64,000 nt of DNA, taken from contig OZ336887.1 of the NCBI GenBank assembly GCA_965287045.1, positions 30,876,001 to 30,940,000 of the forward strand. Reading direction: 5' to 3'. Below the pieces are notes generated by a model. It saw nothing but the letters and a program-made list of their open reading frames with translations. It was not told the DNA's origin and ran no database searches. Both the position numbers and the translations under genes were made by a program. This document shows, piece by piece, positions 1-64,000 of this stretch; the stretch's first letter is position 1; the number at the start of each line of letters is the position of its first letter. The stretch is from Carcharhinus amblyrhynchos (Eukaryota).

Positions 1-754
1 TCTCTCCTTATATTGCTTACCATCACATTTTGTGTGATTACATTCCTGTAAAGTGGCTTGGGATGTTTTCCTATATCAAAGGCACTAAATAAATGCAAGT
101 TGTTGTTGTTAACTGCTGAATTATACTCAATGTGAACTGACACACCGGCAAAGGATTGAGATGGGGCAAAAATGTAAGTATTTGTCGCCATTGCAATAGA
201 GTGAATAGCTCTAAATGTATATGCAAACTATGGGCAATAAAGGATAAAACAGTGGAACTACATTGCTGCAGAATATTAAGTTAATTTGATTATTTTAATT
301 TAAATTAATTTGGTGAGTAATATCAGTGTCAATTGAGGTTTTGCACTTCCTATCATTAAATCCCTTACAGATATGGCAGGGGTTAGATGCAAACTGTAGA
401 TCCCTCCTTTATTGTGTGCCATTACCCACCTAGTGCAAAGCCCCTACCCTGGGATAACTCTTAATTATTTTCTTTATGCAAGCTTTCCCAGAAAAGAATG
501 CATTTCAGACAGTTCATTCACCACCAGCACTAAAGATTTAAAACTGCTCCAATTCCTTTCAAATACAATCATTATACTTTTCATATTCCCCGTGTCCCTT
601 CATCCCTCTATTTTCTTCCCTTCTGGTCAACAGAATTACCCAATTAAGGAAACCCTTGAAGCCTGATTTTGTATCATCTCTTTCTTTTGAAAATGTTTTT
701 TGTTTTTTGTTAAGAAATGTAAGGTGAAATAAAGCTGGAAAATAAACATGTTCC

Positions 755-1030
755 AAATCAGTGTCAAACATTCCCAGGGCAAGTACAACATGGGTGAGAT
801 ACAGAGAAAAGTTTCCTCTGCACCATCCCATGACACTCCCAGGCAGATACAGCATGGGTTAGATACTGAGTAAATCTCCCTCTACACTGCACCATCAAAT
901 ATTCCCAGGGCATGTGCAGCACAAGTTAGATACAGAGTAAAATTCCCTCTGCAACATTCCATCAAACATTCCCAGGGCAGCTACAATGTCAGTTAGATAC
1001 AGAATATATATAGGTCTCTCTATACGGCCC
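755..1030 (+). repeat. ~68-bp tandem repeat family, array 1
   Basis: Unit about CCATCAAACACTCCCAGGGCAGGTACAGCACGGGTTAGATACAGAGTAAAGCTCCCTCTACACTGT, roughly 4 copies. Confidence 0.85.
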
Positions 1031-1199
1031 CAAAATTGTACATTTGCTGCAATTTCTGGGGAGTTTCTCTCTATAACAAATGAGGCATTTTCAATTTTTC
1101 ATCCCAAGCTATGGTCTCTTTCAGTGACATTTCCAGTTTAAAGATAATCACTATCAAATAGGAAGATAAGGAATGGGAAAGAAGTCTTTCAACCCCTCA

Positions 1200-2810
1200 A
1201 GTTTGCTCTGCCATTTAGTCAGGTTCTGGCTAATCTGCACCTCAAATTCAATTTCTTGCCTTTACTCCATATCCTTTGATATCCTTCACCAACAAAAGTC
1301 TACTGATTTCAGCTTTAAGCATCCAATTATCCATAGCTATTTAAGGGAGAGGGTTTGACATGTTCACTAGCCTTAGTGATCCTAAAAGGCCTGATTCTAG
1401 TTTCAAAGTGATTGCTCCTCATTCTAGATTCTCCCCACGAGACGAAATGGTTTCTCTCTAATTCCCTATCAAATCCTTTCAACATTTGGAACACCTGAAT
1501 CAAATCATCCCTCCACTTTCTACATTCAACTGAATACAAATCAGATTTATGTAACTTGACCTCACTACTTAACACTCTAAACTCCAGTATCATTATAAAA
1601 ACATAAAAAATAGGAGCAGGGGTAAGCCAGTCAGCTCTTCAAGCCTACTCCACCATTCCATAGCATCATGGTTGATCTGATTGTGATCTTAACTCCACTT
1701 TACTGCCTGCCATCATAACCTTTAATTCCTTGGTCATACAAACAAGTCTGTCTAACTCATATATTCAATGATCCGGCTTCCACTGTTCTAAGTGGAAGAG
1801 AATTTCAATAAATGTAAGGTTATCCATTTGAGTATGGAAAAATAGGAAGGCAGATTATCATTTGAATGGGTGTAAATTGAGAAAGATAAGTACTCAGCAA
1901 GACCTTGGTGTCCTCGTGCATCAGTCACTGAAAGTAAACCCGCAGGTGCAGCAGGCAGTAAAGAAAGCTAATGGTATGTTGGCCTTCATAGCAAGAGGAT
2001 TTGAGAATAATAGGGATGTTTTAATGCAATTGTATAGGGCACTGGGGAGGCCACACGCGGAGTATTGTGTGCAGTTTAGGTGTCCTTATCTAAGGAAAGG
2101 ATGTTCTTGCCAAAAAGCGAATGCATCAAAGATTTACCAGGCAGATTCCTGGAATGGCAGGACTGTCATATGAGCAGAGCCTAAATTGGTTGAGATTATA
2201 TACATTGAAGTTTTGAAGAGTGAGGGGATCTCATAGAAACTTATTAAATTCCAACAGGATTAGATAGCATAGACTCAGAAAGAATGTTCCCAATAGTGGG
2301 GGAGTTCAGAAATAGGGGTCATAGCTTGAGGATAAGGAATAAACCTTTTAGGGCTGAGGTGAGGAGAAATATTTTCATTCAGAGAGGTGAACTTGTGGAA
2401 TTCACTACCACAGAAAGTAGATGAAGCCAAAACGTTGTGTGATTTCAAGAAGGAATTAGACATAGCTTTTGGAACTAAATAGATCAAGGGATATGACAGC
2501 AAAGTCAGGATTACTGATAATGAATGGCCATGCAAGTTCAAAGGGCTGAATGGCCTACATCTGCTTCAATTTTCTATGTATGTTTCTCTGTAAGCTCTAC
2601 CAACCCTTTGAGAGAAGAGATTTCTCCTCATCTCCATCTTACATAGAAACTCGTCTTTAAACTGTGCCCCCTAGTCCTAGATTTCCCCACAACAGTGAAA
2701 TCATTCTCCCAGCACCTACCCTGTCAAACCACTTCAGAACCTTAAATATTTTAATAAATTCACTGCTCGTTCTTCTAAACTCCAATGAATACAGGCCCAA
2801 CTTGCTTAAT
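1200..2810. mobile_element. Cluster of degenerate CR1-clade LINE 3' fragments (1806-2590 plus; flanking pieces minus)
   Basis: ORF 1862-2173 reads QQDLGVLVHQSLKV...QQAVKKANGMLAFIARG...LYRALGRPHAEYCVQF, followed by a CR1 3' tail. Confidence 0.85.
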
Positions 2811-5532
2811 ATCTACCAATCAGAGTACAGAGCCTTTATGTCCATTCTCTGCCTTCTAACTCACAAACAATTTCCAATTCAAGTCAAAGCTACCTCCAAG
2901 TGTGTGCACTTTCACCTTTGCTAATAAAATGTTTACAATGAATTGGAACTATATTTCTCATTCATTCTCAACATGTAGAGTTCCAATAGACCAAACTCCT
3001 TATGAATCTAGTAGTGATGTGATACTATCTACAGTACAATCCCGATACCATGCAGATAGTATACAGCTGCTAATTTTATAGAAACCAAATATTTGGCAGC
3101 AGGAAACAGACTGATGTAGGGATGGGATTGTAGTTCTTGTACTCTGCATATGCTGCCATGTGACAATTCCTCAGCTGACTTTTTTAATTGTCAGGTAGAA
3201 CACACTAATGTACAAATTCAAATTACCTAAAGGGCTGACTATCCTGGCAACTGCCCTCTCCCCTTAGAAACTTCACCCAGTGGTTGGTGGCATTACATGC
3301 ATGTGTTGCAATACAGCGCTCACTCTGGCTCTGTTAACATCATTGGAAGCAGCTAACAGTCAGTTTGCATGTGTTAGGTTACAGTCAATATCTCAGCAAT
3401 CCATGCATTGTAACTGAGAAATTATTGCACATTTATCCATTACTCCAGGGCTAGACTGCAGCTCAATCCATTTCCCATTTATTATAATTCCAGTGGATAA
3501 AATGACTTCCTATTATAAAGCATTCCAATGGTCTAAATCACCTCCAATTTATTCCCATTATGAAGATTTCTTAGATAATTACATTACAGCAGATATATTG
3601 TCAAAGACTAATTACAGCACCGAAGGAGGCCCTTCAGCCCATTGACAACTTATTAAAAGGGATGTTGTCCTGCTTTTAATTTGAATTATTCTCAGTTCCT
3701 TCCTGTTTCCAAGCACTGATCAATATTGGCATTATATTCTTCTTGCTCCAATTGTTTTTCCTCTTGTCCTCAGGTACCAATTTTCACTGCAATACAGTTC
3801 TATTATCAGAGTACCCTTTCTTCATATCTGATCCTTAACAAGGCATTGTTTTACTGAGGTGGGCATCATAGACATTTTATTCTCACTCTGATGTAGACAC
3901 ACCAGTTCTACCAAATGAAACTCACACATTAGTGAGCAGGAGCAAGAGCAGAAACACTGTCTGATTCTACCCATCCTACAAGAGGACTGCTTGAGCCCAT
4001 TAATACCGGTATCCTTGGCTCAGATTGCCTAAAACAACCAAGATCAAAAATCCAAGCTTGGACTCTGGTCAGTAGGCCTTAATGCCACACTGAGCTAGGA
4101 GGCAGCTTATTCTTCCTGACTTTGAACTGCAGAGGAACAGTTTCCAGCATTTAAGCTGCTTTACATTATTACTGCTTTGAACTTGATGTATTTTGGCAGA
4201 TTGTCGGCAAGATAGAAGTACAGTTTATATGGAAGAGTGTGCATGTGATCAAGAACCCTGGGATCTATCAACAAAGTAAAGACAAAGATTGACTGAACTT
4301 GAATGAAACAGCTAAACTGATTTTGCCTTCACTTGGGGCCACAGTAGGTGCGGATTGAGAGCACATTTGGGAGTTCAGTATTAATCTTTTAGACAGAATT
4401 ATTTATGTTACCAGGAATTGTCTTAACAGAGGTTTGTATTTGCCTTTCAATGACCAGAATATTATGGAATAAAATTTCCCCTGTTACTTACTGAATGCTA
4501 AGCAAACATAGCTGGACAGTCCCAGATTTCAGCTCTGGTCTGTATGTTGTGTCAGTAACTTTTTGAAGAGATTGTGTCTGTCAGTGGTAATTTCATTGTG
4601 GAAATGTTCATGGAGTTATATTTTTAATTTGTAAACCACCTCTAATGAGCTGAGCACAGCAAACAGTTGTTATCCTAGTTTATCTCCCTATCAGTGGCTA
4701 GGGGTATTGAAAGTCCCTGCAGACACCCACTGCAGAGTCCACACAGAGCAGGGGCAGAATCCAGCACCTTTTCAAGTTTGTGTGGGTCAGGTGCAGACTT
4801 CCAATCTAGTACACCTTGTCCTTATGGAGAGTCAGTAATGTGAGTTTACAGCAATTATTGACAATACTGCATGCAAAATCAGAATACCAACCCCCATTGT
4901 TCTCTTAAAATGTTCCCATTAATCCAGATGACTGCTTATTTTTGAATACTGAAAAAAACTGTAACATCACCGGATGTAAGGGCAAAAAGTTTAATGAAGG
5001 AGAATACAGGATTGGTCAGTTATTATTGCCAGCAAACACATATTACAACAATAGCCATCATTATTTTACTTATTATTAGTGAAATCATTGTTTCTCATTC
5101 AATAAAAGCTGCCAGATGCCTGGGATTGTGTGTCATTTGGGGTGAGGGATTATAGTACAGGAGAATAAAGCAATTTTCATTTCTATCCCATCAAACACTC
5201 TCAGGACAGATATAACATGGGTTAGATACAGAATAAAGCTCCCTCTCCACTGTTTACATCAAACATTCCCAGGACAGATATAGCATTGTTTAGTCACAAA
5301 GTAAAGTTCATTCTACACTGTTCCATCAAACACTCCCAGGGCAGATACAGCACAGGTTAGCTATAGAGTAAAGCTCCCTCTACACTGTGTACATCAAACA
5401 CTCCCATGACGGGTAAAGACAGTTTAACTACAGAGTAAAGTTCATTCTATATTGTCCCTTAAAAAACAACGGCATATAGAACACAAGTTAGAAATAGAGT
5501 AAAGCTTCCTCTACAATGTCCTATCAAACACT

Positions 5533-5655
5533 GATGTGGAGATGCTGGCGTTGGACTGGGGTAAACACAGTAAGAAGTCTGAAACCCCAAAAGCTTGCGA
5601 GTTTACTATCAAATCAATCGGTTGGACTTAAACCTGGTGTTGTCAGACTTCTTAC
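5533..5655. mobile_element. Short Penelope-like terminal insert
   Basis: gatgtggagatgctggcgttggactggggtaaacacagtaagaag..., flanked by duplicated ctatcaaacact. Confidence 0.65.
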
Positions 5656-5684
5656 TATCAAACACTCCCAGGGCAGACCTCTAG

Positions 5685-6350
5685 GCAAAATGGCACGTTA
5701 GGAGGCTGGTGAAGAAGGCATATGGAACACTTGCCTTATCAATCAAGGCATAGATCGCAAAAGCAGGGGAGTCATGTTGGAGTTATATAGAACTTTGGCA
5801 AGGCCACAGCTAGAATACTGTGTGCAGTTCTGGTTACCACATTATAGAAAGGATGTGATTGCACTTGAAGGGTGCAGAAGAGATTCACCAGGATGCTGCT
5901 TGGGATGGAACATTTAGTTTATGAAGCTAGGTTGGATAGATTTGGCTTGTTTTTATTGGAGCAAAGACTGAAGGGTGACCTGATTAAGGTGTACAAGATT
6001 ATGACGGACATGAGCAGAATGGATAAGGGGCAGTTGTTCCCCCTTAGTTGAAGGTCAGTAACAAGGAGACATAGGTTAAAGGTGAGGGGCAGGTAGAGCG
6101 ATGTAAGGAAAGGCCTTTTTACTCAGAAGGTGGTGATAATCTGAAATGCACTGCCTGGGAGGATGGTAGAGGCGGGTTGCCTCACATCCTTTAAAAAGTA
6201 CCTGGATGAGCACTTGATACATCATAACATTCAAGGCTACGGGCCAAGTGCTTGTAGATGGAATTAGGTGGGAGATTAGGTGTTTCTTGCATGTTGGTGC
6301 AGACTCGATGGGCCGAAGGGCCTCTTCTGCACTGCATGATTCTATGATTT
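5685..6350 (+). mobile_element. CR1/HER1-like LINE 3' fragment
   Basis: RT C-terminal coding remnants (aggccacagctagaatactgtgtgcagttctgg) and tail gggccgaagggcctcttctgcactg...ttctatgatt. Confidence 0.85.
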
Positions 6351-8758
6351 TAGATACGGCGCAGGTTAGATACAGAGCAAAGCTTCCTCTACAATATCAC
6401 ATCAAACACTGCTAGGGCAAATATAGCACAGTTTAGATATGGAGTAAAATCCTCTCTATACTGTCCCATTAAACACACCCAGGGCAGGTAGAGCACAGGT
6501 TACCGTTAGATACAGATAACGCTCCATTTACGCTGCTGGAACAATATACTGAACCTCAGAAAGAGCCCTTCAATGCCCCCACACCCACTCCACTACACCA
6601 ATGTGATTTATTTCTTCATTTTCCAGCCCTCCTGTGGCCTCTCTGAACAAAAGTATCAGTTTAGTCCTGATTTAGGGAAAATATTGCACGATGGCACCAC
6701 GCCCACGAGAAAATGGGTTAAGACTGGGTCAAACTCACTTCATATGGTTACTTCGGAGGGTTCGAAAGGTCTAGCCAAAAAGCAATTCGGTCTTTATAGA
6801 AGCTGCTTTTCAGTAGGGTGATACAGGACTGAAGGTCTAAGCCAGTCGCCACTGAAACTGGCTGATCCCCTCAGCTATCTGTGCATTTCCGCCAATCAAT
6901 ATACAGAAAGTATTGAAGCTTATAATATTGTAGATGATTCCTGTCAGCCTTGCTGTTTTGACTAAACTTCAATGTTCTGTTTCACATAGAAAAGAGAATG
7001 TTAATCATTCCGCCGCAAGCGTCTCCGAGATGTCACATCAGATAACCAGACTACAAACAAAACAAAAATAAAAATTGGCCCGTTCAATTTTCCAGAATTG
7101 TAGAGGCGCCGGCCATGCCTTTGACATTTGATAAAATTCCCCGGGTCTACACAAAGTCAGGCAGATGTAGTTAACAGGAAACGCTCGAGTGAAGGAACAA
7201 CTAAAACAAACATTTATTAACAGTGAGGAAAGTAACCCCCCTCCGTGAGATAGCCCCCAGGATATCAACGAGAGAAGGGCTGACTGAGGAAGGTGTGGAG
7301 AGGGTTAATAGATTTTCTGTGTGTGTGTGTAGGGTCTTAGTGCTACATTCCGAGCTGTCGAGAGGGGGCGGCTGAGCGGCGCCTATGAGTCAGCCGACAG
7401 CATCTGCTCGTAGCCCAGCCTGAGACTCTCAATCCAACTGCACACAGGGATCAAGCTAGGGGCTTTGCAACGCCGTGATACATCAGAGAGCCTTTCACAG
7501 TCCCAGAAATACCAGGCGTCACTAGACTCTCCCTCAGAAAGAAAAAAAACCTGTATGAGGATTCTCTCTGCAGTAACTGGCAGCGCGCCTTGGCGTCCCC
7601 CAAAAAAAGTTTTCTTTAATAAATAATGGCATTTAGATATATGAAAAAGCAGCGAGTGAATGCTGTAATCAGGATCAGGTCTAACCTCACTCTGAACATA
7701 CACTTCAAATTAGCAATGCGACGAAATTATTCGCAGAATGAGTTCCAGTCAGAGCAACAAGTCACGAAGCGGCACCTCAGAAAACACAGCCCAGCCGCGT
7801 AAAAATCTTTTGGTGAGCACCGCTTATAAACAGCTACAGTGTTTGGGCTTGCAGGAGATTGGAAAAACGCCGAGGGAGCAGACAGAGGAAAATGCTCCTA
7901 TCAACTGCCTATTCCCATTCCGTACAGTTTTCCAATCTTTATCCATTTACTCCAGAGAAAGCGGCCTGTAAAGTTTCACCACATTTCTTAGCGAGTAACT
8001 CCGAGACAAGTCTGCAACGCTGTATAAATATCTGTGTTTGTGTGTGAGGGGGAGGGGTAACCCACTCAGATGCCCAGACAACGTGTCCCCAATCCTGCTG
8101 GACACATTCCAAATTAAAAACATCTTTTTGATGTTTGTTTTTTAGTACTCTTGATAGTTTTTTCACCTGTTTATGAGGGGATGTCCGCATACCTGCTCCC
8201 AAAGTCGGCTCTTCCAGAATCAGCACTGCAATTATTTTATTCATTCCCAAATTTTAAACCAAACGTTTGTACAACCAGTTAGATTCTGACTTGGCGAAGC
8301 GATACTGTTATCTTGGGTGACACAGATCTCTCTGCCTTATATATTGCGACTGATAGTAGTTCCCTCGACAGCCTTTAGACCAACTACGACATGCAATTAT
8401 ATAGACTGAATATTGGAGGGGACGCATATCTCTCGTGACTGGAATTTAAGCACCCGTTTGTAACAGAATGCTGCTTGTACCTGTGATAATATTTAGTAAA
8501 TTGAGGGGATACGCAGTCGCTTCGCGTATACACATTCCCGACAGAACGGCCTGTGAATGAGTTTGCTGGGTGCAGGGAACGGGACATTTGAAAGGCAGCT
8601 CTAAGTTATTGGAATGATTAAGGGCTCTCTCCGTTTAGATAGCCCTGGATAGGACTGAAGGGTGTTTCTATTGTAGCGGAGTCATTCTCCCGCACCCAAA
8701 AAAGCCAAGGCTCTGAATGCTTTCAGATTTGCAAAATCTTTTGTTTTAAAGATGAGAT

Positions 8759-8764
8759 TTTATT
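8759..8764 (-). terminator. Candidate noggin2 polyadenylation signal AATAAA
   Basis: TTTATT on plus, about 630 nt downstream of the stop, after an AT-rich 3' UTR-like tract. Confidence 0.5.
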
Positions 8765-9389
8765 GCTAAAAACATTGAACCATTATATTTACATTGATAT
8801 GTTTTTTTAGAAAGAATATTCAAGTAAACATCTCCAAATGTCACGATATCATCTACTTTATATCAACAAACGTTAAAGTAATAAATAATTGGACACAAGA
8901 TTTTTACTCTTCTACACTCCTATAATGTATTGGAAAGCTGAGATTTCACTCTGTAATATCTTCACCTCAACTTTTTATAATCATTATTATTATTTTACAA
9001 AAAATATCTAGGCACATGGCAGTAAAGGCAGTTATTAGGATTCAGTGAATGGAAACCCAGGCTAGACTTGTTCGGAGCTCCTGATAATTCTCAAAGTCAG
9101 CGGTCGGGGCCCGCAGTGTGAAGTACGAATATCCCTTTCCTCTGAGTTGAGCTTCATTATGGTCCGTTAGTTCTCCCCCCACCACCACCCCCCACCCCCC
9201 ACCCACCCACCCCAACCCCCCAAAAATCCATGATTTTCTGCAACTTTAAATCTCATTGTGTTATATAGATACAAAGCTGGCACTTCTTTAGAATGGATAT
9301 ATAAAAATAGATTTCACTATAGGGCGTTGTTATACTATAGACCATCTGTATATAGGATTCACCCAGTCTGCATGAGAACACTTCTCCCT

Positions 9390-10034
9390 TTAACAGGAAC
9401 ACTTGCACTCGGAAATGACTGGGTATTGGACAGGTATCCACGTGCAGTACTTAGGCTTTGACCATCCTTGGCAATACCACCTTAAGAAAGTCTTGCTGAT
9501 AGATTTGACAGGTTTACACAGCATCCCTTCAGGGAATGAACAGGACCTCTCGTTGTAACAGTTCCCTTCTTTAACAAACCGAGGCCAGAAGCGGCCTCCC
9601 AGGTCCTTCCAAGTGTACATCACCGGACAGTATGTGTAGGACCAAAGCCATTGCTGAAACTTCCTTCTGGCCTTTTTGCCCAACTTCATTTTCCTCCCAT
9701 AAGGGGTCTCAGACAAATCCAACCTCTTGATGTCGTTGGGCATGGCGCCCAAGGGTTTGAACCTGGAATTCGGGTCCCGGGACGGAGAATCGTCCAGTTG
9801 GGGCAGAGTGATGGACATGAAGTTGGGATCGAAGTGACTGCCGAGCTTCTTCCGCAAAGTCCGTTCGTCCAGATCGTTGTCCTTGGGGTCGTTGTCTGGG
9901 TCCGGGTGTTCGATAATGTCCACCACGGGCAAACTGTCACTGGGGACGGGCCGGAGGTGTAGATAAGGCTGGCAGAGTCCGTGCTGCAGTAGCAGCATGC
10001 AGAAACAGCTTAACATATACTGTGGCAGCTCCAT
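9390..10034 (-). CDS. nog2: Noggin-2, secreted BMP antagonist, single coding exon, 214 aa
   Basis: Intact ORF with a signal peptide (MELPQY...HGLC|QPYL), clip region RPVPSDSLPVVDIIEHPDP and basic heparin-binding patch KLGKKARRK. Cystine knot runs CPVMYTWKDLG...CSFPEGMLCKP...YPVISECKCSC. Motifs DLDERTLRKKLGS, LDLSETPYG and KTFLRWYCQGW match noggin2 rather than noggin1 as I recall them. Kozak context AAAACATGG. Confidence 0.95.
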   Translation of the reverse strand: MELPQYMLSCFCMLLLQHGLCQPYLHLRPVPSDSLPVVDIIEHPDPDNDPKDNDLDERTLRKKLGSHFDPNFMSITLPQLDDSPSRDPNSRFKPLGAMPNDIKRLDLSETPYGRKMKLGKKARRKFQQWLWSYTYCPVMYTWKDLGGRFWPRFVKEGNCYNERSCSFPEGMLCKPVKSISKTFLRWYCQGWSKPKYCTWIPVQYPVISECKCSC

Positions 10035-10067
10035 GTTTTAAACGGGCCAGTTCGCCGAGCCCAGAGG

Positions 10068-10078
10068 TTTATAAATAG
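10068..10078 (-). promoter_or_regulatory. TATA/MEF2-like element CTATTTATAAA
   Basis: Motif 34-44 nt upstream of the noggin2 ATG. It could equally lie inside the 5' UTR. Confidence 0.3.
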
Positions 10079-10332
10079 GCAGCAAAGCGAGCAGACTGAT
10101 ACTTTTAATAGAACACACTGGGCTTTGAATGACGGGCACGTACAGGACGTGCTGAGGTTTAACTTTGCTGCCGGATTAAGCTGATGTCTCTCGCAGTCTC
10201 TCTCTCTCACTCGCCTCCTTTCCCCTCTTGGCTTTTTACACCGAATCCACCTCCAGAAAAGTGAAAAGTTCCAGAAAGCTGTCCCCCTTTTTCCAGCTTC
10301 TTTACCCCAAAATTCACGTCGGGTTGCAGCCA

Positions 10333-10346
10333 GTCGCCATGGCAAC
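10333..10346. promoter_or_regulatory. RFX X-box palindrome GTCGCCATGGCAAC
   Basis: 13/14 match to GTTGCCATGGCAAC, about 300 bp upstream of the noggin2 ATG. Confidence 0.6.
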
Positions 10347-10517
10347 GGCAGGACTCGCTGCCACAAGTTGTCTAGACGGGATGACAGGAGCCGGAGCCCG
10401 GGAGAGAGCGGGGCGGCTCCGGGAGAGACACCCAGCCCGGTCCGGGGCCGGCTCCGGGGGCTCCACTCCCGGGCTGAGCCGGCGTGTTGCCTGTCTGCCC
10501 GGGAGACTGTCAGCGGC

Positions 10518-10636
10518 GATCCTGGACTGATCCCGGTATTGATCCTGGTGTCACTCCCGGTGCTGATCCCGAATTTGACCCCGGTGCTGATCCCAGTGTA
10601 GAGCCTGGTGTCGATCTCGGTGCTAGTCCCGGTGTG
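10518..10636. repeat. 12-bp tandem repeat (about GATCCCGGTGCT x10)
   Basis: gatcccggtatt gatcctggtgtc actcccggtgct gatcccgaattt gaccccggtgct gatcccagtgta... Confidence 0.85.
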
Positions 10637-10825
10637 GCGCTGACTTTGTCCTCCCTCCTGCTGCTCCCGCACTGATGTCGAGGCTCAGGCTCCAGGTTAA
10701 ATATCCCTGTCCCGGAGAATTCCCGGGGCTGGCTCCTCGCTCCTGATTGACATCTTCCCCCGCCCTCCATCTGCTCCCACCCGCCTGAGCCTTCAAACTG
10801 CTTAATCCGCATCTTCCAGACTTCT

Positions 10826-11680
10826 GAAACCCCAAACCCGCAACCTCTTCACTCCCCACCCCCAAACCTGCATCCTCCCCACTCCTAAACTCCAAACCCG
10901 CACCCGTCTGGCTTCCCCACACAAACTCGAACTCGAACTCTCCCGACTCCTAAACCCCCAAACCTGAACCCGCCCGACTCCTAAATCACAAACCCACATT
11001 CTCCCCACTTCTAAACCCCAAGCCCGCACCCTCCCCACTCCTAAAGCCCAAACCCACATCCCGAGTCCTAAACCCCAAAACTGCACCCTCCTGCTTCCTA
11101 AACCCCAAACTCGTATCCTCCCCACTCCTAAACCCCAAACCCGAACCCTACTCACTCCCCAACTCCAAACCCAAATCCTCCTGCCTCCTGCCTCCTAAAC
11201 CCCCAAACACACACACCCTCCCAACTCCTAAACCCCAAACTCACACACTCCCAACTCCTAAACTCCAAACCCCATCCTCCTGACTCCTAAACCCCCAAAC
11301 ACATACCCTACTGACTCGTAAACTCCAAACCTACACCCTCCTGACTTCTAAACCCTCAAACCCACATTTTCCTGGCTCCCCAACATTAAAACCCACACCG
11401 TCCTGCCTCCTAAGCCCCCAAACCTGCACCTGCTCAACTCTGCTTCCTCCCAACATCTTCACCCATCCTCCAGTTCCCAAGTCTCCAAACAAGCATATTC
11501 CCAGCTCTAAACATGCACTCTCCTGGCTCCCAAAATCCACAGCCCCATTCTCTCACTCTCAAACCCCTAACATATACCATCCCAGAACCTCAGCTTCCCA
11601 GTTCCAAAAGCTTCAACAGCACTCTCCTGGCCCCCCAAAGGTTCAAACCTGCATCCTCCTAGATCTGAAATCCTTAAATC
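10826..11680. repeat. C-rich ~30-bp minisatellite (about ACTCCTAAACCCCAAACCCGCACCCTCCCC)
   Basis: Recurring ctcctaaaccccaaacc units at about 30-bp period, degenerating toward 11.7 kb. Confidence 0.9.
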
Positions 11681-12039
11681 TACACTCTGCTGTCTCACAG
11701 ACACACAGAGTGGGAACAAAAGCATTACAAAGCCACTCTGCTTGCTTTCAGACCCCGAAACCTCACCATGTTGCAACTCAAATCTGCTTCCTCAAAGCTC
11801 ACTGTTTCTCTTCTCAAAGATTCCACACCTGCACCTTGCAGTTCCCAGACACCAGACCCACACCATCCCCCAGATCCATCTTAAGGGGATTCCTGTTCTC
11901 GACCCTGCTCTCCAATCTGCTGGCCTCCCTACTCCTGGCAGTGGCCACCTGCTCTCCCACCAGGATGACAAGTTCAGAACTACACTGTCACTGCTGGCCT
12001 CAGCAGCAAGCACCTAAAGAGTGAGAAATGGGCAGCTGC

Positions 12040-15000
12040 CCAACAGAGTTAGTATCATAATTAATGTATTTGGTTATTTATGTTAATTTTAGTCAGTCTA
12101 ATAAATGGAGACATGGTAGATACCTCAGTCCCACAAAATGTGTATTCTGTTCCATGTGGGAACTCCAGGATGCTTCCCATGTCTTTGACAATCGCATGTG
12201 TAAGAAGTGGCATCAGCTGGAGAAGTTCAGGCCCCAGGTTTCAAAGCTGTAGCTGCAGCTGGCATCACTGCAATACATCTGGAGTCTGAGACTTCAATGA
12301 ATGTCAGGTTTTGGAAATGAATATCCCACAGCTCAACAGTACACAGACAGGGAGGGAATGAGTGACTGACTGTCAGACAGTTAAAGACAGCAAGGCAGGT
12401 AGTCCCCTGAGTGTAACTCTCCAACCGGTGTTCAGATTTGAATATTGATGAAGGCGATGGTTTATCTTGAACAAAGCCAAGTCCATGGCAACGTAGTTGG
12501 CACAGCAGTTCAAGACAGTCAGGAGGAAGATTAGAAAAGCAATTGTGATAGTGGATTCTATACTGAGGAGAACAAATAGTAATTTGAGGCATGACTCCAG
12601 CATGACATGTTACACCAGCTCGTTCCCCCTTAAGGAGGGAGGGTTTTAGATTCCTGCAACATTCAGATCTTTTTGGGGGAAGATGGACCTGTACGGACGT
12701 CAACTCAATAGAGTCAGGACCAATGTCCTCACAGGGAGGTTTGTTAGCTGTTGGGAAGGTGAATGAGGTTCAGGAGGAAGAATTCAAAAGGAAAAACAAG
12801 ATGCATAAAGAATTGGCAGAGGCAAATAACACTAAGATAAGAAATAATAAGATATTAAGTGCAACGAGAGTTGAAAGGAATACGGAAAGGTCTAAATTGG
12901 GTGTATAGTGGACTATACACTAGTATAGTCTGTCTATACTAAAGACTAGTAAATATGTTTTGTGGACCGCAGGTGCAAATAGCAGCTTGGGAATATGATT
13001 TTGTACCCATACTGGACACCTAGATCAAAAAGGGGCAGGAGAGACTACTAAATATTCCTGGATACAAGGTATTTAGGAAAGGTATGGAATGAAAGAAAGG
13101 AAGAGAATTGGTAATATTGATTAACTATTACAATGCTTGAGAGAAAAGAAGTCTTAGCAAGATCAAGGATAGAGTTAAGAAATATTACACCACTACACTA
13201 CGAAGTATATTCTATAAGACACTAACTGGGGGGGGGCAGACACAGAAGAGCAAGTTTGTAGAGAAATTGCTGAGAGGTGCAATAACTCTTACTAGAATTT
13301 GGGACTTAAATTATCCCAATGTTGAATGGGAAAATAACACAGTATGAAGGACAAAAATGGGGATGAATTTCTAAAGTATTTTCAGGAGGATTTTCTTGAT
13401 CACTGCATTTCTGGCCCAACGAGAAAGGTTGGATTCCATTTCTAGGGAATGAGCTGACTTGATTGGATCAAGTTCAGTTGGGGAATATTGAGGGAAGTGA
13501 TCATAATTTCTTTAGATTTAGATTAGCTAAAGAAAGCAATACAGAGTAAAAATAATTAATTGAGGACAGCTAATTTCAAAGGAATGAAAATTGATCTAAG
13601 AACATAAGAACATAAGAAATCGGAGCAGGAGTAGGCCATCTAGCCCTTCGAGCCTGCCCCGCCATTCAATAAGATCATGGCTGATCTGTCGTGGCTCAGT
13701 TCCACATTCCCGCCCTCTCCCCATAACCCTTAATCCCCTCGCTTATCAAAAACCCATCAACCCGCGTCTTAAAAATATTTAGCGAGGCAGCCTTCACCAC
13801 TTCAACGGGCAGAGAATTCCAGAGATTCACCACCCTTTGAGTGAAGAAGTTCCTCCTCAACTCCGTTCTAAACCGCCCCCCCTTTATTCTGAGGCTGTGC
13901 CCCCTAGTCCTACTGTCCTTTCTGAGCGGGAAGAGTCTCTCCACCTCTATCCTATCCATCCCATTCATCATCTTATACGTCTCAATGAGATCTCCCCTCA
14001 TTCTTCTAAACTCTAACGAGTACAAGCCTAGTTTATTCAGCCTCTCCTCATAGCTCAACCCCCTCAACTCCGGCATCAGCCTAGTAAACCTCCTCTGCAC
14101 TCCCTCCAAGGCCAAAATATCCTTGCGTAAGTGTGGCGACCAAAACTGCACACAATACTCCAGCTGCGGCCTCACCAATGCCCTATACAGCTGCAGCAAG
14201 ACCTCCCTACTTTTATATTCAATCCCCCTCGCTATGAAGACCAGCATCCCATTAGCCTTCCTGACCACCTGCTGCACCTGCAGGCTGGGTTTTTGCGACT
14301 CATGCACAAGGACCCCGAGGTCCCTCTGCACCGTCGCCTGCTGCAGTTTTTCGCCACGTAAGTAATAGTCCTTCCTACCATTATTCCTACCAAAGTGGAC
14401 CACCTCACACTTGCCAACATTAAATTCCATTTGCCAGTTCCTGGCCCATTCGCCCAGCCTATCTAGATCCTTCTGCAGACTCTCCACACCCTCCGCGCAA
14501 TTTGCCGTTCCACCAATCTTGGTGTCTTCAGCAAATTTCGACACCATACACTCAGTTCCCTCCTCCAGATCATCTATATAAATGGTAAATAGCTGAGGCC
14601 CCAGCACCGACCCCTGGGGCACTCCACTAGTCACCAACCACCAATCCGAATAGCACCCGTTAACCCCCACTCTCTGCCTCCTATTTGACAACCAGTCCTC
14701 TATCCACGCTAACACCCTACCCCCAATTCCATGCCCCCTTACCTTCTGCAATAACCTCTTGTGAGGTACCTTGTCAAACGCCTTCTGAAAGTCAAGAAAG
14801 ACCACATCCGCCGGCTCTCCTCTATCCACCACCCTAGACACATCCTCATAGAACTCCAATAAATTTGTCAGACACGACTTCCCCTTAATGAAACCGTGCT
14901 GTGTCTGCTCTATCAAGCAATTCCCCTCAAGATGCCTCGCTATTTCCTCCTTGATGACGGATTCTAACATTTTACCTACAACAGACGTTAAACTAACCGG

Positions 15001-16410
15001 CCTATAATTCCCTGCCTTTTGCCTGCCACCCTTCTTAAACAACGTTGTTTTAAGTAAATTGTAATTAAAGATTGCTGTCAAAATTATAATGGAACAATGG
15101 GCCTCCTTTGAAAAGGAGATGGTAAGGGACAGTCAAGGTAAACTTCCAAAAGAGGAAAATGTAGGGTCAGAGCCCTTTGGATGACAAAAAAAATGGAAAG
15201 GAGAGTAAGATGAACCAAAAAAAGGTTGAATATGACAGATAATATAGGTTAAAATCAGGCTGAATATGGGAAGTTCAGAGGGAAACAAGAAAAGGGGAAA
15301 GAAAGACAAAGATAGTATGAGAAGATCCTAGTAGCTAATACAAAAGGAAATCCAAAAATCTTCAAAAGACATATAAATAGTAAAAAGGTGATACTAAGAG
15401 CAGTAAGGCTGATTCGGGACCAAAAAGGAAATCATGCAAAGAGGCAAGGGCATGGCAGAGGCACTAAATGAATTCCATACAACTGTTTATGCCAAAAAAG
15501 ATGTTTCAAAGTTATAGTGAAAAAGGAGGTAATTGAGATACTAAAAATTGACAAAGAGGAGGTATCAGAAAGGATGAACTTGAAGTTGAGAAATCATCAG
15601 AACTGAATAGGATGCATCCAAAAATATTGAGAGGGGTTAGGGCAGAAAGTGAAGAGGCACTGGCCATAATCTTTCAATCCTCCTTAAACACATGGGTGGT
15701 GCTAGAGGACTGGAAAATTGAAAATGTTATATTTTTGTTCAAAATGCTCTAAGGATAAACCCAGCAGCTACAGGCCAGTCAGTTTAACCATGATGGTGGG
15801 AAAGCTCCTACAAACAATAATCTGGGACAAAATTAAGTCATTTGCACAAGTATGGATTAACCAACGAAAGCAAACATTGATTGGTTAAGGGAAAATCACG
15901 TTTAACTGACTTAATTTAGTTTTTGGTAAGCTAAGAGTGGTTTGATGAGGGTAACACTGTTGGTGTGGTGTACATGGGCTTCTAAAAATCAATGATTAAA
16001 TACTACTAAGTAGACCTGCCAGCAAAGTTGAGGTCCACGGACTATAAAGGTCTGTGACAAGATGGATATGAAGTTGGCTGAGTAGTAGGAAATAGGGAAC
16101 AGTGTAAATAGCTGCTTTTTCGACTAGAGAAAAGTATACAATCAGCTTCCCCAGGAACACTGCTTTCCTTAATATATATTACTAATATGGACTCGAATGT
16201 ACAGGGCACAATTTCAAAACTTTTATACGACATACATCTTGGAAGCATTGTGAATTTGAGGAGGATACAGATAAACTGCAACAGGTTATAGATAAGCTGA
16301 TGGAATTGACATTTGGCAGCTGAAATTTAATGCAGTGGACTTAAGTGGTACATTTTTGTATGAAGAATAAGGATAGACAAGCTAAAGGACACATTTCTAA
16401 AGTGGTCCAT
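12040..16410 (+). mobile_element. Old, near full-length degenerate CR1 LINE (ORF1 and ORF2 remnants), split by a younger CR1
   Basis: ORF1-like CSMWEL...CKKWHQLE. Endonuclease and RT remnants, including gaggactggaaaattgaaaatgtt and cagctacaggccagtcagtttaacc. Many stops. Confidence 0.75.
13598..15045 (-). mobile_element. Young 5'-truncated CR1 LINE with an uninterrupted RT frame (13696-15045)
   Basis: [34 protein letters not shown] and FAEDTK motifs; 3' (TTCTTATG)n tail; CpGs retained. Confidence 0.97.
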
Positions 16411-16849
16411 GGATTTGTTCTTTGGGTGTAAATGGCCCATGGGTTTTGTTTCAGAGTACCAGTGATCCCTGGCTTTGATCTCAGTGTAAATGGTTCCTGA
16501 ATTTGGTCTCAGAGAGTGCGTTTGCTATCCCATTCCAATCTATTCACTCACAAGCTGTTCATCTTTCAACCTTCCTACTTTTCTCCTTTGCCAGGTGAAG
16601 CCAGATTTCTTGGCCACAACCTCTTTCTTCCTTTTTCATTTCATTGTTCCACCTTTCAATGTCAGATTTAACTAATTATATTATTTTAAAGCACAGCTGA
16701 GGTCCTGTGACAAAGGAGTGGTTGGAAAGTCAGGCCACAAGAAAAGCCAGCTTTATCCAGTCTGAGCCTTCTGTTTTCATGATTGCAGGAGCAATCGGGA
16801 TATATTCACATTACCCAGCCAGCTTCGACCATATTTTTAACAGTCCTGA

Positions 16850-17350
16850 CTTAAAGGGAGCTTTACTCCATTTCTAACCCATATTGTACCTCTCTTGGAA
16901 GTGTTTAATGAAACAGCACTGTATATGGGGCTTTACTCCATGTCTAACCCATGTTGTACCTGTCTTGGAAATTTTGCTGAGACAGTGTAGAGGAAGCTTT
17001 ATTCTGTATCTAACTCATGTACCTGTCTTGAGCGCGTTTCCCGAGACAGTGTAGAGGGAGCTTTATTCCATACCTAACCAATGTTGTACCTGTCTTAGGA
17101 GTGTTTGATGATATAGTGTAGAGGGAGCTTTAATCTGTACTGGAATTTCTTTCCTCAAAAGATGATTGATTTAAGATCTTTGAATATCTTTAAGGTAGAA
17201 ATATATAAATTCTTGAAAAGCAAGAGGGTAGGGGCTTTTGGGGGTAGGCAAGAATGTGAAAATTAGATCAGCCATACTGTACCTGTCCTGACAGTATTTG
17301 ATGGGACAGTGGAGGGGAATCTTTACTCTATGTCTAACCTATGCTGCATC
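16850..17350 (-). repeat. ~68-bp tandem repeat, array 3, reverse orientation
   Basis: Repeated gagggagctttactctgtatctaaccc...gtacctg. A further short copy lies at about 26205-26300. Confidence 0.8.
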
Positions 17351-19149
17351 TGAGACAGTCCATGCTATATTTATCCGGATGCTGTCAAATTCCCCCAATC
17401 TGCCAATCACGAAGAAGTATTGTTTTGTAATCAGTAGGCGAGAGTTCCTATTCCCCAGAGGGCAAGTGGATCTGCTGGGATTTTCAGTGTCAGTCCAGAT
17501 GCACCGTTAGGGTTCTGGGATTTACTCAAAAAAGAGACTGAGAAAGCTTAATAATACTTTTTAATGGAAAATAGCCCCCAAACATTTGGCAAAAAAGGAG
17601 CGACAGGAGTGGTGCCTTTCAGCCTGCGGTATCTTACAGGAAATATTGGTCAAGTTTTGGCACGTAAATACAATTTATTTTGTTTATGTAAGAATTAGTG
17701 GGAAATATATTTAGTGGGAATGAATGACTGTATTTTGAGAAACTTTAAAATATTATTTGTCGCGGCTTTGAAAGTAAGGTCATTGGGTTTAGATCTAACT
17801 GGGAAAAACCGGCGATACTCGCAAAGCCCAACAGATCCTGACTCAAGCAGTTCAGCTCCTGAGCTCACGCAGCCCAGATCAGCTGGAGCCTCTCAAGCAA
17901 CCAAATCTTATGTATCTTCTTAAACTGATGTAACAGTGTCCAACTTCTGCTATCTGAATGAGCAATTGAATGGGAACTGGTAACAGTAAGCTGTGGAAAT
18001 ACACTTAAATCTGAACACATTAGCATAGTTTCAAAATTATCTGTTTGTTCTCCTTTCAATATAGTCACTGTCCCAGATACACCTGAAAGCATAGAAGCAG
18101 GAGGAGGAGTTCGTTCAGCCCCTCGAGCCTCTTCCATCACTCATTCAGATCACGGCAAAATTTGGTCATTTTGATTTAATTATCCCCTTTACTCCTAACC
18201 TCCAAAACTAATCAATCTCAATTAAACTATCAGTCACACAGTTCTATATATCAGTAACATCATTTCCAACCTTTTTTTCAAAAGACTTTTTAAAAATGTT
18301 TTCTTGATTGTCCACTCTACGTTTTGGTAATTTCTGGATTTGCGGTCCTAAATCTCTGAATTCATCCATAATTCCTAGCTTCCTCATTTGAGAAAATATT
18401 CCGATCCATCTTTCTTCAGGTCCAAGCTGGGTGGCCTCATACTTTCCCACATTCAGCACTATCTGCCGCAATCTTGTCCACTCACCTTTTGTATTAATTT
18501 CATTTTCGGCTCCCATCTAAACTACTCGTTGTGCCACTTGTACTTTATAAACGTTCACCATAACCTGCTTGTTTTTGTACTCCATACCACTAATTTATAA
18601 AACTCAGGATCCTGTATATCTATTAAATGTTTTCTCATCTTACCTTGAACAAATAAGCAAACTTAAATATATATAGCCCTTAATTCCTTCATCCTAGTCA
18701 TTTCTAAATATAGTGAAAAGCTGAGGCTTTAGTACAAATCCCCGACGAACACAACCAGTCACATCCTGCAATTGGAGAGAATACCCATATTATCATGACT
18801 CTCTTTATCCTAGCTCCCTATCAAAGCCAATGTGTTGCTTCCAATTCCAAGTGCTTTCATAGAATGCTGACAATACAGCTCTCTGCAAGAACAACTCAAC
18901 TAGTACGCACTCTCCCATCCCCACAGCCAATATTTTTTTTCCTAGTCAGGCACTTATCAAATTCCCTTTGAATTCCACGATTGTGTCAGCTTCACCACCC
19001 TCAGGTTGTGCATTACAGATTCTGATCACTTATTGCATAAAAGAAAATCCTTAGGTCACCATAGGTTCTTTTGCCAATGAACATCCTCTGATTCTTGATG
19101 CTTCTACCAATGGGAACAGTTTCTCTACTCTATGCAGACCTCTCAGCAT

Positions 19150-19492
19150 GAGGTCCACACAGTGATTAGCATTGCTAACTCACAGAGCCAGGGACCCAGG
19201 TTTGATTCTGGCCTTGGGTGATTGTGTGGAGTTTGCACATTCTCCTCCTGTGTCTGAGTGGATTTCCTCTGGATGCACTGGTTTCATCCTGCAGGCCAAA
19301 AATGTGCAGATCAGTTGCACTGGCCGTGCTAAATTGCTTCTTAGTCTCCGAAGATGTGTAGGTTAAGTGGGTTGGCTATGATCAATGCGCAGGATTATGG
19401 GTAGTAGGTCAAGGTAGAGTGTTCTTTCAGAGGATCAGTGTAGATTTAATGAGCCAAATGTTATCCTTCTGCATTGTAGGGATGCTATGATG
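19150..19492 (+). mobile_element. HE1-like V-SINE
   Basis: tRNA-like head (cagtgattagcattgct...gggacccaggtttgattc), V-domain (tgtgtggagtttgcacattctcc) and LINE-like tail. Confidence 0.8.
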
Positions 19493-20097
19493 ATTTTCAA
19501 CTTCCACTGTCAAATCTCTTTGAACCTTCTTTTCTCTAAGGACAACAACCTCAGCTTCTCCAAGCTATCCATCTAACAAAAATCCCTCTTCCTTGAAACC
19601 ACGCTTAAATATTTTCTGCAATCTCTCTATTCCTTCACATCCTTCCTAAACTATTGTATCCGGAGTCAAGCACAATACTCCAGTTGAGGCTGACCTGGTG
19701 TTTTATAAATGTTCACCATAATCTCCTTGTTTTTGCACTCAACTCTAATTTATACAGTATAGGATCCTGCCTATCTATTAAATGCTTTTTCAATTCACTT
19801 TCAATAACTATGCATACGTACCCCCAGGTCTCTCTATTCTTGCATCCTCTTCACAATTGAACTCATTATCTTGCCTCTACTCATTCTTCCAATCAAAATG
19901 TATAATTTCACACTTCTCTGCGTTGACTGTTATCAGCCACCTGTTCTACTCCCCTGTCAATATACTCCTGATGTCTATTACTATCCTCTTCACAGTTCTG
20001 AGTTTTGTCATCAACAAATTTTGCATTTATGCCTTTAAACCCAAGTCTAGATCATTAATATATAAGAAAAATAGTGGCCCCTGGTCCTAATACTGAC

Positions 20098-20204
20098 GAT
20101 GTGGAGATGCCAGCATTGGACTGGGGTAAACACAGTAAGAAGTCTCACAACACCAGCTTAAAGTCCAACCAGTTTATTTGATAGCTCAATGATAGCTTAT
20201 TTAA
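20098..20204. mobile_element. Short Penelope-like terminal insert with 16-bp TSD
   Basis: Same terminus; tggtcctaatactgac at 20082-20097 and 20205-20220. Confidence 0.75.
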
Positions 20205-20977
20205 TGGTCCTAATACTGACCCCAAGGGATCCCAATTTTATACCTTCCTTTAGCCTGTAAAATAACCATTAACCACTACACCCTATTTCCGGAAACTTCA
20301 TATCTATGTCACCATTGTTCCTTTAATTCCATAGGCTGCAACATTGCTAATATGTACAATATGTAGCACTTTCTCAGAAATCCATGTACACCACATCAAA
20401 TGTATTAACTCATTGACCCTCTCAGGTACCTCATCAAGTTAGTTAAGCAAAATTTCCCTTTAACAAATCTGTGCTTGCTTTCCTTAATTAATCCACACTT
20501 GTCCAACTGCTAATTTTGTCCTGGATTATACTTTCTACATCTTTCCCACCACCAAGGTTAAACTTAATGACCTTTGGATCTTGGATCTATGCTTACATCC
20601 TTTCTGAACATGAGTGTTAACACATTTTCAATTTTTCAGTCCTTGACCACCACCCCGTATCTACAGAGGATTAGTATCCTTGGAGGCAGCTGATCTGATC
20701 CTGGTTACTTATCAACTCTCAGCACATCCATCTTTTATAATACTTATCTTTATACTAATCCTTATCAATTTTTTAGCCTTCTTCTTTCACAATGACCTTG
20801 GTAAAGACAGATACAAAGTATTCATTTATTTCTGCCATGCCTCTGTCTCCTTGTGCACACTTTCTTTTTTTCCTTAATTATTTGATAGGGTGTAGCAAGG
20901 GAAGCATTTGTTGCTCATCCCTAATTTAAACTGAGGCCATTTCAGAATCAGTCACATTTCTGGGGTAAAGATGGCAG

Positions 20978-21256
20978 ACTTAGTTTAAGTTTATTTACTA
21001 GTGTCACAAGAAGGTTTACATTAACACTGTCACTGTGAAAATCCCCTATTTACCACACTCTGGTGCCTGTTCAGGTACACTGAGGGAGAATTTAGCATAG
21101 CCAATGCACCTAATCAACATACCTTTTGGAATGTGGGAGGAAACTGGAGCACCCACGCAGACATGGGGAGAACATGCAGACTCTGCACATACAGTGACCA
21201 AAATCAAACCTGGGTCCCTGGCGCTGTAAAGCAGCAGCACTAACCACTGTGTCACT
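20978..21256 (-). mobile_element. V-SINE, tRNA-derived, aataaacttaaact-tailed family
   Basis: Reverse complement shows A/B boxes (cagtggttagtgctg, ccaggtttgatt), V-domain and a tail shared with the other copies. Confidence 0.85.
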
Positions 21257-21792
21257 TGCTTCCATAAAAGACATTAATGAATCAGCTGGAACAAACCAAT
21301 GATTGTTGGTTTTGTCTCTATTACTGAGACTAACTATGTATTCTAGATTTATTAATATAATTCCCACCAACTGCTGTGGTGGGATTTGAACCCTGTCCCC
21401 AGAGTGCTTGCCTGGTATTTTAGATTACTAGCCCAGCGGCATTACCATAATACCACTGTCTCCCCCTGTCTGATTCCTCATCTTACCTCCCTTTTACTAA
21501 TTATATGCATATAGAAAAGCTTTTGTTACTCTTTTATGGATATATTATGTTCGCTGCCAGTGTCTGCTCATATTCTCTTGTTGCATCTCCTACTCCCTTT
21601 TCACTTCCCCTCTGACCTTTCTATATATGTTTCTTACTTATATTATCAACCTTACATCTGTCATTCACTCTTTTTCTACTGCCCTTTATATCTCTTTCAT
21701 CATCCAAGGAGTTATAGATTTGGTTACCTCTTGGGAATATATCTCTATGTAAACTATTTCCTTTTTAAAGACAGACTATTACTCCTTTACAG

Positions 21793-22952
21793 TGTTAGGG
21801 ACGAGATCAAAAACTTCTAGGTGTATTAGCATAAACTCCAACTGTTTTTGATTTTGGCATTAACGTGAACATAAGGTGTTTCACTCCAGGTGTGGTTCTA
21901 TAGACCCATTGGGAAGTTTTTTGTAAAACAAGTTTATTAAACAATACAGTTTAACTATAATCAAAAGGAAATAGCATAACTTCTGTCAATTGAAATACTT
22001 AAACATGACAATTTAAGCAATATTCTCATAGATTTAAACTTCAGATTCAATTAGCAAAAATAACACAGATTTTTGTGATTTGTCAGTCTTCAAGCCTTTT
22101 GACACCTCTGGACAGACGTACAGAGGGACACCTGTCTTCTGACTTTCTGACAGCAGAACTCCAGAGACAGACCTTCTTCTGACAGCAGAACTCCAGAGAC
22201 AGACCTTCGTCAAACAGCAGAACTCCAGAGAGAGAGGGAGAAAACACGTCACCTTTTGCAGACCTCTGGAGAGATACCTAATTTTCTAACAGGTCCCACG
22301 CTTCAAATTCAGACAGAGAGAAAGAGCAAATTCAAACAGCAACTACCTGCCTGTCTCTCAGGAAGCCTAGCTCCACCCATTCACATGATTTTTCTTGTCA
22401 AGCAGCCTCATTCGACTCTACTCTGAAACATCAGGACAACCCAAAAGTAACAAAATTGCATTAACTCAGATTAAAGCAAACACCTCAATAATTAAGAGCA
22501 ATTAATCTTCTGCATGCTCAGGCTGCTGGTTGAAACAATCGGCACCACAATCACAGCAGCAGTGTAAAACAGCCCCTCATCAGAAACGTGGTACTAATAC
22601 ATTTTTTAAAGTTTTAAGTTTTGAAGTTCAAGTTTATTTATTAGTGTCACAAGTAAGCTTACATTTAACACTGCAATGAAATCACTGTGGAAACCCCTAG
22701 GTGCCACATTCCGGTGCCTGTTCAAGTACACTGAGGGAGAATTTAGCATGGCAAATGCACCTAACTAATACAGCTTTTGGACTATGGGGGGAAACTGGAG
22801 CACCCGGAGGAACCCATGCAGACATGGGGAGAACGTGCAGACTCCGTGCAGACAGTGACCCAAGCTGGGAATTGAACCTGGGTCCCTGGCGCTGTGGGGC
22901 AGCAATGCTAACTACTGTGCCACCGGTTTCTTAAAGGCACAGTATCATCACA
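21793..22952. mobile_element. Solo LTR with a nested V-SINE (about 22610-22925)
   Basis: Starts TGTTAGG, ends TCACA, and is flanked by a 4-bp TSD ACAG on both sides. Internal triplication of acagcagaactccagaga. Related copy at 59300. Confidence 0.8.
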
Positions 22953-25829
22953 ACAGTCTGCCTGTTAATTCCAATTTACATGGGCCAGATCCATTCAGTT
23001 CCCACTGAAATTGACACTCCAAGTAATTATGTTTAATTTGGATTGCTCCCTTTTTCTATTGCAGTTTTTATCTAAACCTTATGGTACTATGATAATGGCC
23101 CCTTAAATGTTACCCTACTGACACTCAACCGACTTGACTAACTTTATTTCCCAGAAATAGATCGAGCAATGTATTTTTGTTGGACTGGAAATATATAGGT
23201 GAATAATATTTTTCTGAACACATTTCAGAATGTCTTCCCCCTTCTGCCCTTTACACTATTACATCTATGTTTAGGTAATGAAAATCCCCCTTTATATCTA
23301 CTTTGTAGTTATTGTTCTCCTAAGTAACTTCTCTACAGATTTGTTCCTCTATATTTTTCATTTTTGCTATCAGTCTCTTATATGAAACCTTGTCAAATAT
23401 CTTCTGGAAATCCATATGCAAAACATCTATAGACATGTTAATTATCTCTTCAAAATGTAATATTATTCATTAGCCTCACCCATTGCAAGTTTATGTTAGT
23501 TTTCTCTGATCAGATTATGTTCATCCAAATGCTAAAATATAGTTCCTAAACCCAGGGATTCTTTACAAATATAGTCTTGTCCATAGGAATCTCCTGTAAA
23601 CATGGATACAGTCCCAGGTTTCCCTGTCTTAATTTCCCAAAGACATACCAGCTTCCCAAAGGTAAATAGTGCTAGCACTGGAGTTATAATAAGCTAGGAA
23701 AGTTAACAGAACATGACCATGGGGACTGTCCTCCTAAGGCCCTCTCCACCATTTCCCTTTCTTCCCATCACTCCTTCCCCCAGCCGAGAATCTCAAAAGC
23801 ATGGTGGCCTCAGTTTAAAACCTATGAATTCAGCACAAAAATGTGAAAAGATCAGATGTTTAGTGGCGTAATACTTTTCAAATTCATACCGCTGAGAGAA
23901 ATCAGGAAGAAACCCTGATTCTCTTAACGGAAGTATAGATCATTCACTCAGGTTTACTCAAATTATGACCATTTCTGGAACTGCAGCACAGTGAAGCAGA
24001 ATTGTTGTTAAGCGAAATGGCCACTTTGTCGTAACATGTGCCTGCCAAAATAAGTTGCCAAAGTAGCTTTCACTGTAAATGCCACTCAGGCCATCATTGA
24101 TCTCCACCACCCCCCTCCTCCCTTCACCCAATACATACATTGAATCCAGCAGGACTCTCTCAGGAGCCCCATGTGGCCTGTTCAGTCTGGTCAATCAGGT
24201 CCTCCCAATTTTGATGTCGGACACGAGTACAAATGGGCCAAATGAGACAGGAATAGAGAGGTGTGTCCTTGACAGCAACAGCATGATGTAAATGGAGTGC
24301 AGAGAGGGATAGAATGCAATGAGGGAGGACCCACCCCCTTTTTACAGCACTAGCTGCCATGAAACAGGTATTCAAACGGAATAATGAAAGGGGGAACATA
24401 AGTTTCACAAATAGGTGTTGATGGGATTCAGACATTGGATGAGGGGCTGGAGTCAGACAGGAGAGGGGGGCACTGGATTTGAACCAAGGGTGGGATGGTC
24501 AGACCAGGCCCTGGGGTGCAGGGGAGAGGGCGTGGGTATATGGTTGGGGGGGAAACGGTGGGGGGCTGGGGTGAGCCTCTAGTGTTGGGTTGGGCCAGGT
24601 CATATGGTCAAATAGCAGGGGGTTGTCTGATGTCAGGTTGGGCCGATTTGAGTGGGCGGGCTCGTTATTGGGTCAGGCAGTGCTCAGCTCAGATCGGGAG
24701 TGGCAGTGGTGTAGGGACTCCTCTGAGAGATCAGATGTGAGTTGTGTCCCATGCATGGCTTGGTTTCGTCTTTAAAATAGTTACTCTGAAGTTAGAAGTG
24801 CTTTTTCGCCTTTCTAACTCTTGCAGAGTAAATATGAGGGTAAAACTGGAAGAAACATCCAAATTTGGCAATTTACATCACTTTGTCATATAGTTCCCAA
24901 CCCAGTGCAATTGTCACTTCACCTGATGAAGGAGCAGCACTCAGAAAGCTGTTGCACTATGACCTGGTGTCATGTGACCTCTTATAATGTCAAGGGAAAG
25001 TTAGCCCTTGTGGACAATTGCCAGGTAAACCGTTACATGGGAACATCATAGAGGACTCCCCAGCATATCATCGGTGTACCCACCAAATGTGACACTGGGG
25101 AGCCAGGAAATTATGGCCCAATTCTGTTTGCATTGACAGGTCAGTGTGTTAATTGAGTGACTTTGCACTGCTTAACAAGCGCACATTTATACACAAAGCC
25201 CTAATAGTGACAGAGCTACACATAATCTTTCAGATATATGGCTAGATAAACAGCAGAACCAGAGTTGGCAGCATCGTTTGATGACCACTGGCAGCAGTGT
25301 GACTGGTTGTGAGTTATCATATTGAGACTTCCACTTCTCTCCTTCAATATTTTCTTGCTGATGACTGTATTAAACTGGATATAATAAATTAGATTGCTGC
25401 AAAATATCGATTGATGTCTACACCACATGAATTTCAGCGGTTTAAGAAGATGGCTCACCATATCTTTCTCAAGGGAAAAAGCTGAACATGCCAACAACAT
25501 TCACATCCTGTAAATGAAAAAGACCAATTAGAACCAAGTTTTATGCAACGATAAATATTGGTTGGTCAATATCTGTTAGTTGAATCAGGAATTGCCATTT
25601 GCCTAGTAATTATAAAATGGGCTGGCAGCTAGTAAATGAGCTGATGATATTAATTGAACTGATTACTGTGATACAGTTAAACTGGGGCAATGTTTACCTA
25701 CATCAAACCTGGTCGCTTCTAACCCTGAAAATGTTTTGAGCTGAAAATTAAATGACGCAGCCGAACATTAAATCCAAATATCCAGCCTATTCAATAGGCC
25801 AACTTATACCATGTGACTATCTGAAATTA

Positions 25830-26010
25830 TGATGTGGATATGCCGGCGTTGGACTGGGGTAAACACAGTAAAAAGTCTGACAACACCATATGCTCTGTCT
25901 GAGGCCAGAACTCTCCATTCACCTGACGAAGGGGCTAACCCGAAAGCTAGTGAGTTTACTATCAAATAAATCGGTTGGACTGAAACCTGGTGTTGTCAGA
26001 CTTTTTACTG
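25830..26010 (+). mobile_element. Penelope-like terminal insert with inverted ends and a hammerhead motif
   Basis: Same terminus, with an inverted copy at its 3' end; flanks duplicate act(a/g)tctgaaatta. Confidence 0.7.
25918..25954 (+). ncRNA. Minimal type I hammerhead ribozyme motif
   Basis: UUCAC-CUGACGA-A-GGG(GCUAA)CCC-GAAA-GC-U-A/GUGAG: stem I, intact core, stem II and a palindromic AGCU in place of stem III. Confidence 0.65.
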
Positions 26011-26309
26011 TCTGAAATTACCCAGATGTTCAAACTGCTGCGACAATAATACCTAGGTATCAATAACATCCATGCAGTATACACTACAGTGGCAATTTTC
26101 CCATCGCACCCACCACAGGAATCGTAGCGGGATGAGAGCAGACCTCAGGCGGGATTTTCAGGTTTTGGAGCAAGCACATCTAGAAAGTCCTGCCCTGCAT
26201 GTTCCATTAAACACTCCCAGGACAGATACAGCAGAGGTTAGATACAATATCCCATCAAAAACTTCTAGGGGAAGATACAGAATGGGTTAGATACAGAATA
26301 CTTAGTGCT

Positions 26310-26930
26310 GCCACAAATGCCGGTGGACAATTAGACAACTAACCAGCAGACGAGGTTCCAAAAATAGCGCCATTCTTAAATGATGAGGAAGAACCAGCAC
26401 ATCAAGGTTAAAGTATTTGCAACCAGCAAATAATCCATCAGGGCCTCTCCTGAGGTTCTCCGCATCACATATGACAGTCTTCAGCCAATTCAATTCACTC
26501 CAAATGATATCTAGAAATGGCTGAAAGCACTGGATACAGAAAAAGCAGTATGCCATGATAACATCCTGGCAGTAGCAGTAAGGACTTTCAGAACTAGCCA
26601 CACCCTAGGCAAGGTTTTTCAGTGTAGCTACAGCACAGGTGTCAACACAACCAAAATAAAAAATTGTCCAGCTAAGTCCTACCCACACAAGTGGAACAAA
26701 TCCAATCTGGCCAATTACCTTCCCATTAGTCTAATCTTGATCATCAGCACTATGACAGAAGGTGTCATTAACTACTATCAGCAACAATAATCTGCTCAGC
26801 AATGCTCTGTTTTGAGTTCCACCAAGACCACTTGGTCCCTGACCTCATTACAGCCTCAGACCAAACATGAACAAAAACGCTAATTTCAAGGGAAGAGATG
26901 AAAGACATCAAGGCAGCACTTGGATTCAGA
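26310..26930 (+). mobile_element. Degenerate LINE (L2/CR1-group) RT-region fragment
   Basis: tccaatctggccaattaccttcccattagtcta (about SNxANYxPISL), plus upstream remnants. Confidence 0.5.
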
Positions 26931-27702
26931 CATTAAAAGAATAATTTTAAGTCATTCACAGAATGTAGTTGCTGCTGGCATGCCAGCATTTATTGCCCAT
27001 CCCTTATTGGTTTTGTGAAAATAATGCTGAGCCACCTTCTTGAATACACTGTGTGACTTGCCATGCAATTTCAAAAGGAAGTTAAGAGCCAACCACATTG
27101 TCTGGAGTCATATGTAGGCCAGACCAGGTAAGTATGGCAGATGTCCTGCTCTACAAAATATTAATGAACCAGGCAGATTTTTACCACAATCCACAATTTT
27201 TACAGTCAAAAAATCTGTTATTAGTATTTTGTTCCAAATTTATTTAATTTGAATTTGCCAACTGCCATGAAGGTGTCATGCCCCGTAAAAGCACGTCCTA
27301 GTCATTATTTTAAAACAAGACTGTCTTCAGTATAGAAATTTCAGGAATTGTCATCTCTTTTAAAATGGACATTAAAAAATGCTACAGATGGCTGTGGAGG
27401 ATTAGGTGATTTCTGCACTTGTTAACTCAAGTCTCCAGAACATTCCAACTAGACTGACCAGGAGTGGGGTACCCCTTTGAATGGACATAGCAAGATGAAA
27501 AACCATCTGTGGAATTCACATCATCTATTATTTGTGGACTTATCCAAAATTCAAAATCTCTCACTATTAAGGCCAACATACCATTTGCCTTCCTTACTAT
27601 CTGCTGTACTTGCATGCTTACTTTCAGCAACTGATGCACAAGGACACCAAGATCTCACTGATTATCCACTCTCTTAATTTAACCCATCGAAGCAATAATC
27701 TA

Positions 27703-29380
27703 CAGAAAAATGCTGGAAAATCTCAGCAGGTCTGACAGCATCTGTGGAGAGAGAGTAGAGCTAATGTTTTGAGTCTAGATGACCCTTCATCAGAGCTGAG
27801 AGAAAAGAGAGTCAGCAGAGATTTATACTATGAGTTAGGGAGGGGTGATGGAATTAGATAAAGGGAATGTAAATAAGCATGAAGAAGGCTGAGAAGTTGT
27901 TGAAAATGTCCATTAAGTGATCGGAGTGTGTTAATGGCAAAACAAAGGTACAACTTAGTAAAGGACTGCTTGAGGAATGTGGCAGTTGGCCTGAAGAAGG
28001 GGGGGGTGGGGGAAGGTGGAAAGGAGAGTGATAAAATGGAGGATAGATGAAATAAAGTAATATAAATGGAAATGGGGTGGAGGGGAAAGTTCATACACTG
28101 AAGCTGTTGAACTCAGTGTTCAGTCCGGAAGGCTGTAATGTGCTGAATTGGCAGATGAGGTGATGTTCCTCCAGCTTGTATTGGGGTTCTCTAGAACAGT
28201 GCAACAGGCCAAGGATGGACATGTGGGCAGGAAAGCAGGGTGGCCTGTTGAAGTGGCAAGCGACACGAAGGTCTGTATCCTGCTTGCAGATGAACCGAAC
28301 CGTTCAAAGCAGTCATGCTGTCTGTGAGGAGAGATTAAATAGACTGAGTCTGTACTCTGAGTTTAGAAGGATGAGGGGGGATCTTATAGAGACGTATAAG
28401 ATAATGAAAGGGATGGATAGGGTAGAGGTAGAGAGATTCTTCCTGCTCAAAAAGGACAGCAGGACTAGAGGGCACAGCCTCAAGATAAGGGAGGGACAGT
28501 TTAGAACGGAGTTGAGGAGGAACTTCTTCACTCAAAGGGTGGTGAATCTCTGGAATTCTCTGCCCGTTGAAGTGGTGGAGGCTACCTCGCTAAATATATT
28601 TAAGTCAAGGGTAGATAGGTTTTTGACAGACAAGGGAATTAAGGGTTATGGGGAGAAAGCGGGAAAGTGGAACTGAGCCACTTCAGATCAGCCATGATCT
28701 TATTGAATGGCGGGGCAGGCTCAAAGGGCTAGATGGCCTACTCCTGCTCCTATTTCTTATGTTCTTATGTGTTTAGTCATTCAATGTAGAGTAGACCGCA
28801 TTGGAAGCAGCAAATGCAAAACACCAAACTAAAGGAGATGCAGCTGCTTCACCTGGAAGGGGTGTTTAGGACTTTGGACACTGAACAGGGAGGAGGTAAA
28901 GGAGCAGGTGTTGCATCTTCTACAATTGCATGGGAAGGTGCAGTGGGCAGGGGGTGAGGTGTTGGGTGTGATGGAGGAGTGGACCAGGGTGTCCTGGAGA
29001 GAATGGTCCCTGTGGAATGCTGACAGGGATGGGGTGAAGGAAAGATGTGTTGGAGTTGGCGGAAATGACAGAGGGTGACTCTTTGTGTGCAGAGATGGTG
29101 AGTGAAAAATGAGGATAAGGGGGACTCTGTCCTGGTTCTGGGAGTGTGAAGAGGGGGTAGAGGGGGTGAGAGCAATGGCCTGGGGCGTGTGTTGGACATG
29201 GTTGAGGGGCCTGTGAACCACAGTGGGTAGAAAATTACGATTGAGGAAGAAGGAAGATATATCAGCTGTGCTAGTTTGGAAAGTGGCACCATCAGAACAG
29301 ATGCAGCAGAGGCGAAGAAACTGAAAGAATGGAATAGAGTCCTTACAGGATATGGAATGTGAAGAGCTGTAGTCAAGGTA
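27703..29380 (-). mobile_element. Penelope-like element, 3' part (RT thumb, Cys linker, GIY-YIG remnant, terminal repeat)
   Basis: YLDYSSSHSISCKDSIPFFQFLRLCCICSD, CTFPCNCRRCNTC and LVFCICCFQCGLLYI; decayed hammerhead at 27758-27797. The element continues at 38676-38822. Confidence 0.85.
28322..28770 (+). mobile_element. Young CR1 3' fragment inserted in the Penelope element
   Basis: EERLNRLSLYSEFRRMRGDLIETYKIMKG...FFTQRVVNLWNSLP; ttcttatgttcttatg tail; same subfamily as 13598 and 52491. Confidence 0.95.
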
Positions 29381-30283
29381 TGTTACAACACAGAGATTAA
29401 TCTCTTTACTTCGCTTCATAATATGCTACAATTATTTGGGAAGATGTTTTTTATTCTTAATTATCATTTAGAGGTTCACTAATACAAAGGCCTGACACTC
29501 GCTTTAAGTGAACAATTAACACAGTATTTTGTTTAAATAACCAGGAACTTTAACAAAACAAGTAACATATTAATTAAGGTACAGTTTGACTGAAATGCTG
29601 TTCAAATAATACAAGGAACATTCATTACCAATGCAGTAATAACGGAATTTGTCATTTTCAAAAGAAATATACAACCAGGTCTGATAGCTTTCAAAAATTT
29701 TGGAGTTCTTCGGTAGTTGTCCTCTCTCTATAAGTGCTGTCTGATTTGGTACATTTCGCTGGTTAGAAGGTTAGATGGCAGAGTTAAGAACCAACTGCTC
29801 CAGTTGATCTAACTGCCCTTAACTGCCTCAGTCAATCTAATTGCCCTGCTTCTGGTTGAACTCCTGGCTCAACACCTGGTGGGACTGAACAGAAGGAAGT
29901 TGAGTTCCTCTTTTATATTCCTGATGACCTATGCATTCTCTACATCAGGATTGGATTGATGCTGACAACAGCAGCAAATTCAAATCTAATAGGTTCCCTT
30001 TTAGCTGAGTGATTTCTTTAAACTCATAGGCTGTTAGCCTAGTGTCTTCTTTAAACTCGTAGGCTAACAAAATACAAAAACCTGCAGAGCAGGTTATCAA
30101 GGCCGATCTTGAGGCTTGGTGCTCAAAGCAAATGTTGCAACTAGTACTCTGCATTTTAAACATCTATGTTTTTGAAGACACTGATGCAACCAGCTTTTAA
30201 AAGGGACCAAGCATTGTTGTTTTCCCTCTAGTATTTTACATTCTTCACAGACATTCTGTTCACCTTTATAAACTAAATGTCAC
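29381..30283 (-). repeat. 3' LTR of the Gypsy element
   Basis: TGTTACAACA...TGTCA; colinear with 37763-38672 and visibly diverged from it. Confidence 0.9.
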
Positions 30284-30331
30284 CTCCCCCCTTCTGAAAA
30301 AATGAACCATCAACATGAAAAGATGGCTTCA

Positions 30332-30948
30332 TTTTAGTTTTTTCTTCTTCGATAGGAGCAATTTTTAATTACTTTGCAAGTCTGTACAAGAGATTTATTT
30401 TTAGTACTTTTAAACTTTTCTTCCTTGAACAGAGTCTTAATGATCACTTCCTTTTTGGTGTGCAGACATTCTTCATGACGTTTATGAGCTTCCTTGGTCT
30501 TGCAAGCTTCAGCCCGGTCAGCCAGTTTCTTCTTGCAAGTCTTGTCTGCCTTCAGTTTGTGAATGTGCTCCATCAAGAAATGCTTATTCTTGAAGACATT
30601 ATCCTTCACCTTCAGATACAGTTTGTGATACACGTAGCAATCAATCTCCTTGGACTCCCTGTATCCACAAAGCAGACGCCTCAGAATTCTCATTCTCAAC
30701 CAGGCTGCATGCGAACATTACCTGTACTCTTTTCGCTTACCGATGCTCATGTGCCAGCCCTTCCTTCATGCAAGGGTGTTCTTCCTGCATAGAACATGCA
30801 AATGTACAATCACAGGCTTGTGGATAATTAGACCATCTTTCATTAATTGATCTGTTGATGAAAATTGGCATTGGCAAACTCATTTGTTTCATTAGGATCC
30901 AGCCAGTCGGCCAGCCTCTTCTGAAGCCTAAACCTACTCATGGCCGCT
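30332..30948 (-). pseudogene. rpl19: Processed pseudogene of 60S ribosomal protein L19
   Basis: ATG at 30941: [81 protein letters not shown]. No introns; frameshifts, deletions and stops. ATTAAA at 30364-30369 and an A-rich tract at 30332-30349. Confidence 0.95.
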
Positions 30949-32297
30949 TTTCGACAGAACAGCTACTTGCCAGTACCCATGAAGTATGTCCAACTTTGTG
31001 TTGTAAGTATCTTGTCCTCCTTTTTCCATCTAATCTTCCAACTTCAGAATTGGATATGAGTCAGCTTTAGTTACTGCATTGACCTTTTGATAATCTACGC
31101 AGAACTGTTGAGTACCATCACTTGGACACGGTTCTATGATATCATTTTGTATCATCACTTCTACTTTCTTTTGAACCTGCCCTGCTTTGAGAGATTAAGC
31201 CAATAACAATGTTGTTTTTCAGAACAGCATTCCTTACGTCAACCTCATGTACTACAGTATTAGTCCTACCGACTATGTAAATGTAACATGGTTACTTCTG
31301 TAACAAGTCTTTCGATTCAGTGCTCTGATCTTGGGACAGAGAGTTCACTACTCTATTCCAGTCTTTAAGGACTTCATTATTTATTTTTAGATACATTAAA
31401 ATCCACATCACTGGAATTTGATTTCTCACTCTGAGTAGCAGTAGAGTGGAATTCATCACTCTGAGTGGCAGTAGGATTGGATTCCTCAGTTTGACTGGCT
31501 TTATGATATAAATCCTGTCTGTTGTAATTCCCTTAATTTTCCTGAACTAAACACATAAGCCTGCTTATGTTCTTCCCTTACCATTTCGTCAAACAGAGTG
31601 TCAGCTAAATGGACCTCAACTCCTTCATCTTTCTCTTTTGTTCTCTCTTCCTGTTTTAACTTGCGGCTCTGGGATCTTGTATATATAATTTCCATAAATA
31701 AACTGGATTCATAGAATAGCCAGAATTTCCATCACACCCACTATCACTTCCCCAGTCTTGATTGGACTCTAGTCTTATTTTACACAATGGAACACTGCTC
31801 CCTTCTCCATTTATTCCACTGATTACCCTTCTCTTGGGCAGTATTTCAGAAGGAGTGCAAAGATCCTCATCTCTAACTATTGGAGACAGACTAGCCCCCG
31901 TATCTCTCAATATTTTAACTTCTTTACCTAATTCCCCTCTTCTATCTAAGTAAACCTCACCCCACAGGTGAAGTCTTTGAAAAGATTAGACTCTCATCTT
32001 ATCATCCAGCCTGTGGCTAAGCTGTGCATTTGCCTTCAGCTCCTTGATTTCTCTCGGGATTGCTTTCACTACTTTAACTCGTCCCATTAGTTGAGCCCTT
32101 TTTACCACACCCTTTTACTCAGTGCCTTTCTTAAACCACCAGCACTGTAACTTTATGCGCCCCACCTAAATCACAGTGAAAACACCTGAGGCCCTTCACC
32201 TCTTTTCCATTCTCTTGGGTGTCTTTTTCACAGGGAATAAACTGTTCCCAGTGTGATCTACTTTTGGTTTTTCATTGAAGGATTTTCTTCTTTCCCT

Positions 32298-35200
32298 CAC
32301 TGACTTAAATGGCTGTCAGAACCATACCCCCAGTGCGACCTGCAACTTTTGTGGCAGGTCAAAGTGGGAGATGCACATCACTGGCCTTGCACCTGCACAT
32401 CTCCCACGGCTGGTGAATAGTCGCCAGTCAGACCATGCCGGAAACCGGTGGGAAGGCAGGTAAGTAATTTGAATCTTTTTAAAATGTATTTTAAATATGC
32501 TTAGCAGGTCATTATCAGGAACTTTCAGGTCCCGATCGAATCTTCCACCCTGCCAGGAGTACTTCATTCTGGCAGGGATCAAACTAGCTCCCCAAGTTCA
32601 GGGAACTAGTGGGACACCCTGCCGGAATGAAGGGGGGCAATCGGGGCCCCCAAGGGGCTCGGGAGGTGCATGATGGTGCTCCTGGGGCATGGGCACCCTG
32701 GCAGTGCCAGCCTGTGCCCATGAGCAGGGGGCACTTTGGCACTGCCCACTGGGCACAGGGCCTATTGTGGGCAAGGCTTAGGGGCAGTGGGGGTGGGGGA
32801 TCCCACTGCCACTTGCAGGTAAGATTGGTCAGGGCTGGAGGGAGGGCAGCGATTGAGGTGGGCTGAGGGGGGGGGATGGTCTGCTGGTGGGGGAGGGGAG
32901 GGGCCTGCCTCCCAGGGGTGTCTGACTCTGGGAGGGGAGTCAGCAAAGGGGGAGGGGGTCTGCAGGGGATCACCACTGCTGGCAGGGAGGTGGGATGTGC
33001 ATTGGGGCACTCTGATACTGGGGGAGGGTCCCAGGAATTGATGTGGGCACCACGATTGGGCCATGGGTGGGTGGGTGGGTGTGGGGGGGGGGAGGGGGGA
33101 GGCTGGAGGGGCAGCACTGCAAGTGTCAGGACCACTGGGCATGCACAGAGGGCCTTGATGTTTATGAGGAAGTTAGATGTGGTGGCAGTAACGGAGACGT
33201 GGTTAAGGGAAGGGCAGGACTGGCAGCTGAATGTTCCTGGGTATGTGTTTTAGGTGTGACAGAGGAGGGTTGAAGAGAGGTGGTGGGGTGGCACTGTTGG
33301 TAAAGGAGCACATCACAGCAGTGCAGAGGGAGGATAATATGGAGGAGTTAGGGATTGAGTCACTGTGGGTAGAGTTGAGGAATAAAAAGGGGGAGATTAC
33401 AATGCTAGGGGTATACTATAGGCCACCCAACAGCCCGAGGTCAGTGGAGGAAGGTATTTGCAGAGGCATTTTAGATAGGTGCAGAAAGAATAAGGTGGTT
33501 GTAGTGGGTGACTTTAATCTTCCTGGAGTGGATTGGAAGGTGCCTAGAGCTGGGGGTATGGATGGGGAGGAGTTTGTAAAATGTGTGCTGGAAGGGTCCC
33601 TGGAGCAGTACGTAACTAGCCCGACGAGGGAGGGGGCTATACTGGATTTAGTGTTGGGTAATGAGCCGGGGCAGGTGGTTGAGGTTGAGGTAGGCGAACA
33701 TGTGGCTAACAGTGATCACAAGTCCGTCTACTTTTGGATAAAAATGGAATGGGATGAGTGCCGTCCGAAGGGGAGGGTGCTGAACTGGGGGAAGGCGAGC
33801 TATAGCCGGATTAGGAGGGAGCTGAAGGACACTGATTGGGAGGGGTTGTTAGCGGGCAAGTCCACAGTTGGTAAGTGGGAGGCTTTCAAGGGCAAACTGA
33901 TAATGTTGCAGGAAAGGCATGTGCCGGCAAAGAGGAAGGATGGGAAAGGTAGGATTAGAGAGCCGTGGATTACAGGGGGTATCGAAGACTTGGTCAGGAA
34001 GAAGAGGGAGGCATATGTTAGGTCGAAACAACTGGGAACGGAGACTGCGCTGGAAGAATATAGAGAGAGTAGGAGGGAGCTTAAAAGGGGAGTTAGAAGG
34101 GCGAAAAGAGGGCATGAAATGGCTTTGGCTGATAGGATTAAGGAAAATCCAAAGGCATTTTACTCTTATATTAGGAGCAAGAGAGAGTGGTTAGAGGGAA
34201 AATTGGTCCTCTTAGGGACAAAGGAGGGGAGCTATGCATCGAGTCTGAGGGAATGGGGGAGATCCTGAATGAATACTTTGCGTCAGTGTTCACGACGGAG
34301 AGGGGTTTGGTGTCGTGTAATGTCTTGGAGGGAGCTGTAGATCAGTGGAAGGAAATATCCATCATGAGGGAGGAAGTGCTAAGGTTTTTAGGTAGCATAA
34401 AAACGGATAAAGCTCCAGGGCCTGATGGTATTTATCCCAGGCTGCTTAGGGAGGTGAAAGATGAAATTGCTGGGCCTCTGACGCAAATCTTTGTCTCTTC
34501 CTTGGACACAGGTGAGGTCCCAGAGGACTGGAGGGTAGCTAATGTGGTACCGCTGTTTAAAAAGGGTAGTAGGGATAACCCGGGTAATTATAGACCAGTG
34601 AGTTTGACATCGGTGGTAGGAAAATTATTGGAAAAAATTCTTAGGGATAGGATGTATGAGCATTTGGAGGGATACGCAACATGGCTTTGTTCGGGGGAGG
34701 TCTTGCCTTACGAATCCGGTAGAATCTTTCGAGGAGGTGACAAAAACGGTTGACGATGGGCGAACCGTTGATGTCATCTATATGGAATTCAGTAAGGCGT
34801 TTGATAAAGTCCCTCACGGTAGGCTGGTAGAAAAGGTTAAGGCACATGGGATACAAGGACAGGTAGCTAGGTGGATTGAAAACTGGCTGGGCAATAGGAG
34901 ACAGAGAGTAGTAGTGGAAGGGTCCTTTTCTGGCTGGAGGTCAGTCACCAGTGGTGTGCCGCAGGGCTCAGTACTGGGACCTCTCCTCTTTGTAGTATAT
35001 ATAAACGACTTGGAAGAGGGCGTACGTGGTGTGATCAGCAAGTCTGCGGATGGCACCAAGATGGCAGGATTGGCAGATACTGAGGAGGACTGTCAGGTGA
35101 CACAGCAGGATATAGATAGGTTGGTATATTGGGCAGATAGAATGTAATCCTGACAAATGCTAGGTGATGCATTTTGGAAGGAATAATGCAGGGAGGAGTT

Positions 35201-36570
35201 ACATGATAAAAGGTAGACCGATTAAGAGTATAGAAATACAGAAGGACCTGGGAGTGCAGGTGCACAAGTCTCTGAAGGTGTCAACACAGGTAGAGAAGGT
35301 TGTGAAGAAAGCTTATGGAATGCTAGCCTTTATAGGAAGGGGTATAGAGTATAAGAGCTGCCGTCTAATGCTTCAGTTGTACAGAACGCTGGTTAGGCCG
35401 CATTTGGAGTACTGCGTCCAGTTCTGGTCACCTTACTACCAGAAGGACGTGGAGACCCTGGAGAGGGTGCAGAGGAGGTTTACCAGGATGTTGCCTGGCA
35501 TGGAAGGACTGAGTTACAAGGAAAGGTTGGAGAAACTGGGGCTCTTCTCCTTAGAAAGACGGAGATTAAGGGGGGGATCTGATAGAGGTGTATAAAATAA
35601 TGAAGGGAATAGATAGAGTCAACAGTGGTAGGCTTTTCCCTAGATTGGGGATAATTACGAGAGGTCACGATCTAAGAGTGAGGGGGGAGAAGTATAATTT
35701 GGATACTAGAGGAAGGTTTTTCACTCAGAGGGTCGTGGGGGTATGGAACGCGCTACCAAGTAAGGTGGTGGAGGCAGGCACGTTGAACTTGTTTAAGGTT
35801 TACTTAGATAGACACGAGTGAAACAGGGATGGAGGGCTATAGAAGACGGTATTAAAAAGGGTCAGAGCCTCGGGACGACACCGGAAAAGTAGTATTACGT
35901 GTTAATGTTTTGACTCTTTTAATCCACAGGCGTCGGTCCACCTTGTTGTCAAACAAGGGGCATGCACACGGTGGGTCATGTGTGGGCTGCTCTTGGAGAT
36001 TTTGAGAGTGGCCTAGTACTTCATGTCGTTGTGCGCGCTTAACCCTGGACCAGCAGACGGGCACCACAACAGCTCAGTGACTATCAATCACTGCTAGCTG
36101 TGCAGATACATGGATTTGGGGCTGTGTCTGTGGGAGTTTGCGCATTCTCCCTGTGGTTGCGTGGGTTTCCTCCGGGTGCTCCGGTTTCCTCCCACACCCC
36201 AAAGATTTGCTCTTAGGCTGATTGGTGTACCAAATTGACCCTACACTATTCTCCCCTGAATCTGGCTACATTAGGGGTTCCACTCACATACACACAGGAC
36301 AGGGTAGGTGTAGGAAAATGCTTTGTTGAAAAGGCGGCGCGGGCTCGTTGGGCCGAAGGGCCTGTTTCCCGTGCTGGGTTGTTCTTTGTTCAGAGTTCCA
36401 GAACTGTCAAACTCTGGTGTGAATAGGTCCCACCCCCCTGGGTTTTTAATGATATTCATCATTGGAAACTCTACAATGCACGGAGTGCGGGTGAGAAGCT
36501 GAACTGACCAAACAGTCGGAAATTCAAACAGTTTTCCTGCCAATTCAGCAGTTTTGGGAAAATCCACCAA
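32298..36570. mobile_element. GC-rich non-autonomous element inserted in Gypsy gag and split by the CR1 (pieces 32298-33150 and 36391-36570)
   Basis: Abrupt GC shift inside gag with ggcagtgcc/gggcac motifs; gag reading resumes on both sides. Family not determined. Confidence 0.5.
33151..36390 (+). mobile_element. CR1 LINE with near-complete ORF2 (APE endonuclease + RT, frameshifted) and a V-SINE-containing 3' end
   Basis: DVVAVTETWL, GVYYRPP, VGDFN, LDLVL, SDH, KAPGPDG, NYRPVSLTS and [10 protein letters not shown] motifs. CAGAG duplicated at 33146-33150 and 36391-36395. Confidence 0.92.
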
Positions 36571-37762
36571 ATCTTCAAAATTTCAATTTATGCGCTAATG
36601 CGTAATCATCCACCATCTCTGCAGCTTTTCTCACTGTCTTAACTTTCTGTTCCTCAACAGGAATTCTGAAAGTGAGTTTTTGAATTCCTCTCTCATACAT
36701 CTTTTCAATCTTTCTAATTTCTATAGGCTATTGAGTTGGATGATCAGCCATGATCGTGATGAATGGCAGAGCAGGCTCAAAGGGCTCCTGCTCCTATCTT
36801 CTATGTTTCTACATAATGCTCTCACTCATTTATCAAAGTTGTTCTGCTTAACTCTTTCACACTCAATTCATGGCTGATCTGGTTCCTTCCTCACATTTAT
36901 GAAACTTTGGTTTGTTTCTGGTACCAGTTCGTAAGCACTCAAAAGAGCTTTCTTTACTTCTTCATACTTTCCTGACATCTCTACCATGACTGCCAACACC
37001 TCAGTAGCCCTGCCTACCAACTTGTTCTGAACATATCCTCTGGCAGTTTCATCTGTGTAGCCAATTTCTCAAAGGATGTGAAAAAGGCTTCTGCGTCCTT
37101 CTCATCGAATTTTGGTAATGTCTGGACATATTTATATATACCTTTACCAGGCGATGCTGGTAAAGGTGAGTCTATGCTGAGTCTGCTCATTATCACTTCT
37201 ATCTAGTACTCTTTCTCCTATCATTTGAAGTCGTCTTTTTCCATTTCCAACTTTTTCTTTTCTAAGTCAAACAATTTTCTCTTTCCCTTTCTTCTGTTAG
37301 GGCCTACCTGTCTCTTTCCTTTTCTCTTTCTTCACTCCAGCCTTTCAATTTCATTTTCTAACTCCAATTTCTTTATTTGTAATTTTTTTTCTAATTCCAA
37401 TACACTTGACTGTTTTTCTGCTAGACTCAAGTGCCTGACTAACCCTTTTATAATTTCAACTTTCTTATTCTCCCTTGTTATACCCACTTTTAGCTTGTTT
37501 GCTAATTCTACAAGTGTTGTCTTTTTCTGTTTTTCTAATGTTTCTTGGCAAATTTGGGAAGCATCGTCGATCGCCAAAACCACTTTCACAATATTAAGAT
37601 CCATTTCCTCCCTTAGGTTTATTTTAAAGATTTAAGACTGTTTAAATCCCTCACTTAGGGTTGATTTAAAGATTTAAAACTCTTCAGATCCAGGACATAA
37701 GGATCTTGGGTTGTTCAAATCTCATGTAGGACTGTTCAGATCCAGAACATGAACTCCCAATC

Positions 37763-38672
37763 TATTACAACACAAAGATTAATTCCTGTTACCTCACGTC
37801 GTAATATGACACAATTATTTGGGAAAGTGTTGTCTGTTCTTAATTAATGTTTAGAGGTTCATTAATATAAAGGCCTCATACTCACTTTAAGTGAATAATT
37901 AACAAGGTATTTTATTTAAATAACCAGGAACTTTAATTAACAAGAAACATATTAATTAAAGCACAGTTCAAATGAAATGCTATTCAAATAATACAAGGAA
38001 CATTCATTACCAAAGCAGTAATAACAGAATTTTAGTCATTCTCAAAGAAAATGTACAACCAAAGTCTTACAGCATTCAAAAGCTTTGGAGTTCTTTGGTA
38101 GTTGTCCGCTGTAAGTACTGTCTAATTTGGTACATTTCGCTGGTTAGAGGGTGAGTTATCTTAGGACCTATCTGAAGCTGGCAGAGTTAAGAACCAACCG
38201 CTCCAGTTGATCTAACTACCATTAACTGCTTCAGTTAACGTAATTGCTCTGCTTCTGGTTGAACTCCTGGCTGAACCCCTGGTGGAACTGAACTGAAGGC
38301 AGCTGAATTTGTCTTTTATATTCCTGATGACTATGCATTCCCTAGATCAGGACTGGATTGATGCTGACAAGAACAGCAAACTCAAATCTGATAGCTGAGT
38401 GTTTTCTTTAAACTCAAAGGCTGTTAGCTAAGTTTCTTCTTTAAACTCATAGGCTAACAAAATGCAAAAGCCTGCAGAGCCAATTCCAAGGCAACCCTTG
38501 AAAGGTATTCAAAAGAAATGTTGCAATTTAAGAGTCTGTTTGTACTCTGAATTTTAAACATCTCAACATTGAACAAAATCAGCTTTTGGAGTGACTACAC
38601 ACTGTTGTTTCTCCTCAAGCATTTTACACTCTTTACAGACATTCTGTACATCTTTATAAACTCAATTTCACA
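37763..38672 (-). repeat. 5' LTR of the Gypsy element
   Basis: TATTACAACA...TTTCACA. The adjacent minus-strand TGGGAGTTCATGTTCTGGAT may be a decayed tRNA-Pro-type PBS. Confidence 0.9.
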
Positions 38673-38675
38673 AAT

Positions 38676-38822
38676 AAGGTAGTTGTGGGAGTGTAGTGGA
38701 TACTGGTAGACAGGTTATCACCAGAAATGGAGACACAGAGGTCAAAGAAGGAAGAGATGTGTCGGAGATGGACCATGTGAAGGTGATAGAGGGGTGGAAA
38801 TTGGAAGCAAAATTGATAAATC
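38676..38822 (-). mobile_element. Continuation of the Penelope RT beyond the Gypsy insertion
   Basis: Minus strand reads FINFASNFHPSITFTWSISD...FDLCVSISGD, contiguous with YLDYSSSH. Confidence 0.8.
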
Positions 38823-39649
38823 TTTTTCTAGTTTAAAGTCCAGCCTTCAGATCATTAATCCAGGTCCCTGGATTATTAGTGCAATAATATAATCACTGTT
38901 CTACCACACGCCAACTTAGTTGGCTCAATATAAGTTGTTTAAAATCAGCATATGTTCCAAAGTGATGGTAGGATGAAGAAATGGTTACCATATTGCTAAT
39001 GTACAAGAAAGTGAAGCTGTTAATGAAAATGAAAATATGGAAGGAAGGAAAGAGCATCATAGTCTCCTCCATGAATGAAATCCATTTAACAGACAAGGTC
39101 TCCTATATTTGCACAAATTCACAGGCAAAATTATGAAGTTTGTCCTCAGCAGAGGGATAGGCATGGTGCCCTGCAGCACACAAAAGGATATTGGCTGAGA
39201 ACCTGAAGTGGAAAATAAATGGTTGGGCAATAGACAAAGAGCAAGAGATTGGGATTAAGTGGATAGCTCTGCTTAAGATCTGGCACAGGCATGATGGGTT
39301 GAATGGCTTCCTATGCAATAGCATTCAACAATTCTATAATCAGTGCCCCTGCAAGAGGACTCAGTTACCACCAACATTATATTGTGGCTGCAAAATGCAT
39401 AACCCAGATCATGCACAGCACCAACTCAAACACCAAAGTTACGGCAACTCCATTTTCCAGTTGTAAAAACTCTATCACTAAGAAGGACAAGCTTTGCAAT
39501 ATTGTGAGAATGCTGTTAAATGCCAGTTATTCTCCCTGTCACAGGCTGGAAAAATATCAGTGTTATTTCATTGTCATTGTCAGAATCTTGGAGTGTGGGA
39601 ATGCATTTCATGCAAAGACTGCAACAATTCTAGAAGGCAGCTTGCCACT

Positions 39650-40180
39650 ACCATATGAACGTGGAAAATAGGAGTAGGTCATTCAACATTTCAAGTCTAT
39701 TCGGCCTTTCAATATGATTGTGGCTGATCCTCAAACTCAACATCACACAGCTGTGCTCTCTTCATACCCCTTGACATTCTCAGAGTCTAGAAATCTATTT
39801 CCTTCTTCAATATATTCAGTGACTTGGCCTTCACAGCTTTACATAGTAGAGTATCCCACAGGTTCATCACCCTTTGAATGAAGACATTTCTCCTCATTTC
39901 AGTCCTAAATGGCCTACCCTGAATCCTGAGACTGTTACCCCCTTGTTCTAAACCCCCTCAGATAGAAAAAACAACATTTCTGGATCCAGTCTGCCTTAAT
40001 CTGTCAGAATTTTATACATTTGAATTGGATGCTCTCTCATTCTTCTAAATTCCAGTTAGTGCAGGCCCAATTGAATCAATCTGGTGAACCTTTGCTGCAC
40101 TCCCTCTATGGCAAGTAGATCGAATCTTAGATAACCAAGGTCCTGTACAGCTACAGTAACATCCTTAGTCCTGCATTTTC
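39650..40180 (-). mobile_element. CR1 3' fragment
   Basis: ataggagtaggtcattcaa tail; ttcatcaccctttgaatgaagacatttctcctc. Confidence 0.75.
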
Positions 40181-40612
40181 AGTGTCAAGTAGGGATGGGT
40201 AATCCATATCCTTCAAACAGACTATCAGGTCATTATCATAATGATGATGTGGGACCTTTCTGTGCTCAAATTGATTGCCATGTTTTCTAAATTACAACAA
40301 TGACTTCACTTCCAAAAGTACTTAATTGGCTGTCAAAGTCTTTGGGATATGATGGAATGCAATTGGTTCTTCTTGCAAATGTCTCTGCAGAGGTTTTGAT
40401 GAAGAATCTTACACCCAAAACATTAACCTGTTTCTATTTACTGCACCTGACGATCTCACTCCCTAACAGGCACTTATTTATTTGTTCACTGCTGTGGGCA
40501 TTGTGGCAAAGTCAGAATTAATTATCCATCCCTAATTGCCCTTGAGAAGGTAAGACACCTTCTTGAACTGCTACAGTCCATGTGGTGCGGCAGTAATAGT
40601 GATCTATTTCCA

Positions 40613-40735
40613 AGTAAGAAGCTCACAACATCAGGTTAAAGTCCAACAGGTTTATTTAAACCTGTTGGACTTTAACCTGGTGCTGTGAGACTTCTTACTG
40701 TGTTTACCCCAGTCCAACGCCGGCATCTCCACGTC
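40613..40735. mobile_element. Palindromic Penelope-terminus insert within an older LINE tail
   Basis: Inverted repeat 40613-40699 with perfect 23-bp inner arms; flanks duplicate gat(c/t)tatttcca. Confidence 0.75.
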
Positions 40736-41329
40736 AGATTTATTTCCAAGTCAGGGTGGTGTGTGATTTCGAGGGGAACTTGTAGGTGTTGGTGTTCCCA
40801 TGCATCTGCTGCCCTTTTTCTTCCAGGAGATCAAGCTCGCAGGTTTGAAGGTGATGTCAAAGGAGACTTGGCAAATTGCCACAGTACGTCATGCATTTTT
40901 TTACATATAGAAAATATGCAGAAGGAAGCCATTCAGATCATCATGCCTATGCCAGCTAGTAAAGAGCAGTCTAATTCCACTTGTTTTGTTGCCCTGCTGG
41001 CTACAGCATTTCAGGTGAACATCCGACATTTTTTAAATGTAATGAGACTTTCTGCCTCTATCAGTGAATTCAGTTCCCTTCAGCAACTGAATTTAAAAAA
41101 AATCTTGATTCCCTTCTACCAAATATTTCAAATCTATGCCCCCTGGTTAGTAACCTCTCTGCTAAAGTAAAATGGACTTTCCTGTCCTCTCTATCTAAGC
41201 CCCTCAGTATTTTACACACGTTAATGCCATTCGCAATTAAATATAGTAGAATTGCAGAGCTTTTTTCTGATCCATTGATCATGCTTAACTCTGTCTATAG
41301 CGTGCTTCTACTGTTCAACATTCAAGTAG

Positions 41330-41586
41330 TTTAAAGTTTATTAGTAACAAGTAGGTTTACATTAACATTGCAATGAAGTTACTGTGAAAATCCCCTAGCA
41401 TCACATTTTTGGGTACACGTAAAGGAAAATTTAGCATAGCAAATGCACCTAACCAGCACAGTGGGAAGAAACCCACATAGGCACAGGGAGAACGTGCAGA
41501 TTCCACACAGACACTGACCCAAGCCGGGAATCGAACCCAGATCCCTGGCGCGGTAAGGCAGCAGTGCTAACCACTGTGCCACCCCG
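41330..41586 (-). mobile_element. V-SINE
   Basis: Reverse complement ggtggcacagtggttagcactgctgcc...gggttcgattcccggc (A and B boxes). Confidence 0.9.
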
Positions 41587-43814
41587 TTTTGCAGCTTTAT
41601 GCGAATGACATCTCACTTTTAGCGAACACAGCTCCAGTTTTCACATTCATGCCTTCAAGGAACTTTAAGACCCAGAGGAAGCCTGTGATACGAAGTAGAC
41701 CCGCCCATTGTAGAGTTCCATTTGTCGCTTTTCTTCAGTCCAGTGAATTGGAGATAATGATCAGAGTGCGGCTCGCGATGAGATGGTGTCAGATACTGTA
41801 ACCCTCCACATAAAGGGCAACGGGAGCTCGGCGGAACTGCCATTCCGAGCCGTTTATAAAGAGCAGTGATTAATGGCAACTCTCCCCAGTCTCTGTGCTA
41901 TAAACTTTCACTCTGCTGTGGAGTTTGGAAATCCGCTCATAGTCTGTCAACTATTCAGTCTGGGGATGTGAAATGTTCCTGTCCAGCCGGCCAAGAGTGG
42001 CTGGGGGTGTGGGGGCGATCAGTCCACCTGAAAGCTTCAGAAACCCCAATAACTTATATAGAATGTACATAAATTATTTGTCAATGAGATGTGTTTTTAG
42101 AATTTCAAACTATATTTGCAAAAGCCCTACTTTAATTAGTGGAATTTTTCTGTACTAAGACGAGAGCTGCCCCGGTTTCTGGATATTGGACGGGTTTTCT
42201 TGAATGATGGTTCTGGGCGCGGTTAACGTTCCTTTTGTTAGCCACAAGTGCAGGTGACCTGTGCACTATTAATGTACAACAGGGAACAGGAGGAGCGCTG
42301 CAGAGGGGCGGAGAGAGAGGGAAGGGCAGCAAGATTCCATTGGAATTGTGACAAGGGAAATCAGTAATGTTGGACATCCGCACGATGAAGCTCTGAAACG
42401 CCTGGCATCAGCCTTCCAATGGACAGGGAACGTCTTGGGAGCCTGAGATGCAGATGATCTCATCAAAGCTCGTAAGGGTTTTATTATTTCCGATTTTAAG
42501 CACATTCTGGATTGGAGCCCACGAGTGGCTGAGCTAGGAAATGGAACCTTGGGAGAATGTGTCGGTTAGCAGCTCTGATCCTGTAGATACGGTGCTGTAA
42601 AGTCTCCTGGCTCCGCTCTCAAGTTTCTGCCTTCGGTCCAATTCTCAGTTCAGTGTAAATTAATTCTGCTCGGCTGTCGTCTTAGTTTTTGCCGTTTTAG
42701 ATAATTTGGCCCTTGTAAATCGAACTTGTTCTTCCAATCGTCCATCAGCGGCAGGTTTATTGTTCAATTATCCCATTGGCTCTTTTTTGCTATTGCACGA
42801 CCTCGGGTTTTTTTTAACGTTTTATTACTAGGCAGGTGGCAATACTCGCCTCTCGATCAGAGAACTCGGGGTTCCGAAAGCCCTACTCCAGGATTGCGCC
42901 TGCAATTGAAGGAGTGTTGTATTGTTGGAGGTTTTAAAACAACGCCCCCAGGGCTGCTGTAGGTCCCATGGAAATGTTTGAAAAGCAGATAGCCAGCTTG
43001 TGTCCTGGCCAACATCCTTCTCGCATTACTATTTATCTCAGTGGCCAAGTGAGTAATCAGGCCACAATAAAACATCCAAACAAACTTTAAAGAAAGAACA
43101 AACACATAAATAGCGCCTTAATGTGTCCTAAATCAGAAGTAGCTGCTAATTTGAGCACGAGATAAAGTGTCGATTGTTCTTTACTGTTTAATTAAATTAA
43201 TTTAATGAGATCAATTTAATGAATTTACTTTGCAAACACCCGAGTTTTTAAAATGTTATTTCCATTTCCTCTACAACATTATTTTAGCGTAACTATTGCT
43301 ATTTTAATCCAGTTACTCTGTGTTTCAGTGCAATTTCTCTTCGGTCACCTAACGTACTTCAGTATTTTACACCTGGATTAATTTACATTCAATGTACTTA
43401 GTTCTCTAATATAGATTCTCTAATACATGCTGTGACGAAGGATAATCAACACTCGAATTCACTCTCCACCGATGCTGTCCAACATTTTCTGTTTTTGTTT
43501 CAGATTCCAGCATCCTTAAATTTTTTTTTACTCCTCGAATATAATTTGGTTATGTTAGTTCATACAACCTATCAGGAATAATTGCAGGACCAATCCTAAT
43601 ATAACTCGTGGCAGTACCGGTTCCAACACACAGCACTGAACTTAAAAGATGAAAGTAATGGGACAAAATGGTATTTTGTCTCATCTTTTGTGTCTGTCCT
43701 TTTAAACTTAGTCATAATACTTAAACACTCTAAAACGAGTACTGGTCAGATGTCTGTACCAAGGTTCTATATTGATGCAAGATAAATTTCATATTATAGG
43801 TTGAACAATATTTT

Positions 43815-44180
43815 AAAACTTACATTTATAAAGTACTTTTCATGACCAGTGTCTCAAAACCTAAACATCCAATAAAGCACCATTTTTTAAAATGCACTTT
43901 ATAATGTAAGAAATGCAGTGACACATTTGTGCAGGACAAGACCCCACAAATAGTAATGTGATGATGACCAGATAATCTGTTTTTGTGATCTTAAGTAAGC
44001 AATAATTATTGACCAGGACGCTATGGAGAACTCCCCTGCTCTTTGAAATAGTGTTGTGATATTTGACATCCACGAGACAGAATCTCAGTTTAATGTCTCA
44101 TCTGAAAGGTGCAACAATCCCTCAGTCCTGCCCTGGAGAGTCAACCTTGATTATTTTGTGCTCAAGTCCTGTGGGCTTTC
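43815..44180 (-). mobile_element. Deu-domain SINE (SacSINE1/AmnSINE1-related)
   Basis: ggagaactcccctgctctttgaaatagtg...gtttaatgtctcatctgaaag...gattattttgtgctcaagtcc resembles the Deu domain from memory. Related remnants at 1-110, 40210-40370 and 42850-43170. Confidence 0.6.
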
Positions 44181-45289
44181 TAACAAGACTGCAATTAACA
44201 AAATTACATATCCAACTATTTGCTCAGATTATGGGGATAATTGGACTACAACATGATAAAATTTGGTCAGTTTTAGGCATGAATTCTAATGAAATACATA
44301 CATTAAAATATAGATAACCAGTTTTTTAAATCTGTGTATTGGGAGTCAGGATGGAGAAGAATTCTGCCTAAGTTGGGTTAGAAGGCTGGAAATAATTGGA
44401 CCACAGCTGAAGGAAGATTTCCACAAAGGTCAGAAAAGATCAATGGTAGAGGTGTGAAAAAGACGACAATGAAGAGATTGTGAAACAGAGCAGAGAAAGA
44501 CAGATGTTAGACCAGAGGAAGATAAATAAATGCCATTCATAGGGCAAAGGAGAAGACAGAGCATGGTTAGAAGTTGAGGGTGAGTAGAAATGAAGCCAAG
44601 ACCCAAGTTAGCGGATTCAGGAGGTAATGTAAACAGGGTCAAGGGTGGGGGAGGGGAATTTAATATTTAAATTGAAATTTGATATTTAAATTGAAATTTG
44701 ATATTTGACAGTCTTATTTGTGGGGGGGACAGCAAAGTTTCAGAGTTCGGAGTAAGGAGAATCTCTAGATGTCAGGACAGTTGAGAAGCAGATGTGTAAG
44801 AAAAGAGGGCAGGAGAAGTATAATGAGAGATTAATAGGGTAAAGGATGAAGAGAGATGTGGATCACAGAGTGACTGAACAGTTCTAGGAAGATAGAACAA
44901 TAATGTAAATGTTTGCTTTAGCTCTCTTTTGGAAGAGCAGTGGAGAGACAAAGGGACCAGAAGTAGAGAGCAGCAGGGTGCTGTGCTGCTGCAAAACAAC
45001 CCAACAAGCAGAATAGGTCAAATCCTTCATGGCAACATCAGAGATAGAGTGCATTTTAATCCATACAATTAAAGATACTGATTCTCATGTGGCATTAGGT
45101 GATATATTAATAATGTAAACAGGTATCATTGCATCTTCTGCAGATAAAGCAGAAACTGTGTTCATTTATCCCATTGTTTGAGTTTGATCCAAATACCCAC
45201 ATGTTTTTAAGTTGATACAATTACTCCCTCCCCAAATTTTATTTTGTGCTTCCCAATTAATTAGTGCTCAATTTTAATTTATAGTAATT

Positions 45290-47990
45290 AGAATCATAGA
45301 ATTCTTACAGCATAAAAGGTGATTTGGCCTGAAATGTCTATGCTGCTGTCTGCAAGAGAAATGCAGTTAGTATTACTCCCTGCTTTTCCCCCATAGCCCT
45401 ATAAATCTTTTCTCTTCAGATAATGATCTAATTCTCTTTTGAAAGTCTCAATCAAACCTGCCTGCTGCAGCATATTCCAGGTCTTAATCACACACGATGT
45501 AAAGATGCTTTTCCGCATGTTTGGTGTCACTTGGTTCTAGATTCTTCTGCCAGTAGGAACAGTTTCTCGTTATCTACTCTGTCAAGACCCATGATTTTGA
45601 GTATCTCTACCAAATCTCTTCTCACCTTCTTGTCCCAAAGGACAGACCCAACATCTTCAATCTATCCATGTAACTGAACTACCTCATCTTAGGAGCCATG
45701 CTCATAAATCTTTTCTGCACCCTCTCTAATGCCTTCACATTCTACCTAAAAAGAACTGGACACAATTCTTCAGCAGAAGCCAAACCAGCCTTTTGTACAG
45801 GTTTATCATAAGTTCTTTGCTTTTGTATGCTGTGCCCCGATTTATAAAGCATATTTTATTAATGATGTTCTTAACCTTCAATAATTAGTATACGCATACA
45901 ACCAGGTTGTCCAGACACATGATTACATTCTGTCTTGCCATTCAGAAAAGGCATGGGCCAATGCTGGAGGGCTGTGTGGGAATTGTCCCTTTGGGATTTG
46001 ACATGAAGGATATTGCATGCCGCAGCCTGGTTCAACAAATGGTTAAACTCATTTACAGACTCTCAGGTTGCCTGAAATTTCTGAGCCTGGAGGAGTCCAT
46101 ATTTATGTAGAGTGTGAGAGGTTGCAGCCCTTTTCCATTGTCTGAAGATACTACTGTTCAGCTTTTAGATACAGTTCAGCACCATATGCCCAAAACGAGG
46201 CTACCCGATCTGTGGCAAAGGAAGGCAGACATTCAGAGGGCTTCCTCATTGACCAAACCCAGGAACAACCCAAAGTGGCCATTGACAGATCCAGCCAGTG
46301 GGCAGTTGAGGGACTTGTTTGATCTGACAGCCATGGAAGAAAAGCAGACAGGAGTCTGCCCAGGTGTCCCTGGAGAGGAAACATGAGGCAATCATTGATA
46401 CACTTGAGGCTCTCCCTGACCAGTGGATGCAGAGGAGGAACTAGTGTGCATCAATCAGCTCTGGAGATGTTGTTTTAATTTAAAATAAAAGTTATCAACT
46501 TAAAGTTTTTGTTTCTGTTACAGTGGGGTAGTAGTACTCCTTTCAAGTAAGGTACTTAATTGGTTACAGGTTCCTGAAAAGGGATACAAGCCAAGAGCTC
46601 TCTAGTCCTTATCCCACTTTAAAATTGTATCCTTTATTTTACATTATCTCTCCCCATTCTTCTTGCCAAGGCACATTCTTTGCATTAAATTTCATCTGCA
46701 CTTGTCTGCCCTTGCCAACAACCTTTTGAAGCTCAACATAATCCTTCTTGTAGTTTACAATAATTCCAAGTTTTGTGTCATCCACAACATTTTAAATTGT
46801 GCCCTGTACATCTGGTCTGGGATATTTGCAATTCTCCAGTCTTCTGGCACCTTCCTTTATCCAAGGAGAATTAAGTTATCTACTGTGGTGTGAGCTTGTA
46901 AATACACTGTATATAAAAAGTAAATAGCATTTGGATGGATACCTTTGAACTTGTATAATGTTTGAAATTATACTTGAAACTAGTAAATCTGATGTGCCAA
47001 GTGTAATTTTACAAGATGTTAATTTTAATTATGGAATGCCTCCACAATTTCCACTCATACTTTCTTCAGCATCCTCAGGCACATCTCATCTGGTGAATCA
47101 ATTACAATTAAAGCAAGGATATCCAATACCTCCTCTATCAACTTTTAACCCATCAGATGTCTCAGCTATCTCCTATTTTACCATAACCATAGTTACCATA
47201 GAATCCATACAGTGCAGAAAGAGGTCATTCAGTCCATTGAGTCTGCACCGACTTTGGGTAAGCATCTCACCCAGGCCCAGCACCCCACCTTATCCCTGTA
47301 ATCCAGTGTATTTACCATAACTAACCACCTAATCCCACATCTGGGGACACAAGGAGGAAATTTAGCATGGACAACCCCCTAACCTGCACATCTTTGAACT
47401 TGAATAGCATCTTCTTGGGCACCATCTTTTTCCTTCGTAAAGACAAAAGCATTTTGTACTCCAGCAATGTCCATGCCTCATGAATGAATACCTGTTTAGG
47501 TCCCTGATCAATCCCACTCTTCCTTTTACTATTCATATGTTAGTTGCCAGTCTCTTCTCATATTCGTCCTTTGCTTTTCTTATTTTTTTTTCCCAATTCT
47601 CCTTGAACCTTTTATTTTCAGCCTGATTCTCAATTGCCCTATCCATTTTATGCATCATTTTTCTGCTTCTTCTATCCCTTTCATCATCCAGACTGCTCTG
47701 CATTTGTTTGCTCTTTTACCGTGATGAACATGTAACCTGATTGTACCAGATCTTTTTACAGGTAGATCATTGCTCGGTTAGTTTTGCCTGCGAAGCTTTG
47801 ATTCTAATTTATTTGGTCCAGATAAGGTCTCGGTCTTGAAGTTTGCTCTTCCCTATGCAATTCATCATTCTTATTCTGGGTTGATCCCTATTCATATCCA
47901 TGCGCAAACTAAACCTTATGGTACAATGGTCACTGTCCCCTAAATGTTCCCCTACAGATAGTCTACTTGGCCTACCGAATTTCTCAGGCA
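45290..47990 (-). mobile_element. Degenerate CR1 fragments plus an HE1-like SINE 3' part (about 47190-47400)
   Basis: tagaatcatagaattc tail, ttctgcaccctctctaatgcc, and EHLGDSDHCTIRF (endonuclease end). Confidence 0.65.
45925..46590 (+). mobile_element. Tx1-like LINE 3' fragment
   Basis: Translates to AQVSLERKHEAIIDTLEALPDQW, which resembles the Tx1 ORF2 C-terminus from memory. It interrupts a CR1 fragment. Confidence 0.45.
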
Positions 47991-49499
47991 TTAATAAGTT
48001 TGTTTATTAAAATGATTCAATATCATTTTATTTTACTTGGATTATGCACTTGTTGGGCACATGGGAAGCACAGCACCATCTAAGGCAGTCAAGTATGCTG
48101 AATCTATACTGGCTACGACTCGACTTGGTTTTCAGCCTCTTCACTGGGGAAAGGCCTGGCAGTCTTGCCAGCCCACTCTGAAGACAGCATTAAAAATATA
48201 TAAATCAGTTTACTTTATCGGAATTTCCCCAGCCTTTATTTCACTGTAATTAAACTCATCCGCTAAATTGCTACCCAACCCCAGTTGTATCAGCTAAATC
48301 ATTATTTCAGTACTAATGCTTGGTACAAAATGCTCTCCCCATTTAATGTTTTATTTTCATCTTCTAGCATTTAGCGCACGTGACCCCATAGGCTGCCCGT
48401 TTCTTTGATTATTACCATTTTAATATTTATGTTTGTGTCGTTACTTATATTAAAGTTTGTACAAGATTATTGGCTTGCTTCGGAGTTTTGACGGAATGAG
48501 AGATAGCAGGAAAACTTGTGCATTTGGTTGCAGGATGGAATAACCAACTGGGTTCCAGTGTCATTGTGTCAGCCGACTCTCAACACGCGTCTTTCTCCAA
48601 CATCGCCCAGTCCATTCGCTTTGATGCTTTCGGATTCCAAATCGTCGTTCCTGCACGTTTGAAAAGGTGCTCAGATTTAAAGCGTGGCCTGACATCTATT
48701 TGCGATTGTTCAGTCGGTTCTGGAGATAAACTATGTTATTTTAGTGCCATGTTTAAGAAGTGGTGTCAATCTCCAGACGTTCAGAGCAAATATCAGCCAA
48801 TTGGATAATGTGGTATATCCGCTTTAAATCCGATTGTGTGTCTCAAACCATGATGTCATTCTATAGCCTGGCCCTCGCTTATTTCCGTGGCCGGGAATAA
48901 TTTTTCGCCCTTTGAGATCTGAATTAGCTATTATCTTGCCGAACTGTACCAGAAAAATAGCCCGTCGGCGGTTTGGAAATCACCCGGCAGGAACAAAGGG
49001 CTCCCCGCCATCGCCTTCCTTTCAATAGGGCTGTCGAGTCAGTGAAGACGCCAGGGCTGTCACAGCCCATTTACCAGCATCAATCACTCAGCTCCCCACT
49101 GTCCAACCATCGCCCGACAATGCCACCGCCTCCAGAGCCCGGCACTAACAGGATCTCACAGCAACTGGCACCGGTTAATTACCCGGGGATCTATACACAA
49201 GACACAATCGATAAGGACAGGTACATATACACACCAGAGAACAGTAAGAAAAGACACCAGCACAAATTCCCGGAAAACACTGATCGCTGGGGGGAGAAGA
49301 GGGATGGTGAATGGGATAAGAGGAAAGTGAAGGAAGGTTTTAAAAAAAGCGTGGGAATGAGTGAGTGGGGAGTGAGTGAGGGGGAAGTAACTGTGGGGAG
49401 ATAAGGAAGTGACAGGAACTGAGGAGGGAAAAGGGAGAGAGGTTGGCGGAGCTGGAAGCGGGGGAGAGGGGGGTGGTGGGCGACAGGGAAGGGTAGTTT

Positions 49500-49850
49500 T
49501 AAAGGTTATTTATTATTGTCACAAGTAGGCTGACGTTAACACTGTAGGGCGTGGCATAGCTTGAACTTGGGTTTGGACATAGCTGGGTACAACATTGAGG
49601 GCCAAAGGGCCTGAACTGTGCTGTACTGTTCTATATTCTACTGCAACAAATTTTCTGGGAAAGTCCTCTAATTGCCAGTCAGGCACCTGTTCGGGTACAC
49701 TGAAGGAGAATTTCGCATGGATTGTGGGAGAAAACCGGAGCACCTGGAGAAAACCCATGCAGAGTCCACACGGACAGCGACCCAAGCCAGGAATCGAACC
49801 TGGGTCTGTGGTGCTGTGAGGCAGCAGTGGTAACCACTGTGCCACTGTGT
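49500..49850 (-). mobile_element. V-SINE with a ~95-bp LINE-tail insert (about 49545-49640)
   Basis: Head cagtggttaccactgctgcctcacag...caggttcgattcc; inserted gggccaaagggcctgaactgtgctgtactgttctatattcta. Confidence 0.8.
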
Positions 49851-50249
49851 CAGGGTAGGGAAGTGATGGTGAAGGGAAGTTAAGAGGGAGATATAGGAGA
49901 AGGCAGGGGTGCACAGAGTGAGGGAATGGGGGAAGGGAGGGAATGAAACAGTGGAAGAGAGAGGAGGGAGAGAATTGTAAGTCAAGGAAGTGAGCTGCAT
50001 TTGTGTATGTGCTTTTGGTTTAGGGACTGGATGTGGCCGAGGAGGTTGGAAAGGCAAACTAAGAAAAGCAAAGAGGAAGTGTGATTAGGAGTGGACGTGT
50101 GGGTGCGAGTTGGCAGCTGGATTGGAGGTCAGGAACTGACAGTGAAGGATGGAGGTAGGAGAGGGCTGGGCATTCAGTGTAGGGCTTGGGAATGAGTCGT
50201 GAGGCAAGTGAGAACAGAGAAAAGATCCAGCACACAGAGAAGAGCAGTG

Positions 50250-50251
<2 letters not shown>

Positions 50252-50282
<31 letters not shown>
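50252..50282. repeat. (AG)n microsatellite
   Basis: Read directly from the sequence. Confidence 0.95.
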
Positions 50283-50285
<3 letters not shown>

Positions 50286-50479
50286 CACACTGAACAAATC
50301 AACAAAAATGAATGATGTCACAGGGCAGCACATAGGTGATAAAGGTGAGGAATGGAGTAAGCAGGAGTGTCAGGGAGCAAGATATAAAAATGAAGTGACA
50401 TTAGCACAAGGGAAGGTTGCTGATTAATGAACAACCACTTATAAGTCTTTCCTTCATTTCAATTAAGTTTAGTTAAACC

Positions 50480-52460
50480 TCAAAATAGTGGGATGGCAGG
50501 GCATTAAATTTCTATGGAATTCTGTTCCATGTGGAAACAATACTATACACCTTGTGCCTTGGATGTGCAGGAAATGTCACTGCAGGCTTCAGCTTGAAAC
50601 CAGCTGGTGTCACTACAGTGTATTGTGAGCTATGTAGATAGCACATAATGAGCAATCACGGAGGACAAGGCAGGAGTCCCAAATGCATCTCACTCTCCGG
50701 TTAGGTCACTTCTGAATATTACCATCATTGCTCTGGCTACACTTCTGAGATGAACAACGTCCACAGCATTACACTTAGTTTAGCTATATTGGAGAGGGGG
50801 CAGAAGGAAGATTGGAAAAGCAACAGGAATAGGGATTTGATATTTAGAGGAACAGACCAGCATTTCTGCAGCCACAGACCTTAGTCAAGGGTGTTATGTT
50901 GTCTTATTGGTGCCAGGGTCGAGGGTGTCACTGAGTGGCTGCAGAACACAGAGGAGGGAGGATGAGCAGTCAGAGGTCATGGTCCACATCAGTACCAATG
51001 ACATAGGTGGAAAGAGGAATGAGATCCTGAAAGCTGCCTAAGATAGCTAAGAAGATGAGCAAGTAGGAACTCAAAAGATATTAATTTATGTATTACTCCC
51101 GATGCCACTCGCTAGTGAGTATAGGAACAGAAGGATAGGAGGGATGAATATGTGGTGGAGAGATGTTGCTGGAGGGAGAGTTTTAGATTTCTGGGACATT
51201 GGGAGCTGTTCTTGGGAGCTCTCATCAGGGCATGATGAATATCCTTGCACAAAGGTTTAGTAGTGCTATCTAGGGGGATCTGAACTGACTTGGTAGGGGA
51301 ATGGGAAGTAGGATGTAGCAGCAGTGACATTAAATCATGTGAGAAAAGGGATTCGGAGAAATAAAGAGTAAGAAATAATAAGATTTAAGGGGTTAGAGAA
51401 ATGTAATGCAACAAGGTCTAAATTTGGTTTAGTGTGCATACCTGTAAATGCACAAAAGTAAATAAGACAAAAAAGTTCAGGCACAGGTAACCACATGGGG
51501 ACAGTGTTGTAAAAAGAACAAGATTGAGTTCTAAATATTCCTAGATAGAGGGGTGAAGGACAGAATCAAGTGGAGAAACAGCTGAGGTACTGTTATATTA
51601 TTGGGTGTTCCACAGGCCACCAACTAGCAGAAATTATGTAGATGAGCATATTCACAGGAAATTAAAGAGAGGTGTAAAATCTATGGCGTAATGATAGCGG
51701 GAGACTTTATTCTTATACAAACTGGAATAGTAATTGTGTAAAGAGCAGGGAGAGGAAAGAATTTTTGAAGGGACTTCAGGAAAATCTTGTTGACTTATGT
51801 TTCCAGTTTAACAAGGGAGGAGATATTGTTGGATCAGTTTCAGAGGAATGGCTGGGTCAGGTGGATTAGGGAATATTTAGGGGACAGTGATCAATTGCAT
51901 TGTACATTCATGGTTAGCTTTGGAAAAGGGACTAACCTCAATGGTATGAGAACAGATTTGGCCCAGGTAAAATGCGTCAAAAATTGGCAGGCCAAACTGT
52001 AACAGAACAATGACCTGCATTTAAAGAGATCATTTGAATACAGTTGAGGTACGTTCCTATGAGGGAATTGAGAGCGGGGGCAATCAAAGCCACAGCTTCC
52101 TCAATGACAAAATAGAGAATATCAAAGAGAAATTAGTAACATAAAAAGGAAAGAGGAAGCAGCAAGACATGTTAGGGACCAAAAAAGTGAGGTACTAAGT
52201 CAGAATTTTGTGTATGTATTTATCAAGGAAAAATGGTGAATGAGAAAGAATTCACGATACTGATTGTGCTAACAACTGAGAAATGTGAGGTATCAGAAAG
52301 GCTGTAAAGTTCAAACACATCCAAAAATGCTAAAGGAAGTAGGGATGGAAATTGCAAAGGCACTGACCATAAACTTTCAGCCCTCTTTAAATACAGGAAT
52401 GGTGCCAAGACCTGGAGAATTTCATGTTACGCCTGTGCGTAAGATTCTGATCTGGAAACC
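50480..52460 (+). mobile_element. Old, heavily deleted CR1 (ORF1 and ORF2 remnants)
   Basis: Similar to 12040-16410 (ctgttccatgtgg, ggtccacatcagtaccaatgacataggt). Confidence 0.7.
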
Positions 52461-52490
52461 ACAGATAGGGAGACTAGGTCACAAGCAATG

Positions 52491-53232
52491 AACATAAGGA
52501 CATAAGAAATAGGAGCAGGAGTAGGCCATCTAGCCCTTCGAATCTGCCCCACCATTCAATAAGATCATGGCTGATCTGAAGTGGATAAGTTCCACTTACC
52601 CACCTGCTCCCCATAACCCCTAATTCCCTCATCTATCAGAAATCTATCTACCCGTGACTTAAACATATTCAACGAGGTAGCCTCCACCACTTCGATGGGA
52701 AGAGAATTCCAGAGATTCACCACCTTCAGAGAAGTTCCTCCTCAACTCTGTTCTAAACTGCACCCCCTCCCCCCACCTTATTTTGAGGCTGTGCCCTCTA
52801 GTTCTGGTTTCCTTTCTAAGTGGAAAGAATCTCTCTACCTCTACGCTATCTAGCCCCTTCATTATCTTGCAAGTCTCTATAAGATCCCCCCTCAGCCTTC
52901 TAAATGCCAATGAGTATAGATCCAGCCTATTTAATCTCTCCTCATAAAAGCTAACCCCCTCATCTCTGGTATCAGCCTGGTGAACCTTCTCTGTACTCCC
53001 TCCAAGGCCAATACATCCTTTCACAAATAAGGGGACCAAACCTGCATATAGTACTCCAGTTGTGGCCTCGCTAGTGCCTTGTACAGTTGCAGCAAGACCT
53101 CCCTGCTTTTATATTCTATCCCCCTTGCTATAAAGGCTAATATTCTATTTGCTTTCTTGATCACCTGCTGCACCTGCAGACTGAGTTTTTGTGATTCGTG
53201 CACAAGGACCCCCAGGTCCCCCTGCACAGTAG
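52491..53232 (-). mobile_element. Young CR1 3' fragment
   Basis: QGDLGVLVHESQKLSLQVQQVIKKANRILAFIARG; cataaga tail. Confidence 0.95.
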
Positions 53233-53859
53233 CAATGGTTTAAAGCAGACAAAAATTTAGATGATACGTAAGAGAAACAGGAAAGACATGACCAATAACA
53301 GATTAACTGGTTTTCTGGTCCTGAATTTGTGTGTGGGTGTTTTCTGTTCTCAGGCTTCTTAAGTTGACTGAAATGCCAGGTTAAAGTGAGCATGGATCCA
53401 GTTCAAGAAGCTCTGCTCTGTCCGAAGCAATATTTCACTTTTGGTTGTCTGTTTATATATTTATTTTGTTTCCATGGAACAGGTAAGTATCTCGTCAATC
53501 ACATATTTCCAAACACAAGGGAAGAGGGGCCAAGGTAGAACCTTCTTTCAGCCTCCTATTGCTCTGGGATCATCTTATTGCTTGTTTGCTAAGAACATCT
53601 GACTGATGGGCACAAGGATCCATCTTGCAAGCCCAGAAATGTCCATATAAAAACCTGTGCCTTCGTGATCTAGATAGCATTCTTCTGGAGAACAATGGCC
53701 AACTGACTGTTGTGGTTTTGTTACTCTTGGATTTGGGGTAAAGATAAACTTTATTGCTTAAAAAAACCTAAACTATCTCAAAGCTATTAATTACTTCTAG
53801 CATTTTTATAAATTTTAAAACTACGTACTTATAATTAAATTTTCTTTTCAAAAAAAATG

Positions 53860-54840
53860 CAAGGATAAACCCAACAACTGCAGGCAACTGAGCTTAACTT
53901 CTCAGTGGTGGGAAAATGTTTTGAAATGATCATCCTGGACAGAACTGAGTCACTTGGTTAAGGGTGGATTAATTAAGAAAAGCCAGAAGGGATTTATTAA
54001 AGGCAAATGGTGCTTAACTAAATGGATTGTGTTTTTTGATGAGATAACAGAGTAAGTTGATGGAGTAATGCAGTTGATATAGTGTTTATGGATTTCCAAA
54101 GGGCATTTGAAGGCCATGTAATAGACTTTCCAGAAAAATTGCAATTCATGGAATGGAAAGGACAGTGACAGCACAGGCAAGAAGTTGACCGAGTTCCAGA
54201 AAATAAAAATGGTGTACATCGTAGGGTTCTGGAGAAGTTAAAAGCAGGATTCCTGGTTTTCTTGATCCATAGAAGATGGTGCACAGGACAAAATTTACAC
54301 ATTTGCAGATGGTACAAAGCTTGTGAACTATGAATACAGTGATAGACTTCAAAAGAACATGGACAGAATGGTAAAAGGGCCAACACATGGGAAACGAATT
54401 GTAATGCAGGGAAATGTAAGATGATATATTTTAGTAGGGAGAAGGTGGAGAGACAATATAAGAGGGGGTATAGACTTTAGTTGCATGGACAGATTGGAGA
54501 AGCCGGGCGCTGTTTGTAGAAATGAAAAAAAATTACAGGGTTTGCAAAATCATGAGAGGTCTGGACAGAATAAATAGGGAAAATGGTCTCAGTTGTTGAA
54601 TGGTTAAGAGCTAAAGAGCATCCGTTCAAGGTGATTGACCAAAGGAACAATGGTGACATTGGAAAACGTTTTTTTACCCAGCCAGTGATTTGGATCTAGA
54701 AAGCGTTGTGAAAACAGATCTAAAAAGGAATTTGATAAGCATCTGGAGAACAAAAGAATAGCCATGGAAAAAATGGGTTTCGGTGATTTGCTCCTGCACA
54801 GTATGAGCACGGACGCGACGGGCCGAGTGGCCACTTTCTT
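53860..54840 (+). mobile_element. Old CR1 RT fragment
   Basis: ggataaacccaacaactgcaggc and tatggatttccaaagggcatttga (about DFQxAF), followed by a 3' tail. Confidence 0.7.
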
Positions 54841-56495
54841 TGCTTTACTCATAATGACGGCCGAGGTGGGGGGTATCACAACGTGCTTCTGTTTGTAATT
54901 CGATTGCGTAAAGGGCTTTTTGTGGTATTCTAGACGCTATGCCGGCCTGCCGGCGCCAGAGACTCCGGATGGCCCATATTATTCTATCAATTACCTGCTC
55001 TCAGGCCACAATGTCAGAGGCTGGAGGGATGCAGTTTGTAAGGAGCTGGAGGCTACCGGAGCCACAGGGAAGCGCGTTCGCTGCCTGCCCCTGGATACAG
55101 CTAACGAGGGCTCGTCTTGTGCACCATTCAATGTTAAGTAAGCATGGAGAATTACTACAATCCCGAATGGCTCGGAGCCAACTAAGTCTGTTGTTCGACA
55201 AGGGCGCTTTTTCTTCTTGCCTTTCCCTTTTAAAAATGATGAGGGTTGAGATTTATCGGCTGATTTGTTTTTCGTTCCATTTGAGGAGGGCAAAGGACTG
55301 GAGTCAATCGAGAGCTAATCGGAAAGAGTGTTTTCACATTTCATTCAGGTTTCATTTAATTGGCAATAATGAGAAAACATCATTTCTTAACTCTCCCAAA
55401 CTGGTTGAACTCGCTGCTTTTATCCCAGGAAATATTAAGACCACAATCTTTCAACCTTTTTCTATTTATTCATAACCTGTTCCTGACATCTACATGCAGT
55501 GGTGCTACCAACTGTAATATTCCCCACTACAATCAGTAATGTTGCGTTTCAGGAAAAAAAAGGCAAATTTTAAGCTGAATTACACGTTTTTATTTATTTC
55601 TCAAATGGGATTTTACTTAATTCATTTAGATTTTGCCCTCCGCTAACGGCAGATCTCGGTGAGAGGGTTGAGAGACACTGTTGGGAAAATTTACAGCACT
55701 CCTCCAGCCATTCATCCCAAATTACCTGGTCCTTGTTTCATTTCCATACTTTCTTCCCCTATTTTACCCTTTTACTATGATTTTTCTCGTATCTCGACCT
55801 CACCTTTCGTTCCAATTAGGCACAGAAAATCTGAATTGTTCACGCATCTCTGCATAAAATATTTAATTTGCGTACTCTAAGTCCTGTTACTATCAACACT
55901 TGTCAACTTTATTTACAGCTAAAAACGTCTGAGTCTATATCTAGTTGCTATGTAAACTTATTCCCATGTAATTGCACCATCAGGCATCCGGTGGCGCTCT
56001 GTTCACAACATCTACATGCAGTGGTGCGTCCTGAATTTCCTCAACTGTTCTTCGTCAGGAACTGAATTTTCTAATTTCCAAAATACACGTTTGAACTAGA
56101 TTCAAACAAAAATTCAAAATGGTGTATTCACATGATCAAACGTATCCATTGTATTATCTTCGTTTGCCTGCTTTAAATATCTTGCTCATCATAGAACCAT
56201 GCAGTGGTAGAAGAACAGAAGGTGGCGGTTCAACCAATGGCAGCATGCAAGCTTTCTGCGAGAACAACTCAGTCCCACTCCCCAGCCTTTGTAGTCCCTT
56301 TGAAAGCCACAATCGAATCAGGCAGTGCATTTCAGATCCTAACTACATACTATATTTTTAAAAAAGGTTTTCCTTTTGTCTTTGGTTCTTTTGCCAATCA
56401 CCTTAATTCAGTGTCCTTTGGTCCTCCACTCGTCTGCCAATGAGAGCAGTCTTCCCAATCTACTCTGTCCAAGCCTCATATCTATCAAACCTCCA

Positions 56496-56797
56496 GGCAG
56501 CATGGTGGCACAATGGTTAGCATTGTTTCTTCACAGCGCCAGGGACCCAGGTTCAATTCCCAGTTTAGGTCACTGTCTGTGCGGTCTCTGCATGTTCTCC
56601 CCATGTCTGCATGGGTTTTCTCTGGGTGCTCCGATTGCCCCTCAGTCTAAAAGACATGCTGGTTAGGTGCATTGGCTATGCTAAATTCTTCCTCAGTGTA
56701 TCCAAACAGGCACCAGAGTGTGATGACTGGGCAATTTTCACTTCATTGCAGTATTAATGTAAGCCTACTTGTGACACTAATAAATAAACTTAAAAAC
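56496..56797 (+). mobile_element. V-SINE, full length
   Basis: ggcagcatggtggcacaatggttagca...gggacccaggttcaattccc...aataaataaacttaaaaact. Confidence 0.9.
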
Positions 56798-59299
56798 TTT
56801 CAATTTGCTTTTCTCCAAAATGGATAGCCTTGGGATCTCTGACCTCTCAAGATAACAGAATTCCTTCATCCCTGGAATCATTTTCATAATTCCTTTCACA
56901 TCCTTCCTAAACTGTGGTGTCCAGAATTCAGCATAATACTCCAGTTGAGGCAGAATGAGTGTTTTATAAAAGGCAACCATAATTTCCTTGCCTTTGAACT
57001 CTAAAACTATCTAAAACCCAGTATCCCATATGCCTTTTTTGCCTTCCCATATGCCCATTTAATTACTTTTTTCAACCTGCCTTCCCATCTTCAGTGATTT
57101 GTGTGCATATAACCCCAGGTTCCTCTGCTTCTGCACTTCTTAAAATTGTAAACTTTATGTTGTCTCTCCTCTTTCTACTGACCAAAACGTTTTTCACACT
57201 TCTCCCCACTAAATAATGTCTGCCACATAATTGCCCATTGCACCAGCCTGTCAATGTCCTCTGAAGTCTACCACTATCCTCTTCACAGTTTATTTCTAAG
57301 TTTTATGACATCTGCAAATTTTGATATCGTGGCCCCACACAAAATTTAGGTCATTAATATAGATTGAGAAAAATGGTCCTAATAATAACTCTAAGGAACA
57401 TACATCTACCTTCTTCCAGTCTGAAAACAACTATTCACACTACTGTTTACTGACACAACCAATTTCACAGCCAAGCTATCACTATCTCTATCTCTGACCT
57501 TGGTGTCAAACCTGTTATGTGGCACTTTATCAAATGCCTTTTGGAAGTCTGTGTACACTACATCAACCTCAATCCATACTTTTGCCAAGTGACTTAATTT
57601 TGTCCCAAATTGGAAGAGCTCTTCCTATCTGAAAATGACAGAGCCCTTTGTGTGAATGTATTTTTTTTGCAGACAGAAGGAGCATGTCCACACATTACAG
57701 TACAGCCTTCTCTAACTAAACACATTTCTAAGAGCTTTCCTACTGCAGGAGGTTAAACTATCTGTCCCTTAGTTGATCAGTTTATCCCTGCACCTTTTTA
57801 AAAATAAAATTTGCAATCATCCAGTCTTCTGGCAACATCACAGCACCAAAGTAGGATTGGAAGATTATTGCCAGCGTTTCCATAATTTTCACCCTTACTT
57901 CTCTTGGACGTATCTCATCTGGTCCTCAAGACTGATCAAATTTAAGTATATCCACTTTTTCTATACTGCCTTTATCAATGTTTAGCCCATACGGCATCTC
58001 AACTACCTCCTCTTTCACTACCATTTTGGCAGCATCTTCTTTCTTGGTGAAGACTGATGCAAAGCACTCATTTAATACCTCAGCCATGCCCCTGCTTCCT
58101 TATATAAATTCCTTAAGTTTCTAAGCAGTCCCACGCCTTTTACTATTTTATATGCCTATAGAAGACTTTGGATTCTCTCATGTTAGGTGCCAGTCTCCTC
58201 ACAATCTTTGCTTCTCTTATTTTCCATTTCCTCTTTGAACCTTCTGTATTCAATCTGGTTCTCAACAATGTTATCCATCTGGCATTTGTCATACATGCCT
58301 TTTTCTCCTTCATCTCACACTTTATCTGTTATCAGGGAGCTTTGGATTTGTTTGCCCTACCTTTCCCCCTGTAGAAGTCAATTAACAAAATTGGACAGCC
58401 CACATGACATTGATCTTGACACAAAATGAGAACATGTAAGAACATAAGAAATAGGAGCAGGAATAGGCCATTTGGCCTTTCTTGCTTACTTCAACATTCA
58501 ATAGGATTACTGTTGATCTGATTGAGGCTTTAACTCCACATTCCTTCCAGACCCCCATAACCCTCAAGTCTTGTGGATCAAAGATCTGTCTAACTCAATT
58601 TTGAATATATTCAAATCACCCAGTTTCCAACGCTCACAAGGGTAGAGAATTCCAAAGATGAATAATCCTCTGAGATTTCTCATCTGTTTTAAATGAAAGA
58701 TACCTTGTTTTGGAACTATGTCCTCTTGTTCTGCATTCCCTTTGTTTAAATAATATTCTGCCACTCTATTCTTCCCACCCACATGGATATTTCTCCACAT
58801 TATACATCTTGCATAAATCCTCTTTTTCCCCATTCAACTAATCCATATCTCTTTGCAGACTCTTTCCTATTCATAACTTGCTTTCCTACCTATCCTTATA
58901 TCGTTAGCAGATTTGGCTACAAAACTCAGTCAATTCACCCAAATCATTGATAGATTGCAAATAGTTGAGGCCTTGACACTCTCCTAACTACAGTTTGCCA
59001 AGTTGAAAATTAACCATTATTCTTAATTCTGTTTTCTGTTAGCCAACCCTCAAATCCATGCTAATATATTAGTTCCAACACCATAAGATCTTATTTTGTG
59101 TAGTAACCTTTAATGTGACACTTTATCACCAGTAGATGTAGTGTAATTGGATTATCCACTGGCTCCTCTTACTTCCCCTTGTTACATCCTCAAAGAGCTC
59201 TAATAAGTTAGTCATAAAACAATGTCAACTCTGCTTGTGTGCATTCTGATTTTAGTAAGTTGATTGATTAATTAATTAATTAAGTGTCCTGCTACTTAC

Positions 59300-59856
59300 T
59301 ATTAGGGACCAGATCAGAAACTTGAAGCTATGTTATGAAGCTAGACTAGAGCCCAACTATTTTTGATTTTGGTATTAATGTGGGCATAAGGTGCTACACT
59401 CCTGGTGTGTCTAGAAAGTTTTTACTAAAACAAATTTTATTTAACAAACACTTTAACTATAATAAAAAAATTGGCATAACTTTGATCAACTGAAATACCT
59501 AAGTATGATAAGTTATAATTCTTAACAGCTAGTTATCACTATTGGTTCCAATTTAAGTAATATTCATCATAGACATACGCCTCTTCAGAATCAGTTAGCA
59601 AACAGGCTTACGAGGGTTGCTAATCTTCCAGCCTTTTAACACAATTGTACAGAGAGACTCTGACTGCAGCCGTTTTCACACAGCAGAATTTGAGAAATCA
59701 TCTCTTGCCTTTTGCTGATCTCTGGAGAGAGAAACCTCTTTTCTACCAGGTCCCAGACTTTAATTTCCAAAGAGAAAAAAAGCTACTGTTACATTCAAAT
59801 TCAAACAGCAACTGCCTGCTTGTCTCTCTACGCCTACCTCTCACCCATTAGCACAT

Positions 59857-59915
<59 letters not shown>

Positions 59916-60075
59916 AACCTAATTAAAGCCTATTTAAACCTTAGGAGGCATCAGTAAAAAAAATAACAAAACTGCATTAATTCAGATTAAAACAAACACC
60001 CCAATAATTAGGAGCAATTGCTCTTCTGTGGGCTCAGCATGTGAGCTGCAGAGTATTGTAATCAGAGCTGCAGTA
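59300..60075. mobile_element. Truncated solo LTR related to 21793-22952, containing (CA)n at 59859-59911
   Basis: Colinear similarity: ttagggaccagatca, ttttgattttgg, caaattcaaacagcaact, cagattaaa. Confidence 0.75.
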
Positions 60076-61839
60076 AGATATTAGGTCTAGGGGACTTGTC
60101 AAACTTTAGTCTTGTTCATTTTCCAATTCCTTTCTTTTGGTGATAGTGATTGTTTCAAATTTCTCTTTTCCTTTCGCCCCTTGACTTTGTACTTTTTTGT
60201 GCTTTCTAGTGTGAAGACAAACAAAATATTTGATTCAAAGTATCTGGCATTTCCTTGTTTCACTTCATTAATTCTTCTGCCTCATTCTCTAAAAGACCAA
60301 TGTTAACTGTTGCTGCTCTCATCCTTTTTCTATACTGATTGAAGCTCTTAATGTCTTTTTATATTTATTGCTGGTTTACTCATTCTAAATTTTCCCTTTT
60401 TCAGTCATTCTTTGCTGGTTTCTGAAATTTTCCCACATCTTTCCCAATAATCTTTGCTATTTGAATTGTCTTTCTTTCAATTTGATACCCTCCTTAACTT
60501 CCAGGTTAACCGTGAATGGCACACCTTTCTCATTGAGTCTGTCATTTATATTCCATTGAGACTTCGAGTTGTGAAATATCTCCTTACATGTCCACCACTG
60601 TTTTACCTTTTAACCTATTTTTCTAATCCACTATAGCTGATCCTGTCTTCATACTTTTGTAACTGCCTTTATTTACATTCGACACTTAATTTCACACACG
60701 GTTTCTCATCCTCAAACTAATTGTGAAATTCCATCATGTTATGATCATTCTTGCCTACAGGATCCTTTACAATGAGATCATTAATTAATCCTTATTAAAT
60801 ATTATCAGGTCTAAAGTATCCTGTCCTGAGGCTGATTCCAGAATGTACCATTCTAAGAAATTATCCCAAATAGTCTTGAGGATGAGCTCAGTACATCTTT
60901 TGTTAATTTGATTCATCCAACCCATGTAACAATTAAAATTGGTCATAATTATTACAGTACCTTTCTTACTCTTGTTCTGCAGTGTAGCTACTGTTTGGGG
61001 GCCTACAAATTATTCCTATGTGTGACTTCTTTCCTTTACTATTCCTTATCTCCATCCAAACAGATGCTACATCTTGATTTTCTAAGTGCAAGATCATTTT
61101 GCACTATTGTATTGATCTCGTCCTTATTAGTAGAGCTACCCCACCTCCTTTTACTTTCTTCCTATTCTTCTGAAATGTCAAACACTCGAGAGGGAGAGAG
61201 AGAGAGAGATGGTAATCAGTTTCCAGCCTTGATCACTTTGTAAACATTTATACAATGGTTCTCGTACTATACCAATTTACTTGTGTGATCAATTCAACCA
61301 TCTTGTTATGAATACTGTGTGCATTCAGATAATCTTTAATCTATTTTTAAAAACTGTTTCTTCTACTCTGACATCACTTGTACCCTTATGTTTAAATGCT
61401 GTGTTCCTTTGTGTCATATTGGTTATCATTTCCAATATCACTACTCTGTGCTATTTTGTTCTTTTTCATCAACTTTCTAAACCTCTCCTCACATGAATCC
61501 TCCCCCCACAACTTAGTTCAAAGCCTTCACTGCAGCCCTGATTATATGATTCATCAGGACACTACTGAGCGTAGTGCAAATGAAAGCTTGCTCCTTTTGT
61601 CAGAATTGGTGCTAGTGTCCCAGGAATTAAAGTTTTTTAAAAATTTATTTATATGTCACCAATGAGACTTACATTAACACTGCAATGAAGTTATTGTGAA
61701 ATTCCGCTAGAAACCTATTTCTCACGTTAAACTCTCTAATTTTATTTACCCTATGATAATTTACTCAAGGCACAGGTAATGTCATGATGGCCATGGGAGA
61801 TTGTCCCCATAGGCTTCATAGAATATGAGTTCCTCTATT

Positions 61840-62730
61840 AGGTGAGTCAAGGCTGGTGGTGTTGTGGATAGTCTGGAGGGATGTCAGAAGTTGCAGCGTG
61901 ACAATAGATAGGATGCAAGACTGGGCGGAGAAGTGGCAGATGGACTTCAACACGGATAAATATATAGTGGTCCATTTTGGCAGGACCAATGGGATGAAGG
62001 AGTACAATAAGGGTAGGACTCTTAGCAGTGTTGAGGAGCAGAAGGACCTTGGGGTCCGGGTCCATAGGACTCTTAAAATCAGCCTCACAGGTGGAGGATG
62101 TGGTCAAGAAGACGTATGGTGTACTGGCCTTCATTAATCGAGGGATTGAGTTTAGGAGTTGGGAGGTAATGCTGCAACTTTATAAGACCCTTGTCAGACT
62201 CCACTTGGAATACTGTGTGCAGTTCTGGTCGCCTCACTACAGGATGTGGAAGCTATTGAGAGGGTGCAAAGGAGATTTACAAGGGTGGTGCCTGGATTGG
62301 GAGGTATGCCTTATAAAGATAGGTTGAGGGAGCTAGGTCTCTGCTCCCTGGAGAGACGAAGGTTGAGAGGCGACCTGATAGAGGTTTATAAAATGTTGAG
62401 AGGGGTAGATAGGGTGGATTCTCAGAGGCTATTTCCCAGGGCTGAAATTGTCTCTATGAGAGGACACATGTTTAAGGTGCTGGGGAGCAGGTACAGAGGA
62501 GATGTTAGGGGTAAGTTTTTCACTCAGAGGGTGGCGAGTGAGTGGAATCGGCTGCCGTTGGTGGCGGTAGAGGTGAACTCGCTGGGGTCTTTTAAAAGAC
62601 TTCTGGATGAGTACGTGGGATTTAATGGGATTGGGAGTTATAGATAGTTCTATGGCCTGGTAGGAATGGATATGATCAACGCAACTTGTGGGCTGAAGGG
62701 CCTGTTTGTGCTGTAGTGTTCTATGTTCTA
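61840..62730 (+). mobile_element. CR1/HER1-like 3' fragment
   Basis: QLYKTLVRLHLEYCVQFWSPHY and LERRRLRGDLIEVYK; tail gtgttctatgttcta. Confidence 0.92.
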
Positions 62731-63112
62731 TGGCTCGTCCAATAGGGAAGGAGTAGCGGGGGTTTATAAGCAACTGATTCCACTCAGGCCAGCAGTTGAA
62801 AGACTCGGGATGATCTGTACTCCATAGCCACTGAACAGCAAACTGAACACACTATAAATAAAGTGTGATTGGTGATGCAAGATTGGCCTTGCTAAGATTA
62901 TTACAGGTAACAATCCAATAATTATTTCTTTTGTCGCGCTGCTTTTTAAATTTAGCTCCTAGCTGCTCATACTCATTTAACAAAATCCTTTTTAAAAAAA
63001 ATCCTACCTATGTTGTTAGTACCCACATGGGTCAATGACAACTAAATCCCTACCCACCAACTCCAAGTTCTTCTCCAACCCCAAGGAGATGTTCTTAAAA
63101 GCTCTTGACCAG

Positions 63113-63113
<1 letters not shown>

Positions 63114-63152
<39 letters not shown>
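63114..63152. repeat. (CA)n microsatellite
   Basis: Read directly from the sequence. Confidence 0.95.
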
Positions 63153-63154
<2 letters not shown>

Positions 63155-63690
63155 TGGCTATAAGAGACTGAAAATTCTGCAGCAAGTAATCTCCATACTC
63201 CCTGCTACATGCCTGGATGGCTGCAGCTCCAACAACACTGAACAAGCTCAACTAGGACAAAGCAGCAGCCCACTTGATCACCACCCCATCCACCTTAAAA
63301 CACTCATTCCACAACTGGCTCACATGGTAGCAGTGTGCAAGATGCACTGCAGTAATTCACCAAGGCCCCTTCAACATCACCTCCCATAGCTATGACATCT
63401 ACCATCTAGAAGAATAAGGGCAGCATCACATAGGAACACCACCACTGTAAATTCCATTCCTGAGTTTCCCAAGTGTAAGCCATTCTGGATTGGAAATGCA
63501 TCACTATTCTATTACTATCACTGGATCAAAATCCTGGCATTCCCTTTCAGCACTGTGGCCATACCTGCACCACAGGGACTGCAGTAGTTCAAGAAGACAG
63601 CTCACTACCACCTTTTCAAGGATAATTAGGGATGGTCAACAATTTCTCACCTAGCCGGCAACCCTCACATCTATGAATGAATGAAAAAGA
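63150..63690 (+). mobile_element. LINE (L2/CR1-group) 3' end of a different family
   Basis: gcctggatggctgcagctccaacaacact...aattagggatgg...atgaatgaatgaaaaag. Related pieces near 25200-25520, 39330-39650 and 40470-40880. Confidence 0.55.
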
Positions 63691-64000
63691 ATTCCTACGA
63701 TGTATTTTTGATCTCAGCATCTTGGAGAGAATATGCTCTGTCATAGCTTCATTTTCCCATCTAATCTCTTTTGAGTCATCAGATGAGGGCATTGCTAATT
63801 AAACATTGCCATTACTCCAACAGCTGGGCTAACACTTAAGATATACAGTATTAGATGATCACTGTTGGCCAGAGCTCTGTACCCAGGACAAACCAACATT
63901 TTCAGTAAGGCAGATAGCTTGAGAGCAAATTTTAAATTATTTAAATATGTTATTGAAATTATTATTCAATTAATAACTTGCATTGTGACTGTGGGAGTGT

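Follow-up and report, generated by a model that had tools for sequence, protein, structure and literature searches.

Retrocopies of host mRNAs made by LTR retrotransposons are an already known phenomenon, published across animals by Tan et al. 2016 (PMC5131818), zebrafish Gypsy elements and mouse Rplp0 included. Its cases include fly BLASTOPIA chimeras, zebrafish Gypsy164/Gypsy-115, mouse retro-Rplp0 in ORR1A3 and human FAM8A1 in HERVK14. In the same paper, 15 of 15 fly cases lack poly(A), and Table S8 lists 20 LTR-class retrocopies from vertebrates, every one of them 3′-truncated by at least 66 nt; its 11 mouse and human rows were pre-filtered to lack L1 hallmarks. The Gmr1 clade of Ty3/Gypsy carries its integrase upstream of the RT (PMC8220671). 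Among LINEs, CR1 is dominant in the whale shark (PMC8455134) and is thought to be poor at mobilising mRNAs (PMC5470649).

The window, by which we mean the whole 64-kb stretch of DNA analysed here and which is free of Ns, contains a single Gypsy element of Gmr1-like layout at positions 29381-38672 on the minus strand, with two LTRs of 0.9 kb each. Its ends are formed by the following features:

38676..38681, minus strand: upstream copy of the host-site duplication (5-6 bp; chance 0.2% as a 6-mer or 0.8% as a 5-mer)
37763..38672, minus strand: 5′ LTR, about 910 bp, from the LTR-LTR comparison
37740..37762, minus strand: PBS-like tract directly adjoining the 5′ LTR, from the sequence
30284..30294, minus strand: polypurine tract (PPT), from the sequence
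29381..30283, minus strand: 3′ LTR, 903 bp, ending in CA and starting without a clean TG, from the LTR-LTR comparison
29375..29380, minus strand: downstream copy of the host-site duplication, pairing with 38676..38681

The two LTRs share 78.8% BLAST identity over 939 columns, with a K2P distance of 0.162 (866 aligned sites; 79 transitions and 46 transversions). The whole 9.3-kb unit is one insertion, bounded by the host-site duplication (chance 0.2-0.8%); three to four unexplained nucleotides separate the upstream copy of the duplication from the TG of the LTR. The host repeat at the insertion site, which may be Penelope-like, has no match in Pfam or Atlas. The PBS-like tract may resemble a tRNA-Pro primer site; Rfam returned no matches in 28000-40000, and ARAGORN likewise gave no match. 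LTRs, a PBS-like tract, PPT, target-site duplication (TSD) and Gypsy-type RT together mark the unit as a Ty3/Gypsy LTR retrotransposon.

Inside the LTRs we found decayed coding remnants and an insert that splits gag:

36578..37604, minus strand: 5′ part of gag, decayed (stops, frameshifts), matching the Gag/SCAN region of relatives
32316..36575, plus strand: nested insert of about 4.26 kb (ends approximate), recognised by Pfam Exo_endo_phos_2 and RVT_1, with GC-rich repeat DNA as a further component
about 33150-35900, strand opposite to the element: 5′-truncated CR1-type LINE (endonuclease and RT) within the nested insert, from Pfam
near 36116-36210: SINE-like piece within the nested insert
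31990..32315, minus strand: 3′ part of gag, decayed zinc-knuckle region (read by eye), matching P0102 residues 1-31
31734..31985, minus strand: aspartic protease remnant (ILRDTGAS), from tblastn to intact relatives
31381..31516, minus strand: integrase deletion site, where residues 240-697 of the relative P0251 are reduced to about 135 nt, including a 30-bp repeat present three times
30964..31381, minus strand: pre-RT linker and RT N-terminus up to GYWQV, with one internal 12-codon deletion and one stop

The LTR pair and these homologies confirm the minus-strand order of LTR, gag, protease and RT start that an earlier note on this DNA had claimed. The deletion which the note placed after the protease is also real, with the correction that what was lost is the integrase of a Gmr1-type layout, which the note had not recognised as such. 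The RT remnant is Ty3 RT (E 7e-6). Its nearest relatives are arranged as Gag(SCAN)-PR-IN-RT-RNase H, and the remnants in the window are colinear with them. As the integrase itself is deleted, the Gmr1 order is seen here via colinear linkers and relatives only, and the label Gmr1-type is based on layout, with no named Gmr1 reference among the matches. The RT-alignment search for long relatives (467-2000 aa) yielded echinoderm, mollusc and teleost elements among the 120 matches listed, none of them a named shark member. The protease remnant has no Pfam match, and when it was used as a query for longer relatives none of 82 candidates scored. Among conserved RT columns, 5/43 to 9/76 have decayed (p about 0.12 ± 0.04), which is too noisy to bear on a non-autonomous history. 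The integrase may have been lost before or after the insertion. The nested LINE/SINE insert, overlooked in the earlier note, is probably later than the element; a TSD around 32316..36575 was looked for and none was found.

Between the RT remnant and the PPT lies a copy of RPL19:

30942..30963, minus strand: 5′ junction zone, 22 nt, not RT-like
30396..30941, minus strand: processed RPL19 pseudogene, whole coding span, intronless, frameshifted and in a frame that differs from that of the RT
30351..30395, minus strand: probable RPL19 3′ UTR, with ATTAAA at 30369-30364
30332..30350, minus strand: A-rich tract, 14 of 19 A, 13 nt past ATTAAA, forming the 3′ junction
30295..30331, minus strand: 37-nt segment between the A-rich tract and the PPT, probably the element's own 3′ untranslated part

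Pfam identifies the copy by L19e_C (E 9e-13) and L19e (E 7e-4), and 96 of 98 candidates scored in the RPL19 search. Codons 1-196 of bowfin RPL19 align from 30941 to 30397 with no intron-sized gaps; vertebrate gene models break at codons ~38, 79 and 156 (P0018, P0011-P0013, P0077), which fits conserved introns. Judged by these gene models of other vertebrates, the parent's introns appear to be absent, as in a processed pseudogene. The intronless RPL19 in the orientation of the element, as first described, is thus upheld by Pfam, the bowfin alignment and the sense direction, but with five deletions, a single 1-nt insertion, and the resulting frameshifts as well as stops, it has lost its coding capacity, and it bears no sign of selection. 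An AATAAA at 30399-30394 overlaps the probable RPL19 stop. The A-rich tract may be decayed poly(A), the element's own A-rich landing site, or both.

To date the copy against the LTRs, we used as proxies for the parent the bowfin RPL19 and those non-degenerate sites that do not vary among six named vertebrates. The resulting RPL19 K of 0.095 (24/270 sites; CI 0.058-0.136), or 0.082 (19/246) without Arg codons, is an upper bound because bowfin was used for the parent. Half the LTR-LTR divergence, K/2, is 0.082 (CI 0.068-0.096), and the ratio of the two is 1.17 (0.71-1.78), or 1.00 (0.57-1.60) without Arg codons. Since RPL19 K matches LTR K/2, the copy is about as old as the LTR pair and the insertion, within a wide interval that leaves room for a copy about 40% younger than the LTRs. 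Indel densities are alike (6 in about 550 nt of RPL19 versus 13-20 in about 870 LTR columns, which represent two lineages). A retrocopy much younger than the LTRs, which in the earlier note would have refuted capture, is not what we observed (ratio 1.0-1.2, CI about 0.6-1.8). Nor does the locus look like a chimeric join of an LTR element and RPL19 made during assembly, an explanation we consider close to negligible: RPL19 shows the same kind of decay as the sequence around it, about 8-10% plus indels, it is properly enclosed by the LTRs and the host-site duplication, and the window has no Ns.

Similarity to RT codons stops at GYWQV (30964), and the following 22 nt score no better than chance (matched by 296 of 1000 shuffles, against 0 of 1000 for the control), so RT codons running through the junction were rejected. 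As the 22 nt do not score as RT, they are probably the RPL19 5′ leader. The earlier claim that no spacer separates the two needs slight amending: 22 nt of non-RT sequence lie between RT and the RPL19 ATG, and the residues AVLS are not RT. The distance of some 40 nt claimed from the A-rich tract to the PPT and 3′ LTR is correct, at 37 nt, with the PPT at 30294-30284. We detected no RT or pol-end residues 3′ of RPL19 (53/300 and 161/200 shuffles as good); an RT resuming past the tail and a pol C-terminus hidden between RPL19 and the PPT were both rejected as not above chance. The fold of a hairpin before the PPT (30295..30331) is not above shuffles either (z -0.56). Relatives run 320-322 aa beyond GYWQ (8 of 12 named relatives, where the motif was found by script), and a profile of the post-GYWQ RT/RNase H found nothing in the 64-kb window (best iE 6), from which some 313 codons of RT/RNase H are absent. 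As had been claimed, the rest of RT and RNase H is missing where RPL19 sits: pol is replaced, and not merely interrupted, by RPL19.

The claimed absence of a TSD around the retrocopy holds in the sense that no significant one is present. A weak TSD-like repeat (30959-30947 versus 30357-30344, 11 of 14 columns) is within chance, with 619 of 5000 shuffles and 1399 of 4326 empirical window pairs as good. It precedes the main A-tract rather than following it and has no RT sequence after it; pairwise decay of about 16% could blur a real short TSD into such a weak repeat. Absence of a TSD together with loss of target is also predicted if RPL19 cDNA patched a double-strand break with a deletion in the integrated element (RT-product-mediated repair), without template switching in a particle, and capture of spliced mRNA cDNA at breaks has been shown in mouse zygotes (PMC4516963). 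We nevertheless judge this route very improbable: it predicts neither the sense orientation, nor the complete message, nor an age equal to that of the LTRs, and it has been demonstrated mainly at induced breaks.

More has to be said for a LINE-made processed pseudogene, inserted by target-primed reverse transcription (L1/Tx1/CR1-type) into the already integrated element. Some 1 kb of pol would have been lost either at insertion (target-site deletion) or through a later deletion extending from the tail to an A-rich site close to the PPT. The mRNA appears to be full-length and ends in an A-rich tail, L1 processed pseudogenes derive most often from ribosomal-protein mRNAs, and L1 target-site deletions give a like geometry, in which the tail lies at an A-rich site, target is lost on the 5′ side and no TSD is formed (PMC4859970). 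There is also a weak TSD-like repeat, the element carries further nested insertions besides a large deletion, and cartilaginous fishes are rich in retrocopies (14,081), with vertebrate counts tracking non-LTR content according to a preprint. Furthermore, all 20 vertebrate LTR-class retrocopies in Table S8 (PMC5131818) are 3′-truncated, whereas RPL19 apparently reaches its tail; these truncations make the alternative, which the earlier note allowed for on account of the A-rich tract, stronger than was implied there. Set against it, the large deletion must end exactly at the tail, the insertion is needed soon after the arrival of the LTR element (age ratio about 1), the sense orientation is left to chance, and the TSD-like repeat is within chance, lies before the main A-tract and lacks RT sequence after it. 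A TSD with the target continuing on both sides, as expected of this process, is not seen, for the RT does not resume and no significant TSD exists. On balance we regard a LINE origin as unlikely, though credible.

The best reading, and in our judgement probably the correct one, is capture of RPL19 by LTR-mediated template switching, with a retrocopy that either was dead before it arrived or died as it did so. It is favoured by a pol that is discontinuous exactly at the retrocopy, the sense orientation, the lack of a significant TSD and the match in age; by the retention of both LTRs and the PPT inside one host-site duplication; by precedent (PMC5131818); and by the dominance of CR1, thought to be a poor mobiliser of mRNAs, in the whale shark genome. 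Counting against it, a complete coding span together with a 3′ UTR and an A-rich tail is typical of LINE-made copies, and the element lost more than 1 kb elsewhere (integrase), so a later loss of pol is possible. Under capture, a particle formed by a Gmr1-type Gypsy element would have packaged an RPL19 mRNA as well. While synthesising the minus strand, the RT would have passed through U3, the PPT and some 40 nt at the 3′ end of the element, switched at the A-rich stretch onto the poly(A) tail of the RPL19 mRNA, followed this short message as far as its 5′ end and then returned to the element RNA within the RT gene, exchanging at least about 0.95 kb of RT/RNase H for about 0.63 kb of RPL19. Gag-Pol from an intact RNA would then have integrated the LTR-to-LTR product, once.

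Of the earlier proposal, the LTR-retrocopy-LTR chimera is the part best supported (single insertion, age match), while nothing supports its extension to a once-mobile non-autonomous family carrying RPL19. RPL19 has not clearly decayed more than the LTR clock predicts, an RPL19/L19e domain occurs in none of the 120 long RT relatives listed (a weak test), each of 43 named RPL19 matches has at most 4 of the 25 differences that separate the copy from bowfin, and the 64-kb window holds one copy of the chimera. A bolder reading, which we consider improbable, is that in cartilaginous fishes Gmr1-type Gypsy elements take up whole mRNAs with their poly(A), the switch occurring at oligo(A) immediately before the PPT and the return at the mRNA 5′ end, and that the RPL19 chimera gave rise to a non-autonomous family that did not last long. 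If this were true, some of the full-length retrocopies with tails that are now credited to LINEs in shark genomes dominated by CR1 would be LTR-made, and the ‘no poly(A)’ rule would undercount LTR-mediated retrocopies.

As a lone dead locus, with RPL19 broken and out of frame with the RT, the copy matters little by itself. With it, the range of LTR-mediated retroposition would come to include a Gmr1-type element and, presumably, a cartilaginous fish, for neither of which we found a report in the open-access literature. Its unusual trait is an apparently complete tailed message inside an LTR element, which current criteria would call LINE-made, and a genome-wide tally of such tailed cases would probe the origin of retrocopies in CR1-rich genomes.

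Compared with the Gmr1 clade, the integrase and most of RT/RNase H are missing here, and the defining order is seen via flanking linkers only. With LINE-1-type pseudogenes that carry a target-site deletion (PMC4859970) the locus shares a spliced complete ribosomal-protein mRNA, an A-rich tail, lack of a TSD and target loss on the 5′ side; unlike them, RPL19 is in sense, sits between RT and PPT and matches the LTR pair in age. When retroviruses capture host RNA by template switching (reviewed in PMC4997597), the process similarly patches a co-packaged host RNA into the reverse transcript, but here the vehicle is a non-infectious retrotransposon and the cargo has no function. The closest likeness in kind is to the retrocopies of Tan et al. 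(PMC5131818): a host mRNA copy replaces part of an internal ORF with both LTRs of the same element kept on either side, the ORF gap exceeds 20 bp, the copy is at least as old as the insertion (wide interval), and no significant TSD surrounds RPL19, though decay could mask a short one. Microsimilarity at the switch points is the key hallmark of such capture, and a codon profile used as a proxy for it gave no signal either way. Rplp0 provides a ribosomal-protein precedent, and the A-rich switch-back site reported for BLASTOPIA may have a counterpart in the A-rich tract at the RPL19 3′ junction. Unlike those 3′-truncated cases without poly(A), RPL19 is apparently full-length with an A-rich tail (the 14/19 tract, if a true tail, departs from their ‘no poly(A)’ criterion), and the host is a Gmr1-type element in what is presumably a cartilaginous fish, outside the species surveyed in that study, with a copy that is old and dead.

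The RPL19-bearing feature is real, and the 9.3-kb LTR-to-LTR unit that holds it is one insertion, because the 6 nt directly past the 3′ LTR reappear 3 nt ahead of the 5′ LTR (a flank match expected between random pairs at 0.2% for a 6-mer or 0.8% for a 5-mer) and both flanks look like adjoining pieces of one decayed reading frame. An assembly artefact is hardly credible. The LTRs are 78.8% identical (BLAST), with 79 transitions and 46 transversions over 866 aligned sites, giving a K2P distance of 0.162 (0.160–0.173 across five gap settings).

Features of the element (window coordinates)
38672–37763, minus: 5′ LTR, direct repeat, ~0.9 kb
directly after the 5′ LTR, minus: putative PBS-like tract, primer tRNA unconfirmed
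37604–36578, minus: gag, 5′ part
36575–32316: nested composite insert, ~4.26 kb, containing an oppositely oriented CR1-type LINE (Pfam matches to endonuclease and RVT_1)
about 32315–31990, minus: gag, 3′ part
31985–31734, minus: protease
to 31516, minus: linker after protease
from 31381, minus: pre-RT linker
to 30964, minus: RT start
30294–30284, minus: PPT, abutting the 3′ LTR
30283–29381, minus: 3′ LTR, direct repeat, ~0.9 kb

The insert that splits gag, which the earlier note did not mention, combines the LINE, which lies in GC-rich repeat DNA, with a SINE-like piece; neither a TSD nor a terminal inverted repeat was found for it. The leader past the PBS (37583–37750) carries 42–52-bp tandem repeats that include PBS-like words. 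The host repeat at the insertion site (28830–29380 and 38673–38810, minus strand), presumably Penelope-like, is open for 183 aa, which include a CNCxxCxxC motif, and has no Pfam or Atlas match. Elsewhere in the window, an intact single-ORF noggin gene, which we take to be noggin2, lies ~19 kb from the element (9390–10037, minus strand; Pfam Noggin E 3e-101), with a 30-bp C-rich minisatellite of ~20 degenerate units just upstream (10804–11440). Arrays of 67-bp units are dispersed on both strands (757–1006, 5183–5531, 6333–6513, 16852–17333, 26200–26300). Several CR1-type LINE 3′ fragments also occur, at 13596–15132, 28322–28776, 52490–53233 and 61967–62647, and in one of them RT stays free of stops for 478 codons.

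The RT fragment matches Ty3 RT (E 7e-6) and 6164 library proteins at E ≤0.001. Long protein relatives (P0169, P0211 and others) are ordered Gag(SCAN)-protease-integrase-RT-RNase H, the order that defines the Gmr1 clade (excerpt of PMC8220671), and all the gag, protease, linker and RT remnants are colinear with them. Only ~135 nt stand for residues 240–697 of the relative P0251, the integrase position in this layout; the deletion previously noticed ahead of RT is thus real, and the lost part can now be named as integrase. A 30-bp tandem repeat in three copies (31421–31510) at this deletion may belong natively to the linker or be deletion-related. RT-RNase H is the last module ahead of the PPT; a script given 16 relatives found GYWQ in 12, all named, and in 8 of these pol ends 320–322 residues past the motif. 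A profile of pol past GYWQ drew no match from the 64-kb window (best iE 6): ~313 codons of RT/RNase H are missing where RPL19 sits. The closest RT relatives (P0102, P0103 and P0182; 58–68% identity) are short gene models that seem decayed, and in P0103 the RT piece continues into an unrelated low-complexity tail.

Pfam and homologue searches identify the passenger as RPL19, in sense orientation relative to the element, frameshifted, with stops and out of frame with RT. As the earlier note had read it, the copy is intronless: codon-aware alignment to bowfin RPL19, our stand-in for the parent, extends from the ATG (30941) as far as 30397 without a gap of intron size; it is interrupted by five deletions (30, 4, 10, 3 and 6 nt) and a single inserted nucleotide, a C-terminal difference of 9 nt being left out of the count. 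Other vertebrates' gene models break near codons 38, 79 and 156, consistent with conserved introns that the copy lacks.

RT codon similarity stops at 30964. The direct RT–RPL19 adjacency reported earlier needs a small correction, as 22 nt of non-RT-like sequence precede the ATG (RT score no better than shuffles, 296/1000, as against 0/1000 for the preceding 8 codons). These 22 nt are probably mRNA leader, which suggests that nothing is missing from the copy's 5′ end. On the 3′ side come ~45 nt with ATTAAA, 13 nt further an A tract (14/19 A), then 37 nt and the PPT, with no pol sequence detectable between RPL19 and PPT. A parse that puts AATAAA at the stop, shortens the UTR and takes 30959–30947/30357–30344 as TSD gained no support: RT does not resume past 30357–30344, and the repeat was matched by 619 and 617 of 5000 shuffles and 1399 of 4326 empirical pairs. 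The best repeat around the retrocopy is therefore not above chance, in line with the earlier reading, though a genuine short TSD might have been obscured by decay.

Because RPL19 hardly varies, substitutions at its non-degenerate sites can serve as a clock. Counted in columns where six named vertebrates all agree, 24 of 270 such sites have changed (K 0.095, CI 0.058–0.136), an upper bound because bowfin, not the true parent, is the reference; without Arg codons the count is 19/246 (K 0.082). Half of the LTR divergence is 0.082 (0.068–0.096). The ratio is 1.17 (0.71–1.78), or 1.00 (0.57–1.60) without Arg codons, with wide intervals and possibly different mutation rates in coding DNA and AT-rich LTRs. 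Indel densities also agree. RT decay (p ~0.12 ± 0.04) is compatible but too imprecise to discriminate. The copy therefore decayed about neutrally over roughly the lifetime of the insertion, which argues against selection on it, against a long prior life in a non-autonomous family and against a much later RPL19 insertion, the age gap that the earlier note had named as counter-evidence.

The replaced pol, sense orientation, retained LTRs and PPT, single insertion and matched age make the template-switch chimera proposed earlier the best reading: the feature is probably an LTR-mediated retrocopy, and two in-particle switches followed by one integration are its likely origin (our grading of mechanisms is judgement, not computation). 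RPL19 mRNA would have been co-packaged in the element's particle; a first switch may have led to the poly(A) tail from A-rich sequence immediately ahead of the PPT, and a second may have returned synthesis from the mRNA 5′ end to the RT gene, sites and order being presumed, with the product integrating once. Poly(A) at capture junctions has precedents in yeast Ty1 and avian retroviruses. The substantial, if rather unlikely, competitor is a processed pseudogene made by a LINE, with sequence deleted at the target site or later. It would account for a complete message with a tail, whereas the LTR-class cases of Tan et al. (15/15 fly, 20/20 vertebrate; mouse and human rows pre-filtered against L1 hallmarks) are tail-less or 3′-truncated; target-site deletions produce the same geometry (excerpt of PMC4859970), the element lost >1 kb elsewhere too, and a preprint, as excerpted, counts 14,081 retrocopies in cartilaginous fishes and ties retrocopy numbers to non-LTR content (10.64898/2026.06.26.734816). 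The LINE model requires, however, that a deletion end at the tail, that the insertion come early and that the orientation be right, and CR1, the dominant whale shark LINE (excerpt of PMC8455134), is thought a poor mobiliser of mRNAs (excerpt of PMC5470649), though the preprint attributes non-mammal retrocopies to CR1 or Tx1. Break repair by cDNA (excerpt of PMC4516963) is very improbable.

We see no evidence that the chimera was mobilised as a family. The window holds one copy; an L19e domain occurs in 0 of 120 long RT relatives among the matches listed, a weak test; and of the 25 differences that separate the copy from bowfin, none of the 43 named among 96 RPL19 matches shares more than 4. 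That Gmr1-type elements of cartilaginous fishes capture complete tailed mRNAs, this chimera having amplified as a short-lived non-autonomous family, is doubtful. Judged by titles and abstract openings, the open-access literature yielded no shark or RPL19 case, and the excerpts of PMC13320880, PMC6191304 and PMC5454406 hold nothing decisive. Retroviral capture of host RNA is reviewed in PMC4997597 (excerpt), and the cases of Tan et al. (2016, PMC5131818) include zebrafish Gypsy cases, the ribosomal-protein retro-Rplp0 and re-mobilised fly chimeras. Next to these, the RPL19 retrocopy is dead, of an already published type and, as far as seen, a single copy; it is unusual only in its apparently complete, tailed message.
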